The notes beneath the pieces were generated by a model, which worked only from the letters and a program-made list of their open reading frames with translations, ran no database searches and was not told where the DNA came from. Of a stretch of 64,000 bases of DNA, positions 1 to 64,000 are shown piece by piece (positions within the stretch are counted from its first letter, which is position 1; every line of letters begins with the position of its first letter). Both the position numbers and the translations under genes were made by a program. The DNA lies in NCBI GenBank assembly GCA_964448725.1, contig CAYVAJ010000001.1:135525-199524 (forward strand), given 5' to 3'. The DNA is from an uncultured Gammaproteobacteria bacterium (GTDB taxonomy: Bacteria; Patescibacteriota; Microgenomatia; Levybacterales; GWA1-39-11).

Positions 1-1836
1 CTAAAAAGCAAAAGAATATAGGGATTTGGGAGTGGCAATATATATTGTTTTTGATGATTCATCAACGGTAAAATCAACAGCACTACTAAAAATATTCCAT
101 GAAAATTCTTGCTTGACCTCACCATTTTTACTGGTTATCAAAAGTCTTTGATTTGTTTTGTCTAATATATACACATAAGTATAGTCTTGAGCACTAAAAA
201 CTTGTGAGTTTTTACTCACAGATCCTTGTATTCCGGTGACGGTATATCCATCCTCTACTCCACGAGTAAATTTTTGTACTTTTCCCGAATCAAGGACAAC
301 ATAAATAGACCCATCAATACCCAGTGAGACTGGTGTGGTTTCAAGGGGATTTTCTAAATAGTTAGATGCACGATAGCTGCTTGGAGAGTATTTCTCAACC
401 ATTTTATCAGCACTATTAAGGATATATAAATTGCTCCCGAAAATATCAATTGATTTTCGTGCAGAATCAAGTTCAAACAACTCATCTTCAGACCCATTTC
501 CAAGATCTACTTCTTGGACACCAGTATCGGTAAGTAAATAGGCAAAGTCACGATTTGAAGTACTATCAATAATTGTTTTAGTTTCCAGATCGAATGAATC
601 CTTGATTTCTCCATCGTTTGTAAGAGTAACCAACGTATTTGCTTTATCTGTTACTATTAATGTTCCTCCTTTTACAGTAACAGTCTGGAGAGCATCTATT
701 TCTAAATCTTGTGCTGTTGCAACTTCCTCTCCGTTTTCAACCCGTACACCAGATGAAAATTGAGATAATTTAGTATCTACTTTTGCGAGTAAGGAAGTTA
801 CTGCTTTAATATTTTTATCATTGGGATATTGCTGGGCAGTTTTTGTGAGTAACTCTTTTGCTTTAGTAAATTTCTCGAGTGCTAATGGCCTGTTGATCGA
901 TTCAAGTGCAATTCCTTCTTCGTATTCAGCAGTTGCAGTGGATACTGTTTGCTCAATTGCTGCACTATTATCAGCAGATTGTTCTTGGTGAGAGCGGATA
1001 ATTATGCTACCCACTAATATGATGAGCAGGACGAGAATAAGCAAGCCAAGAAATAGTTTTTTACGAGATTGAAGAACTGAGATACCATTTTTTAGAGATG
1101 AAAGAGAGACTGCAGGGAGTGGTAATTTTTTTTGTTTTGGACTATCAGTGAGCAATTCTGTAACAGACTCATCAGAATAATCATTAGTTGTCTGCTCTTC
1201 TTCAATCGGTTCATCCTCTATAGAAGGAGTATCTGTAATAACTGTGGCTTCTGGATTAATGTATTGTAAAAGAATTGCTGCTTCTCCGCCAGTAGAATCT
1301 GCATGTAACAGAGGTGCAATATTTTCTGATAGTTCAGTAATGTTTGCTGTATGGAGGTAGGGATTGAGTACTGACGGGGTGAGTTTGTGTGCAAAATCAT
1401 CAGTCTGTATGATAATAATATCTCCATCTTGCAGTGGGCCGGTTACAGGAAGTACAGAATCTAGTTGTCCTTTTGCAATAATACCGAATTTCTCACCTCG
1501 TTTAATCGATACAGTTCCAGGTCCTGCAGTGATAATATACAGTGTGTCCTGATTATTGGTTACGAGAATCAGGGAGTGTTTTATGTTTGTTTCAACAGAG
1601 GCAATAGTATTTTCTACAGCTTTTTTTATACTTTCAATTGATTTTTCATCGAGAGAAAAATACTCGCGTTGTAATCTCTCAAGCATCTCTTTGCCTATTT
1701 GGGTTATTGGTTTTTCTCCTGTTTCCTCAACTGAGACGCTGAGTGTAACATAGAAATTTAATGTCGAGTATGCTTGTGACCACGATGTCTCTGTCGCGTT
1801 TGCGGCTAATTTTTCAATAAGAAATTGTGGATTCAT
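1..1836 (-). CDS. Partial CDS (C-terminus runs off the window start): membrane-anchored protein with N-terminal cytoplasmic domain, one TM segment and an extracytoplasmic beta-propeller-like repeat region
   Basis: 611-aa ORF open at position 1. Mid-protein hydrophobic segment LFLGLLILVLLIILVGSIII. C-terminal half shows repeated strand/turn pattern (YVYILD, IYIATP, LYILNS) typical of propeller repeats. No family assigned with certainty. Confidence 0.5.
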   Translation of the reverse strand: MNPQFLIEKLAANATETSWSQAYSTLNFYVTLSVSVEETGEKPITQIGKEMLERLQREYFSLDEKSIESIKKAVENTIASVETNIKHSLILVTNNQDTLYIITAGPGTVSIKRGEKFGIIAKGQLDSVLPVTGPLQDGDIIIIQTDDFAHKLTPSVLNPYLHTANITELSENIAPLLHADSTGGEAAILLQYINPEATVITDTPSIEDEPIEEEQTTNDYSDESVTELLTDSPKQKKLPLPAVSLSSLKNGISVLQSRKKLFLGLLILVLLIILVGSIIIRSHQEQSADNSAAIEQTVSTATAEYEEGIALESINRPLALEKFTKAKELLTKTAQQYPNDKNIKAVTSLLAKVDTKLSQFSSGVRVENGEEVATAQDLEIDALQTVTVKGGTLIVTDKANTLVTLTNDGEIKDSFDLETKTIIDSTSNRDFAYLLTDTGVQEVDLGNGSEDELFELDSARKSIDIFGSNLYILNSADKMVEKYSPSSYRASNYLENPLETTPVSLGIDGSIYVVLDSGKVQKFTRGVEDGYTVTGIQGSVSKNSQVFSAQDYTYVYILDKTNQRLLITSKNGEVKQEFSWNIFSSAVDFTVDESSKTIYIATPKSLYSFAF

Positions 1837-2075
1837 AGTGTGAGGCTCAGTATAGTATACCCAATAACCAGAACTGACGCTACTATATTTCCCATAGCGA
1901 TAAAACGTAAGACAGGAGAAAAGGAAATTTGGTCAACGTATCGAATAAGCGAGTTTATCTGTATATATAACATGAGTGAAAAAATACTATAAAGTACAGA
2001 GAATATAACAAGTACTGCTCGGTAAACGAGATCTTGTCCAGATAATATTGTATTTATGAGATCGATAGTTTCCAT
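1833..2075 (-). CDS. Small hydrophobic membrane protein, hypothetical
   Basis: 80-aa ORF with two hydrophobic stretches, stop/start overlap with flanking genes (operon-like packing). Confidence 0.4.
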   Translation of the reverse strand: METIDLINTILSGQDLVYRAVLVIFSVLYSIFSLMLYIQINSLIRYVDQISFSPVLRFIAMGNIVASVLVIGYTILSLTL

Positions 2076-2764
2076 TATTCTGATTTGTCTCTTGCCGCAT
2101 TTGCAAGTTGATTAATAATTTCTGCTACTTGAGATGGGTGTGAAACTTTATCAAATTCAAAGTTTGCCTCTACTGCTTCTGTCTGAATATTTACAGTTCC
2201 ATATCGAAAAACGGATTGAAGAATTCCTTTTTGCGTGTATGCCACATCTTCAACTGCTGCAATCTCAGTTTCAGCCACATTTTTTGACAAAATATTGTGC
2301 ATATCAATATCAACGAGTCGCTTATTGGTAATAAGTCCTACATGAAAATACCACTCAGCGAACTTAAGCAAACTATAGCCAAAAAGACTGAGATAATAGA
2401 GTAATAAAAAGCTTGTGGTGGTGAAAGGTGAGACCTGAATAAAAGAGAACGGTTGGGAAAAGATAGGAATGAGCAGAGGTACAAATAATAAGAAAATAAC
2501 CAGTAAAATCCAAGGAAGGTTTGTTATATGATGACGTCGTACGAGTATATGAATGGTCTCGTCTGGATCCTGACTGACAATAGTGACATTTTGAGGGTCA
2601 ATACAGAGTGATGAAAGGAAATTCAGCGAGTGACGTCTAATTTCTGGGTAGTGTGTATGAGGATGGTCATCAGATTTGCTTGAGGCAGAGTCTGAACGAG
2701 ATTCAGACGATGGAATAGCTGTCTTCTGTTGTAAAATAAACTCTCCTGATAAATTTTTGCTCAT
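2075..2764 (-). CDS. Membrane protein with bacterial PH (bPH_2, YdbS/YdbT-like) domain
   Basis: Two TM helices (LPWILLVIFLLFVPLLIPIF, FLLLYYLSLFGYSLL) followed by HVGLITNKRLVDIDMHNILSKNV..GILQSVFRYGTVNIQT, the bPH_2 pattern. Confidence 0.6.
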   Translation of the reverse strand: MSKNLSGEFILQQKTAIPSSESRSDSASSKSDDHPHTHYPEIRRHSLNFLSSLCIDPQNVTIVSQDPDETIHILVRRHHITNLPWILLVIFLLFVPLLIPIFSQPFSFIQVSPFTTTSFLLLYYLSLFGYSLLKFAEWYFHVGLITNKRLVDIDMHNILSKNVAETEIAAVEDVAYTQKGILQSVFRYGTVNIQTEAVEANFEFDKVSHPSQVAEIINQLANAARDKSE

Positions 2765-2766
2765 AA

Positions 2767-4479
2767 TTATTTTTTAGCTACATTAAAGAATGGATCTCCA
2801 TAGGTGCCTGGATACTGAGGAATTCTCAGTCTTCCTGGAGCACGAAGATTGAATGCTGTTCTAAAGTCTGCTCCAGAAATACTAACTCCATTTATTGTCA
2901 CACTATTTGTTACACCATTTCCTTGAGATATTGACACGCTTGTTGCCGATGAAATACCTTTGTCTCCTAATAAACTTCTCAGTTCATCCATGCTATACGG
3001 ATTTCCTCCCCAGCAGGACGTTGTAGTAGGGGTAATTCTACTCGTATCAATACCTGGGGTTTTTAATGCTATTGCTGCATTTACTATGTCTGCCATTTCT
3101 TGAGGAGATAACCAAGGATTTGATCTACCGCATGTATCTCCCTTCACACTGTATCCTTCTCTCCACCATATTTTTTCAAGCCAAGGAGAATTTCCAAGTC
3201 TTTCGTATGCTTTCTCAAGGAAACCAGGTCCACCACTCTTATCGGTTGTATCCCATCCTGAAGTTCTACTAAATCCTCCATGTGTTGAAGCGTATTGAGT
3301 AGATACAGGTTTGCCGCTGCCATCTACAAGTACCCATCCTTTAGTTTCATTTACCGCTTGTTCCCAAGCTCCTCCTTTTTTTTCATTTTTAAAAACTTGG
3401 CAACTTTCAGTAGTGCAGATAGAACCTTGGCCATTATCTGTATGTCTGACAGCGTAAGTACGAGCTGCAATTGCTTGTGCTTTCAATGCGTTTACATGCC
3501 AAGAGGAAGGTATCTCATAGATACCTTGGAGATATTGATCTTCAAATGGCATAGAACCATGTCCTTCAACGGTAATATTTTCCATGACACTATAGTCTTT
3601 TTTAAGAGTGGCGTTTGGGTAGTATGCTTTTAATATTTCTTCAACTGATTGTCCCGCTTCTGCTCTTCCTCTTGCACCATATTGGCTCATACCATTTCTG
3701 TGAGAGTATCCACCAAAAGAAAACACTGCAAAGTAACCGCTTGGCGCTGATTCTTGGAACCCCTTCGCAGAGGATAGATACTCGTCTGCAAGTTCTCCAC
3801 TTCCAAGAGTAAAGGTAAAGCTTCCTGATCTTGAGTTGATAATTTCTTGTTGTTTTGCGCTCAACGCAGCAATCTCACCACTCAATGATTGCTGATAATC
3901 TTTGGCGCCTGCAACGACTTTGTCAATTTCTGCTTTATCTTTTGCAAGCTTTGCTTTTAATACAGAGAGGCGTGACTCTTCGTGTTCGAGATCTCTCTTT
4001 GCTTGTTCAAGATCAGTGATTTTTAGCGCAATTGAAGTAATAAGAGCCTTATCCTGATTCGCATCTTTTTGCTGATAGGCAAGTAAGCGGGTAATTTGTG
4101 AAGCATCTGCACTCGATATAAAAACAAGCAAAGGAGAAAAGAGTGCATTTTTCATATAGAACTCTCGTACTGTTTTATCAAATACTTCCTTTTGACTACC
4201 AAGGTCACTATATCCTTTTGCTATATAATCTTTTTTTGATTCTATATCCTGTTCAATTGTGCGAATTTGAGACTCTATTCCACCGAGTTGATTTTTTATA
4301 CTTGTGGCTTGTGATTCAAGCGGAGTTGTCGCTTTTTTGGATGCTTCCAATGCTGTTTGTAGTTCGCTAATCTTTCTATTCAGTTCATCAAGCTCATCTG
4401 AATATACAGGAGTTGTAGTGAATGAGAAGGAAATTGCAAAAGCAATACAAATGAAAACTATGGCAATGATCTTTTTCAT
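2767..4479 (-). CDS. SpoIID/LytB-domain protein with N-terminal signal peptide and long coiled-coil (peptidoglycan remodelling)
   Basis: Signal peptide MKKIIAIVFICIAFAISF. Heptad-rich coiled coil aa 30-220. SpoIID/LytB signature NALKAQAIAARTYA and SQYGARG. Confidence 0.85.
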   Translation of the reverse strand: MKKIIAIVFICIAFAISFSFTTTPVYSDELDELNRKISELQTALEASKKATTPLESQATSIKNQLGGIESQIRTIEQDIESKKDYIAKGYSDLGSQKEVFDKTVREFYMKNALFSPLLVFISSADASQITRLLAYQQKDANQDKALITSIALKITDLEQAKRDLEHEESRLSVLKAKLAKDKAEIDKVVAGAKDYQQSLSGEIAALSAKQQEIINSRSGSFTFTLGSGELADEYLSSAKGFQESAPSGYFAVFSFGGYSHRNGMSQYGARGRAEAGQSVEEILKAYYPNATLKKDYSVMENITVEGHGSMPFEDQYLQGIYEIPSSWHVNALKAQAIAARTYAVRHTDNGQGSICTTESCQVFKNEKKGGAWEQAVNETKGWVLVDGSGKPVSTQYASTHGGFSRTSGWDTTDKSGGPGFLEKAYERLGNSPWLEKIWWREGYSVKGDTCGRSNPWLSPQEMADIVNAAIALKTPGIDTSRITPTTTSCWGGNPYSMDELRSLLGDKGISSATSVSISQGNGVTNSVTINGVSISGADFRTAFNLRAPGRLRIPQYPGTYGDPFFNVAKK

Positions 4480-4518
4480 ATGCAGTACCTATTATAACAA
4501 ATTGTTTTGTGCGTATTT

Positions 4519-5898
4519 TTACTCTGGTTTTGGAGAAGTGAGGCAGTTACGTTCTCTTGTTTCATAATTAGCACATATCTCATATTTTGCCGCGTTATCT
4601 AATAGGCTATATTCATATTCCTTACGTGTAAGCGGGTCAGTGGGAAGTGTTTTATCGTTTGGAAGCTCTATCTCTGCAAGTGAATTAGGATATGTGCTAT
4701 TAAATACTCGATGATAGAGAATTGCTCCTTGTATTGTCTCTAAATCTTCTTGCCTCTGAATATCTCTACCTTCAGGAGTTGTAAGGGCATTTTTTGGTGC
4801 GGAAAAAGATTCGTTGTTGTTCTCAAATCTGGAGGAGTTGCTTAAAGATACAAACACTACTGCTCCCATAAGCCCTGCTATTGCAATAACTGCTAAAACA
4901 GGAGTAAATGAAAGTAAAAGGCGCGATTTCTGTGAAGGTGTAAATACAATAGTTTCAGCAGTTCTTTTAAGGTGAGTATACAACACATAATGATAAAGCA
5001 AATAAATTGGTGTGAGTGCGACCATTATTAATAAAACAATGAGAGATACAATCACTTGTATGGAGTTACCGCTTGTTGTTTCAGAAAGAATTCGTATAAC
5101 AATATACATGATGAGGCTAAAGCTTTGAATCACAGCTAGCCTGCCTAGTACACTCCAGAAACGTTTTTTAACATATAATTTACTTTTGAGTAATGCAGAA
5201 GCTCCATTGATATTTTCTTCTGAGAATATATAGATAAAGAAGCCAAACCAGGTAATAAATACAATATACAACAGTGGAAATAATAAGCTGAGAATTAATA
5301 GAGAACTGAAGATAAGCTGAGTCCAGTAGAATTTTCTAACTCGGGAGAATGCCATTTTAAATGACGGTATAATTTTTCTTTTTTGACTGATTCCTCCTAT
5401 GAGATAAATAAACGTGAGCTGTACCCATGTTTGAATATATACAGAATAAACGATATATATGAGAACCAAACTCCCTAGTATGATCAATAATGGGATAGGG
5501 TTTTGGGAAAATGCAACAGCAAGATTTTGAGGAGAAAATACAAAGATTCCTGTTATGTTTAAGCCAAATACAATTGCTCCAAGGACAAGTACAAAAAGAA
5601 TAAGTGCAAATATAAAAACAAATGTTAATAAAAAGAGTGACCCTACAATTCGGATAAAGTTTTGCTGGTAAAGAGAGAGTGTCTCAGTGAATAATTGAGC
5701 AATGTTGGGTAATGGAAAAAGAGTTTGAGATACTCCCTGTGTTGAATTTGTTTGTCTTTTATATTCTGCAAAGGCTGCATTAATATATGATTCCTGATAT
5801 CCATTTTGAAGTAATGTTGTTTTAATTTGGTCTTCTGTATACCCTTGGATCAGTGAAGTATTAATATAATCGAGTATTTCCTGAGGAATTGAATCCAT
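4519..5898 (-). CDS. Polytopic membrane protein, hypothetical
   Basis: 459-aa ORF with at least 8 hydrophobic helices between a small N-terminal soluble domain and a C-terminal tail. No recognised motif. Confidence 0.55.
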   Translation of the reverse strand: MDSIPQEILDYINTSLIQGYTEDQIKTTLLQNGYQESYINAAFAEYKRQTNSTQGVSQTLFPLPNIAQLFTETLSLYQQNFIRIVGSLFLLTFVFIFALILFVLVLGAIVFGLNITGIFVFSPQNLAVAFSQNPIPLLIILGSLVLIYIVYSVYIQTWVQLTFIYLIGGISQKRKIIPSFKMAFSRVRKFYWTQLIFSSLLILSLLFPLLYIVFITWFGFFIYIFSEENINGASALLKSKLYVKKRFWSVLGRLAVIQSFSLIMYIVIRILSETTSGNSIQVIVSLIVLLIMVALTPIYLLYHYVLYTHLKRTAETIVFTPSQKSRLLLSFTPVLAVIAIAGLMGAVVFVSLSNSSRFENNNESFSAPKNALTTPEGRDIQRQEDLETIQGAILYHRVFNSTYPNSLAEIELPNDKTLPTDPLTRKEYEYSLLDNAAKYEICANYETRERNCLTSPKPE

Positions 5899-6027
5899 AC
5901 TTTATTTAATCAGAAAAGTACAAACCAAGCAATTTTTCTTGTACGCCTCTTACCCGTTTTTCAATAGATCTTTATAGATTATGCTTAGCATTACAGATGT
6001 ATGAGACGAAAGGTGGTGATAGTTCCT

Positions 6028-6108
6028 ATGCCATATATACTGGCATGGTTATTAGGAGTACCGTTAGGAATATTATTATTAATCTGGCTTGCTACTCAAA
6101 TACTGTAA
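6028..6108 (+). CDS. Unannotated 26-aa hydrophobic small ORF (MPYILAWLLGVPLGILLLIWLATQIL)
   Basis: ATG at 6028 preceded at optimal spacing by strong SD AAAGGTGGTGA. Single predicted TM helix. TAA stop at 6106. Sits in a 212-bp intergenic gap. Below the 60-aa cutoff of the ORF track. Confidence 0.3.
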   Translation: MPYILAWLLGVPLGILLLIWLATQIL

Positions 6109-6110
6109 GT

Positions 6111-6449
6111 TTAGTGACGTATAGTTATTCTTTCTCGCAGCTTTGAAGCGGCAAGTCGAAATGGTGTTGCTGGTACAATTGGGATAAGTGCTGCAAGAAA
6201 GGATATAATACGATCTAACGTATCGAGCTGCGGACCAAAAATCATTTTTCCTTTATATGCCTCATACAAGCTTATCGCATCCCCTATTCCATAAGGTCCT
6301 AGTCCAAAAGGGATAGATTCGATGAATGTCCGTAGGGCAATAACTCCATTAGACATTTTGTCGTAAGGGTTATAAGAAACTTTTTCTAAATTTATTGTTT
6401 TCATCTTAAAATACTTAGGTCGGTTTAGTATAAAAAAAGGATATGACAA
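6111..6449 (-). CDS. Hypothetical protein
   Basis: 112-aa ORF. Possible internal start MKTINLEK. No recognised motif. Confidence 0.4.
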   Translation of the reverse strand: MSYPFFILNRPKYFKMKTINLEKVSYNPYDKMSNGVIALRTFIESIPFGLGPYGIGDAISLYEAYKGKMIFGPQLDTLDRIISFLAALIPIVPATPFRLAASKLRERITIRH

Positions 6450-6480
6450 TTATGTAAGAATGTGTGTAGATTATAAAAAT

Positions 6481-6555
6481 GGGTGCGCCTGCTTGGGATC
6501 GAACCAAGGACATCTACTTTATAAGAGTAGTGCTCTACCACTGAGCTACAGGCGC
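6481..6555 (-). tRNA. tRNA with anticodon UAU (reads AUA; tRNA-Ile2 type), no encoded CCA
   Basis: Reverse complement folds by hand as GCGCCTG-TA-GCTC-AGTGGTA-GAGC-A-CTACT-CTTATAA-AGTAG-ATGTC-CTTGG-TTCGATC-CCAAG-CAGGCGC-A. Anticodon loop CTTATAA gives TAT at positions 34-36. Confidence 0.7.
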
Positions 6556-6621
6556 AGTATTACTTTTTATCTTCAGATAAAGTAGGGTAATTATACACAA
6601 ATTTTGTGTTGGTAAAAAGTT

Positions 6622-9024
6622 TTAAATTTTCCCTTTTTGCCGAGGATCATTTTGATTGCCATCACTATCGCCGAGTACCTCAAATAATCGTGATCTTTTT
6701 GCTATCTCAGCTTCAACTAATTCTACTGGCCGTCCGTATTTTAATCTAGACAGTTCTCTGATAAGCTCAGTGACCCGAGGATTTTCAAGTTTCTTTTCAG
6801 CCTCAATATCACGGGTTAAATCCAGTGAAAATGGAGGGACAGGTTCTTCATTAATTTGAGTTTTGACATATGCATGATAACGCTCTACGTTAATTAAATC
6901 ACCTTCAGTAATATTGGGCTGGAATTCGTGCTGTAAATAATTTGCATCAGTAACACCAACACGAAATGATACAATGGTGCCAACATTTCCAAAAATAGCA
7001 TTTTTAATATCTTCATCCATCTGTCCAATAAATTGATTTGCAACAGTTAAGTTAAGTCGATATTTTCGTGCCTCAGATAAAATAGTGGCAAAATCAGGTG
7101 TTGCAAAGTTTTGAAACTCATCAACATAGAGATAAAAATCTTTTCTCTGATCTTGAGGGATGTCTTGTCTACTCATGGCAGCACTTAATAATTTTGGTAC
7201 TAATAGAAGTCCTAAGAATGCAGAATTTTCCTCACCAATTTTTCCTTTGGCAAGTGAGACAAATAGAATCTTTTTATTATCCATAACATCGCGAAATGAA
7301 AAAGCACTTTCACTTTGTCCGATCATATTTCTCATCATCTTATTGGTTACAAATCGACCGAATTTGGAGACGATATAGTCAAGTACTTCTGATTTATGGA
7401 AATCACTGGTTTGTGCGATCTGATCAGTCCAGTAGCGCCGTACCATCGGATCATTTACTTTTGGCAGAAGTTCTTGTACAAAAGATGGATCAGTGAGGAT
7501 TCGTACAACTTCTATAAATGTATTTCCTTTCTCTGCCATAACAGTCAACATGGCATTACGTACTGCATGCTCAAAGCGAGGACCTATAATACCAGTTTGG
7601 TTCGGATCAAAGAGTTTTCCCATAAGACCAATTACTGAGGCAACAATAAAATGTTTTTGTTCTTCTGTTGCTGCTTCAAGCATGTTGAGCCCCATTGGTC
7701 GGGTAGTATCTGAAGGGTCAAATATAATGACATCTTCTGCTCTCTCAGGTGGAATAAGTGGCAAGATTTGATCAATCGTATCGTGTGGATCAATAAAACA
7801 AACACCTTCTCCATTTCGAATATCCTGTAAAATCATATCCTTTAAAAATTCAGATTTACCAACACCAGTTTTACCAATAATATACATGTGTCTACGTCTG
7901 TCACTGCGCTGGAGATAGATGGGTTTGGAAATTCCGCGGTAAATACTTTTTCCAACAAATAGCCCAGTTGTTGGTACATTTGCTGGAGCTGGAGCAAGAC
8001 GTGATTTCATCCAGTTAATACTCGGAGAGTCAACGCTTTTATTTGGAAAGTGAAAAATCGTTGCAAGCTCTTCTGTGTTGAGTACTGAGCCTGAACCCCA
8101 GAGTGGTAAGTGGCGGTAGATAAAATCAACCATGAAAAAGCCTTTGGTCCAGCGCATTGTGTCTTTAGTAAAAGAATTATAGCCGGAAAATTGGGTAAAG
8201 GCACTGACAATATTTCCAAGATGAGCGTCAGCTGATTCTTCAGTTGATGATACTGTAACAATTCTGATAAATGTCTGAAATGCGGCTTTTGTCATTTTCT
8301 GATCAACTGCTTCAAGTTCTTTTTGATCTACAGAATATTTTGCTGTTTCAGGATCAGCCTCTTGTTTCTTTGTGTTTGAGATATGTGCGCGTCCGCCTGA
8401 TTTCCAGGAAGAATCAGCAGGAGTAATTAGTATCTGAATTGCAGCAGCTTCGCCTTCTTGCATTTTGCCAAGTGTGCTGGCAAAAGTAGAGAGAGGATCA
8501 ACCGGAAGATCTTTATATGTGCGGATTGGCTTATATTCTGCCTCATCAAGCTTGAGAGATGCGTATGCAACTTTTCCTTCTGGATTATCAAAGATATTAT
8601 ATTCTTCTACCTCTTCAATTTGTGCATCTGGATATGAACCATGGATCTGCTTCTCAACCATATCAAGTAATTTTTTGGGAACACTGACATACATACGAAT
8701 GTCTTGGGGTTTTGCGACAATGTCAAATGTGATAGAATCTGGGACTTTGAAAAATTTTAGTCTTCCTTTTGCTGTTTTAAGACTGGCAAAACTGGCAAAC
8801 ATTTGCTCTGCTGCGTCAATTTTTATTTCATTATCTCGGGGTAGGCGGATCTCAAGATGCGCCATATTTAGTGCTTTTTCATGGCGAGTTTTATTCTTTT
8901 TCCAGAGACCATAGAGAAATGCCAAACCAGTAATAAGTGCAATACTTGCAGAAACAATAATAAACGCCAAAATTATTGCGATTAATGTGTCTACTACTGA
9001 TGTGATTAACGTGTCAGGCTGCAT
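6622..9024 (-). CDS. VirD4/TraD/TrwB-like type IV coupling-protein family ATPase (FtsK/HerA-superfamily P-loop), N-terminal TM anchor plus unusually long pre-ATPase domain
   Basis: N-terminal hydrophobic hairpin. Walker A YIIGKTGVGKSEF followed by CFIDPHDT...VIIFDPSDTTRPMGLNML, the layout of T4CPs. Walker B-like FYLYVDEFQNF. C-terminal RLKYGRP tail. Confidence 0.7.
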   Translation of the reverse strand: MQPDTLITSVVDTLIAIILAFIIVSASIALITGLAFLYGLWKKNKTRHEKALNMAHLEIRLPRDNEIKIDAAEQMFASFASLKTAKGRLKFFKVPDSITFDIVAKPQDIRMYVSVPKKLLDMVEKQIHGSYPDAQIEEVEEYNIFDNPEGKVAYASLKLDEAEYKPIRTYKDLPVDPLSTFASTLGKMQEGEAAAIQILITPADSSWKSGGRAHISNTKKQEADPETAKYSVDQKELEAVDQKMTKAAFQTFIRIVTVSSTEESADAHLGNIVSAFTQFSGYNSFTKDTMRWTKGFFMVDFIYRHLPLWGSGSVLNTEELATIFHFPNKSVDSPSINWMKSRLAPAPANVPTTGLFVGKSIYRGISKPIYLQRSDRRRHMYIIGKTGVGKSEFLKDMILQDIRNGEGVCFIDPHDTIDQILPLIPPERAEDVIIFDPSDTTRPMGLNMLEAATEEQKHFIVASVIGLMGKLFDPNQTGIIGPRFEHAVRNAMLTVMAEKGNTFIEVVRILTDPSFVQELLPKVNDPMVRRYWTDQIAQTSDFHKSEVLDYIVSKFGRFVTNKMMRNMIGQSESAFSFRDVMDNKKILFVSLAKGKIGEENSAFLGLLLVPKLLSAAMSRQDIPQDQRKDFYLYVDEFQNFATPDFATILSEARKYRLNLTVANQFIGQMDEDIKNAIFGNVGTIVSFRVGVTDANYLQHEFQPNITEGDLINVERYHAYVKTQINEEPVPPFSLDLTRDIEAEKKLENPRVTELIRELSRLKYGRPVELVEAEIAKRSRLFEVLGDSDGNQNDPRQKGKI

Positions 9025-9427
9025 CTTTATGTTCCTCCTTTACTTTATTTACTGATTTCACATCAGAACGATATGAATCATCTTTGCTGAAAGGATTTCT
9101 TGAAAAGACACTATCAATTATCCCGGCAAATGGTTCAAAGAGAAAATCTATTGGATTATGCTTTGATTTTATCTCTGTAGCTTCTAGTGAATTGGTGTTA
9201 TGCCTGGGAGGATATTCAATAGGTATGTCTCTGTTGAGATTTGGATTTGCGATATTTGCTTCACCTGCAGTTGTTACATTTAAATTATGTTGTTCATATA
9301 GTTTCTGCACATCATTATTTAATTCATCATCTAGATTATGTGGATGAACATATTCTTCTGTCTCTTTTTCTGGTGTATATGGTGTGTTTTCACCTGCAAG
9401 TTGTGGGTGTAATTTTTCTGGTTCCAT
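9014..9427 (-). CDS. Acidic hypothetical protein, translationally coupled to the coupling-protein-like gene
   Basis: 137-aa ORF overlapping the stop of the upstream gene by 11 nt. No motif. Confidence 0.45.
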   Translation of the reverse strand: MEPEKLHPQLAGENTPYTPEKETEEYVHPHNLDDELNNDVQKLYEQHNLNVTTAGEANIANPNLNRDIPIEYPPRHNTNSLEATEIKSKHNPIDFLFEPFAGIIDSVFSRNPFSKDDSYRSDVKSVNKVKEEHKDAA

Positions 9428-9499
9428 ATGTTCATAATACCATAAATAGGTACTCGAATAGCTATATTTGCATCACAAAAACGTCACAAGATACACAAA

Positions 9500-9528
9500 T
9501 TGCGCAAGCTTATCCTTTTGGGTATAAT
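9500..9528 (+). promoter_or_regulatory. Putative sigma70-type promoter of tRNA-Ser(GCU): TTGCGC-17 bp-TATAAT
   Basis: TATAAT at 9523-9528, 13 nt before the tRNA 5' end. TTGCGC 17 bp upstream. Confidence 0.4.
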
Positions 9529-9541
9529 GTGCTGTACCACT

Positions 9542-9629
9542 GGAGGAGTCGCATAGCACGGTCCATTGCGGGGGATTGCTAATCCCCTGAGCCGAAAGGC
9601 TCGCGCAGGTTCGAATCCTGTCTCCTCCG
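9542..9629 (+). tRNA. tRNA-Ser (anticodon GCU), long variable arm, no encoded CCA
   Basis: GGAGGAG acceptor stem. Anticodon arm GGGGA-TTGCTAA-TCCCC. Variable hairpin GAGCC-GAAA-GGCTC. T-arm GCAGG-TTCGAAT-CCTGT. Acceptor CTCCTCC. Confidence 0.85.
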
Positions 9630-9719
9630 CACGTCAAACGTGGCTGTCGTGTTTGACGCGATGCCATAAGACAGGATGAGAAGCCCGCCTCGATGTTCAT
9701 CGGCAGTCCCCTTGGGGGA

Positions 9720-9745
9720 AATCCTGTCTCCTCCGCACGTCAAAC
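9720..9745 (+). repeat. 26-bp direct repeat of the tRNA-Ser(GCU) 3' end (AATCCTGTCTCCTCCGCACGTCAAAC), second copy 106 bp downstream of the first (9614-9639); att-site-like scar
   Basis: Exact 26/26 identity read directly from sequence. Intervening 80 bp contains two small palindromes (CGTCAAACG..CGTTTGACG; CGATG..CATCG). Confidence 0.7.
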
Positions 9746-9801
9746 AATACACCTTATTAACTCACTCTTATCATATATCGAAACAGTTATATAATAACAA
9801 C

Positions 9802-10485
9802 ATGACTGCTTTTCAAATAAAGCTGATTGCGATTATTACTATGACCATTGACCATGTGGGACTCTTTTTCTTCCCAGACGTAGAGGTATTGAGAATAATT
9901 GGGAGACTCTCATTTCCTCTCTTTGCTTGGCTTATTGCAAACGGTGCATATCATACAAAGAATATCAAGTCTTATATGCTACGGCTTTTTGTCTTTGCAT
10001 TTATTTCTCAAGTTCCATTTTGGCTTGCCTTTCACCTGATTTTTCCTGTAGACCTTGGATTAAATATTTTCTTCACTTTATTTCTCGGACTTGTTGCAAT
10101 TTATGGGAAACAAAAAATAAAAAACAATGTAGGGTGGATGTTATTAGTAATGCTCTGTTCTTTTACCGCGTTAATACTAAATACTGATTATGGCGCAGCA
10201 GGGGTATTGTCTATTGTAGGTTTTTATGTATTCTTTAATAATTTACCAAAATTGGTTGTCTTTCAAATGCTCCTATTTTTTCTGTTTTTTACTGTTCCTG
10301 CAATTTTATTGTATACGGAGACACTGCAATTGAATATCGTAGGTTTGTTACAGCCTATTGCCGTCACATCGTTATTTTTTATCGCAAAATATAATAAAAA
10401 AGAAGGACTAAAAGCAAAATATCTTTTTTACTTTTTTTATCCGCTTCATTTACTTGCTATTTATCTCATCTTTGTCTGGATATGA
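9802..10485 (+). CDS. TraX-family membrane protein
   Basis: MTAFQIKLIAIITMTIDHVGLFFFP matches the TraX N-terminal signature (K.IA...M.iDH.g). Polytopic. ORF-track start at 9676 overlaps the tRNA and is rejected; ATG at 9802 used. Confidence 0.7.
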   Translation: MTAFQIKLIAIITMTIDHVGLFFFPDVEVLRIIGRLSFPLFAWLIANGAYHTKNIKSYMLRLFVFAFISQVPFWLAFHLIFPVDLGLNIFFTLFLGLVAIYGKQKIKNNVGWMLLVMLCSFTALILNTDYGAAGVLSIVGFYVFFNNLPKLVVFQMLLFFLFFTVPAILLYTETLQLNIVGLLQPIAVTSLFFIAKYNKKEGLKAKYLFYFFYPLHLLAIYLIFVWI

Positions 10486-10488
10486 TAG

Positions 10489-10902
10489 TTATGTACTGGT
10501 ATCATTAGGTGTACTAGATGCAGGGTTTTCCTGTTCACCTTTTTTATATCTGAAATACCCATATCCGATTGCCGCAAGAAGAATCACTTCAACTGCAAAA
10601 TCAAGAAAATAGACCCAGTGGATTTGTGCACGGTAGATAATCTCGATAACCATAAATGCCAATGGTGAACCCGCAGCAAGGAAAAGAATGCTCCGTGTCT
10701 TTTCTTGACGAATAGATAATAACAAAGCTATTCCTATGACAATGATAAGCGCTGACACCATATGAAGTAAGAAGATATTGTTCTTTGGACCAGTTACAGC
10801 TTCAAAACTACTCAAATGCATAAAAGGCCAGATTCCTGTTAAGACATAATAACTTCCTTGTATTCCAAGTACCCAATCAAGGAGAGAAAAAGCTTTCTTC
10901 AT
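10489..10902 (-). CDS. Small polytopic membrane protein, hypothetical
   Basis: 137-aa ORF, four hydrophobic helices. Confidence 0.5.
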   Translation of the reverse strand: MKKAFSLLDWVLGIQGSYYVLTGIWPFMHLSSFEAVTGPKNNIFLLHMVSALIIVIGIALLLSIRQEKTRSILFLAAGSPLAFMVIEIIYRAQIHWVYFLDFAVEVILLAAIGYGYFRYKKGEQENPASSTPNDTST

Positions 10903-10991
10903 AAAATTACTTTACTGTTGCAAGATATGAAAAATGTGAAAAAAGTTGTGTGATAGTGTTAGAAAACAAGAGCTGCTTCTGATTTAAAAGA

Positions 10992-11020
10992 TTGACTGGA
11001 ATTGCGTGATAGCGTACAAT
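10992..11020 (+). promoter_or_regulatory. Putative promoter of tRNA-Ser(UGA): TTGACT-17 bp-TACAAT
   Basis: TTGACT at 10992-10997, 17-bp spacer, TACAAT 11015-11020, 14 nt before the tRNA start. Confidence 0.4.
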
Positions 11021-11034
11021 AAGTTCCACTATAA

Positions 11035-11121
11035 GGAGAGTTGGCCGAGCGGTTTATGGCGCTAGTCTTGAAAACTAGTGGGAGCAATCCCTCACAGGTT
11101 CGAATCCTGTACTCTCCGCCA
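11035..11121 (+). tRNA. tRNA-Ser (anticodon UGA), long variable arm, CCA encoded
   Basis: GGAGAGT acceptor. Anticodon arm CTAGT-CTTGAAA-ACTAG. Variable arm GGGAGCAATCCCTC. T-arm ACAGG-TTCGAAT-CCTGT. ACTCTCC-G-CCA. Confidence 0.85.
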
Positions 11122-11205
11122 CGTTTGAATTCTTATGCCTTAGGCATCTTGACTTTCCTCCTTTCAAAGTTTTTTCCTTCTCAGCACCCATGATATACTC
11201 GGTGT

Positions 11206-12114
11206 ATGTCTAAGTTAAAGACCGTAATTGATGAAAAAGAAGTAATTTCGTTTTTGCAAAATAATTTTGATAAGAATGTTAACTCAGTAAATTTTATAAC
11301 AGGAGGCGAAATGTCTCAGGCTTTTTCATTTTATACTGATAAAAATTATGTTATTCGTATTAATTCAAAGCAAGAAAGTTTTAATAAAGACAGATATGCT
11401 TTTGATCACTTCGCAAGTTACGAGCTTCCTATACCTCAGATATTTAAGATAGACCGATTTAATGAAAAATATTATTTTGCAATATCAGAGTTAGCAAAAG
11501 GAAAAAATTTAGACACATATAGTATAGATGATCAATACAAACTTCTTCCTCAGCTCATATCAATACTCGACACCATTCATAGTGTCCAGATTGATGATAC
11601 TAAGAAGTTTGGCTATTGGAATGAGAAGGGGGAGGCATTATTTGAAAGCTGGAAAGATTATATACTCAATAAGAAAGATGATGTTTATTCAAACTGGGAG
11701 AAGTTATATGAGGAGACATCTTTAGAAAAAGAAATTGTGAATCAAATCACAGAAAAAATAAATAAGCTTTGTGAGTTTTTACCTGAAGAAAGATATTTGG
11801 TACATGGGGATTATGGTAGTAATAATGTTACTGCAGATGGAGAGAAAATAACAGGTATTCTTGATTGGGGAGAATCTTTATATGGCGACTTCCTTTATGA
11901 TGTTGCATGGCTTCAATTCTGGTCATCTGGTATTTCTTATAGCGTGATTTTTAAGGATCATTATGAAAAGACCAACAAGAATTGTGATTATTATCATGAA
12001 AGATTACTTTGTTATCAACTCCACTTGGGATTAGGTGCTTTGGGGTTTTTTGCATTATCAGATCAAAAGAGTTCATATATATGGACTAAAGAGAAGATAC
12101 TTTCTTTAATGTAG
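11206..12114 (+). CDS. Aminoglycoside phosphotransferase of the APH(4)/hygromycin-B kinase (Hph) family
   Basis: Collinear similarity to Hph recalled from memory: SQAFSF, YVIRINS..FNKDRYAFDHFAS.ELPIPQIF (Hph: YVLRVNS..FYKDRYVYRHFAS.ALPIPEVL). Catalytic LVHGDYGSNNV..DGEKITGILDWGESLYGD (Hph: LVHADFGSNNV..DNGRITAVIDWSEAMFGD). Confidence 0.85.
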   Translation: MSKLKTVIDEKEVISFLQNNFDKNVNSVNFITGGEMSQAFSFYTDKNYVIRINSKQESFNKDRYAFDHFASYELPIPQIFKIDRFNEKYYFAISELAKGKNLDTYSIDDQYKLLPQLISILDTIHSVQIDDTKKFGYWNEKGEALFESWKDYILNKKDDVYSNWEKLYEETSLEKEIVNQITEKINKLCEFLPEERYLVHGDYGSNNVTADGEKITGILDWGESLYGDFLYDVAWLQFWSSGISYSVIFKDHYEKTNKNCDYYHERLLCYQLHLGLGALGFFALSDQKSSYIWTKEKILSLM

Positions 12115-12151
12115 TAACTAAATTTAGGTAAAAACTAATAATATCTACTCA

Positions 12152-13036
12152 TTACTTCTTTTTTAATCCAGGAAGAGAGCCTTTTGTTGGTACTTGTTGT
12201 AGTTCCACAAATTTGCTGTATAGAAAGAACAAAATTCCGATTGCTAGGTATATCTCCATCAGTTCTTCCCATTGGTCAAACATGGCATCACCAAATCTTC
12301 CACGTAAGTACGCATATACAATTATGGGAATGAAAAAGCCAATTAATCTCCATGAAGGACTGAAATATCCTATTACTGTAGTTACAAGACGGGGAAATCG
12401 AGCCTTGTGCATTCCTTTAACTATAGCCCAGGCAGAAGCTGCATAAAAACCAAGTAATGCATAAGCCAAATATACATATTGAAATACTGATTTTTGGTTA
12501 TGAATATTAAATTCAAACTGAGTATTATTTTTAGCAATTGCATCAGGTGTTTCAAATCCGATAATTCGCTGTCCCCACGATATTTCTTCTCCAGCAATCA
12601 CAAAAGAAGCAACCATAATACCAGCAAAAATGATGAGATAAAATCGTTTCCATGAAGACGGAAGTTTGGGCATTTTTTGAATGAGACGTACACAGCGATA
12701 AGAAACAACACCTGCTAATATATATACTCCAAATGTTAGATACTCAGTAAGAGAATCTTCTTTTTCTATATACCAAAAAACATCTGGTAAATTCCATTTA
12801 AAGTACACAGCTAAAGATAAGACCCAGAATGGAATTACGAATAGCAACCAATTCTTATATTTTTTTAAAAAAGCCAAATCAAAAATCAGTAAGGAAATAG
12901 CTGAAAGATAAAGTGCGATTGGCTCAAGAAGTGGCGGGTGAATATGAAAAGTACTAAAGAAGAAATTAGCATGGACTATTGGGTGGATGATCTGGATACC
13001 TGCACAGGTGGCTACAATTATGGGAAATATAATCAA
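12152..13036 (-). CDS. Polytopic membrane protein, hypothetical
   Basis: 294-aa ORF, about 8 hydrophobic helices. No recognised motif. Confidence 0.55.
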   Translation of the reverse strand: MIIFPIIVATCAGIQIIHPIVHANFFFSTFHIHPPLLEPIALYLSAISLLIFDLAFLKKYKNWLLFVIPFWVLSLAVYFKWNLPDVFWYIEKEDSLTEYLTFGVYILAGVVSYRCVRLIQKMPKLPSSWKRFYLIIFAGIMVASFVIAGEEISWGQRIIGFETPDAIAKNNTQFEFNIHNQKSVFQYVYLAYALLGFYAASAWAIVKGMHKARFPRLVTTVIGYFSPSWRLIGFFIPIIVYAYLRGRFGDAMFDQWEELMEIYLAIGILFFLYSKFVELQQVPTKGSLPGLKKK

Positions 13037-13042
13037 AATTAC

Positions 13043-13228
13043 TTACTGTAATTTTTCAGGGAAAGATTTACGTAAGATGAAGCGGTAGACAAAAAGAGCA
13101 ATCAGACTTGGAAGAAATACAAAATCTGTTGAGATTTTAAAATGATTAGCGATAAATCCTGAATACGTAAAGAGTTCTAAAAAATAGATGCCTACGGTAA
13201 AAAGAACAAGAGCCAAAACAAAGTACAT
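13043..13228 (-). CDS. Small membrane protein, hypothetical
   Basis: 61-aa ORF, two hydrophobic helices, 6 nt downstream of the preceding gene. Confidence 0.35.
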   Translation of the reverse strand: MYFVLALVLFTVGIYFLELFTYSGFIANHFKISTDFVFLPSLIALFVYRFILRKSFPEKLQ

Positions 13229-13366
13229 ATCTACACCATACTATCGGAAAACAAGAAAATGCGCAATAGGACTCAGAACTTATAAGATATGACTATTATT
13301 TCCTTGCTCTCTTCTTACAAAACTATCGTATCTCTCTCACTATAAGCCAGTATAGTATGCTCAAAG

Positions 13367-14443
13367 ATGAAGATTGCACAGATTGCTCCTTTGAGTGAAC
13401 GTGTACCACCTCCAAAATATGGAGGAACGGAACGCATAGTCTATGAACTCACCGAAGGATTGGTAAAAAAGGGGCATGATGTTACATTATTTGCCAGTGG
13501 AAATTCCAAGACTTCAGGCCGCTTATACTCTCTCATCCCAAAATCTCTTAGAGAACTAAATGTTAAAAATCCATATGGATTAAGTGAGTGGAATATGCTT
13601 AATGTCGGCGTGGCGTATGCACATCAGAGTGAGTTTGATATTATCCATGATCATAACTACGTAATTAGTATGCCTGTTGCTAATCTTTCAAGAACTCCAG
13701 TGGTTCACACAGTACATGGTAGTTTTCATGAAGATAATATTTCATTATATTCTGTCTTGAACAATGTTAATTTGGTGACTATATCAAAAGCACAGCAAAA
13801 GAATGGCCGTGGTTTAAATATACTGGACACTGTGTATAACGGGCTTTCAATGGACCATTATCCTTTTAGTAGAGATCATGATGGGTATTTGTTAGTTATT
13901 GCTCGTATGTCGCGAGAAAAAGGTATTCATTATGCAATAGATGTCGCAGAGGCACTTAATTTACCCTTGATTATTGGTGGCAGGATTTCAGCTAATGAAC
14001 AAGAGTATTTTACTCAGATGATAAAGCCACGGCTTTCAAGGAAGGTAAAATGGGTTGGAGAAGTTGGTGAACGAGAGCGGAATATCTTGATGAGCAAAGC
14101 ATTGTGTATGCTGCATCCTATTACATGGCCTGAACCATTCGGGCTAACGATGATTGAGGCTATGGCTTGCGGGTGTCCAGTAGTCGCCTTCAAGCAAGGG
14201 TCAATATCAGAGGTTATCGATGACGGAAGAACAGGATTTGTTGTAGAGACTGTTGATGAGATGAAGCGTGCAGTACAGAATATTGGACAAATCAGACGGA
14301 CTGCCTGCCGGGCATATGCGCTCGATGAATTTAATGCAGAAAAAATGATCATTGCTTATGAATCTATTTATGAGAAGGTACTTGGTATGGCAAAAAAAAA
14401 GAGCACTATTACTCGTCCTTCTCCAAAAATAAGAAAGTCATAA
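13367..14443 (+). CDS. Glycosyltransferase family 4 (GT-B fold)
   Basis: N-terminal KYGGTERIV and C-terminal EPFGLTMIEAMACGCPVVA..GFVV motifs characteristic of GT4 retaining transferases. Confidence 0.85.
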   Translation: MKIAQIAPLSERVPPPKYGGTERIVYELTEGLVKKGHDVTLFASGNSKTSGRLYSLIPKSLRELNVKNPYGLSEWNMLNVGVAYAHQSEFDIIHDHNYVISMPVANLSRTPVVHTVHGSFHEDNISLYSVLNNVNLVTISKAQQKNGRGLNILDTVYNGLSMDHYPFSRDHDGYLLVIARMSREKGIHYAIDVAEALNLPLIIGGRISANEQEYFTQMIKPRLSRKVKWVGEVGERERNILMSKALCMLHPITWPEPFGLTMIEAMACGCPVVAFKQGSISEVIDDGRTGFVVETVDEMKRAVQNIGQIRRTACRAYALDEFNAEKMIIAYESIYEKVLGMAKKKSTITRPSPKIRKS

Positions 14444-14453
14444 TTAAATGTGA

Positions 14454-15809
14454 GTGCTTGCTTGCCTAAAAGAAAAAAAAGTTGATATAGTGTTTCTCAT
14501 GCCCGAGAATTTATTAGGAAATACAATACAGAATTTATCCCGTAACTTAGTTGAACTTTCTACGGATATTGGATTTAATGCGTCTGGGAGAGATGAGGTG
14601 TATGGATGTCTCTTTGGTAGGGATAGTGCACTGACTATTCTTCATATTTTGCAATCACTCAATAGTAAGTCTTCCCAGCATGGATTCAATCACGATGAAT
14701 TGCTTGCTATTTGTAAACGCACCTTGCTGACATTAGTAGAATTACAAGGTCAAACAGTAAATCTTGAGAGTGGAGAGGAGCCTGGAAAATTCATACATGA
14801 ATACCGGACTGAAAAATATGAGCGGTTGTTGCAACTACCTAAACCTTGGTATGTGTACCCTGATGGAGTATTAAGAAATTATGATTCTATTGACTCTACT
14901 CCCCTTGTGCTTATAGCACTTCACCGATATTATCATGTCACTGGCGATGATGAATTTTTATTAAAAGTTCTACCCGCTGTTGAGCGCGGCTTGAACTGGA
15001 TTGTCTCTTATGGAGACAAAGACAAGGACTCCTTACTCGAATATGAACTTCCTCATGATCGTATAAGTGGTGGGTTGCAAGTACAGTCCTGGACAGATTC
15101 GATCGAATCGATGCTTAGACCCGATGGAACAATGCCTCCATATCCTATTGCACCTGTTGAAGTACAAGGTTATGCTTGGCTTGCATTGCAATCCTGGTCA
15201 CGATGGTATCTTGATCAACCTTCACCATCTCATCACCAGTTCGGACATCAATTATTAGCCGATGCACAAAGACTCAAGGCTCGATTTAATGAAGTTTTTC
15301 TTATAGAAAACAATGAATTATTCTTTCCAGTGCAAGCATTGGATGGTGAAAAAAACAAAATAGACACCATTACTGGCAATTCTCTTATTTTGCTCTGGGC
15401 AACCGATCCTGAAAGTAAAGAGTGTATATTATTTGATGAATATGTCGATCCTCTGGTGAAACGTTCGTTTCAACACGACTTGTTTGATCAGGATGCAGGA
15501 ATTCGGACTATGAGCACGTTATCGTTAACATATAATCCGGGACATGACTCATATCATAATGGTAGCTTTTGGCCAATACTGAATGGGCTTGCTTATGAAG
15601 GGTTACGAAAGTGGGGATATGCACACGAAGCACAGCAGTTAAAGCATGCGTCATTAAAACCCTATCATTATTTCCAAGTTCCGATCGAGTTGTATATTAA
15701 GAAAGAAGACGGAAGCTATGGAGAGTTCTGTGGAGAGGACGGACAGCAAAGCTGCAAAATACAAGCATGGTCAGCTGCAGCATTTTTACATATGCTTGTG
15801 TCTTCATAG
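14454..15809 (+). CDS. Six-hairpin glycoside hydrolase of the amylo-alpha-1,6-glucosidase (GDE_C)-like family
   Basis: GCLFGRDS, YHNGSFWP and (alpha/alpha)6-barrel-like periodicity resembling the GDE_C/GH63 clan. Exact start uncertain (possibly MPENLLGN at 14502). Confidence 0.55.
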   Translation: MLACLKEKKVDIVFLMPENLLGNTIQNLSRNLVELSTDIGFNASGRDEVYGCLFGRDSALTILHILQSLNSKSSQHGFNHDELLAICKRTLLTLVELQGQTVNLESGEEPGKFIHEYRTEKYERLLQLPKPWYVYPDGVLRNYDSIDSTPLVLIALHRYYHVTGDDEFLLKVLPAVERGLNWIVSYGDKDKDSLLEYELPHDRISGGLQVQSWTDSIESMLRPDGTMPPYPIAPVEVQGYAWLALQSWSRWYLDQPSPSHHQFGHQLLADAQRLKARFNEVFLIENNELFFPVQALDGEKNKIDTITGNSLILLWATDPESKECILFDEYVDPLVKRSFQHDLFDQDAGIRTMSTLSLTYNPGHDSYHNGSFWPILNGLAYEGLRKWGYAHEAQQLKHASLKPYHYFQVPIELYIKKEDGSYGEFCGEDGQQSCKIQAWSAAAFLHMLVSS

Positions 15810-15884
15810 ATATACCGTAAAGGTAACTTCACTTTTCTTGTTAGGATATTTTTCTTACCAATCAAATTCTGATACACTCATACT

Positions 15885-16745
15885 ATGGCGCAAAATGATG
15901 TAATTTATGTTGTTAAGAAAAATGGTGAACGTGAACCATTTTCTGAGGAGAAAGTTATTCGTGCAATGAAGCGGATAGGTCTTGATGAATCACGTCAATC
16001 AGAGATACTGGCAGATGTAAAATCACGGTTGCATCAGGACATAGAAACAGTAGAGATATATTCACATATCCGTGAGTATCTGGAAAAGAATGATAAAAAA
16101 GCATCAATAAAATATAATCTTAAGCAGGCAATTTTTGATCTAGGACCAACAGGTTTTCCTTTTGAACGATACATTCAACGGATTTTTGATGGATTGGGGT
16201 ATAGCACAAAAGTTGGGGAGATTATGCAAGGTGCATGTGTAACTCATGAGATTGATTTGCAAATTGAAAAAGATGGAAAAAGAGAGATTATGGAGGCAAA
16301 ATTTCATAATCAACAAGGGGTAAAGACTGATGTACAAGTTCTTCTCTACACTTACGCACGGTTCTTGGATGTCCAAGAAGCAAACCCAGTTGAAGGTGTA
16401 TGGATTGTTACTAATACAAAATTGACGCTTGATGCAAGTAATTATGCTCAATGTAAAGGAGTCAAAGTAATAGGATGGAACTATCCAGAACACAATAATT
16501 TGCAAGATTATGTAGAAAAGCCAGAGATGTATCCGATTACAATTCTCAAATCACTCTCAAAGCAGGAAAAAGAAAGTTTGCTTGCTGGTAATATTATTCT
16601 TTGTAGTGATCTGCTGAACGCTTCAGATCATGAATTACAGGACACTTATTTTTTGAGTCAGGAAACAATTGCGAATGCAAAAGAACAAGCACAGGCAATC
16701 TCAGGTAACTCCACTACTTCTTCATTTCCACAGAATAGAGAATAA
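15885..16745 (+). CDS. ATP-cone domain fused to a restriction-endonuclease-like (Mrr_cat-type) domain
   Basis: N-terminal VIYVVKKNGEREPFSEEKVIRAMKRIGL is the ATP-cone pattern (NrdR/RNR type). Central FERYIQRIFDGLGY..THEIDLQIEKDGKREIMEAKFH resembles Mrr/REase catalytic-core (D..E.K) layout. Confidence 0.6.
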   Translation: MAQNDVIYVVKKNGEREPFSEEKVIRAMKRIGLDESRQSEILADVKSRLHQDIETVEIYSHIREYLEKNDKKASIKYNLKQAIFDLGPTGFPFERYIQRIFDGLGYSTKVGEIMQGACVTHEIDLQIEKDGKREIMEAKFHNQQGVKTDVQVLLYTYARFLDVQEANPVEGVWIVTNTKLTLDASNYAQCKGVKVIGWNYPEHNNLQDYVEKPEMYPITILKSLSKQEKESLLAGNIILCSDLLNASDHELQDTYFLSQETIANAKEQAQAISGNSTTSSFPQNRE

Positions 16746-16784
16746 TAGTTGCGATATATTCAGTACTCATAGTACAGTTATACC

Positions 16785-17333
16785 ATGATTATCATAAGTA
16801 TTCTCTTGGTTATTATCGTTATACTTCTGGTTATTTTGTCATTTGTTTGGCCACCTGATAGTCCTTGGGCACCGCAATGGAGAACCTCGCGTAATGTGGC
16901 ACGAGATCTTCTTAAATTTGCCGATATTAAAGAAGAAGATGTTGTATATGAACTGGGAAGTGGGGATGGAGAAGTGATTTTAAGTGCTGTTAAAGATTTT
17001 GGCGCAAGGTCAGTTGGCATTGAGATAGATCCGATTCGAGCATTTATATCAATCTGTCGTGTTAAGGCTAAGAGATTATCTTCGAGTGTCACAGTAATAC
17101 GAAAAGATTTTAAAAGTGTTGATTTGTCACCAGCAACCATTGTGTATATGTATTTAGTCCCAGCAGGAATGAAACGATTACTACCTAAACTAAAAAATGA
17201 ACTTGCCTCTGGTACTCGAATAGTGAGTTATCGCTATAAAATCCCTTTAGAAAAAGATGAAAAACAAATCCTGTTGGTCAAGAAAGATATGAAAAATAAA
17301 ATATATTTATATGTATTAAAAACAATGAAATAG
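16785..17333 (+). CDS. Membrane-anchored class I SAM-dependent methyltransferase (small)
   Basis: N-terminal TM then motif I VYELGSGDGEV and post-I acidic loop GIEID. No DPPY/NPPY, so not an amino-DNA methyltransferase. Confidence 0.6.
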   Translation: MIIISILLVIIVILLVILSFVWPPDSPWAPQWRTSRNVARDLLKFADIKEEDVVYELGSGDGEVILSAVKDFGARSVGIEIDPIRAFISICRVKAKRLSSSVTVIRKDFKSVDLSPATIVYMYLVPAGMKRLLPKLKNELASGTRIVSYRYKIPLEKDEKQILLVKKDMKNKIYLYVLKTMK

Positions 17334-18692
17334 ATTAAGTTGATTTCCAATTCCCTCAGCATTGACTGCAATACTCTTCTTTAAATTGCATTCTTTTAAT
17401 ACTCTTTCTTTCACAATAATCTCGTCAATAATTGGTTCATGGATATTGAACTGTGGGTAATAAGCTCCGTGGGATACAATCATAGAATTTTTATTAATTG
17501 CATCAGTAGTAAGTTTTTTTGCATCAAGAATCCCCTTGCGATACAAGTTAGTATTAGTGTCTGTAATATTATTGAGTAATGAGGTATTTGTTTTAAATGC
17601 AAGAAGCGGAGTAATGTCATTAGGCCCATACAGGTATGTTGGTTTTGCAGATGTTATTTCTTGAACTAATGGCTGTATATCGACTTTTTGTAACAAATGA
17701 AAATTTCCTGAAAAATACATACCAAGATTAATTCCTGCAATTACACACGCAATTGTAGGTAACACGAGTCTCTGTAGTGAGAAAACAGTCTGTATTTTTT
17801 CTGCATAAATACTAATAGAAACGACTGTTATGGGAAGCAGAAAATTGAGATATAGAAAATAAATATCCTGATAAAATGCAATAAATACGATCGAGAATAG
17901 AGAAAAAAGTGCAAAAAATAGATGCTTTTTATACATAAAAAGGTTAATAATGAATACTACAAAAATGACTAAATCGTGTAGTGCAAAGAACTGAATTACT
18001 GCAAATTTTTCTATTCCAGCTCCTCTGGTTAAAGAGTATCCGACAATATCTGCAAATAATTCATTTGAGGCTAAAATAAGAAATGGTAAGAGCACAACAA
18101 TGCCTGTACTGCCTGCACCGAGAATGAATTTAATGAGAGTATTCCACTGACGAGTGAGCATATAATATGCAAAATAGGCTGCTGCTAATGGTAAAAAATA
18201 AGCTTTAGTGAGTATAGTACAGGCAGTAAGAACTCCTATCAGGAAGCCTCTTTTTTTTAGAAAAAAAAGATACGAAAGAATGGTAAATAATGATGCAAGA
18301 AATACTCCGGATTGGTGATCTGTTGTTGCAAGCAGCATAAATGAGAATAAATACAGTATTTGTCCTGAAAATGCTATAACACGCTTTTTTGTCATCATAT
18401 AGATTGCTGCATAAATAAGAAAAGAGGTAATGCTGGATTCTATTGCTGATGAAAAATAAAAAGCCTCGATATTATTACCTGTCAACAAAAGATACAGAGA
18501 TGAGATATATGGAAAAAGAGGAAAATTGGTGAAAAAGATATCACGATATAAAAGGTCACCAGTAAGGATTTTCCAGGCAGTATAGAAATATACATTGGTA
18601 TCTGATAGACGAATACTCAGTGTAGAAAGTTTTATGAATAAAAAAATTGCCGTTGGGATAAGAGCAACTGCATGGAGATTAAAAATTTTCAT
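17316..18692 (-). CDS. Polytopic membrane protein with C-terminal soluble domain, possibly GT-C-like
   Basis: 458-aa ORF, about 10 TM helices in the N-terminal 300 aa, soluble C-terminal 150 aa. No firm motif. Confidence 0.5.
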   Translation of the reverse strand: MKIFNLHAVALIPTAIFLFIKLSTLSIRLSDTNVYFYTAWKILTGDLLYRDIFFTNFPLFPYISSLYLLLTGNNIEAFYFSSAIESSITSFLIYAAIYMMTKKRVIAFSGQILYLFSFMLLATTDHQSGVFLASLFTILSYLFFLKKRGFLIGVLTACTILTKAYFLPLAAAYFAYYMLTRQWNTLIKFILGAGSTGIVVLLPFLILASNELFADIVGYSLTRGAGIEKFAVIQFFALHDLVIFVVFIINLFMYKKHLFFALFSLFSIVFIAFYQDIYFLYLNFLLPITVVSISIYAEKIQTVFSLQRLVLPTIACVIAGINLGMYFSGNFHLLQKVDIQPLVQEITSAKPTYLYGPNDITPLLAFKTNTSLLNNITDTNTNLYRKGILDAKKLTTDAINKNSMIVSHGAYYPQFNIHEPIIDEIIVKERVLKECNLKKSIAVNAEGIGNQLNLFHCF

Positions 18693-19718
18693 TTATGTAA
18701 AATGCTTTTTAAGTCTGAGCAATGTCCATCGGAGCACGTCTGTTCCTTGATATATTTTATATAATGCTGGCTGTAACACAAAATCGTAACTGCCAATAAA
18801 TTCAGTTAGTGTTGCACCGTAATTTTGTTTAAATCGATGAAACCCATACCAGGGATCATCAGAGTTAGGATCAGGTCCTAATGCTCCCCACATATCAAAT
18901 TGTTCTAACCCTAGTTTCTTACCAAACTTAATTGCTTCCCACATGATAAGATTTGAGGCCATTTTATCGCGGTGCGAACTTGCTGATGCACCATACGGAT
19001 AATACAGCGTGTTATTAAATACAAATAAAATCCATGAGGCAAGTGTCTCATTCTCAAATTTTGCAGTTAGGAGATGGGAACTTAATACATTTTTATGCGC
19101 AGTATGTGGTAGTGTCTCCCACTGAAGAGTATGATATCGGTGTGAATGAGCATAAAATTTTTGCCGATGAGTTGTTTCATCAGTAAGTTTTAAATACGTA
19201 TTAAAGGCTTTCTCAGTATTTTCTTCTGATACAGTTACTCCTTTCCTCTGGGCGACTCGGATGTTATATCTGGTTTTGTGGTGCATATTTGCAAGCAGCT
19301 CTTCTTCACTTTTTGTTATATCAAGCAAAAAGGTAAAACGAGTGAATAAAGGATGATGTGAAGGTCGTAGTCCTAACTGTGAACTATGAACTGTGAACTG
19401 TGAACTACGAACTATGTTTGGTTCCAGTTGAATAAAAATACATTTGTGTTTACGTCCTATTGTTTCTAGTGCATGTAACATCTCTTTTGTAGGAAGATTT
19501 CCTTTTGGAACATAGCCAATGGTAAAAGGTGTATGAGGAATAGAATGGATCGTTACGGTGAATGCATCTGCTAAGTTGCCGTTTCTTTCCAGCCCTTGCC
19601 GCACAACTATTACTCCTGTTTTTGTGCGAAATTCTCCCCATTCAAATGACTGTAATGGGTGTGTCACTCGTGTATTGTACTCTTGCCGGTATTTTTCAGT
19701 AATATCAATAATTTTCAT
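18693..19718 (-). CDS. FemAB-family aminoacyl-tRNA-dependent peptidoglycan interpeptide-bridge transferase
   Basis: Overall FemX/FemA-like pattern: WGEF, IGYVPKG, C-terminal RFKQNYGAT, YYPYGAS. Contains a 42-nt imperfect heptanucleotide repeat (see findings). Confidence 0.75.
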   Translation of the reverse strand: MKIIDITEKYRQEYNTRVTHPLQSFEWGEFRTKTGVIVVRQGLERNGNLADAFTVTIHSIPHTPFTIGYVPKGNLPTKEMLHALETIGRKHKCIFIQLEPNIVRSSQFTVHSSQLGLRPSHHPLFTRFTFLLDITKSEEELLANMHHKTRYNIRVAQRKGVTVSEENTEKAFNTYLKLTDETTHRQKFYAHSHRYHTLQWETLPHTAHKNVLSSHLLTAKFENETLASWILFVFNNTLYYPYGASASSHRDKMASNLIMWEAIKFGKKLGLEQFDMWGALGPDPNSDDPWYGFHRFKQNYGATLTEFIGSYDFVLQPALYKIYQGTDVLRWTLLRLKKHFT

Positions 19719-21575
19719 CTAAAATAAATCAGGATCGGTTATCTCATAACCCCGTAAGTTTTTTTCAAGTACTTTCATAGGGAGCTCCATGATGAAGCGT
19801 GATACTGTTGGAGTTATGCGCTGGCCAAAAAATAATCGTCTTTTGGCAAATGTGAGAATTAAAGTTGTTTTTGCCCTTGTAATTCCAACATAACACAATC
19901 TTCTCTCCTCTTCCAGTTCTGATGTGTCGTAGAGTGCTTGACTATGAGGAAAGATCCCTTCTTCCATACCTATCATAAATACCATTGCAAACTCAAGTCC
20001 TTTTGCTGCATGCAGTGTCATAAGAGTAATAGCATTAGGCCGTCTGGCTCCCTTCATTGATTTATCTGATGCATATTCTTGCTCTACTAATGCCACATTT
20101 TGCAGGAACTCTATAAGTTTTGGAAACTCAAGCGCAACAGACCGGAGTTCGCGAATGTTTTCAAGCCGTGCTTCATCTTCAGGATCATTGTGGTCATACA
20201 TTTCAAGATATTGTGTTTTCCGTAATACTTCATCCAAAATATCGATAGTGGCTTTTGTCTCTCCAAAATTTCCTTGATCAAATTCAACCAAGTATTCTAA
20301 GAAATAGGATAGACGTTTTTTGCCGAGTTTGCTGATTCGTTTGAGTGCAACTGCGTCTTTTTGGGTAGCAAGGTAGGAAAGATATGAGAGTACATCCTTA
20401 ATTTCTTTTCGTTCATAGAACCTGAGTCCTCCTATAAGTACATACGGAATTCCATGGTGTAGCAACACTTCCTCAATAGTGCGAGACTGTGCATTCATTC
20501 GGTATAAAATAGCCACATCTGCATAGGTCATTTCTGGATTTTGGTCCATGGTACGATGAATAAGACGGATAATCTGCTCAACTTCTTGGTGCTCATTTTC
20601 GGTTTGTACGATGCGTAAGTCCTCTCCAGTTGGATTCTCTGTCCACAAATTAAGAACAGGATGGGACGTGTTATTCGATATGACACTATATGCAGCATCT
20701 AGGATGTTTTGAGTTGAACGATAATTTTGCGAGAGAGGAAATACTTGTGCGTGTGGAAAATCTTGTTGAAATTTCTTGAGATTGCGAAAGTCAGCTCCTC
20801 TGAAACTATAAATACTCTGAGAAAAATCTCCAACGATACAGACATTATGATATTTATCTGAGAGCATCTTGGTTAGTTCATATTGTGCATGGTTGGTGTC
20901 TTGATATTCATCTATAAGGATATAACGGAACTGGTCTTGGTATTTTTCCAAAATTTCAGGATGTGTGCGAAAAAGCCTGATCGTTTCAAGCATGAGATCG
21001 TCAAAGTCAAGTGCCTCACGATCACGCATTAACTGCTGATAGAGGGGGTAAATTTTTGCGACTGCTTCTTGAAATCTGCCCCGTGCAAAAGAAGCATAAG
21101 TTACAGGATCAATAAGCTGATTTTTGTTCTGTGATATAGCCGATAAAACAGAACGGGGCTTTGCATCTTTTACTGACATGGAGAGTTGTGACATGGCGTC
21201 TTTAACTGTTTGTTGTTGATCAGAGGTATCATAAATGAGATAGTTACGAGATATATTAATTGCTTCCCCGTCAACTCTCAGAATTCGGGCACATAAGGAG
21301 TGAAATGTTCCGACAGTTGGTGGAGAGAGTACCTGACCAGGTGTTTGTAGAGCGTTCATAATTCTCTCTTTCATTTCACCAGCAGCTTTATTTGTGAATG
21401 TCATCATCAAAATGTTGTGTGGGGCAATATGTTTTTCCTGAATAAGATACAGTACTTTGTGTACCAATACTCTGGTTTTACCGCTTCCTGCACCAGCTAG
21501 AATAATAGTTGGCCCATCAGTTGCAAGGACTGCTTTTTTTTGTTCTTCATTTAATTTATTGAGAATTGTGCTCAT
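19719..21575 (-). CDS. uvrD: UvrD/PcrA-family ATP-dependent DNA helicase
   Basis: LNEEQKKAV, Walker A AGAGSGKTRVL, FTNKAAGEM, DEYQDTN, QNYRST and VGITRAK helicase motifs Q through VI. Confidence 0.9.
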   Translation of the reverse strand: MSTILNKLNEEQKKAVLATDGPTIILAGAGSGKTRVLVHKVLYLIQEKHIAPHNILMMTFTNKAAGEMKERIMNALQTPGQVLSPPTVGTFHSLCARILRVDGEAINISRNYLIYDTSDQQQTVKDAMSQLSMSVKDAKPRSVLSAISQNKNQLIDPVTYASFARGRFQEAVAKIYPLYQQLMRDREALDFDDLMLETIRLFRTHPEILEKYQDQFRYILIDEYQDTNHAQYELTKMLSDKYHNVCIVGDFSQSIYSFRGADFRNLKKFQQDFPHAQVFPLSQNYRSTQNILDAAYSVISNNTSHPVLNLWTENPTGEDLRIVQTENEHQEVEQIIRLIHRTMDQNPEMTYADVAILYRMNAQSRTIEEVLLHHGIPYVLIGGLRFYERKEIKDVLSYLSYLATQKDAVALKRISKLGKKRLSYFLEYLVEFDQGNFGETKATIDILDEVLRKTQYLEMYDHNDPEDEARLENIRELRSVALEFPKLIEFLQNVALVEQEYASDKSMKGARRPNAITLMTLHAAKGLEFAMVFMIGMEEGIFPHSQALYDTSELEEERRLCYVGITRAKTTLILTFAKRRLFFGQRITPTVSRFIMELPMKVLEKNLRGYEITDPDLF

Positions 21576-21672
21576 ATATTGCTATAATACTTTGAGGAGA
21601 GGTATCATTTATTATATTCGTACGAGCCCATAGATACAACCATTGAGTCTATAACACAATTTTCCATAATCC

Positions 21673-22350
21673 ATGAAAAATATTATTGCTGCCAACTGGA
21701 AATCACATAAGATAACAAGTGAAACACAAAATTTCTTTGAGTATCTTGATCAAAATAAAGAGAGACTTTCTTCTGCAGCAACAGAGATCCTTATCTGTCC
21801 TCCTTTTTCTAGTTTGTTTGTTGCTCGACAATCGATTGACGAGCATGCGCTGCCTATATTACTTGGAGCACAAAATTGTTCGCCTTTTCCTCAAGGAGCA
21901 TATACTGGAGAAATTGCAGCAAATCAGGTTAAAGAGTTTGCCCAGTATGTGATCATCGGGCATTCAGAAAGACGTAATAATTTTCATGAAGATGAAGCTG
22001 TTATTGAACAGAAAGTGAAACAAGCGCGAGATGCAGGATTGCATATTATTCTCTGCGTGCAAGATGAACACGCAGTGGTATATGAAGGTGTTGATACAGT
22101 TGCATATGAGCCAATTGGGGCAATCGGTACAGGAAAGCCTGATGATCCTTCTCATGTTGCTCACGTACTGCAAATACTTCATGAAAAGTATCCGTCTGTA
22201 CGATTACTCTATGGTGGTAGTGTTGATAAAAATTCGATTCATGCGTATACACAAATTTCACAGCTAAACGGCTTTCTTGTTGGTGGAGCAAGTCTAGATG
22301 CTGAATCATTTCTCACACTTATAGCAGCATGCGACACAAAAAACTCTTAA
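21673..22350 (+). CDS. tpiA: Triose-phosphate isomerase
   Basis: IAANWKSHK, IIGHSERR and AYEPIGAIGTGK catalytic motifs. Confidence 0.9.
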   Translation: MKNIIAANWKSHKITSETQNFFEYLDQNKERLSSAATEILICPPFSSLFVARQSIDEHALPILLGAQNCSPFPQGAYTGEIAANQVKEFAQYVIIGHSERRNNFHEDEAVIEQKVKQARDAGLHIILCVQDEHAVVYEGVDTVAYEPIGAIGTGKPDDPSHVAHVLQILHEKYPSVRLLYGGSVDKNSIHAYTQISQLNGFLVGGASLDAESFLTLIAACDTKNS

Positions 22351-23459
22351 TAGCAGCAATTATTGTTGTGATAATTTTTGTGCTTGGATTTAAATATCTT
22401 CGAGCAGGGATTCCTTTCTTATACGAATTATTTGTAAAAAAAGATGAAATCCAACTCAAGCGAGAAGAACAACACTCATTGAATATTTTGCTACTCGGGA
22501 TAGGAGGAGCAAATCATGAAGGACCAAATCTCTCTGATACGATTATTCTTGCGAATATTAACCCCCAAAAAAATGAGGTAAATATGTTCTCTCTCCCTCG
22601 TGATCTTTGGATTCCACAATTAAAAGATAGAATTAATTCTGCCTATGCCTATGGTGAAGAAAAAGATAAAAAAGGCATGTTGTTAGCATCGACAGTTGTT
22701 GAGAAAGTAACAGGCCAGCCAGTAGACTATGTGTTCGTGATCGATTTTTCAGGTTTTGTAAAAGGAGTTGATCATATGGGAGGAATTGATGTTGAAGTTG
22801 CTCGTACATTAGATGATTATGCCTACCCTATTGCAGGAAAAGAGAATGATCTGTGTGGACATACACCTGAGGATGTGGATGCACTTGTTGCAACTGCAGA
22901 GGCAGAGCTGGGATTAGAGGTGTTCCCGTGTCGGTATAAGCATGTTCATGTTGAAAAAGGGCAACAACACATGAATGGACAGCAAGCGCTTGAGTTTGTG
23001 AGATCACGGCACGCGATTGGGGAAGAAGGATCAGATTTTGCTAGAAGTCGCCGTCAACAAGAAGTGATTGCAGCTGTTCGGAAAAAGGCGCTGTCACTGG
23101 GAATTCTGCTTAATCCAGTAAAAGTATTAGGGTTGGTAAATATTGTTCAAGAAAATATAAATACAGATATAAAAAAAGAAGAATATGATGACTTTATCAA
23201 ACTTGCAAATAAAATGGAAAATGTCACAATCAAAAGCCATGTAATTGGTATGGCAGAAAGTGATCAAGAATATGGTCTGCTCATTAACCCAACTCCATCA
23301 GAAGAATATCAGTACAAGTGGGTACTGACTCCTCGAAAAGGGAGTGGGGATTTTTCAGAATTACATGCATATATTGAGTGTGTACTAAAAGGGAATAATT
23401 GTGAAATTACTAAGACAGGAATACGTACTGCCACGGATGCGGCCTCACTAGTACATTAA
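22329..23459 (+). CDS. LytR-CpsA-Psr (LCP) family cell-wall polymer transferase
   Basis: N-terminal TM, then LNILLLGIGGANHEGPNLSDTIILANINP..FSLPRDLW, the LCP core. Overlaps tpiA stop by 22 nt. Confidence 0.85.
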   Translation: MRHKKLLIAAIIVVIIFVLGFKYLRAGIPFLYELFVKKDEIQLKREEQHSLNILLLGIGGANHEGPNLSDTIILANINPQKNEVNMFSLPRDLWIPQLKDRINSAYAYGEEKDKKGMLLASTVVEKVTGQPVDYVFVIDFSGFVKGVDHMGGIDVEVARTLDDYAYPIAGKENDLCGHTPEDVDALVATAEAELGLEVFPCRYKHVHVEKGQQHMNGQQALEFVRSRHAIGEEGSDFARSRRQQEVIAAVRKKALSLGILLNPVKVLGLVNIVQENINTDIKKEEYDDFIKLANKMENVTIKSHVIGMAESDQEYGLLINPTPSEEYQYKWVLTPRKGSGDFSELHAYIECVLKGNNCEITKTGIRTATDAASLVH

Positions 23460-25594
23460 TTAGTAATTTTATAAATTGTTACTGTATTGTTTTTATATAC
23501 AACTTTTCCAAGTGTTTTAAATTTTTCTTCAGATAAATGAGTATATTTTTGTTTTTCAAGGTCGCCAATGTAGACATATTCAATGCCATACTTTCGTACT
23601 AATTCTTGTGTCGTAGCTAGAGAGGATGTTTCATATAGTATCCGTATATCCTCAATTCGCGGTGCAGGAATATCATAGCTTCCTCGCCAAAGCCATTCAT
23701 GCACTGTCCATCCCAGTACTGTGGGAAGACCGGTATTAACAGATATGCGCGCATAATCAGTATATGAATCACCGTGTGATTCAAGAATAATTGGTTGTCC
23801 TGTGATAGTATTGTTCAGCCATGTAATTGCTTCATAATCTGAAGGATACCGATCTTTAAGATAAGCAGTACCATCAAGTCCTTGGTAAAGCGAAAGATTA
23901 TTATAATAGGAATGAATTGCAAAACGCGGATATAACAGTACTAATGCAATGAGTAACACTGATACAGCTGTGAGTACAATATTTTTCTTTGGTTTTATTA
24001 CCGTTGTTGCTACGACTGCACTGACGAGTGAGAGCATAATAAATGCTTGGTAAGTGAGCTTAAACATGGTATTTGCCCGGTAATGATCAGGGTAGATATC
24101 TTTTATATAGGCAAATTCAGGAATAATAATAAGTACTGTCGCTACAAGAGCCAGAATAATACAAAAAACATATGCAGGCTTTATACGATCTTTTGTACTT
24201 TTCCATAGTGCTATAAACAGGGTTATAACAAAAAAATAGAAGAAACCATATAATACCAACAACATCCACCACTCTGATCGTTGACAGTGATCTTGCTCAA
24301 ACAGAAAAGGACCGATTGCACCATAATTTGTTAAAAAATCTGGGGCACACAAGATTCCAATACCTGAGGCAAATGGTTTAAAATGCAGACTAAATGGAAG
24401 AGTAAATGCGAGTGCACTCAGGATAATAAGAATGAATGGTCTCAGACCGTCAAGTACTATATGCGAAAAAAATGATTCATCTGAATATTTCTTCTTCTTA
24501 TTCTTCAAAGCAAACACTGATTTTTTTTGTAGGAGTAAATAGCCAAGTGTTACTCCTGTCAGAATACTATAAATTCCAAAATCAAGGACATTTGTCATAT
24601 ACATGATCGAAAGCAAAAAACCTAGAAAAATCACTTTCAAATAAGAAAGTTTTTTTGTTTGAATAAGAGTAAAAAGAAATGCAATACAGGTGAGGACGAC
24701 AGGAATATCAAATACATGTCCATGGAGATCTGAGACAACAAACGAATAGAGAGGGAATTCGTGAATCGTATTCGGTATAAAACGTGTTGCGTTTGGATAC
24801 CAGTACCCGTTTGATAAAATCCCAAATGGTTTAAAAGCAAGATCCCAGAATGGAACAGGATTTTCTGATGGAACATATGATGCAAAAAATGCATACAGTA
24901 TATGAAGATTTCCAGATACACTAACAAGGAGTGCTGCTAGTGTTGCAGTAAGAATACTTTTAATAATAGAGAGTTTGAGATTTTGTGCTAATGCATAGCC
25001 GATTGAAAAACTTGTTCCAACGGTAAGTGCAAATAACGTAGCAACCATTAAGTTATACGTATAATTTGAGGGAAGAAAAGAAAGTTTTGTCAACACTGCG
25101 GTTATTAAATGTCCAAAGTAATAATAATTAATTGAAAATGGTGGGAACCACATATCTAAAGGAGGAAAGTATTCACTGCGTAAAATCGAGTTAATGAATC
25201 CAAAATCCATAAATTTTTCCAGACCATTAATACTTGGTTCATGACTACGCACATAACTCCATAATGCAAGTGCTACAAAGAAAAGGATCTCTTCGCCAAT
25301 CCATATAAGAAATGTCTTTTTAGAAATAGTTTTTACCTGTTTTTTAAATAAAATAACATTGAGAATTAAGATACTTCCGGTTATCAGTAAAAGAGATGGT
25401 GCCGAAAACGGAAGAACTTTAAGTGTCCCAAGAAGAAACATGATATATGATAAAAGAAGCGCTGCAATAACCTTTGAGAATAAATATCCTTTATCTGCAA
25501 ACGATGCAAAGATTATCATAGTAATAGGTAAGGAGATAAGTCCGAGTAATAAAAGCACTCCGTACCATTGAAAAAATATGGTGATATCAGTCAT
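23456..25594 (-). CDS. Chlor_Arch_YYY (DUF2298)-type large polytopic membrane protein, putative GT-C-like glycosyltransferase
   Basis: 712 aa, more than 12 TM helices. Motif FPPFSINYYYFGH (the YYY signature) at the expected N-proximal position. C-terminal soluble domain. Confidence 0.65.
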   Translation of the reverse strand: MTDITIFFQWYGVLLLLGLISLPITMIIFASFADKGYLFSKVIAALLLSYIMFLLGTLKVLPFSAPSLLLITGSILILNVILFKKQVKTISKKTFLIWIGEEILFFVALALWSYVRSHEPSINGLEKFMDFGFINSILRSEYFPPLDMWFPPFSINYYYFGHLITAVLTKLSFLPSNYTYNLMVATLFALTVGTSFSIGYALAQNLKLSIIKSILTATLAALLVSVSGNLHILYAFFASYVPSENPVPFWDLAFKPFGILSNGYWYPNATRFIPNTIHEFPLYSFVVSDLHGHVFDIPVVLTCIAFLFTLIQTKKLSYLKVIFLGFLLSIMYMTNVLDFGIYSILTGVTLGYLLLQKKSVFALKNKKKKYSDESFFSHIVLDGLRPFILIILSALAFTLPFSLHFKPFASGIGILCAPDFLTNYGAIGPFLFEQDHCQRSEWWMLLVLYGFFYFFVITLFIALWKSTKDRIKPAYVFCIILALVATVLIIIPEFAYIKDIYPDHYRANTMFKLTYQAFIMLSLVSAVVATTVIKPKKNIVLTAVSVLLIALVLLYPRFAIHSYYNNLSLYQGLDGTAYLKDRYPSDYEAITWLNNTITGQPIILESHGDSYTDYARISVNTGLPTVLGWTVHEWLWRGSYDIPAPRIEDIRILYETSSLATTQELVRKYGIEYVYIGDLEKQKYTHLSEEKFKTLGKVVYKNNTVTIYKITN

Positions 25595-26148
25595 AGTCCT
25601 TTAATGTCTAAAGCAGTAGTAATTTTTTGTATGTTCTCAAATGGAATATATCGCTTTGATATCTTACTGGGATTAATCCAATAGAATTGGATTGTTGGAT
25701 TATTCTTGGCAAGGTACATAAGCAGATCAAGGTCGTCATCGACAAAATGGGTGAGATGGAGTTTTTTTATCATTCTGTCCTTAAAAATATGAGGCTGTTC
25801 ATTTTGGAAGTTAAAATGTATTTCTTGAAAATATTTTTTAAGATTATATTTGTTAAGCCAATGATTTGTTCGTTTCTCTAAAAATCCAAATCTGCCTGAT
25901 ATAAGAAAAATAGGAGTATTTTTCTTTGAAAGTTTTTTTACTACTTCTATATTCTCATTCATTGGATGGCGAAAGGGAGGAAAATGGGAGAGGATTCTAA
26001 TTTTTTGTTCAATAGATCCTGGAAAGCGGTATTTAAGTGTTTTACTGCGTTTTTTATAAATCCAATTAATAAATAAATCTGGTATAAGTGGTGGATAATT
26101 CACTAATACTTTATCAAAATCAAAGCCAATTCGAACCTTCTTTTTCAT
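25591..26148 (-). CDS. HAD-superfamily hydrolase-like protein
   Basis: Motif I IGFDFDKVL (DxDx[TV]), later ISGRF and terminal FVDDDLD consistent with HAD motifs I-IV. Weak overall. Confidence 0.45.
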   Translation of the reverse strand: MKKKVRIGFDFDKVLVNYPPLIPDLFINWIYKKRSKTLKYRFPGSIEQKIRILSHFPPFRHPMNENIEVVKKLSKKNTPIFLISGRFGFLEKRTNHWLNKYNLKKYFQEIHFNFQNEQPHIFKDRMIKKLHLTHFVDDDLDLLMYLAKNNPTIQFYWINPSKISKRYIPFENIQKITTALDIKGL

Positions 26149-27191
26149 ACAAATCGATTGAGGAGATTAAGTAATTTAAAATTCCAAATTGTCCTGTGAG
26201 TTGTCCCAGTTGCTCCAATAAATTCTTCTCTGTGTTTTTTATACCAATCATAACTTTCAATCAAAATTTCTTTATTTGATTTTGTTGGTTTGAAACGTAA
26301 ATACTTTTGCGCTTTTTCTATTGAAACATATGAATCTACTGGTAGTGTTTTATAATGCCAAGCAACAATTGGAGAAAGATTAAGCTTTTCAAGTATGGAA
26401 AGGATCGCTTGTGAAGCTTTTACGGGGAAACTTACAATTTTTGATTGAGATTTTGCATGTGTTATCAATGCACCAAGGTCTTTTGCCCACGTATCAAATC
26501 TATCAGTTCCGACATTAAATATTTCTCCGCTTTTTCTTGAAAGGAGTGCTGATTCAACTGCTTGACAAAGATCTGTTACTTCAAGTAACTGATATACATT
26601 GTGTCCTTTTCCCAGCATAAATACTGGTTTATTTGAATAAATTGCTTCAAACCATAATGTGAAAACACCAAGTCTCTCAGGACCTAAAAATGTTTTAGGA
26701 CGTAAAATATTTACTTTTAGTCCTTTTTTATGATACTGCAGACAAAGTCGTTCTCCTAACTGCTTTGATTCACCATAATGGCCGATTGGACTAACAGGAT
26801 CTGTCTCTTTTTCAGGAAGATGTTGTGGTACTCCATATAATGCAGTGCTGGAAATAAATACCAGCCGTTTTACTTTTTCTTTCAATGAAACAGCAAGGAC
26901 ATTTTTTGTTCCAGTGACATTAATATCCATAATAGTCTTACGGTCATGATGAATAGGAAGTGCTGCAGCTGCATGAACAACATAATGAGGTTTATGTTTT
27001 TTAAAAATTTCTGAAAGCTTTTTTTTATTGCGAATATCAATTGATTCGACTATTGCTTTTCCAACAAGATCCTTTGCAGTAAGAGGTTCTATATCAAGCA
27101 AAACTACATGATACTTTTTTTTGAGAAAAAATCGGGCTAAATATACTCCTAAAAATCCGGTTCCGCCGGTAATTAGTACAGTTCTCTGCAT
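26145..27191 (-). CDS. NAD-dependent sugar epimerase/dehydratase (extended SDR)
   Basis: Rossmann TGGTGFLG at N-terminus, catalytic YGESK (YxxxK). Confidence 0.85.
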   Translation of the reverse strand: MQRTVLITGGTGFLGVYLARFFLKKKYHVVLLDIEPLTAKDLVGKAIVESIDIRNKKKLSEIFKKHKPHYVVHAAAALPIHHDRKTIMDINVTGTKNVLAVSLKEKVKRLVFISSTALYGVPQHLPEKETDPVSPIGHYGESKQLGERLCLQYHKKGLKVNILRPKTFLGPERLGVFTLWFEAIYSNKPVFMLGKGHNVYQLLEVTDLCQAVESALLSRKSGEIFNVGTDRFDTWAKDLGALITHAKSQSKIVSFPVKASQAILSILEKLNLSPIVAWHYKTLPVDSYVSIEKAQKYLRFKPTKSNKEILIESYDWYKKHREEFIGATGTTHRTIWNFKLLNLLNRFV

Positions 27192-27196
27192 GCATG

Positions 27197-28744
27197 TTAT
27201 TGTACAATTTCCCCAATAACAAAAGCAATATCACCGTTTGGGTAATAAATCGTTTGTTGAATAGCAAGCTGAATTTCAGGATGATTGGATAGATAATAAG
27301 GTGTTACTGCAAAGAGTTGTTTGAAATGTTTTTTTGCTAAAGTGTGTGGTTCACCAATTTTACAATTATAACATTCATATGGTGCATAAAATTTAAAAAA
27401 TATTTCAGGTGCATTAAATGAACTTTCCATGATTGTTTCATCATACTGTTTTTGATTATCTGCAAAATATGTGACGACTTCACGTGCACCATATTGCCAT
27501 CCCCAGAAGTTTGATGAATACTGTGGATATTCAAAAAAATATTTTTGCATATACTGAAAAAATGAAATACTTCCGATTACACAAAAGAAACACAAAATTA
27601 TAAAACGGGTAATCCTCGTGTTTCTTAGAATAGATTCTATTCCGAGAATCCCTATAGAAGAAATAATTTGAAACGGAATGACGCCTATTATGGATCGTGT
27701 TGCTTGTGCACTTTGGTCAAGAGTAAACATGCTTCCTACCGGATAGAGAAGAAGCCAAACTGTTAAAACACCAAATATCTTTTTGTTTTTTATAAAAAGA
27801 TAGAGAATACCAGAGAAAAGCAACGGTAATTGAAAAAGATATAACTCACCAAATCCTCGTACTGAGTGACGGGTAATAAATTGCCCAGGCATATCGATAT
27901 CACCTTTCGTAAAAAGAAAGTCATAGGAAAAATGACTAAGATAATTATGTGTAATATGATTGACAATACTTTGATTATGGGAGTGATTAGAAAAAATACT
28001 AACTTGATTCCACCTGTTGGAACCAGTGTCTATTAGGTGTAATAGCATAGGAGTGAGTATAAATGAAAGTAAGATAATGCATAGCACAGTAACTTTTTTG
28101 TAGGTGAAGAAAAATTGGTAATAAAGAATGGCAAGTCCTATTCCAAATAAAGGAATAAAAATACGGGCTGGAAAATATGAGTACATAGCAATTGCAAATA
28201 AAGTAATGCTCACAAGCATAAGAAAAGGTTTGTTTTGTGATTTTAAAAAAACATATAGTCCCAGTGTTGTAAAAAAAACAAATGCTGCTAACCCTTCAAG
28301 AGATACTCTACTGATATGAATATGCCATGGTGATATTGCAAGTAGTACTGCTGAAATTAATGATAAAGAATGTGCGTAATGTGATTTTTTTTGAAATATC
28401 TCTAGAGAAAGTAGGTATACGGCAATAATACCTAATACTCCATAGAATACAGAAACGAGTCGTATAGAAAATTCATTGAGTCCAAACAGCGTGATAAATG
28501 GAATAGTGCTATATGTTTGAATAGGGCTTTTAAATTCACCGAAGGCTTGAAAGAAAAGTGGAAGGTGATTTCCGTGCTCATCGTTCCCGGTAGCTAAGAT
28601 AGAAAATGCATTTACTCCAATTGACGCTTCGTCACAAAAAAAACCAGCTGGATTGGTAGAGAGATTCCATATCCGTATAACAAAGGCAAAGCAGAGAACT
28701 ATTAATACCGCGAATATTCCATAATTATATTTGGCTATTCTCAT
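27197..28744 (-). CDS. GT-C membrane glycosyltransferase, ArnT/PMT (GT39/GT83)-like
   Basis: Polytopic. First periplasmic loop FFCDEASIGVNAF carries the DE catalytic motif in the position seen in ArnT/PMT enzymes. Confidence 0.7.
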   Translation of the reverse strand: MRIAKYNYGIFAVLIVLCFAFVIRIWNLSTNPAGFFCDEASIGVNAFSILATGNDEHGNHLPLFFQAFGEFKSPIQTYSTIPFITLFGLNEFSIRLVSVFYGVLGIIAVYLLSLEIFQKKSHYAHSLSLISAVLLAISPWHIHISRVSLEGLAAFVFFTTLGLYVFLKSQNKPFLMLVSITLFAIAMYSYFPARIFIPLFGIGLAILYYQFFFTYKKVTVLCIILLSFILTPMLLHLIDTGSNRWNQVSIFSNHSHNQSIVNHITHNYLSHFSYDFLFTKGDIDMPGQFITRHSVRGFGELYLFQLPLLFSGILYLFIKNKKIFGVLTVWLLLYPVGSMFTLDQSAQATRSIIGVIPFQIISSIGILGIESILRNTRITRFIILCFFCVIGSISFFQYMQKYFFEYPQYSSNFWGWQYGAREVVTYFADNQKQYDETIMESSFNAPEIFFKFYAPYECYNCKIGEPHTLAKKHFKQLFAVTPYYLSNHPEIQLAIQQTIYYPNGDIAFVIGEIVQ

Positions 28745-30456
28745 AGATCAATGGTTGTTGGCGAAAAATTTATATTTTTAAATATCAAAACTTTGGGGTG
28801 ATCATATACAGTAAATGATTCATCTGCTGATTGGTCATCAATTGCAATATTGAGAATCGGGATGGTAGGATAATTGGTAAACTCAGCAACTTTTTCAAAT
28901 CCTAAATCTCCTGCAAATAACTGGTGATAGTATTGAGCTGTAGTAGGATAACATCTGCCAAGAGGAAGTTTATTGCAATCAGTCAATTTTTGAAGGGGTG
29001 TGTACAATCGATTGGAAGAGAGAATTATATAGTCTGTTTCCTGAAGATTTTCTTTCATCAATTGCCATTTTTTAACAGTATCTGGTTCATACAGGGGATA
29101 TTCGATAATATGGTAACGCTCAATACCGTAGAGTGGAAGACGATCATCCCAGTGCTCTACTCCTAGATTTTTTTCAGAGTCAATATTTTGATGTATCCAT
29201 TCAGAGGCGGCAACACGGGGATGTATGGAGAAATATATTTGTATAAATGATACTGGCCATAGTATAACGAGAAGAAAAAGAATAAAACTAGTGAATATCT
29301 TAACTGAGAGAAATGGAAGTCTTCCAATAAAAGGAAAAAATGTTTTTACGAGAGCAATACCAGCAAAAAGTGCGAGCAATGGATACAATGGAAGCATATA
29401 TCTCATCCACCCTACTGCAAAACTTCCAACAATAGCAAAATAGACGGCACAAAAAAAGATAATGCTCATAAATAAAACAGAATCTTTGTTTTTTATTCCT
29501 AGTTTAATAAACACAATACTGCCGACAAGAGAAAGAATGCTGATAGCTGGTCCCAGTCCCCAGAAGAATACGTTTTGTATCTCATACAAATACGGAATTT
29601 TTCCGACATACTGCAATGTATAAGGGAAAGTAAACGCACTTCTTGTCATTTCTGATTGAGCAGTAGTATCACTGATAAATGAAGAAAAATCTATCAATGC
29701 GTATGGTTGGCAAATAATTGTTGTAATACAAGCAAGAAGTAGAAAAGTAAGGGTGTTTTTTATGAGTTGTGACCAGTATTTTAAGGAAGTAATTGTTTTT
29801 AACTTTTTAGTATTTAATGAATGCAGCGGTAAAAGTAAGAAAATAATACCTAACGGTAATAATAGTGGTGCTGCGCTAATTTTTGTTGATATTGCACAAC
29901 CAAAACTTACAGCTGATGCAATAAGATATTTTTTTTCGTGTGTGGCAAAAAACTTAAGTCCACAGTACAATGTTCCCATCATAAAAAATGTAAGTAACAC
30001 ATCAACAACATAAAAATGAGAAGTTTGGATAGGAAGAACACTTATTGCATAAATAAATGCAGCAGCATACCCAACATACTTTGAAAATAAGAATCTCCCA
30101 AAAAGAAAAACAAGCACCATCGTTCCAACATCTACAAAAGCAGACAAATTTCTACCCACCATGAGCTGATACATGAAATTTTGGAAATCAGGATTATTAA
30201 GTGCTGCAAGCTGAATAAAGAATTTCAATAGATATATTGGCAGGCTTCCATAGGCAAAAAAATGTGGGTTAAGAGGGCTTTGTATTGAAAGGAATTCAGA
30301 GATAGATTGTGGAAGTGAAATATTTCCTATTATCATTACAATTGCCCGTTCATCAGGATGCAAACTATATCCATGATCCCAGTAGATTGATAGTACCCTC
30401 AGGAGAAAGGCAAGAGCGCAAAGAAGAAAAAGAATAATAAATGATTTAACGTTCAT
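28741..30456 (-). CDS. GT-C-like membrane glycosyltransferase paralogue (HPDER motif)
   Basis: Polytopic, 571 aa. First loop YSLHPDERAIV. Paralogous to 30446..32110 (shared HPDER, PHFFAYGSLPIY). C-terminal soluble domain. Confidence 0.6.
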   Translation of the reverse strand: MNVKSFIILFLLCALAFLLRVLSIYWDHGYSLHPDERAIVMIIGNISLPQSISEFLSIQSPLNPHFFAYGSLPIYLLKFFIQLAALNNPDFQNFMYQLMVGRNLSAFVDVGTMVLVFLFGRFLFSKYVGYAAAFIYAISVLPIQTSHFYVVDVLLTFFMMGTLYCGLKFFATHEKKYLIASAVSFGCAISTKISAAPLLLPLGIIFLLLPLHSLNTKKLKTITSLKYWSQLIKNTLTFLLLACITTIICQPYALIDFSSFISDTTAQSEMTRSAFTFPYTLQYVGKIPYLYEIQNVFFWGLGPAISILSLVGSIVFIKLGIKNKDSVLFMSIIFFCAVYFAIVGSFAVGWMRYMLPLYPLLALFAGIALVKTFFPFIGRLPFLSVKIFTSFILFLLVILWPVSFIQIYFSIHPRVAASEWIHQNIDSEKNLGVEHWDDRLPLYGIERYHIIEYPLYEPDTVKKWQLMKENLQETDYIILSSNRLYTPLQKLTDCNKLPLGRCYPTTAQYYHQLFAGDLGFEKVAEFTNYPTIPILNIAIDDQSADESFTVYDHPKVLIFKNINFSPTTIDL

Positions 30457-32110
30457 GATTTATTTTGAATATAGATACTGTCGGTCTGTCAAATACATTT
30501 GCAGTATCCTCTACTCCATATACTGGATCGCCAAGGTACAGTATTTTACAAAAAAAATCACAAGGTGTTTGATAAACCTGAGTAAAACGGGTGCTTGATA
30601 TCAGTGAAGAATAGAACATATGTCCATGAGGAAAATTCTGAGGATTATCAAGTCGTGATTTTATGATCCGTTGACTGGGAAGGATAATTATATCGTGATT
30701 TGATACTTCATGTGAGAGTGTATTTGCAAGATCTGGATTGTGTTCAAGATCATAAAAATTAAATAAAGAGATATGAGTAAATTTTTCATTAAAAGGCATA
30801 ATTCCGAGATCATAAACCTCAGAGAGTATTTTTGTTTCTTGAGAAAATATTTCATTTGCATAGATTGCAGCAGTAGTTCGTGTGTCTGGCTCTATATAGA
30901 CAGTTTTCAGTAATGCTGCTGTCCAGAGAACGCTTGATACCATTGCTACTCCTGTAATTAAGTAATGAATATTTTTAGTGAGATGTTTTTTTGAAAGCAC
31001 TGAAAGAGACAGTGCAACAATAAGGTATATAACAGGAAGCAGAGGAACAAAATAGCGAGTCCATTTTACAAAAAATACAAGTTGCGGAATTAATAAGAAT
31101 AGAAAAAAGAAAATGAGTAACGAAGTTTTGGAGTCTCTTTTTTTTAATTCGTATAAGAGAATAATAATAAATGCTGGTACAAAAATAGCAGCGATGAATG
31201 GATTGAGTAAATAAGGCAGTACATATAGTGCCTGATATATTCCGGGAATAGTATCGGTAAAGGTACCTGTATAAAAAACAGGAAGTGTTCCTAATGCGAC
31301 AGCAGATTCATATTGCATTGATCCACGAAATGCAGACCAGTCAAGAAAGGAAAATGGATTTGTGAGTATAAATATACCAATACAGATTGCTGCAAGTATT
31401 CCTGTGTTTGTACCTATTTTTTTAATAAGAGTAAGACGATTCCTTTTCGTTTTACTTGATCTTTTATTTTTTATTACTGTCAGGCTTACCAGTATTGGCA
31501 GTGGGAAAAGTGCAAGTGAAGATATTTTGATTGAAATAAGTATGCCAAGTGTTATACAAGTAAAGAGAAAATAACGATGGTGAGATGTTTTTAGATAGAG
31601 GACTAATTGATAAAGCAGTAATAATGAAAAGAATGTAAGATACATCTCAAAAGTACCAAAATGTGCGTATTGGATAAGTCCGACACTCAGAGTTGATAAA
31701 AAAACAGTAATAAGAGCGAATTTCTTGGAGATATAGTGAAGGGCTGTGAAATAGAGAAGAGCTAGGGTGCCAATACTTAGTCCAGCTGAAAAAAATCGTC
31801 CAATAATAATGGCTTGTTCAAATGATACATTCCAAATATCATTCTGCTGAAAAAGAAAGGTCATGCTATTAATAATGACGCCAGTGAAATAGATACTGTA
31901 AATTGGCAGACTTCCATAGGCAAAAAAATGTGGATTTAATTGTTCAGGTGCATAGAGCTGACTAATTGATGATGCAATATTGCGTTCATCAGGATGAAAA
32001 TAAAAAGGAGCACCCCAATTGAGATCGTAAAATCGCAGAAACACTGCTACTGCTAATAAAAAGATAAGTATGAAGTGACTGTTTTTTATATATGTAAAAA
32101 AAGACTTCAT
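30446..32110 (-). CDS. GT-C-like membrane glycosyltransferase paralogue (HPDER motif)
   Basis: YFHPDERNIASS and PHFFAYGSLPIY shared with the upstream paralogue. Polytopic, 554 aa. Confidence 0.6.
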   Translation of the reverse strand: MKSFFTYIKNSHFILIFLLAVAVFLRFYDLNWGAPFYFHPDERNIASSISQLYAPEQLNPHFFAYGSLPIYSIYFTGVIINSMTFLFQQNDIWNVSFEQAIIIGRFFSAGLSIGTLALLYFTALHYISKKFALITVFLSTLSVGLIQYAHFGTFEMYLTFFSLLLLYQLVLYLKTSHHRYFLFTCITLGILISIKISSLALFPLPILVSLTVIKNKRSSKTKRNRLTLIKKIGTNTGILAAICIGIFILTNPFSFLDWSAFRGSMQYESAVALGTLPVFYTGTFTDTIPGIYQALYVLPYLLNPFIAAIFVPAFIIILLYELKKRDSKTSLLIFFFLFLLIPQLVFFVKWTRYFVPLLPVIYLIVALSLSVLSKKHLTKNIHYLITGVAMVSSVLWTAALLKTVYIEPDTRTTAAIYANEIFSQETKILSEVYDLGIMPFNEKFTHISLFNFYDLEHNPDLANTLSHEVSNHDIIILPSQRIIKSRLDNPQNFPHGHMFYSSLISSTRFTQVYQTPCDFFCKILYLGDPVYGVEDTANVFDRPTVSIFKINHER

Positions 32111-32148
32111 AATGAGAAATTAAATTCAGGGTTAATTAGCATAATTAG

Positions 32149-33438
32149 TTACTTTTCTTTATCGATCATTTCAGCAATTTTTTGTCCCAGTTCTACTGCA
32201 TAATTTGTTCCTCGATCCCAGGGATATACTTGCTGCATATTTGCTAAAAAAATTCCCTCAAGAGGTGTGGTAAATGATGGGATCATTTTTGAGTAGTTTG
32301 CAGGTACAATTGGTTGAGCAAAGGGCGCACGAAATACTTCATAATCAATAAGATTATTTGCATAGTCTGGGTTTATTTTTTTCAAAAATGGATCATATAA
32401 TTTGAGAAGTTGTTCATTAGATTGAGTAAATTTCATATCATCAACAGGCATGTAATTGCCAACATAGACAATATGTTCATTATTGTAGTTTTTTTTATTC
32501 ATAAAATTAGTGTGTTCTACCAATACCATAATATTTGCCTCAGTTGTACAGATGCTCAACCAATAAGTACCATCAGTAAGGAAGGGCTTTTTTAGGCGAA
32601 GTATCATATTCGTGGCAGCAAGCCCTTGTAGTTTGGCAAGATTTTTTGTGTATGTTGAGGGAAGCTGTGGAGTGACTTTTGTAAAAAGATGAGTAGGTAA
32701 GGTAACAATAACTTTATCAAATGTTTGTAATTCCTTTTTCCCTTGTCGTTCAAATTCCAGTGTGGGTTTAGTGTTATTTAGAGTTATTTTTTTTATTTCA
32801 CTCCCATAATAAATAGTTCCTCCTCCATTGATAATTTTTTTTGATAAATGTTGAGCAAATGGTAAAAATCCTCCTTTTGGATAGGCAAGTGATGTAGTAC
32901 GTTTTTTTATACGTGCCCAAAACCAAACAAGTGAAATGTCATCAACATACTTGCTAAGTTTATTAATCAGCTGAGGTTCCCAGATGAGTTTATATGCTTT
33001 TTCCCCAATAAGTTGAGGAAGAATTTTTGTTGTTTTAATATTCTCGAGTATTCTCCAAAATGGATTAAAGCGGAACAGAAAAGCAAATACGGCAGCCATC
33101 CGAAAACGGTCAAAAAGAGATAATAAAGGAAAGGTAAGGAGTTTGAGTGGTGAATCAAGCTGGTAAGTAGTATTATTAATATAGACTGATGTTTTTGGAC
33201 GATTGGTTATAACAGGATAGTCTGTTTCTTTTGCAAGAGTAAGAACTGAATCATCATTGGTAAACCAATGATGATAGTGCTGCTCTAGCGTCCACTCCCA
33301 TTTCTTTTCTGAATAGCCCAATGCAAGACCACCTGGTTGAAAATCTTTTTCAATCAGTACTACTTCATGGCCCTTTTTTTGTAATGCAAATCCGGCAGCA
33401 AGACCAGTAAATCCTGCACCAATAATTCCTACTTTCAT
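32149..33438 (-). CDS. FAD/NAD(P)-binding oxidoreductase (amine-oxidase/desaturase-like fold)
   Basis: N-terminal dinucleotide-binding KVGIIGAGFTGLAAGFAL...VLIEKDFQPGG. Confidence 0.75.
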   Translation of the reverse strand: MKVGIIGAGFTGLAAGFALQKKGHEVVLIEKDFQPGGLALGYSEKKWEWTLEQHYHHWFTNDDSVLTLAKETDYPVITNRPKTSVYINNTTYQLDSPLKLLTFPLLSLFDRFRMAAVFAFLFRFNPFWRILENIKTTKILPQLIGEKAYKLIWEPQLINKLSKYVDDISLVWFWARIKKRTTSLAYPKGGFLPFAQHLSKKIINGGGTIYYGSEIKKITLNNTKPTLEFERQGKKELQTFDKVIVTLPTHLFTKVTPQLPSTYTKNLAKLQGLAATNMILRLKKPFLTDGTYWLSICTTEANIMVLVEHTNFMNKKNYNNEHIVYVGNYMPVDDMKFTQSNEQLLKLYDPFLKKINPDYANNLIDYEVFRAPFAQPIVPANYSKMIPSFTTPLEGIFLANMQQVYPWDRGTNYAVELGQKIAEMIDKEK

Positions 33439-33441
33439 AGC

Positions 33442-34824
33442 TTACCCAAGGATAAAAAGTAAAGTGGCTCCTGTTACGATCAGTATAACAGACCCAAATG
33501 TTATAAGCAGTGTAGAAACACTTCCAGGTGGCGTTGGAGTTATTGTAATAATTGGTTGTATTGTAGGTATTGGAGTGGCTGTAGGAATTACAGTAGGTAT
33601 TGCTGTAGGAATTACAGTAGGAGTAGGGGTAACTGTCTCTGTCACTGTTGGAGAGGGCATAACTGTTGTTGTAGGAGAAGGCTCTGCTGTTGGAGTAGGT
33701 GTGCGTGTTGGAGTGAGAGTAGCTGAGGGTGTTGCAGTCTCTGCTACTTGTGATCCTGCAGGGAAAATTAAAAAATCATGAGTTACTGCTTTTGTTACAC
33801 CATAAGAATCTTTTGCTTGCGCAGTAATGGTATTTTTTCCTTGAGGTAGTGGACTATCTGGTCTGAACTGCCACTGTCCTGTTGAACTGGTAGTAACAGT
33901 AGTTGTAAGATTGCTTGGTTCAAGAAAAAGAGAGACGGTTGTTCGAGGAGCTGCAGTTCCCTTGATCAGTGGTTGATCATCAATAGTTGATTCTCCAATC
34001 ACTGGATTGGTAATACGTACTGTTGATTGTATAGTACTTGGAGTTGGAATTGTTAATTGTGCCTCACTTGTTGCTTCTGGTGTATCTGGAGCGATTACCG
34101 AAAAATCATAATTTTGGGAAAGAGTAAGTGGAGGAATTTCAAAAATATTTTCATAATTAACGGTTGCTCGTGATGCAAGATCAGCACTATATGCGGCAAT
34201 AGTAAATGTGGTGTGTCTAGTAAAATCAACATATTTTGAAAGGTCACGTGATTTTAATCGTGATATGTCAAAAATGTACTCCCCCTCACCATTAGTTAGT
34301 ATACTCAGTATTTGTGAATCAGTACTTTGTAATGTGACTAAAACATTTGTACCTATTGACCCATCAGTATTAATTATTTTTCCTGTTACCGGAAGCGTGT
34401 TTATCTCGGTATCTTCCAGTAAAGGTGCAGTTGTTACCCTATATGGCTCTTCGTTGTCCCGAAAGGTTTTTCCTTCAAGTAATATTACATACTCATACTC
34501 TGTTGATGGACTGAGATTGGGGATAGTTATCCGATGTGTTGTTCGCGCTTCTGGAGATGAGTTTTGAAAAAAGACAGAGGTAGGAAGTGTTGATCCTGAT
34601 ACTTGAACACCGGCAACGGACTCTGTTTTAGTAGTAAAAGCAATGGTAAAGGTATCGTGTGCAAGATCAGTGACATATATATTTTGTGGTTGAGTGTCAG
34701 AGGAGGCTTGTCCTACAGTTCCTGTTTGTTGTACCACAAAATACCGAGTCAGAAAAATACTTCCTGCAATAAGAAGCAGAGCAAAAAGAGTTGGTATGCG
34801 GATTTCCCATAGTGGTTTTTTCAT
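33442..34824 (-). CDS. Cell-surface protein: N-terminal signal/anchor, beta-rich domains, Pro/Thr-rich linker and C-terminal TM anchor
   Basis: N-terminal hydrophobic segment. Long TPTPT/PTV repeat region. C-terminal VSTLLITFGSVILIVTGATLLFILG. Confidence 0.65.
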   Translation of the reverse strand: MKKPLWEIRIPTLFALLLIAGSIFLTRYFVVQQTGTVGQASSDTQPQNIYVTDLAHDTFTIAFTTKTESVAGVQVSGSTLPTSVFFQNSSPEARTTHRITIPNLSPSTEYEYVILLEGKTFRDNEEPYRVTTAPLLEDTEINTLPVTGKIINTDGSIGTNVLVTLQSTDSQILSILTNGEGEYIFDISRLKSRDLSKYVDFTRHTTFTIAAYSADLASRATVNYENIFEIPPLTLSQNYDFSVIAPDTPEATSEAQLTIPTPSTIQSTVRITNPVIGESTIDDQPLIKGTAAPRTTVSLFLEPSNLTTTVTTSSTGQWQFRPDSPLPQGKNTITAQAKDSYGVTKAVTHDFLIFPAGSQVAETATPSATLTPTRTPTPTAEPSPTTTVMPSPTVTETVTPTPTVIPTAIPTVIPTATPIPTIQPIITITPTPPGSVSTLLITFGSVILIVTGATLLFILG

Positions 34825-34827
34825 ACG

Positions 34828-35145
34828 TTATATAGGTTCTTCTATTTGATTGGATGATTCCTCAACCTCAGCACTGATTGAACTCTCTTGTATCTCAGTA
34901 TTAGGTGGAAGAATATACTCCGCAGTTTCAGAGAGATCAATTGGGACTGAAATTCGACTACCTACTTGTTCCATTGTCTGAGTATCAAAAGAGGGAGGAA
35001 TAGGGGTTGTATACTTGCTTGTATCTTCTGAAATCGTTGGACTAGTGATACTAAAGTATAGTGTTGCTCCAATCCAAGTTACCACAACAAAGGTTGTTAA
35101 GATTGCTCCATAGTATAAGTGTTTTAATACTGTATTACTGTGCAT
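34828..35145 (-). CDS. Small single-pass membrane protein, hypothetical (pilus-assembly-operon member)
   Basis: 105 aa, one TM (ILTTFVVVTWIGATLYF), acidic C-terminus. Start overlaps the upstream gene stop. Confidence 0.45.
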   Translation of the reverse strand: MHSNTVLKHLYYGAILTTFVVVTWIGATLYFSITSPTISEDTSKYTTPIPPSFDTQTMEQVGSRISVPIDLSETAEYILPPNTEIQESSISAEVEESSNQIEEPI

Positions 35146-35755
35146 AGAAAAAGACCCTTCCCGTTATCGTTACTTCTGATCGGCTTGTATCTGTTCGGCC
35201 GGTACCTATTGTGTCAATGCTTAATATTCTGTCAAAATTTATAACCTCTGATATAAAGGTATTAATATCTTCTGTACTTCCTATGAGATTCATATTGAGA
35301 GTATACGAATATAATGGTGGCGTTTTTTTTGCTGTAGGAAAATACTCAATTGCTCCGGTATTAATTCCGGCAATAAAAAGGCTGTTTCTTTGTGCAAGAA
35401 CCTCTATTTTTCTAATAACTTCAGGAATTTGTGCTGTTGCTGGTATTGCCTCATTAACTCGTGTAATTTGTGAGGCATTTTGTGCATACAGAGAGTCCAG
35501 TGTTTGTAGGTTTTGTAATTTAGTTGAGAGATTGTCATAAACTAATTGTTTGTCCGCATATTGCTTACGGAGTGTTGAAATAGTTGAAAGAGTTGGCATA
35601 ATTGCAAAAAGACCAAAAAAAGATACGGTAAATAATGTCAAGGTAAGATAAAGGTATGCAACATATTTTTGCTGTTCATGAAATTTACGTAATTCAGGGT
35701 ACTTAGTACTATATACCTTATAAAGTTCTTTAAAATTTAATTTTGGTTTATTCAT
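35135..35755 (-). CDS. PilO-like type IV pilus assembly protein
   Basis: Short cytoplasmic N-terminus, one TM, coiled-coil then periplasmic domain. Size and topology as PilO. Translationally coupled to the PilN-like gene. Confidence 0.5.
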   Translation of the reverse strand: MNKPKLNFKELYKVYSTKYPELRKFHEQQKYVAYLYLTLTLFTVSFFGLFAIMPTLSTISTLRKQYADKQLVYDNLSTKLQNLQTLDSLYAQNASQITRVNEAIPATAQIPEVIRKIEVLAQRNSLFIAGINTGAIEYFPTAKKTPPLYSYTLNMNLIGSTEDINTFISEVINFDRILSIDTIGTGRTDTSRSEVTITGRVFFYAQ

Positions 35756-36387
35756 AAGAGAGTATTAGCTTCTGGTTCTGAGTTTTCTGTTTCTTCTGTA
35801 AGTTCAGCAAGTGTAATATTTAGTTTAAATAAAATACCTGCATCAGTACTGGTAATCTCATCAATACTAATGCTTGTGACGTAATCATTTGCCTTGAGAT
35901 CTTCGACAAAATTGTGTATTGAAAAGATTGACGATGCTACTCCATTGAGAGATATAATATTTTTATTTACATTAAGATTATTTGCAGAAAATATTCCTCT
36001 ATTTGTAGTATCAAGAACTTTATTCATAACGTCTATTTTTGCGTCAGTATCGAGTTTAATAGTTTGTATCATTGATAATTTATCTTGTACTGCTCTAAAT
36101 TGATTTTCTTTTTCTTCATTACTTCTTATGAGCAAAACTTGTGTGGCAATTTGATCATTAATATCGGCAATTTGTCGGTCAATGACAAATCGATAAAAAA
36201 GCGCAGATAATGCAACCAGCTCAGTAAGTACAATAACAATACGCCCAATATTAATTGCCCATTTATAGAAAAGGCTTCCCGTTGATTCTTTTGGTCTTCC
36301 TGATAGATTAATGGAAATGTTTTTTTTCTCTTCACCAGAAGAGTTCCCTTGTGAGGCATCTTTTTGTACTCCTGAATCGGCAGGCAT
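35752..36387 (-). CDS. PilN-like (fimbrial assembly) protein
   Basis: Cytoplasmic N-terminal stretch, single TM (IVIVLTELVALSALFY), coiled-coil (DINDQIATQVLLIRSNEEKENQ) and periplasmic domain, the PilN architecture. Confidence 0.5.
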   Translation of the reverse strand: MPADSGVQKDASQGNSSGEEKKNISINLSGRPKESTGSLFYKWAINIGRIVIVLTELVALSALFYRFVIDRQIADINDQIATQVLLIRSNEEKENQFRAVQDKLSMIQTIKLDTDAKIDVMNKVLDTTNRGIFSANNLNVNKNIISLNGVASSIFSIHNFVEDLKANDYVTSISIDEITSTDAGILFKLNITLAELTEETENSEPEANTLL

Positions 36388-36456
36388 AGTAACTATCAGT
36401 GTAGTGGATTTTTGACACGTTTGTCAAAGATAATTTGAGGGGAAGAAGAGCTTTTT

Positions 36457-36732
36457 TTACGCACTCGCTTGAGTTTTTGCTTTGCTTACTTTTGCGGGCT
36501 TGATTGTTTTTGCAATTTGTGACTTTAATCGTGCTGCTTTATTGCTATGCAATAAGTTCTTTTTTGCTGCTTTATCCACAATAGAATATGCTTCTTTGAG
36601 TACTGCTATGTCTGCATTGCTTTTTTTGACTTGTCGCAGAGTATCTCGAAGCTCTTTGCGGAATTCATCATTCCGTATTTCCCGTACACGATCTTTACGA
36701 AGTTTTTTAATTGCTGATTTAATAACTGGCAT
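36457..36732 (-). CDS. rpsT: 30S ribosomal protein S20
   Basis: MPVIKSAIKKLRKD..AKKNLLHSNKAARLKSQ is the bS20 signature. Confidence 0.9.
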   Translation of the reverse strand: MPVIKSAIKKLRKDRVREIRNDEFRKELRDTLRQVKKSNADIAVLKEAYSIVDKAAKKNLLHSNKAARLKSQIAKTIKPAKVSKAKTQASA

Positions 36733-36847
36733 AGGCGTATTCTACCATGTTATACTTAGGAACACAAGAATCTTGAATTTTCGTGTCAAAAATCACCTCT
36801 TGATTGTAGTACTGAAATTCTGCGATTATTAAATCCGTGTATGGTAT

Positions 36848-38494
36848 ATGGTAAAAGACCTATTTAAAAAAGGTATTGGGGCAATAACGTCAAAACAAAC
36901 AAGCATATTTTCTGCCGCATTCTTTATTGTGCTTACTTCGGCAGCAGGCCAATTCTTAGGGTATTTTAAATATCGCTTGCTTGCAATGATTTATGGACCA
37001 TCTCCTGATTTGGGAGTTTACCTCGCATCATTTAAGGTTCCTGATTTTATTTTTCAGGTATTTATCGCAAGTGCGCTTACTTCAGCATTTATTCCAATCT
37101 TTACTGATTATTTAGATAAAGAGGATAAAAAGCGTACGAATGAATTTATTTCATCACTCATGACTATCGGGGTTGGCTTTTATGGAGTTGTTGCCCTTGT
37201 TATTGCAGTATTTGCGTATCCTATTTCTCAAAAAATTGCACCAGGATTCAATCCGCGAGAACTTGAATTAATGGTTAATCTCACAAGAATTATATTATTT
37301 TGCCAAGTGTTTTTTATACTTGGAACTATTGCTACTGGCATGCTGCAATCATTGCAGCATTTTTTACTTGCAGGGCTTGCATCAGCACTCTATAACCTGG
37401 GAATTATTGTAGGGTTACTTATATTTGCATCAACCTATGGAATTTACGGTGCAGTATTGGGAGTGTTACTTGGAGCATTTTTGTTCTTTGTTGTCCAAGT
37501 CCCATTACTGATTCGTTCTGGATATAAATTTATCCCTCGGCTTATTATAAGTTCTGGAGCGATAAAAGTATTGCATCTAATGGGCCCTCGTGCATTAACT
37601 TCTCTTGTTATTCAACTTGTATCGCTTGCAAATCTTTTTTTTATTTCACTAATTTCTGCTCGCAGCATGGTATTCTTTGAATTTGCCAGTACCCTTATGC
37701 TTGTGCCAGTTTTACTTTTTGGACAATCTATTGCTCAGGCAAGCTTTCCTTCTCTTGCAAAAAAATCAAAAAATCATCAAGAATTCCTCAATATTTTTGT
37801 TCCATCATTTAATCAGATTCTTTTTTTCGCGCTGCCGATTAGTGCACTTTTTATAATCTTGAGAATACCAATTGTTCGTCTTGCATTTGGGGTCGATAGA
37901 TTTGATTGGGAAGCAACAGTACTTACGGGAATGACACTTGCTGCGTTTGCCTTGTCTATTGCTGCTCAATCATTAATCTATTTATTAAGCCGCGCATTTT
38001 TTGCAATGAAGGACACAAAAACTCCGTTTTTGATCACAACGGTTTCGGTCATAATCAATATTACACTTGCATATCTTTTTATTATAGTTTTGAAAAAAGA
38101 TGTCTACTATTTAGCTCTTGCGTTTTCAATTGCGAATATTATCTCAGCAGTTATTATGACGATTTATATGAATATCCATATTGAACTACCAAAGTTTTCA
38201 ATGGGAGTAAGTGTAGTAAAAACGTTGATAGCTACTCTTATCATGGGTTTTTCCCTCTACATTCCTATTAAGCTTCTTGATCAGTTAGTATTTGATACGA
38301 CTCGCACAATAGGTTTGATTATGCTTACTGGAATTGCATCATTTCTAGGGTTGCTCTCATTTCTGTTCTTTACTTGGTTACTTGAAATACGAGAAGCATA
38401 CTATATACTTGCAGTGGTAAGACGGTTTAGTAGCCGCACCCCAATTCTTAAAAATATAGGAGAAATTATCGATGGACCAAAAATTAATACGTAA
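36848..38494 (+). CDS. murJ: Lipid II flippase MurJ (MviN family)
   Basis: 14-TM MOP-superfamily pattern. N-terminal SAAGQFLGYFKYRLLAMIYG and SFKVPDFIFQVF motifs typical of MurJ. Confidence 0.85.
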   Translation: MVKDLFKKGIGAITSKQTSIFSAAFFIVLTSAAGQFLGYFKYRLLAMIYGPSPDLGVYLASFKVPDFIFQVFIASALTSAFIPIFTDYLDKEDKKRTNEFISSLMTIGVGFYGVVALVIAVFAYPISQKIAPGFNPRELELMVNLTRIILFCQVFFILGTIATGMLQSLQHFLLAGLASALYNLGIIVGLLIFASTYGIYGAVLGVLLGAFLFFVVQVPLLIRSGYKFIPRLIISSGAIKVLHLMGPRALTSLVIQLVSLANLFFISLISARSMVFFEFASTLMLVPVLLFGQSIAQASFPSLAKKSKNHQEFLNIFVPSFNQILFFALPISALFIILRIPIVRLAFGVDRFDWEATVLTGMTLAAFALSIAAQSLIYLLSRAFFAMKDTKTPFLITTVSVIINITLAYLFIIVLKKDVYYLALAFSIANIISAVIMTIYMNIHIELPKFSMGVSVVKTLIATLIMGFSLYIPIKLLDQLVFDTTRTIGLIMLTGIASFLGLLSFLFFTWLLEIREAYYILAVVRRFSSRTPILKNIGEIIDGPKINT

Positions 38495-40232
38495 CTTTGC
38501 AATTATCGCGCATGTTGATCATGGTAAGTCAACGCTTGCTGACCGTTTGCTTGAAATTACCGGTACAATTCCTGCTGAACAATTACAAGAACAGTTTCTT
38601 GACTCAAATCCAATATCTCGTGAACGTGGTATTACCATTAAATTGGCTCCTGTGAGGATGAGTTATACATCCAAAGGAACAGAGTATCAGCTTAATCTCA
38701 TTGATACTCCTGGACACGTAGATTTTTCCTATGAAGTAGTTCGTACTATGAATGCGTGTGAAGGGGCAATACTTCTTGTTGATGCCACCAAAGGTATTCA
38801 GGCTCAGACAATCGCAAATTATAACTTTGCAAAACGGCTCAATTTGACCATAATTCCAGTGGTTAACAAAATTGATCTCCCATCAGCAAATGTAGAAAAA
38901 GTAATGGCTGATATGGAAAGTCTTGGATTTGCAGAAAGAGATATTTTAAAAATATCGGCTAAAACAGGTCTTGGTGTTAAAGAGTTGCTTGACACTGTTG
39001 TGTCTCTTGTTCCACCTCCAGACGGAGATCGTGATGTTGATACACAGGCTCTTATTTTTGATTCTGTTTATGATGAACATAAAGGTATTGTAATTTATGT
39101 GAGACTTAAAAACGGAACAATAAAAAAAGGAGATGAGATAACATTTCTTTCAGATAACTCAACAGCTGTTGTTCTTGATGTAGGATATATGAAGCCAACA
39201 TATAGCTCAACTCAGTCACTTGATAATGGAGAAGTAGGGTATGTAATTACAAATATAAAAGACATTACTCAAGCGAAAGTTGGAGATACCATCACGTTAC
39301 GCGGACAACAGCCAGCTATGCTCCCAGGCTATAAGCCGTTAAAACCCTTTGTGTTTTTGAGTATTTATCCAGCAACAAATGCAGAGTTCCAAAATTTGCG
39401 TAAGGCACTTCATACGTTAAAACTGACTGATGCATCATTGGTATTTACTCCTGAGCAATCCTCGCTATTTGGACCAGGGTTTCGATGCGGATTTTTAGGA
39501 CTGCTCCATGCACAGATTATTATTGAACGGCTCGAACGTGAATATAACCTTGATGTATTTACCGCACCGCCGAGTATTGAATACAGTGTTGATGGAGAAA
39601 AAATATCAAATCCAAAAGACTTTGATATTTCGAAAAAAGATATACAGGAGCCATTTATGCTTGCTGAAATTTATACTCCTCAGGAATATCTTGGACAAAT
39701 ACTTGAGCTTATTTATGCTCGCCGTGGAGAACAGCAAGATATTGCTTACTACTCTTCTCAAGTTCGTGTCACTTTTGTAATGCCGCTTGCAAATGTTATT
39801 TATGATTTTTTTGATAAAGTTAAGTCAGTCTCATCTGGATTTGCTTCGTTTGATTACGAATTTTTAGAGTATCGTCCGTCTGATTTAGTGCGGGTTGATA
39901 TTTCGGTTAATGATCAGATTATTCCAGAGCTGTCGTTTATTGTGCATAGGTCAGAAAGTGATTATTTTGGCCGTAGAATTGTAGAGCTTTTATCAAAAGA
40001 AATTCCTAAACATCAATTTGTTATTGCTGTTCGGGCAAACATTGGTTCGCGAGTAATTGCCAGTGAAAAAATTGCAGCTTTATCGAAAAATGTTACCGCA
40101 AAACTGTATGGCGGCGATGTAACCCGCAAAAATAAACTACTAGACAAGCAAAAAGAAGGAAAAAAGAAAATGAAGACAATTGGACGAGTATCAGTCCCTA
40201 AAGAGGCGTTTTTATCTGTTCTGAAGGTTTAG
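38472..40232 (+). CDS. lepA: Elongation factor 4 (LepA)
   Basis: IRNFAIIAHVDHGKSTLADRLL G-domain, DTPGHVDF, NKID, and LepA-specific C-terminal domain. Confidence 0.95.
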   Translation: MDQKLIRNFAIIAHVDHGKSTLADRLLEITGTIPAEQLQEQFLDSNPISRERGITIKLAPVRMSYTSKGTEYQLNLIDTPGHVDFSYEVVRTMNACEGAILLVDATKGIQAQTIANYNFAKRLNLTIIPVVNKIDLPSANVEKVMADMESLGFAERDILKISAKTGLGVKELLDTVVSLVPPPDGDRDVDTQALIFDSVYDEHKGIVIYVRLKNGTIKKGDEITFLSDNSTAVVLDVGYMKPTYSSTQSLDNGEVGYVITNIKDITQAKVGDTITLRGQQPAMLPGYKPLKPFVFLSIYPATNAEFQNLRKALHTLKLTDASLVFTPEQSSLFGPGFRCGFLGLLHAQIIIERLEREYNLDVFTAPPSIEYSVDGEKISNPKDFDISKKDIQEPFMLAEIYTPQEYLGQILELIYARRGEQQDIAYYSSQVRVTFVMPLANVIYDFFDKVKSVSSGFASFDYEFLEYRPSDLVRVDISVNDQIIPELSFIVHRSESDYFGRRIVELLSKEIPKHQFVIAVRANIGSRVIASEKIAALSKNVTAKLYGGDVTRKNKLLDKQKEGKKKMKTIGRVSVPKEAFLSVLKV

Positions 40233-40788
40233 GCACAGTAAGACTTTTTTTCACTTCAAAATATTTAAATCTATCTATCTGATTCCAAAGATAGGCATAC
40301 ACAACAAAAGACGGAATCAGTGAACAAACAATAATCCAGCCGAGCCAGAAAAAATAATGAATTAAAATATCTGGATTAATGGTTATTTTATCTAACGAAT
40401 TTACAATATCATTAGTGGATAAAGAAAGAAGATAAATTCCAAATAAGAGTTCAGACCAGAAATTTATAAGCATAAAGGTAATAATGGGGAACACAGCGAA
40501 GAATGGCAGAAAAGCAAGTATTCGAAGCGCGTATAGACTCCATCTTGTGTATACATACAGGCAGGCAAAAACGAACAAGAACGAAAGGACAGAGAACCAA
40601 TCATACCACCATAATGGGAAAGTATAGCCCCAATAGGTTTTGATAAACACAAGTGGAATTAAGAGAAATATCCACTGAATCACCTTTACGCTTCGCGGTT
40701 TGGCGCTGTGAATTTGCAAAACAAAAAAGATGAGTTGAAGGATGTTTTTCTTTATGTCTGGTCGAGAAGCTTTACTTTCTGGTTGCAT
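40198..40788 (-). CDS. Polytopic membrane protein, hypothetical
   Basis: 196 aa, 5-6 hydrophobic helices. 3' end overlaps the lepA 3' end by 35 nt (convergent). Confidence 0.5.
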   Translation of the reverse strand: MQPESKASRPDIKKNILQLIFFVLQIHSAKPRSVKVIQWIFLLIPLVFIKTYWGYTFPLWWYDWFSVLSFLFVFACLYVYTRWSLYALRILAFLPFFAVFPIITFMLINFWSELLFGIYLLSLSTNDIVNSLDKITINPDILIHYFFWLGWIIVCSLIPSFVVYAYLWNQIDRFKYFEVKKSLTVPKPSEQIKTPL

Positions 40789-40793
40789 AAAAT

Positions 40794-41912
40794 TTAAAGT
40801 AAGAACAGCAGTACTCCCCCGATAATGGTAAGTATTACCGCCCCACCGATTCCTATAGCTGTTCCAATTGATCCAGGAGGTGCTAGAGTCGGCACAACTG
40901 TTGCTGGAATGTCAGTTGGTGAAACAGGCATTTGGGCACTTGGTGATCCTTCTTCAACAGTAACAGGCTGAGTACAGGATATACTAGTTCCTCCTCTATC
41001 GTCTGTAAAGATAACTGTTGCTGAATGTGAGCCAGTAATTGTATATGTGTGGCTCTGTTGTACCGATGCTGATGCGCTGCCAAGACCTGCGGTAACATCT
41101 ACTACTTGTCCATCTCCAAAGTTAAATGTAGCTTTTACAATCTGACCATCAGAATCATTACCAGTTGCAGTAAACTGGGATGTAAGCGGTGCTGAGCCAC
41201 TTGCAGGTATTACCGTAAGATTAGTACAGACTGGTACGATATTTGGAATAAGAGTAGGCGAAGGAGACGGTGTTCTTGAGGGAGTTGCCGATGGAGTTGC
41301 AGATGGGGTTGCAGTTGGTGATGGTGTGCCACCTCCTGTTCCATCAAGTATAGTGATGAGCGCAGGGGTTGTATTAACGAGGACATTTTCTCCTGGGTTA
41401 TCATCGGTTGCGATTGAGAGTACCTGTGTAGATCCTGGAAATTCAAAGGCTACTTGTGTTGGTGTCTCTGTCTTTTCTAAGGCTTCCAGCTCAATAGTCG
41501 CAACTTTAAATGGTTGATTGAAACTTTGAGTGGGATCGTATCCAGTTAGCGCTTTGTTAATTCCAAACTCTACACTTGCACTTCCACTTGTAATTGTTGG
41601 TCCGGAAAGTGTAGTAGAAATATTCTGTGAATCAGGAGTAATCTGAGAAATTGCCACTTTTTCTGCATCATAATTCAGTGAGAACTTGACGAATGAAGGA
41701 ATATTATTGCCTGGGTCTAACATAACATCAATGGTAAAAATTTCACCGACTGTAACAGTATTCTTTGAAGTTATAAGTGAAAGGTTACTTGATGGGGCAG
41801 CGCTACTTCTTAGATCTTGTTGTTGTTTTACAAAAAAGAGTGTGAGTGGAATTGTTATTAATAGTAGAACAAGAATCCCAATAAGAAAGAACTGTTTCCC
41901 GTTTAATTTCAT
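40794..41912 (-). CDS. Surface-anchored protein with N-terminal cohesin-like module, PT/PS-rich linker, a second beta domain and C-terminal TM anchor
   Basis: Signal peptide with extended c-region PLTLFFVKQQQDLRSSAA. Module TVTVGEIFTIDVML..FVKFSLNYDAEKVAISQI..FKVATIELEALEKT fits the cohesin beta-sandwich pattern. TPSPTATPSATPSATPSRTPSPSPT linker. C-terminal GGAVILTIIGGVLLFLL. Confidence 0.55.
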   Translation of the reverse strand: MKLNGKQFFLIGILVLLLITIPLTLFFVKQQQDLRSSAAPSSNLSLITSKNTVTVGEIFTIDVMLDPGNNIPSFVKFSLNYDAEKVAISQITPDSQNISTTLSGPTITSGSASVEFGINKALTGYDPTQSFNQPFKVATIELEALEKTETPTQVAFEFPGSTQVLSIATDDNPGENVLVNTTPALITILDGTGGGTPSPTATPSATPSATPSRTPSPSPTLIPNIVPVCTNLTVIPASGSAPLTSQFTATGNDSDGQIVKATFNFGDGQVVDVTAGLGSASASVQQSHTYTITGSHSATVIFTDDRGGTSISCTQPVTVEEGSPSAQMPVSPTDIPATVVPTLAPPGSIGTAIGIGGAVILTIIGGVLLFLL

Positions 41913-42021
41913 AGGTATATGAGACAGAAATAACTGCTGATATTAGCGTAGTGGAAACGTAAAAAGAAGTCAATAATGTAAGAGATTAGTAAAAAACATA
42001 CTGTATGAGATTGCAAAGGTC

Positions 42022-42075
42022 TTGACAACACAATATTTTTTGGGTATATTAGCAGTCGTACAGTCTAAATGACAA
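42022..42075 (+). promoter_or_regulatory. groES-groEL promoter (TTGACA-17-TATATT) with CIRCE-like half-site TTAGCAGTC overlapping the -10 region
   Basis: TTGACA 42022-42027, TATATT 42045-42050, TTAGCAGTC 42049-42057. Right half of the inverted repeat is degenerate (AAATGACAA). Confidence 0.45.
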
Positions 42076-42096
42076 AAATTTGAGTCAACTGAGAAT

Positions 42097-42408
42097 ATGG
42101 CAAAATCATCGACAAAACAGACAATTACTCCACTCTTTGGAAATGTCTTAGTAAAACCACTTGAAGCAGAAGAGAAAACAGTCGGCGGAATCTATCTTCC
42201 TGATACAGCGAAAGAAAAACCACAGATAGGAGAAATTATGGCTGTGGGTAAAGGATCATGGGATGAAGACGGTAAAAAAAGAATTCCAATGGAAGTATCA
42301 GTTGGACAAAAAGTAATGTATAAAAAATGGGGCGGAAATGAAGTTAAAGTAGGATCTGAAGAATGGACAATTGTAGATCAGAAAGATATACTCGCAATTG
42401 TTAGTTAA
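42097..42408 (+). CDS. groES: Co-chaperonin GroES
   Basis: Mobile-loop and core GroES pattern: PLFGNVLVKP, GGIYLPDTAKEKPQ, GEIMAVGKG. Confidence 0.9.
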   Translation: MAKSSTKQTITPLFGNVLVKPLEAEEKTVGGIYLPDTAKEKPQIGEIMAVGKGSWDEDGKKRIPMEVSVGQKVMYKKWGGNEVKVGSEEWTIVDQKDILAIVS

Positions 42409-42448
42409 ACAATTACGAAAGCGTCAAATATTAAATAACAAAAAATGA

Positions 42449-44152
<1,704 letters not shown>

Positions 44153-44238
44153 TTTCATTATTTTTTTCACTTCCTGCAATTTTAACTCCTTTGAAAAATC
44201 TTTTCCAAAAAGCTTGTTATTCATAGTAGAATAGATAC

Positions 44239-45039
44239 ATGGTTGATACTCATTGTCATTTGAATTTCCATAAATTTGCCGATGATGTGACAGATGTAGT
44301 AGAACGTGCGAATGCACATGGTGTGACGCACATTGTAAATGTTGGGACTCAAATTAGCTCAAGTAGAGAAGCGATTGATCTTGCTGAGCAGTTTGATTCT
44401 TGTTTGGCTGTTGTTGGAATCCACCCTCATCATGCAGATAAAGTTGAGAAAGGGTGGGAAAAAGAGCTTACTCAATTAGCAAAACACGAAAAAGTGATTG
44501 CAATTGGTGAGTGTGGAATGGACTATTTTTCCTATCAATCAAATGGGATAGTCGATCCCACAATTCAAAAAAAAGTGTTTGAGCAGCAATTGATGATTGC
44601 TCATGAATTACAACTTCCCTTACAGATCCACAATAGACATGCAGGAAAAGATATTATTGAGATTCTCAGACATCATAAATCATTATTGCAAGCTATTCCT
44701 GGTATGTTTCACTGTATGTCAGGTGACATTGAACTTTTGAATCAAGTATTAGACCTTAATTTTTATGTTGGATTTGATGGAAATATTACCTATCCAAAAC
44801 TTGCACCTGGAGAAAAAACTCATCTACAAGATTTAGTGAATGCTGCACCAATTGAACGAATTCTTATTGAAACAGATAGTCCTTACTTAACACCTATTCC
44901 TCATCGGGGCACGAGAAACGAGCCAAAAAATGCTATAATGGTAGCAGAATTTATTGCCCAATTAAAAGGAATTTCATTTGACGATGTTGAGAGAATAACA
45001 ACACAAAACTTTTCAACAGTATTTTCCATTGTACTATAA
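44239..45039 (+). CDS. tatD: TatD-family metal-dependent hydrolase/DNase
   Basis: MVDTHCHLN, IGECGMDY and DSPYL motifs of the TatD/TIM-barrel amidohydrolase family. Confidence 0.85.
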   Translation: MVDTHCHLNFHKFADDVTDVVERANAHGVTHIVNVGTQISSSREAIDLAEQFDSCLAVVGIHPHHADKVEKGWEKELTQLAKHEKVIAIGECGMDYFSYQSNGIVDPTIQKKVFEQQLMIAHELQLPLQIHNRHAGKDIIEILRHHKSLLQAIPGMFHCMSGDIELLNQVLDLNFYVGFDGNITYPKLAPGEKTHLQDLVNAAPIERILIETDSPYLTPIPHRGTRNEPKNAIMVAEFIAQLKGISFDDVERITTQNFSTVFSIVL

Positions 45040-45041
45040 CT

Positions 45042-46541
45042 ATGCATGCATTTTTTGACCGTATTTTTTATACCTATCCTATAAAAACCAGGAGAACTCT
45101 TGAAATTTTACCGCCATTAATTTCAATGTTTTTAATAACTATGCCAGTTTGGGGTGCATTATTATTTCCTGTTCAGCTTGCCTACTTTATTATTTTTTTT
45201 GATGTCTACTTTTTATGGAAGTCAATTTATTTAGTTGTTACAGCATCGATATCATCTCGAAAAATAAAGAAAACAGAAGAAGAAAATTGGCTTGCAAAGG
45301 CAAAAAAGCTTGATCACTTCACTGATATGCATCATGTTGTAATCATTCCAAGTTACACAGAAAGTGCTGCAAAACTTTCCCGAACAATTGAAACATTTAA
45401 AAATCAGACTTTTCCGACTGATCGAATACATGTCTATCTCGCGCTTGAAAAAAGAGAAGAAAATGTACAAGAAAAAGCTGATAATCTTGTTGCGTTGTAT
45501 AAGAATTCATTTGGTACATTTTCATATACTTTACATCCTGATGTAGAGGGAGAAGTGAAAGGAAAATCATCAAATCAGGCTTTTGCAGTGAAACACGCGT
45601 ATAAAGAGTTAGTTGAAGAGAAAAAATTAAATATTGATTACATGACAGTTTCTTCGGTAGATGCTGATGCAGTTTTTGATCCTCAGTATTATGCGAATCT
45701 GACCTACTTATTCCTTACCGCAAAAAATCCATATCTTCATATCTGGCAGTCAGCGACTGTATTTTATAATAATTTCTGGGAAATACCCTCCTTTACTCGT
45801 GTTATGACATTTTTTAGCAGCTTATGGCGGACTGCATTACTCGTACAAGGATTACGGTTACTCCCGCACTCAACATATTCTCTCTCTCTGAAATTATTGC
45901 ATGAAATTGGATACTGGGATACTGATGTGATTCCTGAGGATTATAGAGTTTTCTTTAAAGCGTTTTTCAAAAAACAAGGCAGGGTATCTGTTGAACCATT
46001 ATTTCTTAAAACATCACTTGATAGTGCACAATCACATACATATCGTGCAAGTCTGATGAATAAATATAACCAAGAAAGACGATGGGCATGGGGAGTATCT
46101 GATGATGCAGTGTATCTAAAATGGTGGTTTACAGTTCCTGGAGTACCATTTATAAAAAAGACATTTCTCATGTATTATGTGGTACTTGATCACATCCTCT
46201 GGCCAGTGGCTTGGTTTTTGATTACATTGTCGGCAAATATTGTTGTACTTATTAATCCAGTTTTTTCCCGTACAAGCTTGGGTTACTCTTTACCTCAATT
46301 ATCTGGATTTATCGTTACTCTGACGCTCATATCACTCGTGGCGATGATGTATATTGACTATACAATTCATCGATATAAACATTATAAAAAACCATCATTA
46401 TGGCGCCGAATTCTCTTCCCGCTTGAGTTTATTGTAATGCCAATTGCAGGTTTTTTCCTTTCTGCGCTACCTGCACTTATTTCACATATACAGTTATTTA
46501 TTGGGAAGCGTTTGGAATATAAAGTGACTGAAAAAGTATAG
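45042..46541 (+). CDS. Membrane-embedded GT2-like glycosyltransferase
   Basis: Two N-terminal TMs, then VVIIPSYTE (GT2 motif), VDADAVF (DxD), then 4-5 C-terminal TMs as in processive or polyprenyl-phosphate GT2 enzymes. Confidence 0.55.
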   Translation: MHAFFDRIFYTYPIKTRRTLEILPPLISMFLITMPVWGALLFPVQLAYFIIFFDVYFLWKSIYLVVTASISSRKIKKTEEENWLAKAKKLDHFTDMHHVVIIPSYTESAAKLSRTIETFKNQTFPTDRIHVYLALEKREENVQEKADNLVALYKNSFGTFSYTLHPDVEGEVKGKSSNQAFAVKHAYKELVEEKKLNIDYMTVSSVDADAVFDPQYYANLTYLFLTAKNPYLHIWQSATVFYNNFWEIPSFTRVMTFFSSLWRTALLVQGLRLLPHSTYSLSLKLLHEIGYWDTDVIPEDYRVFFKAFFKKQGRVSVEPLFLKTSLDSAQSHTYRASLMNKYNQERRWAWGVSDDAVYLKWWFTVPGVPFIKKTFLMYYVVLDHILWPVAWFLITLSANIVVLINPVFSRTSLGYSLPQLSGFIVTLTLISLVAMMYIDYTIHRYKHYKKPSLWRRILFPLEFIVMPIAGFFLSALPALISHIQLFIGKRLEYKVTEKV

Positions 46542-46543
46542 GT

Positions 46544-47995
46544 ATGAAGAGGTTATTATCATGGCAAATATTCCCTCATTTTTTTCTTTTTGGGATCGTT
46601 TGTCTCTTTATAGTATTAAGACTACCTTCGCTTATAGAACCATATTGGTATGGCGATGAAGGTATTTATGCCATAATTGGAAAATCAATGAGAGAAGGAT
46701 TTCTCTTGTATCGTGATATATGGGATAATAAACCTCCACTACTGTATGTTTTTTATGCGCTTGTATATGGTGAGTTATTTTGGATTAGGACCCTTTCACT
46801 TATCATAGGAACAGCGACAGTTATACTCTTTTTCAAACTATCACAAACAGTATTGAAAGAGAAAAGGTCAGTTATTATTGCGACCAGCATATTTACGCTT
46901 CTTTTCGGACTACCAATTCTAGAAGGGAATATCGCAAATGCAGAGAATTTTATGCTGCTTCCAATTTGTGCAGCGTTTTATCTTGTTTTGAAACAGAGAA
47001 CAATTAGATCGTATTTTGGTGCGGGAATAGTACTCTCTATTGCTCTTATGATAAAAAGTGTTGCATTATTTGATATTGCAGCATTGATGAGTATTATTTT
47101 CTTACAGCGTTTACATGAAAACACACCTGTTATTAAAGTGGTACAGAAATTTATTTTCTCTAGAAAAATTATGGCAATGTTGCTTGGCATCGTGAGTCTT
47201 CCGCTGATATTCTTGCTCTATTATCTCCAAATTGGGGCAGTATATGATTTTATTTCATCTACGCTAATCAAGAATGTTGGGTATGTTGGATTTGAAAATC
47301 ATTTTATTTTTCCATTGGGGCTGGTTTTTTTGAAAATATCCTTCCTATTAGTAGCAATCGGAAGCATATATTACTTTCGCAATAAACTTTCTAAGGAAGA
47401 ACTCATACTTTTTCCTTGGATGGCTTTTGCATTGTTTAGTATGTTCTTCTCTGATCGGCCATATACTCATTATATGCTTATGGGAATACTTCCTTTTTGT
47501 CTATTACTTGGATACCTCGTACGAACTGTTCAGATAAGGACATTGATAGTGATTGTTGCTATTATGAGTATCGTTATGATGCATTTTTCATGGTATGAAA
47601 AAAATATTTCCTATTATAAAAATTACATTGACTATGTATTTGGAGAGAAAAAATTTCGCGAATATACTGCCTTTTTTGATCGAAACTCTGTTGTTGACTA
47701 TGACATCGCACAAACAATTGCGGCCCTTACCAAGGGAGAGTCATCGGTATATTATTGGAGTGATAGTGCTCAGTTGTATATGCTGACAGACGTACTTCCA
47801 ATAACAAAGTATGTTGTTGCCTACCATAATGAATCCTATCCCCAGGCATTAGAAAAAACAGTACAGCAGATTCATGAGAAGTCACCCGATTATATTGTGT
47901 CGACACGAAATAATATAATTCCTTTTAAATTAGCTGATCATTATGAGTTAAAATATACAATAGAGTCAGCTCGAATTTATGAAAAACGTATTTAA
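46544..47995 (+). CDS. GT-C membrane glycosyltransferase, PMT/ArnT (GT39)-like
   Basis: First loop PYWYGDEGIYAIIG (DE motif) after TM1. About 11 TMs then soluble C-terminal domain. Confidence 0.6.
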   Translation: MKRLLSWQIFPHFFLFGIVCLFIVLRLPSLIEPYWYGDEGIYAIIGKSMREGFLLYRDIWDNKPPLLYVFYALVYGELFWIRTLSLIIGTATVILFFKLSQTVLKEKRSVIIATSIFTLLFGLPILEGNIANAENFMLLPICAAFYLVLKQRTIRSYFGAGIVLSIALMIKSVALFDIAALMSIIFLQRLHENTPVIKVVQKFIFSRKIMAMLLGIVSLPLIFLLYYLQIGAVYDFISSTLIKNVGYVGFENHFIFPLGLVFLKISFLLVAIGSIYYFRNKLSKEELILFPWMAFALFSMFFSDRPYTHYMLMGILPFCLLLGYLVRTVQIRTLIVIVAIMSIVMMHFSWYEKNISYYKNYIDYVFGEKKFREYTAFFDRNSVVDYDIAQTIAALTKGESSVYYWSDSAQLYMLTDVLPITKYVVAYHNESYPQALEKTVQQIHEKSPDYIVSTRNNIIPFKLADHYELKYTIESARIYEKRI

Positions 47996-48332
47996 CACCG
48001 TACTTTCTGATAATATCATTAAAATATCTACGGGTGTTTCATTGATATTACTGATATTTATAACAATACTCATTGCGTTTTTCTATCAAAAATTACCTCC
48101 TTATATTCCTTTTTTTAATAGCTTGCCGTGGGGAACTGAAAGACTATTTTCCTCAGTTGTTGTAGTATTTCTTCCAGTTGTTTTTTTGTCGGTTATAATC
48201 GTCAATACTATGATTAGTGCATATCTCTATGCAAGCCATGCATTAATTGCCCGTATGATCTCATTTAATGGATTATTAGTTATTATTCTTGGATTTCTTG
48301 CGTATTTACAAATTGTACTACTCGTATTGTAA
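47979..48332 (+). CDS. Small 3-TM membrane protein, hypothetical
   Basis: 117-aa ORF, overlaps neighbours at both ends. Confidence 0.4.
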   Translation: MKNVFNTVLSDNIIKISTGVSLILLIFITILIAFFYQKLPPYIPFFNSLPWGTERLFSSVVVVFLPVVFLSVIIVNTMISAYLYASHALIARMISFNGLLVIILGFLAYLQIVLLVL

Positions 48333-49395
48333 CTTTATGCTTTATACATTAATTATTGCACTCATAACAAGTTTTACGATAATGATTGTTATTACCCCTT
48401 TGGCAATAAAACTCATTAAACGCTTAAAACTTATTGATGATCCGACTACCCATAAACATCCAGCTATTATTCATACGCGGCCGATACCTCGAGGAGGAGG
48501 ACTTCCCATCTATATTGCCTTAGTAAGCAGTATGCTAGCTTTTCTTCCACTTACCCCTATTTTTATCGCAGTTATGGGAGCAGGACTTCTTGTTGTGGGA
48601 GTTGGATTACTTGATGATCGATATGATGTTTCCCCATATGTACGATTTATTATGAATATTGTATCTGCAACTATTGTAGTAGCAGCAGGGGCAACAATTC
48701 CCTTTATTACAAATCCATTAGGGGGAATACTACGGTTTGATGATGTTACTTTTATGATCGGAAATATGGTTATAGTGTTTCCGCTTGCACATATTTTAGC
48801 GGTTGTATGGATTATCTGGGTAATGAATATGTTGAACTGGAGTAAAGGAGTGGATGGCCAAATGCCAGGAATTGCTGCGATATCGGCAATTATTATCGGA
48901 ATTGCTGCACTTCGCTTTGGAATTATTGATGAATCAAGCCAGTACACATCTATTTTTGCATTTATTGTTGCCGGAACTGCACTGGGCTTTCTTGTATATA
49001 ATTTTTATCCGGCACGAATATTTCCTGGTTATAGTGCAACAATTTTAGGTTTTACACTCGGTGTTGTATCAATCCTTTCAAGTGTAAAACTCGCAACGGC
49101 ATTACTCGTCATGGGAATTCCTGCAGCAGACGCACTTTTTACGATTGCGAGAAGACTTGCTTCTAAAAAATCCCCCTTTTGGCACGATAAAGGGCATCTC
49201 CACCATCTTTTGCTAAATCTGGGTATGGGGCAGCGCACTATCGCGTTATTTTATTGGGGAATGTCATTTATTTTAGGTTTAGCAGCATTAACCCTTTCAA
49301 GTAAAGGCAAATTGTTTGCTATAATACTCGTGATTGTATTGGTAATTGGAGTGATATTAACATTGCGATTTTTGATAAATAAAGAAAGAAAATGA
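48289..49395 (+). CDS. Polyprenyl-phosphate N-acetylhexosamine-1-phosphate transferase (MraY/WecA GT4 family; WecA/TagO-like by context)
   Basis: GLLDDRYDV, MNMLNWSKGVDGQ (NxxNxxDGxDG) and C-terminal cytoplasmic-loop motifs of the MraY/WecA family. About 10 TMs. Confidence 0.8.
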   Translation: MDFLRIYKLYYSYCNFMLYTLIIALITSFTIMIVITPLAIKLIKRLKLIDDPTTHKHPAIIHTRPIPRGGGLPIYIALVSSMLAFLPLTPIFIAVMGAGLLVVGVGLLDDRYDVSPYVRFIMNIVSATIVVAAGATIPFITNPLGGILRFDDVTFMIGNMVIVFPLAHILAVVWIIWVMNMLNWSKGVDGQMPGIAAISAIIIGIAALRFGIIDESSQYTSIFAFIVAGTALGFLVYNFYPARIFPGYSATILGFTLGVVSILSSVKLATALLVMGIPAADALFTIARRLASKKSPFWHDKGHLHHLLLNLGMGQRTIALFYWGMSFILGLAALTLSSKGKLFAIILVIVLVIGVILTLRFLINKERK

Positions 49396-50336
49396 GACAC
49401 TCTCATATCTACTACCTCTTAAAATTGCTTCGTCCACGTCAGTGGATTAAAAACCTCGCTCTTTTTGCAGGAATTACCTTTAGCGGACAACTCTTTGAAG
49501 CAGATGCCCTTAGTCGTGTTGCAGTTGCCTTTCTCGCTTTCTGTTTTCTATCATCAGCCACCTATATTATTAATGATGTGCTGGATCTAAAAAAAGATCG
49601 ACTGCACCCATTTAAAAAAATGCGCCCACTTGCGAGCGGAAGAATTCAGATGTTTGAGGCTGCAATATTGTTTGCTGTGCTTCTTTCTTCTGCACTGATT
49701 TTAGCCAAGGGGTTAGGAGGATTATTTATCTTTATTGCCATTATCTATTTAACACTTCAGATTGCGTACTCATTGGTATTCAAAGGTGTGGTAATTTTTG
49801 ATATCTTTTTTATTGCTTCAGGGTATATTTTGCGCGTGTTGGCAGGAGGAGAGATTGTGAACTATCATATCTCTGTATGGCTACTTCTTACTACTGTTTC
49901 TCTCTCTCTCTTCCTCGCAGTTGGAAAGCGCAGGTCTGAGTTAACACTTTTGCGGAACATAAAAGGATCAAAAATTATGGAGATTCGTCAAAGTCTTTCC
50001 CATTATTCAGAAAATTTACTTGATGCATATACTGCTATTTTTGCAACTACTGCAATTATGTTTTATACCATGTTCACTTTTCTGGAGCATCCCCGTGGTA
50101 TACGTATAACACTTGAGTTATTATTGCCTGAATTTTTGCCTTACTACTTGCAAAGGAAATGGCTGATGATAACGATTCTTCCAGTAATTTATGGCATTAT
50201 GCGTTATATGCAGGATATTTATGAAAAAAGTGAGGGAGAAAGTCCTGACCGGGTATTACTCGCCGATAAAGCACTTCTTGCTTCAGTCATATCATGGGTG
50301 TTGATGGTCATTTTTATTATATACTTTATTGGGTAA
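49392..50336 (+). CDS. UbiA-family prenyltransferase resembling decaprenyl-phosphate 5-phosphoribosyltransferase (DPPR synthase)
   Basis: YIINDVLDLKKDRLHPFKKMRPLASG (NDxxDxxxD..K..RP.A.G) matches the DPPR-synthase subgroup of UbiA. 8-9 TMs. Confidence 0.7.
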   Translation: MRHSHIYYLLKLLRPRQWIKNLALFAGITFSGQLFEADALSRVAVAFLAFCFLSSATYIINDVLDLKKDRLHPFKKMRPLASGRIQMFEAAILFAVLLSSALILAKGLGGLFIFIAIIYLTLQIAYSLVFKGVVIFDIFFIASGYILRVLAGGEIVNYHISVWLLLTTVSLSLFLAVGKRRSELTLLRNIKGSKIMEIRQSLSHYSENLLDAYTAIFATTAIMFYTMFTFLEHPRGIRITLELLLPEFLPYYLQRKWLMITILPVIYGIMRYMQDIYEKSEGESPDRVLLADKALLASVISWVLMVIFIIYFIG

Positions 50337-51204
50337 TTTCAGTAACATAGTTCCCGCTTACCCAGCCTGATTCTCCATTATCTAAAGTGATTTTATACCA
50401 TCCATTCTGTGTATCGGTATAAGGAAATATTTCTCCAGGGTCAACTGTAGTAATCTGTCGACCAGCAGTTGATGGAGTAGATCGTACTCGTAAAAAACCT
50501 ACTGAATTCTCATCAATTTCAACTTTCTGTGCAATACTTTCTTCATCTTCTGATAGTTCATCATCTGTCTCAGTAGGTGTAGGAGTTGGGCTTACTTTTT
50601 CAAGGGTAGATTCATCTTCAGCTGATTCTGTGCCAAGATATGCTGAAACAACCAGCTTATATTCAGGAACGGTTCTAACTCTGATAGTTTTCTTAGCAAA
50701 TCCATCCTTTTGAATTTCTATTTCATGCTCTGAAGGTGAGATAGATTCCATAAAATAAGGACTAGTTCCACGTGGTGTACTGTCGACCGCAACCATGGCA
50801 GAGTTAGGAAGCGTACCAACAAAGAGCTGTGGTTCTTTTTCAGCTATTTTTTCAAGAGTTAATATATATGCACTTGCGAGAGATCCTGGTAAGAATGTTC
50901 GTTCAACAGCAGTCAGTACGCCTGGTGTTACGGTTACTTTGACGACAAAGGGTGTAAACTGTGTGTCTTCAGGAACAATCTTTACGGTATATTCTCCTTG
51001 TGTGATGGTATTGTTCTGTTCACACTTACATACTGGTGTCTGTCCGAGTAACTTGTCATCAAGATATACTGAGCTTTTTATATTTGCAGTTACTTGTAGT
51101 GCTCCTTGTCCTGATGGTCGTACATTCTGTATTACTTGGGTGAGAAGGAATAATCCGATAAGAATAAGAATAACAGCCAAGACCAGGAGGAAATTTCGTT
51201 TCAT
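50326..51204 (-). CDS. Secreted/anchored protein with PEGA-like repeats and C-terminal SH3b-like domain
   Basis: Signal/anchor MKRNFLLVLAVILILIGLFLL. PEGA-like YTVKIVPEDTQFTPFVV and EHEIEIQKDGFAKKTIRV. C-terminal GFLRVRS..GWYKITLDNGESGWVSGNYV (bacterial SH3). Confidence 0.55.
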   Translation of the reverse strand: MKRNFLLVLAVILILIGLFLLTQVIQNVRPSGQGALQVTANIKSSVYLDDKLLGQTPVCKCEQNNTITQGEYTVKIVPEDTQFTPFVVKVTVTPGVLTAVERTFLPGSLASAYILTLEKIAEKEPQLFVGTLPNSAMVAVDSTPRGTSPYFMESISPSEHEIEIQKDGFAKKTIRVRTVPEYKLVVSAYLGTESAEDESTLEKVSPTPTPTETDDELSEDEESIAQKVEIDENSVGFLRVRSTPSTAGRQITTVDPGEIFPYTDTQNGWYKITLDNGESGWVSGNYVTEITQ

Positions 51205-51298
51205 GCGTATTCACTATCATACCAAACTTATATATATATGCTCAAGAAAATGATTGATTATTTCGTGTAATAAACTGTTAAGAAAAGGCTCAAAGGTC

Positions 51299-51332
51299 TT
51301 GACAATTAGCAGTCTGATTGGTAGACTGATAA
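51299..51332 (+). promoter_or_regulatory. hsp20 promoter (TTGACA-17-TAGACT) overlapping a near-consensus CIRCE operator TTAGCAGTC-N9-GACTGATAA
   Basis: TTGACA 51299-51304. CIRCE 51306-51332 (consensus TTAGCACTC-N9-GAGTGCTAA; 2-3 mismatches, perfect internal IR CAGTCT..AGACTG). Confidence 0.55.
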
Positions 51333-51439
51333 TATTAAAGTTTAAGAGTGAAGGAGATTTGTCTTCCGTAGCCTGACACAATATTGTACTTAAAACTCCT
51401 TCACACGAGGCTCCGGAAGGCGAAGGGAGGTGAGTATCT

Positions 51440-51853
51440 ATGGCAGATGTAAGACTTCGACCATTTCGACCGTTTTTACTCCCATCTTTGTGGGATGAGG
51501 ACGAATGGCAGCCATTCACATCAGGATCACATGGTATGGATGTGTATGAAACTGATAGTGAAATAGTTGTCAAAGCACCTGTTCCTGGAATTCCTGTAGA
51601 AAATGTTGATGTGTCTTTTGAAGAAGGAGTACTGCGAATCAGAGGACGACATGAGGAAAAGGAAGAGGAAAAGAAGCGAAAGAAAGTTGTGCATCAATCA
51701 CAGCGTGTTACTACATTTGACTATGCAACTACTCTTCCACGCCCGATTGATGTAGAAAAAGTACAAGCAGAAGTAAGTAACGGAGTAGTAATCGTAACTG
51801 CTCCACTCGCATCAGAAGCAAAACCTCGAAAAATCTCTGTGAAAGCAGGGTAA
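51440..51853 (+). CDS. Small heat-shock protein, Hsp20/alpha-crystallin family
   Basis: Alpha-crystallin domain pattern DVYETDSEIVVKAPVPGI..VSFEEGVLRIRG..F.Y...LP..ID..KVQAEVSNGVV. Confidence 0.85.
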   Translation: MADVRLRPFRPFLLPSLWDEDEWQPFTSGSHGMDVYETDSEIVVKAPVPGIPVENVDVSFEEGVLRIRGRHEEKEEEKKRKKVVHQSQRVTTFDYATTLPRPIDVEKVQAEVSNGVVIVTAPLASEAKPRKISVKAG

Positions 51854-51874
51854 TTCTGAGTACAATATAAAAAA

Positions 51875-51902
51875 CCTCTCCAGCTTTGGGGAGGTTTTTT
51901 TA
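51875..51902. terminator. Bidirectional rho-independent terminator between convergent hsp20 and metG
   Basis: AAAAACCTCTCC-agcttt-GGGGAGGTTTTTTT: GC-rich stem (one mismatch) flanked by A-run and T-run. Confidence 0.6.
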
Positions 51903-53327
51903 TGGAAGTCGAGGAAAAAGAGGATTTGCTGATTGTACTTGTCCTGAAAATTGATTCATAACCTTTTGTGCTGTCTCTGGCATAAAAGGCTGAAGATCAA
52001 AGGCTGCCTGTTGAATGGCAGTAATGTAGCTCAGAAGTAATTCTTTTAATTCTTCTTGGTTATTAATTTTCCATGGTTCGTCTTGATTTATTTTTCTATC
52101 AATTTCACGAAGTTCTCTCCATATTGAACCTAATGCATCAGCGAACTGATATTTTATCAAGTGATCGTGGACAGTATTAGAAAAGGCCAAATTAAGAGAA
52201 GATGGAAGGGTTATTTCTGCATTTTCTGCAAGTTTTGCAACCCGCGCAACAAGATTGCCCAGTCCATTTGCAAGATCTGCACTGTAAACTTCTTTAAATC
52301 TGTCAACACTTGCCTCACCATCATCAGCAAGCGGAATTTGAGATAACAAGTAATATCGAAATGGCTCTAATCCGAATTTTTCTACCATCTCAAAAGGGTC
52401 AACTACATTCCCCAATGATTTACTCATCTTTTGTCCGCCAGGCGCAGTAATAAAGCTGTGAATAAGTATCTGCTTTGGGAGTGGAAGTTTTGCGGAGAGC
52501 AACATTGCAGGCCAGTAGACAGTATGAAATCGGTTAATATCTTTTCCTATAATATGAAGGTCAGCTGGCCACCATTTTTCCCACTTTTTTTCATCTGTCC
52601 CAAATCCTATGCCTGTCATATAAATTGATAAAGCATCAAACCATACATACATAACTTGATTGTCATCTCCAGGTACGGGAACGCCAACACCTCTTGCACG
52701 AGCTTTAGATCTTGATATGCTGAAATCCTCCAAACCTCGTTTGATAAATGAGAGTGCCTCGGCACGTTTGTTGCTTGGAATGATGTGTAATGTATCTGAT
52801 TCAATAAGTTGTTCTAACTGCTCTTGATAGCGGGATAATTTAAAAAAATAATTTTCTTCTTTTACAAGCTCTGGTTTTTTTAGATGATCTGGACACTCAC
52901 CTTGATCGTTCAGTTCTTCTGGAGTTTTGAAGCTTTCACAGCCAACACAGTATAGACCTTCATATGACTTTTTATAAATATCTTCGTTTGTCTCACATAA
53001 TTTCCAAAGTTTTTGTACTCCTGGCCAATGCAACTGTGTATCAGATCCTCTCTGAAAGACATCGAGATGTACGCCAAGTTGTGCAAATGCTTCTTTAAAA
53101 ACTTTTGAATTTTTGTCTAAAAAGGTTTGAGTATCTATTCCTTCTTTTTCTGCAGCTTGTACATTTTTGAGTGCATTTTCATCAGCACCAGACAGTAATA
53201 ATGTCTCTTCACCGAGAAGATCGTGGAAACGGCGTGTTGTGTCTGCTTGAAAGTATTCAAGTGCATGACCCAGGTGAGGTTTACCATTTACATATGGAAT
53301 AGCGGTTGTCAGATAAAACTTGCTCAT
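51900..53327 (-). CDS. metG: Methionyl-tRNA synthetase (short form)
   Basis: Class I HIGH motif PHLGHAL, KMSKS as KMSKSLGN, MetRS-type CxxC knuckle CVGCESF..ECPDH. Confidence 0.9.
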   Translation of the reverse strand: MSKFYLTTAIPYVNGKPHLGHALEYFQADTTRRFHDLLGEETLLLSGADENALKNVQAAEKEGIDTQTFLDKNSKVFKEAFAQLGVHLDVFQRGSDTQLHWPGVQKLWKLCETNEDIYKKSYEGLYCVGCESFKTPEELNDQGECPDHLKKPELVKEENYFFKLSRYQEQLEQLIESDTLHIIPSNKRAEALSFIKRGLEDFSISRSKARARGVGVPVPGDDNQVMYVWFDALSIYMTGIGFGTDEKKWEKWWPADLHIIGKDINRFHTVYWPAMLLSAKLPLPKQILIHSFITAPGGQKMSKSLGNVVDPFEMVEKFGLEPFRYYLLSQIPLADDGEASVDRFKEVYSADLANGLGNLVARVAKLAENAEITLPSSLNLAFSNTVHDHLIKYQFADALGSIWRELREIDRKINQDEPWKINNQEELKELLLSYITAIQQAAFDLQPFMPETAQKVMNQFSGQVQSANPLFPRLP

Positions 53328-53354
53328 ACAGATACAGTGTATTGTACCAAAAAT

Positions 53355-53726
53355 CTATGATTTGCGCTCTGGAGAAGGTTGTTTCAAACGCTTGGGAGGT
53401 CTACGAAAATAGACAGTACTGAGTAATACGATTAAAAGAAGAATAACCACATAAGAGCCTTCGGTATATCCAAGCATACGCAACAAAAGTGTTGCGACTA
53501 CAAAAAGAGCAAAAAATACTCCTTTAATACTGTTAATAAAGATGTATGTAAAGATGAGATAAGAAGCAAGGAATATTAAGATAAAAAAGAGAATAATCGG
53601 ATCGATCATAAAAGTATATATTTCAATTTTTTGCTTCGGATCTACAAAATAAATGAGCTCAAAGAGGGCAATTAAAAAGATTGTAAATGCCATAACAAAA
53701 TGAAGTAGTCGTTTTCTCATATGCAT
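53355..53726 (-). CDS. Small polytopic membrane protein, hypothetical
   Basis: 123-aa ORF, 3-4 hydrophobic helices, basic C-terminal tail. Confidence 0.4.
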   Translation of the reverse strand: MHMRKRLLHFVMAFTIFLIALFELIYFVDPKQKIEIYTFMIDPIILFFILIFLASYLIFTYIFINSIKGVFFALFVVATLLLRMLGYTEGSYVVILLLIVLLSTVYFRRPPKRLKQPSPERKS

Positions 53727-53832
53727 GTATTAAGTGTAAAGCGTAAATTACAAAGTGTAAAGATATATCAATCTCCTTGACTTTTAAAAATTGCTTCTGA
53801 TACTCTTAAACTAGCAAATAATATATCAAATT

Positions 53833-56169
53833 ATGATGGACGGATTTAATCATTTTGTGACCTCTCTTTTTTCCTCTTCTAAAAAAATGGCAGGCATGGT
53901 CATCATTCTTCTTATCGCAGTAGCCGTTCCAGTAACGCTTGGCCTTTTAAAGCAAAATCAGGATATCAGACAGGAAGCAGCGACAAACCTTACTTGTACG
54001 CTTCTTCCGCTTGAAAAATTATCTAACACTTCTTTTAAAGCAACTGTAGAGTTTAATGGAAGTGGTGCGCAAAACTACAGCACATTTGATTGGAAGCTCC
54101 ACTACTCAGATGGAACAGAAATTCCAAATAAACGTGTATGGACAGCAAAGCCTAACGATCCACCTGCCACTCATAATTTTCAAAATTTAGAATCAGGGAA
54201 ATCATATGCGTTGGTAGTACAGTTTACAAAAGCTAATGGAGGAGATCCATTTCCTTGTGGAACACAACATATCACTTTAAGTTCTAATAATGATCAGAAC
54301 CAAAATAATAACAATAATAGTGGAACAGTCCCCACCATTAACCCTTCAAATGCGCCATTTGTTCAAAACTTTGAAGTAAGACCTTCAGAGGTAAAGGAAA
54401 ATACAAAAACTGAAATTCTTATTCCATTGCCATCTGGACGTGCTGTGACAGAGTATGCTATTTATATTCACGGAACAAACCAACCTAAACCACTCCAAGC
54501 CTCTCAAAATAATTATAACCCTGATAATGTCGGTGCAGATACATTTTATAGGTTAAATACCCCTGGGTCATCAACTGCTAGATTTTCTGCTCCTGCAAAA
54601 GCTGGAACATATTATATTGCAGTCAATGCTGTAACAGGAGCATATATCTGTTCTTGGGATGGAAAAATCTATTATAGAAATCCGAATACTGGACAGGTAG
54701 AAGCTACAGGACAAACGTGCCAAAATAGTCTCAAGACCCTTAAAGTAACATCTTCAACTTCAGGAGGTGTTGGAGGACAAGCAAGCTGTACTCTTGATGT
54801 GTCAAGTGCCGTTCCAAATATAATTCGTGCCTCAGTTTCAGCGACAAATTTTTCATCTGAATATAATCGTATCCGTTGGAGGATATATAACTCTGGTGGC
54901 TCATTGGTAAAAGACGAACACACAACAGCAGATCCTAATTTTACTACTCCTATGTCTCAACAGTTCCCTAATATAGAAGCAGGAAGGTACGATGTTATTG
55001 CAGAGTATTATTCTACCCAATCACTTCCTGCTATTCTTTGCGGCAATAAGTCTGTTACTGTATCAGATCCAGTTGATCCTGGGACAAATAACCCAGGAAC
55101 AAATGATCCTGGGACAAGTAACCCAGGGACTAATAATCCTGGTGGATGGGATCCGGGTTCAGGCTTTCCTGGTGGCAATCCAGGAGGAATTGGCGGTGGT
55201 CCTATTAGTTCGCTTTTCTCTATTAAAGGTACTGTATTTGTAGATGCCAATAAAAACAAGAGGATGGATAGTGGGGAAAAAGGTTTTGAAGGTGCTACAG
55301 TTAAAGCATATGGCACCCAGGTTAATACCGATTCATCAGGTAAGTATAGTATTCCTGTAAGTGGTTTGACTATGAGTACATTAGAACTCACTGTCCCCCC
55401 TTGTTATACTGCCACGACTGATACGAGCATACGGGTAAGTCCACTTAGTTTTGGTGATATAAATTTTGGTATCATGCCATCTACTGGAGCAGGATGTGGT
55501 ACAACTCCTACTGTTACTCCTACGGTTACTACGACTCCTGTCCCTGCTTGTGGTGCAACGTGTGCAAGTAGTGCAGCATGTGCTGGTGCAGCAAACGGTT
55601 GTTCTACCTGCGTGACAGGAAGCAATGGTCAGAAGACTTGCCAGGCATCTACGAATACGAATCAAATTAACCTTGCAGTCTCTGTAGAGATGCCAGGTAT
55701 TGGTACGAGGACAGGAGATAATAGAAATCCAGCACGTACTACAAGAACCGGAAAAGTAGAGGTATACAATACTCAAAATGAGAAAGTAAAAGAAGGAGAT
55801 ATTAACTTTACCTTTACATTGGCAAGTCAATCAGCAGTGTATAACGGAACTGTTGAGATGACAAATATGGCAGAAGGGACATATTATGTAAAAGTTCGTT
55901 TTGACAATACAGTGTTTGAACAGCTTCCAGGGGTATATAATCTGAAAAAAGGCAATAATACACTTCCTACGATTGCGCTTGCACCTGGAGATCTAAACCA
56001 GGATAATAACCTGGACATGCAAGATTACTCAGTTTTTGTCAGCTGCTATGGAGATAAGAATTGTGGAGACAATACGAAAAAATTGGCTGACTTTAACGAT
56101 GATGGAAAAGTAGATGGAGTAGATTATAATATACTTATTCGGTCATTTGCGATTCGCTCAGGAGACTAA
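53833..56169 (+). CDS. Large secreted multidomain protein: two homologous Cys-pair beta modules, Pro/Gly/Asn-rich linker, CarboxypepD_reg/SdrD-B-like domain, Cys-rich segment, and C-terminal dockerin-like duplicated Ca-binding repeat
   Basis: Signal peptide with extended c-region VPVTLGLLKQNQDIRQEAA. Internal repeat (LTCTLLP..FDWKLHYSDG..FPCGTQHITL versus SCTLDVS..IRWRIYNSGG..LCGNKSVTV). GTNNPGTNDPGTSNPGTNNPGG linker. SIKGTVFVDANKNKRMDSGEKGFEGATVKAYG. C-terminal DLNQDNNLDMQD and DFNDDGKVDGVD loops. Confidence 0.7.
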   Translation: MMDGFNHFVTSLFSSSKKMAGMVIILLIAVAVPVTLGLLKQNQDIRQEAATNLTCTLLPLEKLSNTSFKATVEFNGSGAQNYSTFDWKLHYSDGTEIPNKRVWTAKPNDPPATHNFQNLESGKSYALVVQFTKANGGDPFPCGTQHITLSSNNDQNQNNNNNSGTVPTINPSNAPFVQNFEVRPSEVKENTKTEILIPLPSGRAVTEYAIYIHGTNQPKPLQASQNNYNPDNVGADTFYRLNTPGSSTARFSAPAKAGTYYIAVNAVTGAYICSWDGKIYYRNPNTGQVEATGQTCQNSLKTLKVTSSTSGGVGGQASCTLDVSSAVPNIIRASVSATNFSSEYNRIRWRIYNSGGSLVKDEHTTADPNFTTPMSQQFPNIEAGRYDVIAEYYSTQSLPAILCGNKSVTVSDPVDPGTNNPGTNDPGTSNPGTNNPGGWDPGSGFPGGNPGGIGGGPISSLFSIKGTVFVDANKNKRMDSGEKGFEGATVKAYGTQVNTDSSGKYSIPVSGLTMSTLELTVPPCYTATTDTSIRVSPLSFGDINFGIMPSTGAGCGTTPTVTPTVTTTPVPACGATCASSAACAGAANGCSTCVTGSNGQKTCQASTNTNQINLAVSVEMPGIGTRTGDNRNPARTTRTGKVEVYNTQNEKVKEGDINFTFTLASQSAVYNGTVEMTNMAEGTYYVKVRFDNTVFEQLPGVYNLKKGNNTLPTIALAPGDLNQDNNLDMQDYSVFVSCYGDKNCGDNTKKLADFNDDGKVDGVDYNILIRSFAIRSGD

Positions 56170-56173
56170 TATT

Positions 56174-56770
56174 ATGCCAAGAAGAACAGTTATACTTATC
56201 ATTATTCTTACAATACTCACTGGTGTGTTAGTCTTTCTTGCTGTGCAAAATGAACAGCGTAAAGTACAAGCGCCTGATATGACAGTGGGAACAGAATCTC
56301 CTACGCAGCAACCAGTATCCAAAACGGCTACTGTTTCATTTGATCCAATGAGTGTCCAGGCAGTTGCTTCGACACGATCAGCATCAACAGTTGATGTTAT
56401 TCTTGATAGTAAAGAACATACAATTGATAGTATTCAGTTAGAGTTTGTGTATGATCCGGCAATTCTTTCCAACGTAACAGTTGTTGCACCAGAATCGAAT
56501 TTTTTTGGAGATCAGGGAAGTTATACTGTTTTTCCTTTGTCAGATGATCCGCAAAGAGGCAGAGCCTCATATGCTGTTGGGATAAGTCCTGAGAGGGAAG
56601 CACGGCAAGGTATTGGAGTAGTTGCTCAGATATCATTCTCTGTAAATCCTCAATCTACTGCTTCTGCAACCGAAATCCAGGTATTAGATCGTTCTATGGC
56701 AAATGAACCAAATAGCCATCAAAGTGTGCTTGCACCGGTAGAACCTCTCACTATTACAATTGTGCGTTAA
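56174..56770 (+). CDS. Membrane-anchored cohesin-like domain protein
   Basis: N-terminal anchor IIILTILTGVLVFLAVQNEQRKVQAP. Ectodomain TATVSFDPMSVQAV..IDSIQLEFVYDPAILSNVTVV..GSYTVFPL..ASYAVGIS..GVVAQISFSVNP fits the type-I cohesin pattern. ATG 56174 chosen (GGAGA SD 9 nt upstream) over track start 56147. Confidence 0.55.
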   Translation: MPRRTVILIIILTILTGVLVFLAVQNEQRKVQAPDMTVGTESPTQQPVSKTATVSFDPMSVQAVASTRSASTVDVILDSKEHTIDSIQLEFVYDPAILSNVTVVAPESNFFGDQGSYTVFPLSDDPQRGRASYAVGISPEREARQGIGVVAQISFSVNPQSTASATEIQVLDRSMANEPNSHQSVLAPVEPLTITIVR

Positions 56771-56777
56771 GACTTGC

Positions 56778-57539
56778 ATGAAAAATATATTATCTCAACT
56801 TTCACAGATGCTTTCTGGACATACTCGAATAATTCCTATCTTAGGGGTGTTGGCCTTAGTGCTTGCTCTTCCGTTAACTCTGAGTCTTCTGGAACAAAAT
56901 CAAGATAATCGTCAGCAGGCTGCAGGCACAGAGGAGCAGTTATTCTCACAAGCAGACCCAAGTGCAAGTTCATCTGCTACAACTTGTGCTTCAGTAGGAG
57001 GAGAGTGTGTTGCTGATTCAGAATGGGTAAATTCACAAGCCCTTTTTGCCGCAGCATCTGTAGATGGAACGTATTCATGTCCTAGAACTGGTGATGTATG
57101 TGTCGTGCAGAAGCGGCCGACTGTTGAAAATCAAACATGCACGGGAAGCTGCGATATATCAAGTTCTATGTGTGAAGCAAATGGAGGTATTGTGACATCA
57201 GATACTTGTCATAATAAAAATCTGTGCTGTATGGTTCCATCTCAACCTGAACCTACTATAACATATCCTCCTCTAGGTAGTGCATGTTCTGATGGATCTG
57301 GAAATTTTTCATGCGGATTTGGTACTACTGACACAGAATGTCCTGTATGTAGCCCAGTTGCTGATTGTAGCACAGGAAATTATTCTATATTAAGTTGTTC
57401 AGGAACAGCAGTATGTACACAAGATTCAGATTGTGCTAACAATCCCCCAAGCTGTCCTGCTGGAAAAACAGGGACAGTTGTGTGTAATATTCCTTCTGGT
57501 CAAACACAAGGAAGCTGTCAGACGGTAAACTGCAAGTAG
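56778..57539 (+). CDS. Secreted cysteine-rich protein (about 30 Cys in about 200 mature residues)
   Basis: Signal peptide IIPILGVLALVLALPLTLSLLEQNQDNRQQAAG. Mature region dense in Cys-spaced motifs (CxxxxxECV, SCPRTGDVCVV, CTGSCD, LCCMVP, CPVCSPVADC, CSGTAVCTQDSDC). Confidence 0.6.
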   Translation: MKNILSQLSQMLSGHTRIIPILGVLALVLALPLTLSLLEQNQDNRQQAAGTEEQLFSQADPSASSSATTCASVGGECVADSEWVNSQALFAAASVDGTYSCPRTGDVCVVQKRPTVENQTCTGSCDISSSMCEANGGIVTSDTCHNKNLCCMVPSQPEPTITYPPLGSACSDGSGNFSCGFGTTDTECPVCSPVADCSTGNYSILSCSGTAVCTQDSDCANNPPSCPAGKTGTVVCNIPSGQTQGSCQTVNCK

Positions 57540-57554
57540 ACAGAGTATCTTGTC

Positions 57555-57591
57555 TTGACAAACATTAGCAGTCATGCTATCATTTTGCTAA
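57555..57591 (+). promoter_or_regulatory. hrcA-grpE-dnaK operon promoter (TTGACA-17-TATCAT) overlapping a CIRCE-like operator TTAGCAGTC-N9-TTTTGCTAA
   Basis: TTGACA 57555-57560, TATCAT 57578-57583. CIRCE-like IR 57565-57591 (TTAGCA..TGCTAA arms). Confidence 0.55.
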
Positions 57592-57633
57592 TATTAATTT
57601 TAAACTCTACATTTTAAGTTAGAGTTTTATATC

Positions 57634-58356
57634 ATGTACGATCTTACACCGCGCCAAATAGAAATACTTAAAAATATTGTCAGAGAATATATTGATTCAG
57701 CTGAACCAGTAGGAAGTGAAACGCTGGAGAAAAAATATGATCTAGGAGTGTCACCTGCAACCATCCGAAATGAAATGGCTGATATGGTAAAGCTTGGCTA
57801 TTTAGCAAAACCCCATTCTTCTTCAGGTCGTATTCCAACAAGCAAAGCAATAAAACTCTATGTAACAGAGCTTATGAAAGAACGTGTCCTCTCTGTTGCA
57901 GATGAGGTTGAGGCAAAAGAAAAAGTATGGGATCTGCGAGCTGTTGAGTCACAATTTTTTCGTCAATTGACCCGCAGTCTTTCACAAAAAACAGGAACGC
58001 TTGCTGTTGCGGCAACACAAGAAGGTGATTTGTATTTTGCTGGGTACTCAAATATTCTTGATATGCCTGAATTTTATGACATTGATATTACAAAAAATTT
58101 ACTTGCGATCTTGGATGATGTGTCATACTTTGATATGATACTAAAACGGATTGAAAATGATTATGCAGTGTTATTAGGCGAAGAGTTAGGGCTTGAACCA
58201 CTGCGTCCATATGGATTTGTATTCTCAAAATATGTTACACGGAATAATCGCCAAGGATCAATCGGTGTAATTGGACCAGCACGCCTTCATTATGAAGTAG
58301 TAGTTCCATGCGTGCGATATTATGGGCACTTAGTTGGGGAAGTTGCAAATTGGTAA
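57634..58356 (+). CDS. hrcA: Heat-inducible transcription repressor HrcA (short form)
   Basis: LTPRQIEILKNIVREYIDSAEPVGSETL winged-helix N-terminus and GYLAKPHSSSGRIPT motif typical of HrcA. Only 240 aa. Confidence 0.85.
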   Translation: MYDLTPRQIEILKNIVREYIDSAEPVGSETLEKKYDLGVSPATIRNEMADMVKLGYLAKPHSSSGRIPTSKAIKLYVTELMKERVLSVADEVEAKEKVWDLRAVESQFFRQLTRSLSQKTGTLAVAATQEGDLYFAGYSNILDMPEFYDIDITKNLLAILDDVSYFDMILKRIENDYAVLLGEELGLEPLRPYGFVFSKYVTRNNRQGSIGVIGPARLHYEVVVPCVRYYGHLVGEVANW

Positions 58357-58383
58357 ATAAAATTGAAAGTTGAGAATTGAAAG

Positions 58384-58893
58384 ATGAAAGATGACAAAAA
58401 GAAACAAGATAAAAACGGTGAAGAATTAAAAGAAGTTGTTGAAGAGAAAGATCTGGAAGGACAGTCTGAAACACAACAACTAGAACAAAGAATTGCAGAG
58501 CTTGAAGATCAGTATAAAAGGGCAGTAGCTGATTATCGAAATCTTGAAAAGAGAGTTGCAGAAGATCGACTAGAATTTATAAAATTTGCAAATAAAGAAT
58601 TGCTCGAACGGTTACTTCCAGCATTTGACACACTTTTCTTAGCTGAGAGATATGTGCAAGATGATGGACTTAAGTTAACCATAAAATCACTTGCCGATGC
58701 ATTAGAACAAGTAGGTGTTACACGAGTACAAACAGTTGGAAATGACTTTGATCCAGAGACAATGGAATGTGTTGAGACAGTAGATGGAGAAGAAGAGAAT
58801 AAAGTAGTAGAAGAAATCCGACCTGGATTTGTTCTTTCTGGTAGAACCTTGCGTGCAGCACTGGTAAAGGTAGGTTCTACAAAGCAGAATTAA
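58384..58893 (+). CDS. grpE: Nucleotide exchange factor GrpE
   Basis: Coiled-coil N-terminal (QLEQRIAELEDQYKRAVADYRNLEKR) and C-terminal beta domain (FDPETMECVE..GFVLSGRTLRAALVKV). Confidence 0.9.
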   Translation: MKDDKKKQDKNGEELKEVVEEKDLEGQSETQQLEQRIAELEDQYKRAVADYRNLEKRVAEDRLEFIKFANKELLERLLPAFDTLFLAERYVQDDGLKLTIKSLADALEQVGVTRVQTVGNDFDPETMECVETVDGEEENKVVEEIRPGFVLSGRTLRAALVKVGSTKQN

Positions 58894-59004
58894 TAAAAAA
58901 AAGCGTCTGGTAATTAGTGTATAGCGCGTAGTTTGAAAAATACAAGATATAGTATAGAATATACTGAGCGCTAAACACTAGCAACTAAACGCTAGAAAGA
59001 AACT

Positions 59005-60924
59005 ATGGCAAAAATTATTGGTATTGATTTAGGTACAACAAATTCAGCAGTAGCTGTTATGGAAGGTGGCAGCCCAAAAATAATATTCTCATCTGAAGGG
59101 CGAAATGTCACACCATCTGTTGTTGATCCTGTTGATAGGATTGTAGGCGATGTTGCAAAGCGTCAGATGGCATTGAAGCCAAAAAGAATTATCTATTCTA
59201 TCAAACGACTAATGGGGCATCGCTTTAAAGATGAGGCAGTTCAAGAAGAGCTGAAACGACTTCCTTACACAATCAAGGAAGGACGAGATGGTATGGCGGT
59301 AGTGGAAGTAGAAGGAAAAACATATACTCCGCAGGAAATTTCAGCACAGATTCTCCAAAAATTGAAAAAGGATGCAGAAAGTTATCTGGGTGAGACAGTA
59401 TCCCAGGCAGTTATTACGGTTCCTGCTTACTTTGATGATGCGCAGCGTCAAGCAACTAAGCAAGCTGGTGAAATTGCTGGTCTTGAAGTACTGCGGGTGG
59501 TTAACGAGCCAACTGCAGCAGCGCTTGCATATGGATTGGATAAAAAGCATGCACACACTATTGCGGTGTATGATCTTGGAGGTGGAACATTTGATATTTC
59601 TCTTCTCGAATTGGGAGAGGGTGTCTATGAAGTAAAGGCTACAAATGGTGATACGCATCTTGGTGGAGATGATTTTGATAAAGCAATAATTGATTGGCTC
59701 GCTGATGAATTTAAAAAAGAGAATGGAGTTGATCTCAGACAGGATCCTCAAGCACTACAACGACTAAAAGAATCTGCAGAAAAAGCAAAGATCGAGCTTT
59801 CCACATCAATGGAAACAGAGATTAATCAACCGTTTATTACCATGGGACAAAATGGTCCATTGCATTTGACTGTCAAATTATCACGAAGTAAGTTGGAACA
59901 GCTTATCGATGATCTTGTACAACGAACATTTAAGCCAGTTGAGGATGCATTAAAAGACGCAGGACTCTCTGCTAACCAAATCGATGAAGTAATTCTTGTC
60001 GGTGGTATGACTCGCATGCCAAAAATAGTTGAAGCAGTCACAAAATTCTTCGGCAAAGAACCAAACAAAAGCGTAAATCCTGATGAAGTAGTTGCAATCG
60101 GTGCTGCTGTTCAAGCGGGAGTACTTGGTGGAGATGTAAAAGACGTATTGTTATTGGATGTTACTCCATTAACTCTTGGCATTGAGACACTTGGTTCAGT
60201 TGCGACTCCACTTATTCCACGAAATACTACAATTCCAACAAAGAAGTCTCAGGTTTTCTCAACTGCAGCAGATAATCAAACACAAGTTGAGATTCATGTT
60301 GTACAAGGTGAGCGGCCTATGGCACCAGATAACAAATCACTTGGTAAATTCATCTTAGATGGTATTCCGCCAGCTCCTCGAGGTGTACCTCAGATTGAGG
60401 TATCATTTGATCTAGATGCATCAGGTATATTGTCAGTTACTGCAAAAGACAAAGCATCAGGTAAAGAACAGAGTATTAAAATTACTGGATCTACTGGTCT
60501 GACCGATGAAGAGATTCAGAAAATGACACAGGAAGCAGAGAAAAATGCAGAAGAAGACGCAAAGAAAAAAGAGTTAATCGAAGCAAAAAATCTCGCTGAG
60601 AATACAGCCTTTACTGCTGAGAAATCTCTCAAAGATGCAGGAGATAAAGTTGCAGAAGATCTCAAAAAAGAGATCACTGATAAGGTTGCAGCAGTTCGCG
60701 AAGCAGTTAAAGGAGATAATAAGGAAGAAATTACTGCAAAAACAAATGAACTCTCAGAGAGTATGCAAAAAATAGGTGAAGCAATGTATTCTGCAGAACA
60801 GAATGCTTCAGGACCGCAAGGAACTACTGATTCAACCACAGAGGAATCGTCTACTGATACTTCAGAAGGAGCAAAAAAAGACTCAGACGAGCCTGTTGAA
60901 GGTGAAGTAGTTGATGAGAAATAA
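59005..60924 (+). CDS. dnaK: Molecular chaperone DnaK (Hsp70)
   Basis: [32 protein letters not shown] Hsp70 signatures. Acidic C-terminal tail. Confidence 0.95.
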
Positions 60925-61044
60925 TCTTCTAGTTACCTAACTTCTAAAAGGTAAATTGGTTTCATCACCGTTTGAGTAATTTTCAAGCTAATTTTCTTTT
61001 CTTCCTGTTTGTATAGATTTTCTTTTTTGTGATACTATTAATAT

Positions 61045-61341
61045 ATGCAAGCTTCTTGTGCTCAGAACGAAGTACATACTGATTTTGGGTGTATTCCAAA
61101 TGATCCGATTGGATTTGTTGAGAAATTTTATGGTATTGGATTATCGATTATTGGAATGGTTGCCCTGCTTTTTCTGATTATCGGAGGTTATTATATCCTT
61201 ACTTCACAAGGAAGCCCTGAAAAACTGCAAAAAGGTAGAGAGTATATCCTTTATTCTATCTTAGGATTGTTACTGGCAGTATTTGGATTTGTTTTTGTGC
61301 AAATAATTACCGGAGTATTACAGATTCCAGGATTTAGCTAA
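61045..61341 (+). CDS. Small two-TM protein, possibly VirB2/TrbC-type pilin-like
   Basis: 98 aa. Two hydrophobic helices (IGLSIIGMVALLFLIIGGYYIL; ILYSILGLLLAVFGFVFVQIITGV) separated by a charged loop. Sits directly upstream of a large polytopic protein. Assignment by architecture only. Confidence 0.35.
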   Translation: MQASCAQNEVHTDFGCIPNDPIGFVEKFYGIGLSIIGMVALLFLIIGGYYILTSQGSPEKLQKGREYILYSILGLLLAVFGFVFVQIITGVLQIPGFS

Positions 61342-61349
61342 AAGACCGT

Positions 61350-63719
61350 ATGAAAAAATTTCTGCCCAAAATTGTATTAGTTTTCTTCTTTTCTTTTGTT
61401 TTCCTTGTATTTGGAACAACTATTCATGCAAGTGGTCCTGCAACTCCTGCTCCTTCTGAGGTTTCTGTTGAGGACTGGGTAGAAGATCCAGAGGTTACAT
61501 TTGTGGGAAAAGCAGCAAATCGTGCCAATGATTTTTTGAACTGGACGCTGCAGAATTATGACTGGTTATGTGTACAAAAAGTAAATGATACTTGTGATAA
61601 TAGCGATAATCCACTTGTTGAATTTTGGGCACTTGTCCGCAATATCGTATACGCATTAATGCTCTTATTTGTACTCGGAACTGCGTTTGTAATCATTATC
61701 ACGCGTGGCCAAAATATTACCATAATGCGATTTGTTCCTCGATTTATCGCAATTATTGTGCTCGTAACCTTATCGTTTGCACTTGTACAGTTCTTATATG
61801 TTTTCATTGATATAATTCAAGGATTTTTCCTCAAGCCTGACGGGAAGATAATCTCATCAGCAGATCTTTTGTACATTGCTTTTCCATATGAATTTACTGG
61901 TTATCGTGCGGTAAGTGCTGCCAATGATGAGTCAGCTTTTATTTCCTTGTTGCTTATTAAGCTTACTGCAATCACCTATTATGTGATGACAGGAGTGCTG
62001 TTAGTACGAAAAATTATTTTATGGTTTTTCCTTATTGTCTCTCCTATTTTTCCATTACTTATTTTTTATAGTCCTATTCGTAACACTGCAAAAATCTGGG
62101 TTGGTGAATTTTTCCGATGGCTTCTGTATGCGCCGCTTTTTGCACTTTTCTTGCACGGATTAGTGGTAATGTGGAGAGATAAAATCCCATTAGCATTTGA
62201 TTTTACCACTCGTGTACCAGGAACAGATATACTCTATCCTACTTCAATAAATATTCTCCTTGGTGGTCCTGGTCAGGATATTGGATTCTATAATTCAGTA
62301 AACTTACCTGATACTTTTGCCCTGTATGTTGTAGCACTCATTATGCTTTGGGTAGTTATTTTACTACCATTTTTGCTACTTCGTATTTTTCTCGATTATT
62401 TGAATTCAGTTTCTATTGGCGGATTTATGTCAAAACAGGTTAATAAAAATTTCGCATTTTTGAATCCAAGAAGTCCATCAGGAGGACCTATGCCACCACC
62501 GCCGCCTGGAAAGGTGTTCCCTACTGGTATGGCTCGTCAATTGCCATTTTTGAATAAGCGTGGTGCGACAATTGAGGCAGGACGTCCTCTCGCTACAAAT
62601 ACGAATGTTCGATCAACAGTAAGTCAGCCAGCTGCAGTTCGTGAAGTAAATGATGTATTGAAGTCAATTAATATTAGTGTGCCAAAAATGCAGGATGTGG
62701 TGAAATATGAACGAGCACTCTTGAGCAATAATGTTACTGAAAGACAGCAAGCAACGCAGTTGAACGAGACATTAGCAAAGATTGCAAATCCAGCAAATGT
62801 TACATCTATTACTGAACGTCAACAATTCAGCCAAGTACATGAAAAATTAAAGAGTCAGCAAGATCGAGGTAATCCGCTTGCAACCTCTATTTTGACAGCT
62901 GCGGTGAAAACAACAGTAACACATAAAGTTGACGTTGACCAGCAACTGAGAACAATGCTGCAGCAGTTGTCCAATCCATCCATTTCCAATCCAAAACTGA
63001 GAACTAAGATGACAACACTTAAATCTCAGTTGTTAGGGGCACAGCAAGGAGGGAATAATCTTGCAACAACAGTGCTGTCTGTTTCTGAAAAAATACAGAA
63101 AAAAGAACTCTCTCCTGAACAAGAAAAAGTAGCAATTGAAGAAATTAAGAACAAAATTGAGGAACAAAAACAAGCAGAAGATCCAGTAGCACAATCAGTT
63201 GTCACAACGATGCAGGAAGCACAAGAAGTGACTGCAACACAATCACTGCCAGTTGTAAATCGAGTGCAACAAGTCAGCATTGAGGACTATGAAGAGGTAC
63301 GCAAGATGTGGGTAGAAAACTATGAAACCTTGGAACCTCCAACAACATTAGAAGGTAAACAGCTTGAGCGTGAGGAATGGGTTAACAGCGATATACAAAA
63401 AATTAATGAAGCGATCACATTACTTTCTTCTGTTGAACCTGAAAAAGTAACTGAAGGAATGGATATGGTAGGAAGCATTTTGCCATTCCTGCTTATGGGA
63501 GGATTCTCAAAATCAGAAGTTGTTGCCTATCTCAAGGCAAAACTTGCAGCAGCAAAATCAATTGTAGAGGCAAATCGTAAGAAACAAGAAGAAGAAGACA
63601 TGATGCTGGATCGCAAGGAAGCAACAACAGAGGCAAAACAAATGACTATGCAGAGAGAAGCAGAACTACCGCAGACACCAAAAGAACTTGGTCCAGACGA
63701 TGAATCTCAACAGTCATAG
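61350..63719 (+). CDS. Large polytopic membrane protein with long Gln/Glu-rich coiled-coil C-terminal domain, possibly VirB6/TrbL-like
   Basis: Signal-like N-terminus, 6-7 TMs in aa 90-350, PPPPPG segment, then about 400 aa low-complexity/coiled-coil with internal repeats (GNPLATSILTAAVKTTV / GNNLATTVLSVSEKIQ). Confidence 0.4.
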   Translation: MKKFLPKIVLVFFFSFVFLVFGTTIHASGPATPAPSEVSVEDWVEDPEVTFVGKAANRANDFLNWTLQNYDWLCVQKVNDTCDNSDNPLVEFWALVRNIVYALMLLFVLGTAFVIIITRGQNITIMRFVPRFIAIIVLVTLSFALVQFLYVFIDIIQGFFLKPDGKIISSADLLYIAFPYEFTGYRAVSAANDESAFISLLLIKLTAITYYVMTGVLLVRKIILWFFLIVSPIFPLLIFYSPIRNTAKIWVGEFFRWLLYAPLFALFLHGLVVMWRDKIPLAFDFTTRVPGTDILYPTSINILLGGPGQDIGFYNSVNLPDTFALYVVALIMLWVVILLPFLLLRIFLDYLNSVSIGGFMSKQVNKNFAFLNPRSPSGGPMPPPPPGKVFPTGMARQLPFLNKRGATIEAGRPLATNTNVRSTVSQPAAVREVNDVLKSINISVPKMQDVVKYERALLSNNVTERQQATQLNETLAKIANPANVTSITERQQFSQVHEKLKSQQDRGNPLATSILTAAVKTTVTHKVDVDQQLRTMLQQLSNPSISNPKLRTKMTTLKSQLLGAQQGGNNLATTVLSVSEKIQKKELSPEQEKVAIEEIKNKIEEQKQAEDPVAQSVVTTMQEAQEVTATQSLPVVNRVQQVSIEDYEEVRKMWVENYETLEPPTTLEGKQLEREEWVNSDIQKINEAITLLSSVEPEKVTEGMDMVGSILPFLLMGGFSKSEVVAYLKAKLAAAKSIVEANRKKQEEEDMMLDRKEATTEAKQMTMQREAELPQTPKELGPDDESQQS

Positions 63720-63802
63720 TGGTTGTTAGTGCTACTCAAGTGTGTCTATAATAGAGAAAGTCAGAAGTAAAACTAAGAAGTCAGACGTAAATTTTAATTA
63801 GT

Positions 63803-64000
63803 ATGTTTGGAAATTTATTTAATCAAAAAAAAGATTCTGAAGAGCAGAATGTGCCAGTTACACCATCGGTGCAGCAACCGCAGCCGCCACAAATGGTGCA
63901 AACCGGAAGTGTACAGCAAACGACTACTGGATTTGGTATACAAGCAGGCGTGCCTGTAGTAGGACCAGCTATTTTTACTCAAACTGATACGGTGACAAAT
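63803..64000 (+). CDS. Partial CDS (N-terminus only; continues past window end), Gln/Pro-rich hypothetical protein
   Basis: ATG at 63803, open through position 64000 (66 codons; MFGNLFNQKKDSEEQNVPVTPSVQQPQPPQMVQ..). Not in ORF track because no stop within the window. Confidence 0.35.
   Translation, partial: MFGNLFNQKKDSEEQNVPVTPSVQQPQPPQMVQTGSVQQTTTGFGIQAGVPVVGPAIFTQTDTVTN

Follow-up and report, generated by a model that had tools for sequence, protein, structure and literature searches.

The closest described counterparts of the N-terminal element analyzed here are Sec signals that themselves carry a conserved motif. In the YSIRK-G/S signals of Firmicutes (TIGR01168), such a motif is confined to one class of proteins at the cell surface, often combined with an LPXTG-type anchor at the C-terminus, and motif-less signals coexist with it in the same genome. 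The KxYKxGKxW signals linked to accessory Sec (GspB; TIGR03715) are unusually long, conserved, and located on adhesin-like proteins. The SipW-cognate signals (TasA/TapA type; TIGR04088) form a class that is defined by the conserved sequence around the cleavage site, and they adjoin the gene of their own peptidase, SipW. Generic signals cleaved by signal peptidase I (SPase I) combine a basic n-region, a hydrophobic core (h-region) of about 10-15 residues and a c-region of about 3-7 residues with small residues at positions -3 and -1.

The 64,000-nucleotide stretch of DNA that we analyzed (the window) encodes three unrelated surface proteins with an N-terminal export element of 38-49 residues which consists of KK, a long membrane helix containing I-P-x-T, and QQQ[DE]xR..A. 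The conserved residues occupy the C-terminal half of the h-region and the c-region, whereas YSIRK is found where the n-region meets the h-region and belongs to a different lineage; the string [YF]SIRK..G/S occurs in 0 of 71 non-redundant signals, and there is no match in NCBIfam. In contrast to the KxYKxGKxW signals, the element is conserved in the part that faces the trans side of the membrane; the KxYKxGKxW motif was not found in the n-regions inspected or by NCBIfam, and no SecA2 or SecY2 genes were seen nearby. Unlike the SipW-cognate signals, the element has no adjacent peptidase gene, and the TIGR04088 model does not match it in NCBIfam searches. The basic n-region followed by a hydrophobic core is that of generic Sec signals, and small residues occupy -3/-1 of at least one of two putative cleavage registers in 59 of the 71 signals, but the core spans 21 residues, the c-region 10, and the conservation of the element exceeds that of the mature protein. 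Among the same 71 signals, there is no Tat-like [ST]-R-R-x-F-L-K pattern (RR is present in one n-region), no lipobox (SPase II, Cys at +1), and no class III type IV pilin pattern (G/F-[ST]-L-x-E), with the conserved residues following the helix rather than preceding it. No Pfam or NCBIfam model matches the element, isolated N-termini yield no NCBIfam match at E<=10, and full-text searching of the literature found no description of the motif. We consider it fairly probable that the element is a conserved, class-specific signal peptide domain of the Sec type that is characteristic of surface proteins of Microgenomates-type bacteria (CPR/Patescibacteria).

Anatomy of the element

Positions are numbered from the [IVL] residue that precedes the invariant Pro, with Pro as +1. 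The uncharged span extends from -13 to +7, includes A-I-P-[LVI]-T-[VLI]-[YF]-[LF]-[VL], and is typically 21-22 residues long (median 21 across the 71 signals). It is followed by the polar segment [QK]-Q-Q-Q-[ED]-x-R-[SQT]-x and by Ala +17, so that 10 residues separate the end of the span from this Ala. Several conserved positions lie outside every search pattern, namely, Ala +17, which is present in 100% of the sequences, the basic pair at -15/-14 (K in 69% and 54%, R in 5% and 22%, respectively), and Gly -9 (60%). The form found in the window has a basic n-region, an uncharged span of about 21 residues with [IVL]-P-[LV]-T, and then [KQE]Q[QN]Q[DE]xR and Ala.

Three genes in the window carry the element

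In a six-frame translation of the window, exactly three sites match the strict pattern P[VL]TL..[LF][LV][KE]Q[NQ]QD.R, and each directly follows a hydrophobic segment near the beginning of an ORF (those at 53833, 56778 and 40794). A back-translated degenerate DNA pattern identifies the same three sites, with zero expected from 100 dinucleotide-preserving shuffles. A hidden Markov model (HMM) built solely from non-window sequences and searched against the 621 ORF segments of the window assigns 61.4 bits to 40794, 36.5 bits to 53833 and 34.5 bits to 56778 (E values from 1.5e-18 to 2.6e-10 for 621 segments), setting these ORFs apart from the other segments and from reversed controls.

The gene at 53833..56169 (plus strand) encodes a 778-aa surface protein that has a type I dockerin at its C-terminus (Pfam Dockerin_1, 1.2e-6), contains an SdrD_B-like domain (SdrD_B, 4.8e-4) and lacks a C-terminal membrane tail. 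Its element, residues 1-49 (53833..53979, plus strand), comprises a long n-region with SSKK as its last residues, followed by the span MAGMVIILLIAVAVPVTLGLL and KQNQDIRQEA. A49 is the invariant Ala, and the alternative register for cleavage, A-A-T, ends at nucleotide 53985. The h-region and the motif together correspond to residues 21-53 (53893-53990), and the element is retained in the orthologues P0204 and L165. The gene at 56778..57539 (plus strand) encodes a 253-aa Cys-rich secreted protein without any Pfam or NCBIfam domain. In its element, residues 1-48 (56778..56921, plus strand), an n-region ending in ..GHTR precedes the span IIPILGVLALVLALPLTLSLL and EQNQDNRQQA, with A48 as the invariant Ala and a canonical A-A-G register ending at nucleotide 56927.

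On the minus strand, 40794..41912 encodes a 372-aa cohesin-like surface protein with PKD domains (Pfam PKD matches), which ends in L-A-P-P-G-S and a hydrophobic tail. The element, residues 1-38 (41799..41912, minus strand), consists of MKLNGKQ, the span FFLIGILVLLLITIPLTLFFV and KQQQDLRSSA, the invariant Ala being A38. An exact-sequence look-up of this protein gave no record; it has 87 homologues, many with a precomputed PF00963 Cohesin assignment, and a syntenic orthologue in GCA_964537315.1. The ORF at 40198-40788, which adjoins 40794 and encodes a 196-aa membrane protein, was considered as a partner gene and rejected, being missing from the syntenic relative. In that relative, lepA starts 5 nt past the 40794 orthologue.

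The earlier note on this DNA ascribed a long signal with a conserved block to at least four proteins; this stands for the three described above and fails for 56174 (56174..56770, plus strand), a 198-aa exported protein encoded between two motif genes, which scores -0.9 bits and whose N-terminus, ..VLVFLAVQNEQRKVQAP, does not match the model. The weaker versions that the note saw at 50326 and 33442 likewise score no higher than an ordinary membrane helix. The former (50326..51204, minus strand) is a PEGA and SH3 protein, as identified by Pfam, that scores 0.7 bits, with an N-terminus, ..LFLLTQVIQNVRPSGQGA, kept in the same form in the orthologue from a relative (L201). The latter (33442..34824, minus strand), a Big_13/fn3-like protein encoded downstream of pilN-pilO and ending in T-P-P-G-S and a hydrophobic tail, scores 3.3 bits; its positional counterparts in the pilN-pilO operon of other Microgenomates-type loci (L180, L184, L120 and L110) share a conserved N-terminus of another kind, ..IKNGPDFFLKASP. 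All three candidates were rejected: their scores do not exceed those of the membrane anchor of LytR at 22329, which reaches 4.0 bits, or of reversed-sequence controls, which reach up to 3.5 bits. Two further proteins encoded in the window, 61350 and 2767, carry short signal peptides of the classical kind that lack the motif. Thus, the motif marks a class of proteins rather than reflecting a general style of signal peptides in this organism.

Spread and conservation of the element

Searching 1.84 billion proteins, the N-terminal profile detects 1130 clusters (50% identity) at E<=1e-3, 122 of these at E<=1e-10, and among the matches listed, all 150 start within the first 35 residues of the protein. 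The count of 1130 is a lower bound that presumably misses many variants because the two divergent copies from the window, at about 35 bits, are among the weakest that were accepted. In metagenomes, 92 of the 122 matches to the back-translated DNA pattern are true instances. These precede at least 16 unrelated first mature domains, as determined by clustering on the first mature domain; single-linkage clustering of the mature regions merged all of them via PT-rich linkers and PKD domains. The domains headed by the motif include cohesin with PKD, dockerin, CHRD-like with dockerin, cupredoxin, VWA, several Cys-rich ones and some without a Pfam match. These results support the part of the proposal in the earlier note that concerns a lineage-wide signal shared by non-homologous surface proteins. 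The few homologues with a named source come from Levybacteria, Woesebacteria and Patescibacteria, and these few names suggest restriction to Microgenomates-type (CPR) bacteria.

The similarity between the signals could, in principle, reflect common descent or recent duplication of a single 5' cassette that serves ordinary secretion and nothing more. About half of the instances belong to one large family whose mature proteins start with a cohesin-like domain, and within this family the signal could simply be inherited. The occurrence on at least 16 unrelated first domains argues against this explanation, as does the divergence of the copies in the window, which show 46-53% DNA identity, share common runs of at most 6-8 nt, and encode 8-10 of their 12-15 shared residues by different codons. 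This DNA identity and the mostly different codons rule out recent duplication of the 5' end, the alternative that the earlier note itself had raised. Furthermore, within one orthologous family, the signals are 48-53% identical in pairwise comparisons versus 37% for the mature cohesin-like domain, the opposite of the pattern in ordinary signal peptides, which are less conserved than the mature domain. The sequences thus point to an element under selection as a peptide, and descent from one cassette appears largely refuted and, in our view, very improbable as the full explanation.

Cleavage or membrane anchoring

Judging from the sequences, SPase I most likely cuts at the invariant Ala or two residues later. 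The putative site is mostly S-x-A. The subtype represented by 53833 and 56778 has R-Q-x-A-A-[GT] instead; its Q at -3 is non-canonical, and a better fit is obtained two residues further on, in the register A-A-[GST]. The -3/-1 rule is satisfied after +17 in 50 of the 71 signals, after +19 in 29, and in at least one of the two registers in 59; Pro is absent from the common residues at +18. In the AlphaFold2 model of the 40794 protein, a single helix (residues 5-34) is followed by coil (residues 35-41) and a beta-sandwich, and the putative site lies in the coil, directly behind the helix. The earlier note had placed an AxA site 12-14 residues past the core; the distance from the end of the span to the invariant Ala is 10 residues, and the putative site is mostly S-x-A. 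A separate C-terminal hydrophobic tail is present in 230 of the 268 complete members, and a dockerin terminates most of the remaining ones. Cleavage would make biological sense because the proteins already possess tails or dockerins, and a protein that stays anchored in the membrane would have no need of a dockerin.

Alternatively, the helix could remain uncleaved as a type II signal-anchor, with the Q-rich juxtamembrane helix serving as a stalk or an interaction site, for example, in oligomerization, in retention at a specific envelope site, or in contact with the cell wall or the pilus machinery. Both the uncharged span, of membrane-anchor length instead of a typical h-region of 10-15 residues, and Q or K at -3 of the main register in about 27% of the signals speak against cleavage and would suit an anchor, as would the one continuous helix of 30 residues modeled by AlphaFold2. 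Cleavage is also disfavored by a site farther beyond the span than usual and by the 12 of the 71 signals that conform to the -3/-1 rule in neither register. In addition, in a family of 13 proteins, for which the ~90-residue GspB signal is a precedent, the element is located 80-146 residues from the start, behind a conserved Pro/Glu/Thr-rich tail. Such a conserved cytoplasmic region of 80-140 residues before the helix is typical of bitopic membrane proteins and not of signal peptides, and at several loci, this family is encoded within the pilN-pilO operon; here, the element looks more like an internal signal-anchor. For the element in general, however, retention would leave most members pinned to the membrane at both ends, dockerin-containing members exist although an anchored protein would not need a dockerin, and the invariant small residue, with another small residue two positions off, resembles a peptidase site in predicted coil. 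We regard anchoring as a doubtful reading of the element. In the 40794 family, the mature protein is predicted to start with APSSNLSL.. if cut, and peptides spanning QQQDLRSSAAPSS would mean retention.

Under the cleavage reading that we favor, the positive-inside pattern and the structure model suggest that the basic n-region would stay in the cytoplasm while the long helix crosses the membrane. In the model, roughly 1.5 further turns of the helix, formed by KQQQ[DE]L, project beyond the membrane before the helix breaks. This would offer S-x-A to a type I signal peptidase (in the R-Q-x-A-A subtype, A-A-[GST]), which would free the mature protein. Members of the cohesin type would then be held on the cell by the C-terminal L-[AP]-P-[TP]-G and the hydrophobic tail, and those of the dockerin type, such as 53833, could bind to the cohesins held in this manner.

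A possible dedicated reader of the motif

The P-x-T and Q blocks are conserved far beyond what Sec targeting needs, so they are probably read by something else as well; this may involve one specific peptidase, a site of secretion or when the signal is cleaved. One specific version of this idea is that a dedicated enzyme, such as a signal peptidase paralogue or another membrane protease, recognizes P-x-T and QQQ..R..A, in the way SipW acts on TasA-type signals. This fits the information content of the element, which is comparable to that of curated signal-peptide domains, its restriction to one class of proteins within a single genome window, and the clustering of the motif genes, two or three of which are adjacent at about 30 of 95 loci; the Pro within the helix could also suit an intramembrane or signal-peptide peptidase. 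Against it, a Pfam search of the window revealed no peptidase genes, whether for an S26 signal peptidase, a sortase or any other type, a regex scan, which is a crude test, found neither S26 boxes nor the sortase TLxTC motif in about 700 kb around 127 motif ORFs, and the commonest neighbors of the motif genes are housekeeping, glycosyltransferase or pilus genes. The dedicated protease or anchoring pathway suggested in the earlier note is thus unsupported, and we deem such an enzyme unlikely. Anchoring through N-terminal cleavage seems chemically unlikely as well since the acyl-enzyme would carry the signal peptide and not the mature protein.

More broadly, and tentatively, I-P-x-T ... QQQ[DE]xR-S-x-A could be a previously unrecognized Microgenomates sorting domain on cohesin, dockerin and Cys-rich surface proteins that is read by a dedicated partner. 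Candidate partners include a specialized signal peptidase, a protease that attacks the Pro-containing helix within the membrane, and a secretion factor that directs these proteins to a particular site, for instance, the zone of contact with a host cell or the pilus base.

Implications for the surface of CPR bacteria

Most surface proteins of CPR bacteria lack annotation, although the lifestyle assumed for these bacteria is one of attachment to other cells. With a tag of high information content that is searchable by sequence, it would become feasible to list the surface proteomes of CPR bacteria directly from metagenomes, and this one already marks more than 1000 clusters that include cohesin, dockerin, PKD and Cys-rich proteins. 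Given that neither Pfam nor NCBIfam contains a model for it, the element is a natural candidate for a curated signal-domain model. Such a tag would delineate, for Microgenomates, a surface system of cohesins and dockerins that resembles a cellulosome, and would allow phylogenetic profiling to seek the machinery that reads it.

An export signal shared by three surface proteins

The window (36.8% G+C) carries a gene set typical of CPR/Patescibacteria, with many PMT-like glycosyltransferases, pilN/pilO, murJ, lepA, groES/EL and hrcA-grpE-dnaK. In its six-frame translation, the strict peptide pattern of the N-terminal signal (basic residues, a long helix with I-P-x-T, then QQQ[DE]xR..A) has exactly three matches, each directly behind a hydrophobic stretch at an ORF start. 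The carriers are a 778-aa protein with type I dockerin and SdrD_B-like domains (53833-56169, + strand), a 253-aa Cys-rich protein without Pfam or NCBIfam domains (56778-57539, +) and a 372-aa cohesin-like and PKD protein (40794-41912, -). When the shared residues are back-translated into a degenerate DNA pattern, this finds the same three sites, with no matches expected from 100 dinucleotide-preserving shuffles.

The earlier note had counted at least four carriers, adding the ORF at 56174 and weaker versions at 50326 and 33442. An HMM of 36 columns, built solely from non-redundant instances outside the window and searched against all 621 stop-to-stop segments of the window, scores the 40794, 53833 and 56778 ORFs at 61.4, 36.5 and 34.5 bits; the best remaining segment reaches 6.2 bits, and reversed sequences at most 3.5. 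The 56174, 50326 and 33442 ORFs score -0.9, 0.7 and 3.3 bits, no better than the plain membrane anchor of a LytR-family protein at 22329 (4.0 bits), and at other loci the pilN-pilO operon encodes, in the place of 33442, a protein whose conserved N-terminus is different. Given this gap, the anchor control and the different N-terminus at the 33442 position, the observation is real for three proteins, and the other three are not members.

Two ORFs adjoin the motif genes. The 198-aa exported protein at 56174-56770 (+), between motif genes 53833 and 56778, has no Pfam match and an N-terminus without the motif; on visual inspection it looks like the beginning of the 40794 cohesin-like domain, and the earlier note had counted it among the cohesin proteins. 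A 196-aa multi-pass membrane ORF (40198-40788, -) with no family match separates lepA from the 40794 gene; the syntenic relative GCA_964537315.1 lacks this ORF and has the flanking counterparts 5 nt apart.

Conservation and distribution of the signal

Over 32 core codons, the three window copies share 46-53% DNA identity, use different codons at 8-10 of 12-15 shared residues and have no common nucleotide run longer than 6-8 nt. What is kept similar is therefore the protein sequence, and a recent 5' duplication as the source of the similarity is ruled out.

A full-length search with the 40794 protein retrieved 87 homologues with identities as low as about 27-35%; those few that have names come from Candidatus Levybacteria, Candidatus Woesebacteria and "Patescibacteria group". 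The signal is retained, at an unchanged distance from the start, in nearly all homologues of full length. A profile of the N-terminus only (39 positions), run against 1.84 billion cluster representatives, matched 1130 proteins at E<=1e-3 and 122 at E<=1e-10; in every one of the 150 matches listed, the aligned part starts by residue 35. The 1130 are a lower bound because the two divergent window copies (~35 bits) are among the weakest accepted, so that many similar variants would be missed. In a metagenome collection, the DNA pattern occurs at at least 120 loci. Among the matches listed, 92 of 122 are true instances, with a hydrophobic helix ahead of Pro and R..A behind the Q block, and about 30 are chance matches, many on high-G+C contigs. 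The 75 unique true proteins among these matches fall into 16 groups by first mature domain (40 cohesin-like, a family of 13 proteins that are small and Cys-rich, the rest in 14 smaller groups). Cohesin, PKD, dockerin, cupredoxin, VWA and several Cys-rich modules follow the signal, as does a region judged by eye to be CHRD-like; many further domains behind it lack a Pfam match. About 30 of 95 loci among the matches listed contain two or three adjacent motif genes, like 53833 and 56778 in the window. The proposal of a lineage-specific signal common to several surface proteins is supported and extended by the profile matches and the diversity of first domains.

Residue frequencies were derived from 71 signals, non-redundant at 60% identity and numbered from the [IVL] before the invariant Pro. 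A basic start (K 69% at -15, K 54% at -14) precedes G at -9 (60%), L at -4 and -3 (67% and 76%), A at -1 (59%), I at 0 (74%), P at +1 (100%) and T at +3 (87%). There follow Y (42%) or F (32%) at +5, Q (42%) or K (39%) at +8, Q at +9 to +11 (76%, 67%, 90%), E (36%) or D (29%) at +12, R at +14 (69%), S (57%), Q (19%), T (9%) or K (8%) at +15 and A at +17 (100%). The P, T, Q and R frequencies are partly imposed by the search patterns. In contrast, no pattern dictated the K-K pair, Gly -9 or, most notably, Ala +17. Ordinary signal peptides evolve faster than the mature protein. In contrast, across 50 orthologues of the 40794 protein, the helix and the polar segment (mean pairwise identity 50% and 53%) are better conserved than the cohesin-like domain (37%) or the whole mature part (41%).

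Proposed cleavage and surface attachment

The layout, with basic residues before the helix and a conserved polar block after it, is that of an N-in/C-out export signal. An AlphaFold2 model of the 40794 protein (50-sequence alignment, mean pLDDT 85) predicts one continuous helix at residues 5-34, comprising the membrane span and KQQQDL, then a coil at 35-41 (RSSAAPS) and a beta-sandwich from there on; the invariant Ala +17 lies in the coil just past the helix. Type I signal peptidase would cut after this Ala (S-x-A) or, in the R-[QK]-x-A-A-[GST] subtype that includes 53833 and 56778, two residues later. The canonical context is present in the first register in 50 of 71 signals and in the second in 29, and one or the other fits 59.

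An uncleaved membrane anchor is a less likely alternative reading, although it has several points in its favour. The uncharged span around Pro (median 21 residues) is of membrane-anchor length, the putative cleavage site lies 10 residues past it, Q or K occupies position -3 of the main cleavage register in about 27% of signals, and in a 13-protein family, which several loci encode in a pilN-pilO operon, the signal lies 80-146 residues from the start. Cleavage, for its part, fits the architecture because most members have a separate C-terminal hydrophobic tail (230 of 268 complete members, 114 with [LIVM][APS][PATS][TP]G ahead of it) and because a dockerin, in which most tail-less members end, is useful only on a released protein. 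With cleavage, anchored cohesin proteins such as 40794 would hold secreted dockerin proteins such as 53833 in a putative arrangement.

The long-tail proteins of the 13-member family (L101, L107, L110, L112, L117, L119, L120, L143 and others; for example, L120:1505-2221, -) have 208-276 aa and no Pfam match. A conserved MDNLP.. start (MDNLP.DKNQ) leads into a Pro/Glu/Thr-rich, presumably cytoplasmic tail of 80-140 residues, a KSKKGKKIK cluster, the signal and a small Cys-rich ectodomain. The gene for the long-tail protein is followed in every case by another motif-bearing gene, which encodes a Cys-rich protein. At several loci, the operon reads rpsT, pilN, pilO, a small TM protein, a ~465-aa fn3-like protein, the long-tail protein, its Cys-rich partner, an amine oxidase and PMT-like transferases. 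The window has this operon (36387 down to 32149, -; compared with L180, L184, L120 and L110; fn3/Big_13 protein of ~460 aa) without the two motif genes that other Microgenomates-type loci carry between the fn3 protein and the amine oxidase.

The C-terminal tails include a conserved element, [LI]-[AP]-P-[TP]-G-[SP], about 4 residues and a ~20-residue Gly-rich hydrophobic tail ending in ..FAL, ..LAL or ..FLL, found in the window at 40797-40880 (-) and 33445-33534 (-) and, outside it, in proteins (P0001-P0087, P0219, P0221) and loci (L108, L166). The element looks like an LAxTG/LPXTG sortase signal without the customary basic tail (K/R within the last 5 residues in only 5 of 230 tails), matches no NCBIfam LPXTG model and may be a distinct CPR sorting signal. 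A sortase family reported to be nearly ubiquitous in Microgenomates (Méheust et al. 2019, PMC6744442) fits these tails and has no bearing on the N-terminal signal.

At least four PMT_2/PMT-type (GT39-like) glycosyltransferase genes and a DUF2298 membrane protein (17316-18692, 23456-25594, 27197-32110) cluster close to surface proteins with long Pro/Thr-rich linkers, which hints at O-glycosylation of these linkers.

Relation to known signals and pathways

The suggestion of a dedicated protease or anchoring pathway found no support: searches of the 64-kb window turned up no S26 peptidase, sortase, rhomboid or other peptidase, and a crude regex for S26 boxes and the sortase TLxTC gave no credible match within the roughly 700 kb surrounding 127 motif ORFs. 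Frequent neighbours of motif genes are lepA, groEL, murJ, pilN/O, UbiA and glycosyltransferase genes. Elsewhere in the window, a TrwB/TraG-type coupling-protein ATPase (6622-9024, -), a TraX-family protein (9676-10485, +) and a large multi-pass membrane protein with a classical signal peptide (61350-63719, +) may belong to a type IV secretion or conjugation-like system.

The N-termini match no Pfam or NCBIfam model, either in whole proteins or as isolated peptides at E<=10, and none of the hallmarks of YSIRK, KxYKxGKxW, SipW-cognate, Tat, lipoprotein and type IV pilin signals is present. The nearest functional analogues are the Firmicutes surface-protein signal classes YSIRK-G/S and KxYKxGKxW, in which a motif that Sec can do without likewise sets apart a group of wall-anchored proteins. 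The conserved P-x-T and Q block suggest that something more than Sec, be it a reader or a constraint, acts on the signal. The signal is not described in the full-text literature searched, which is no proof that it was never noted. It is most likely a new, high-information form of a known kind of element, the class-specific signal peptide, and its chief use is to give access to CPR surface proteomes.
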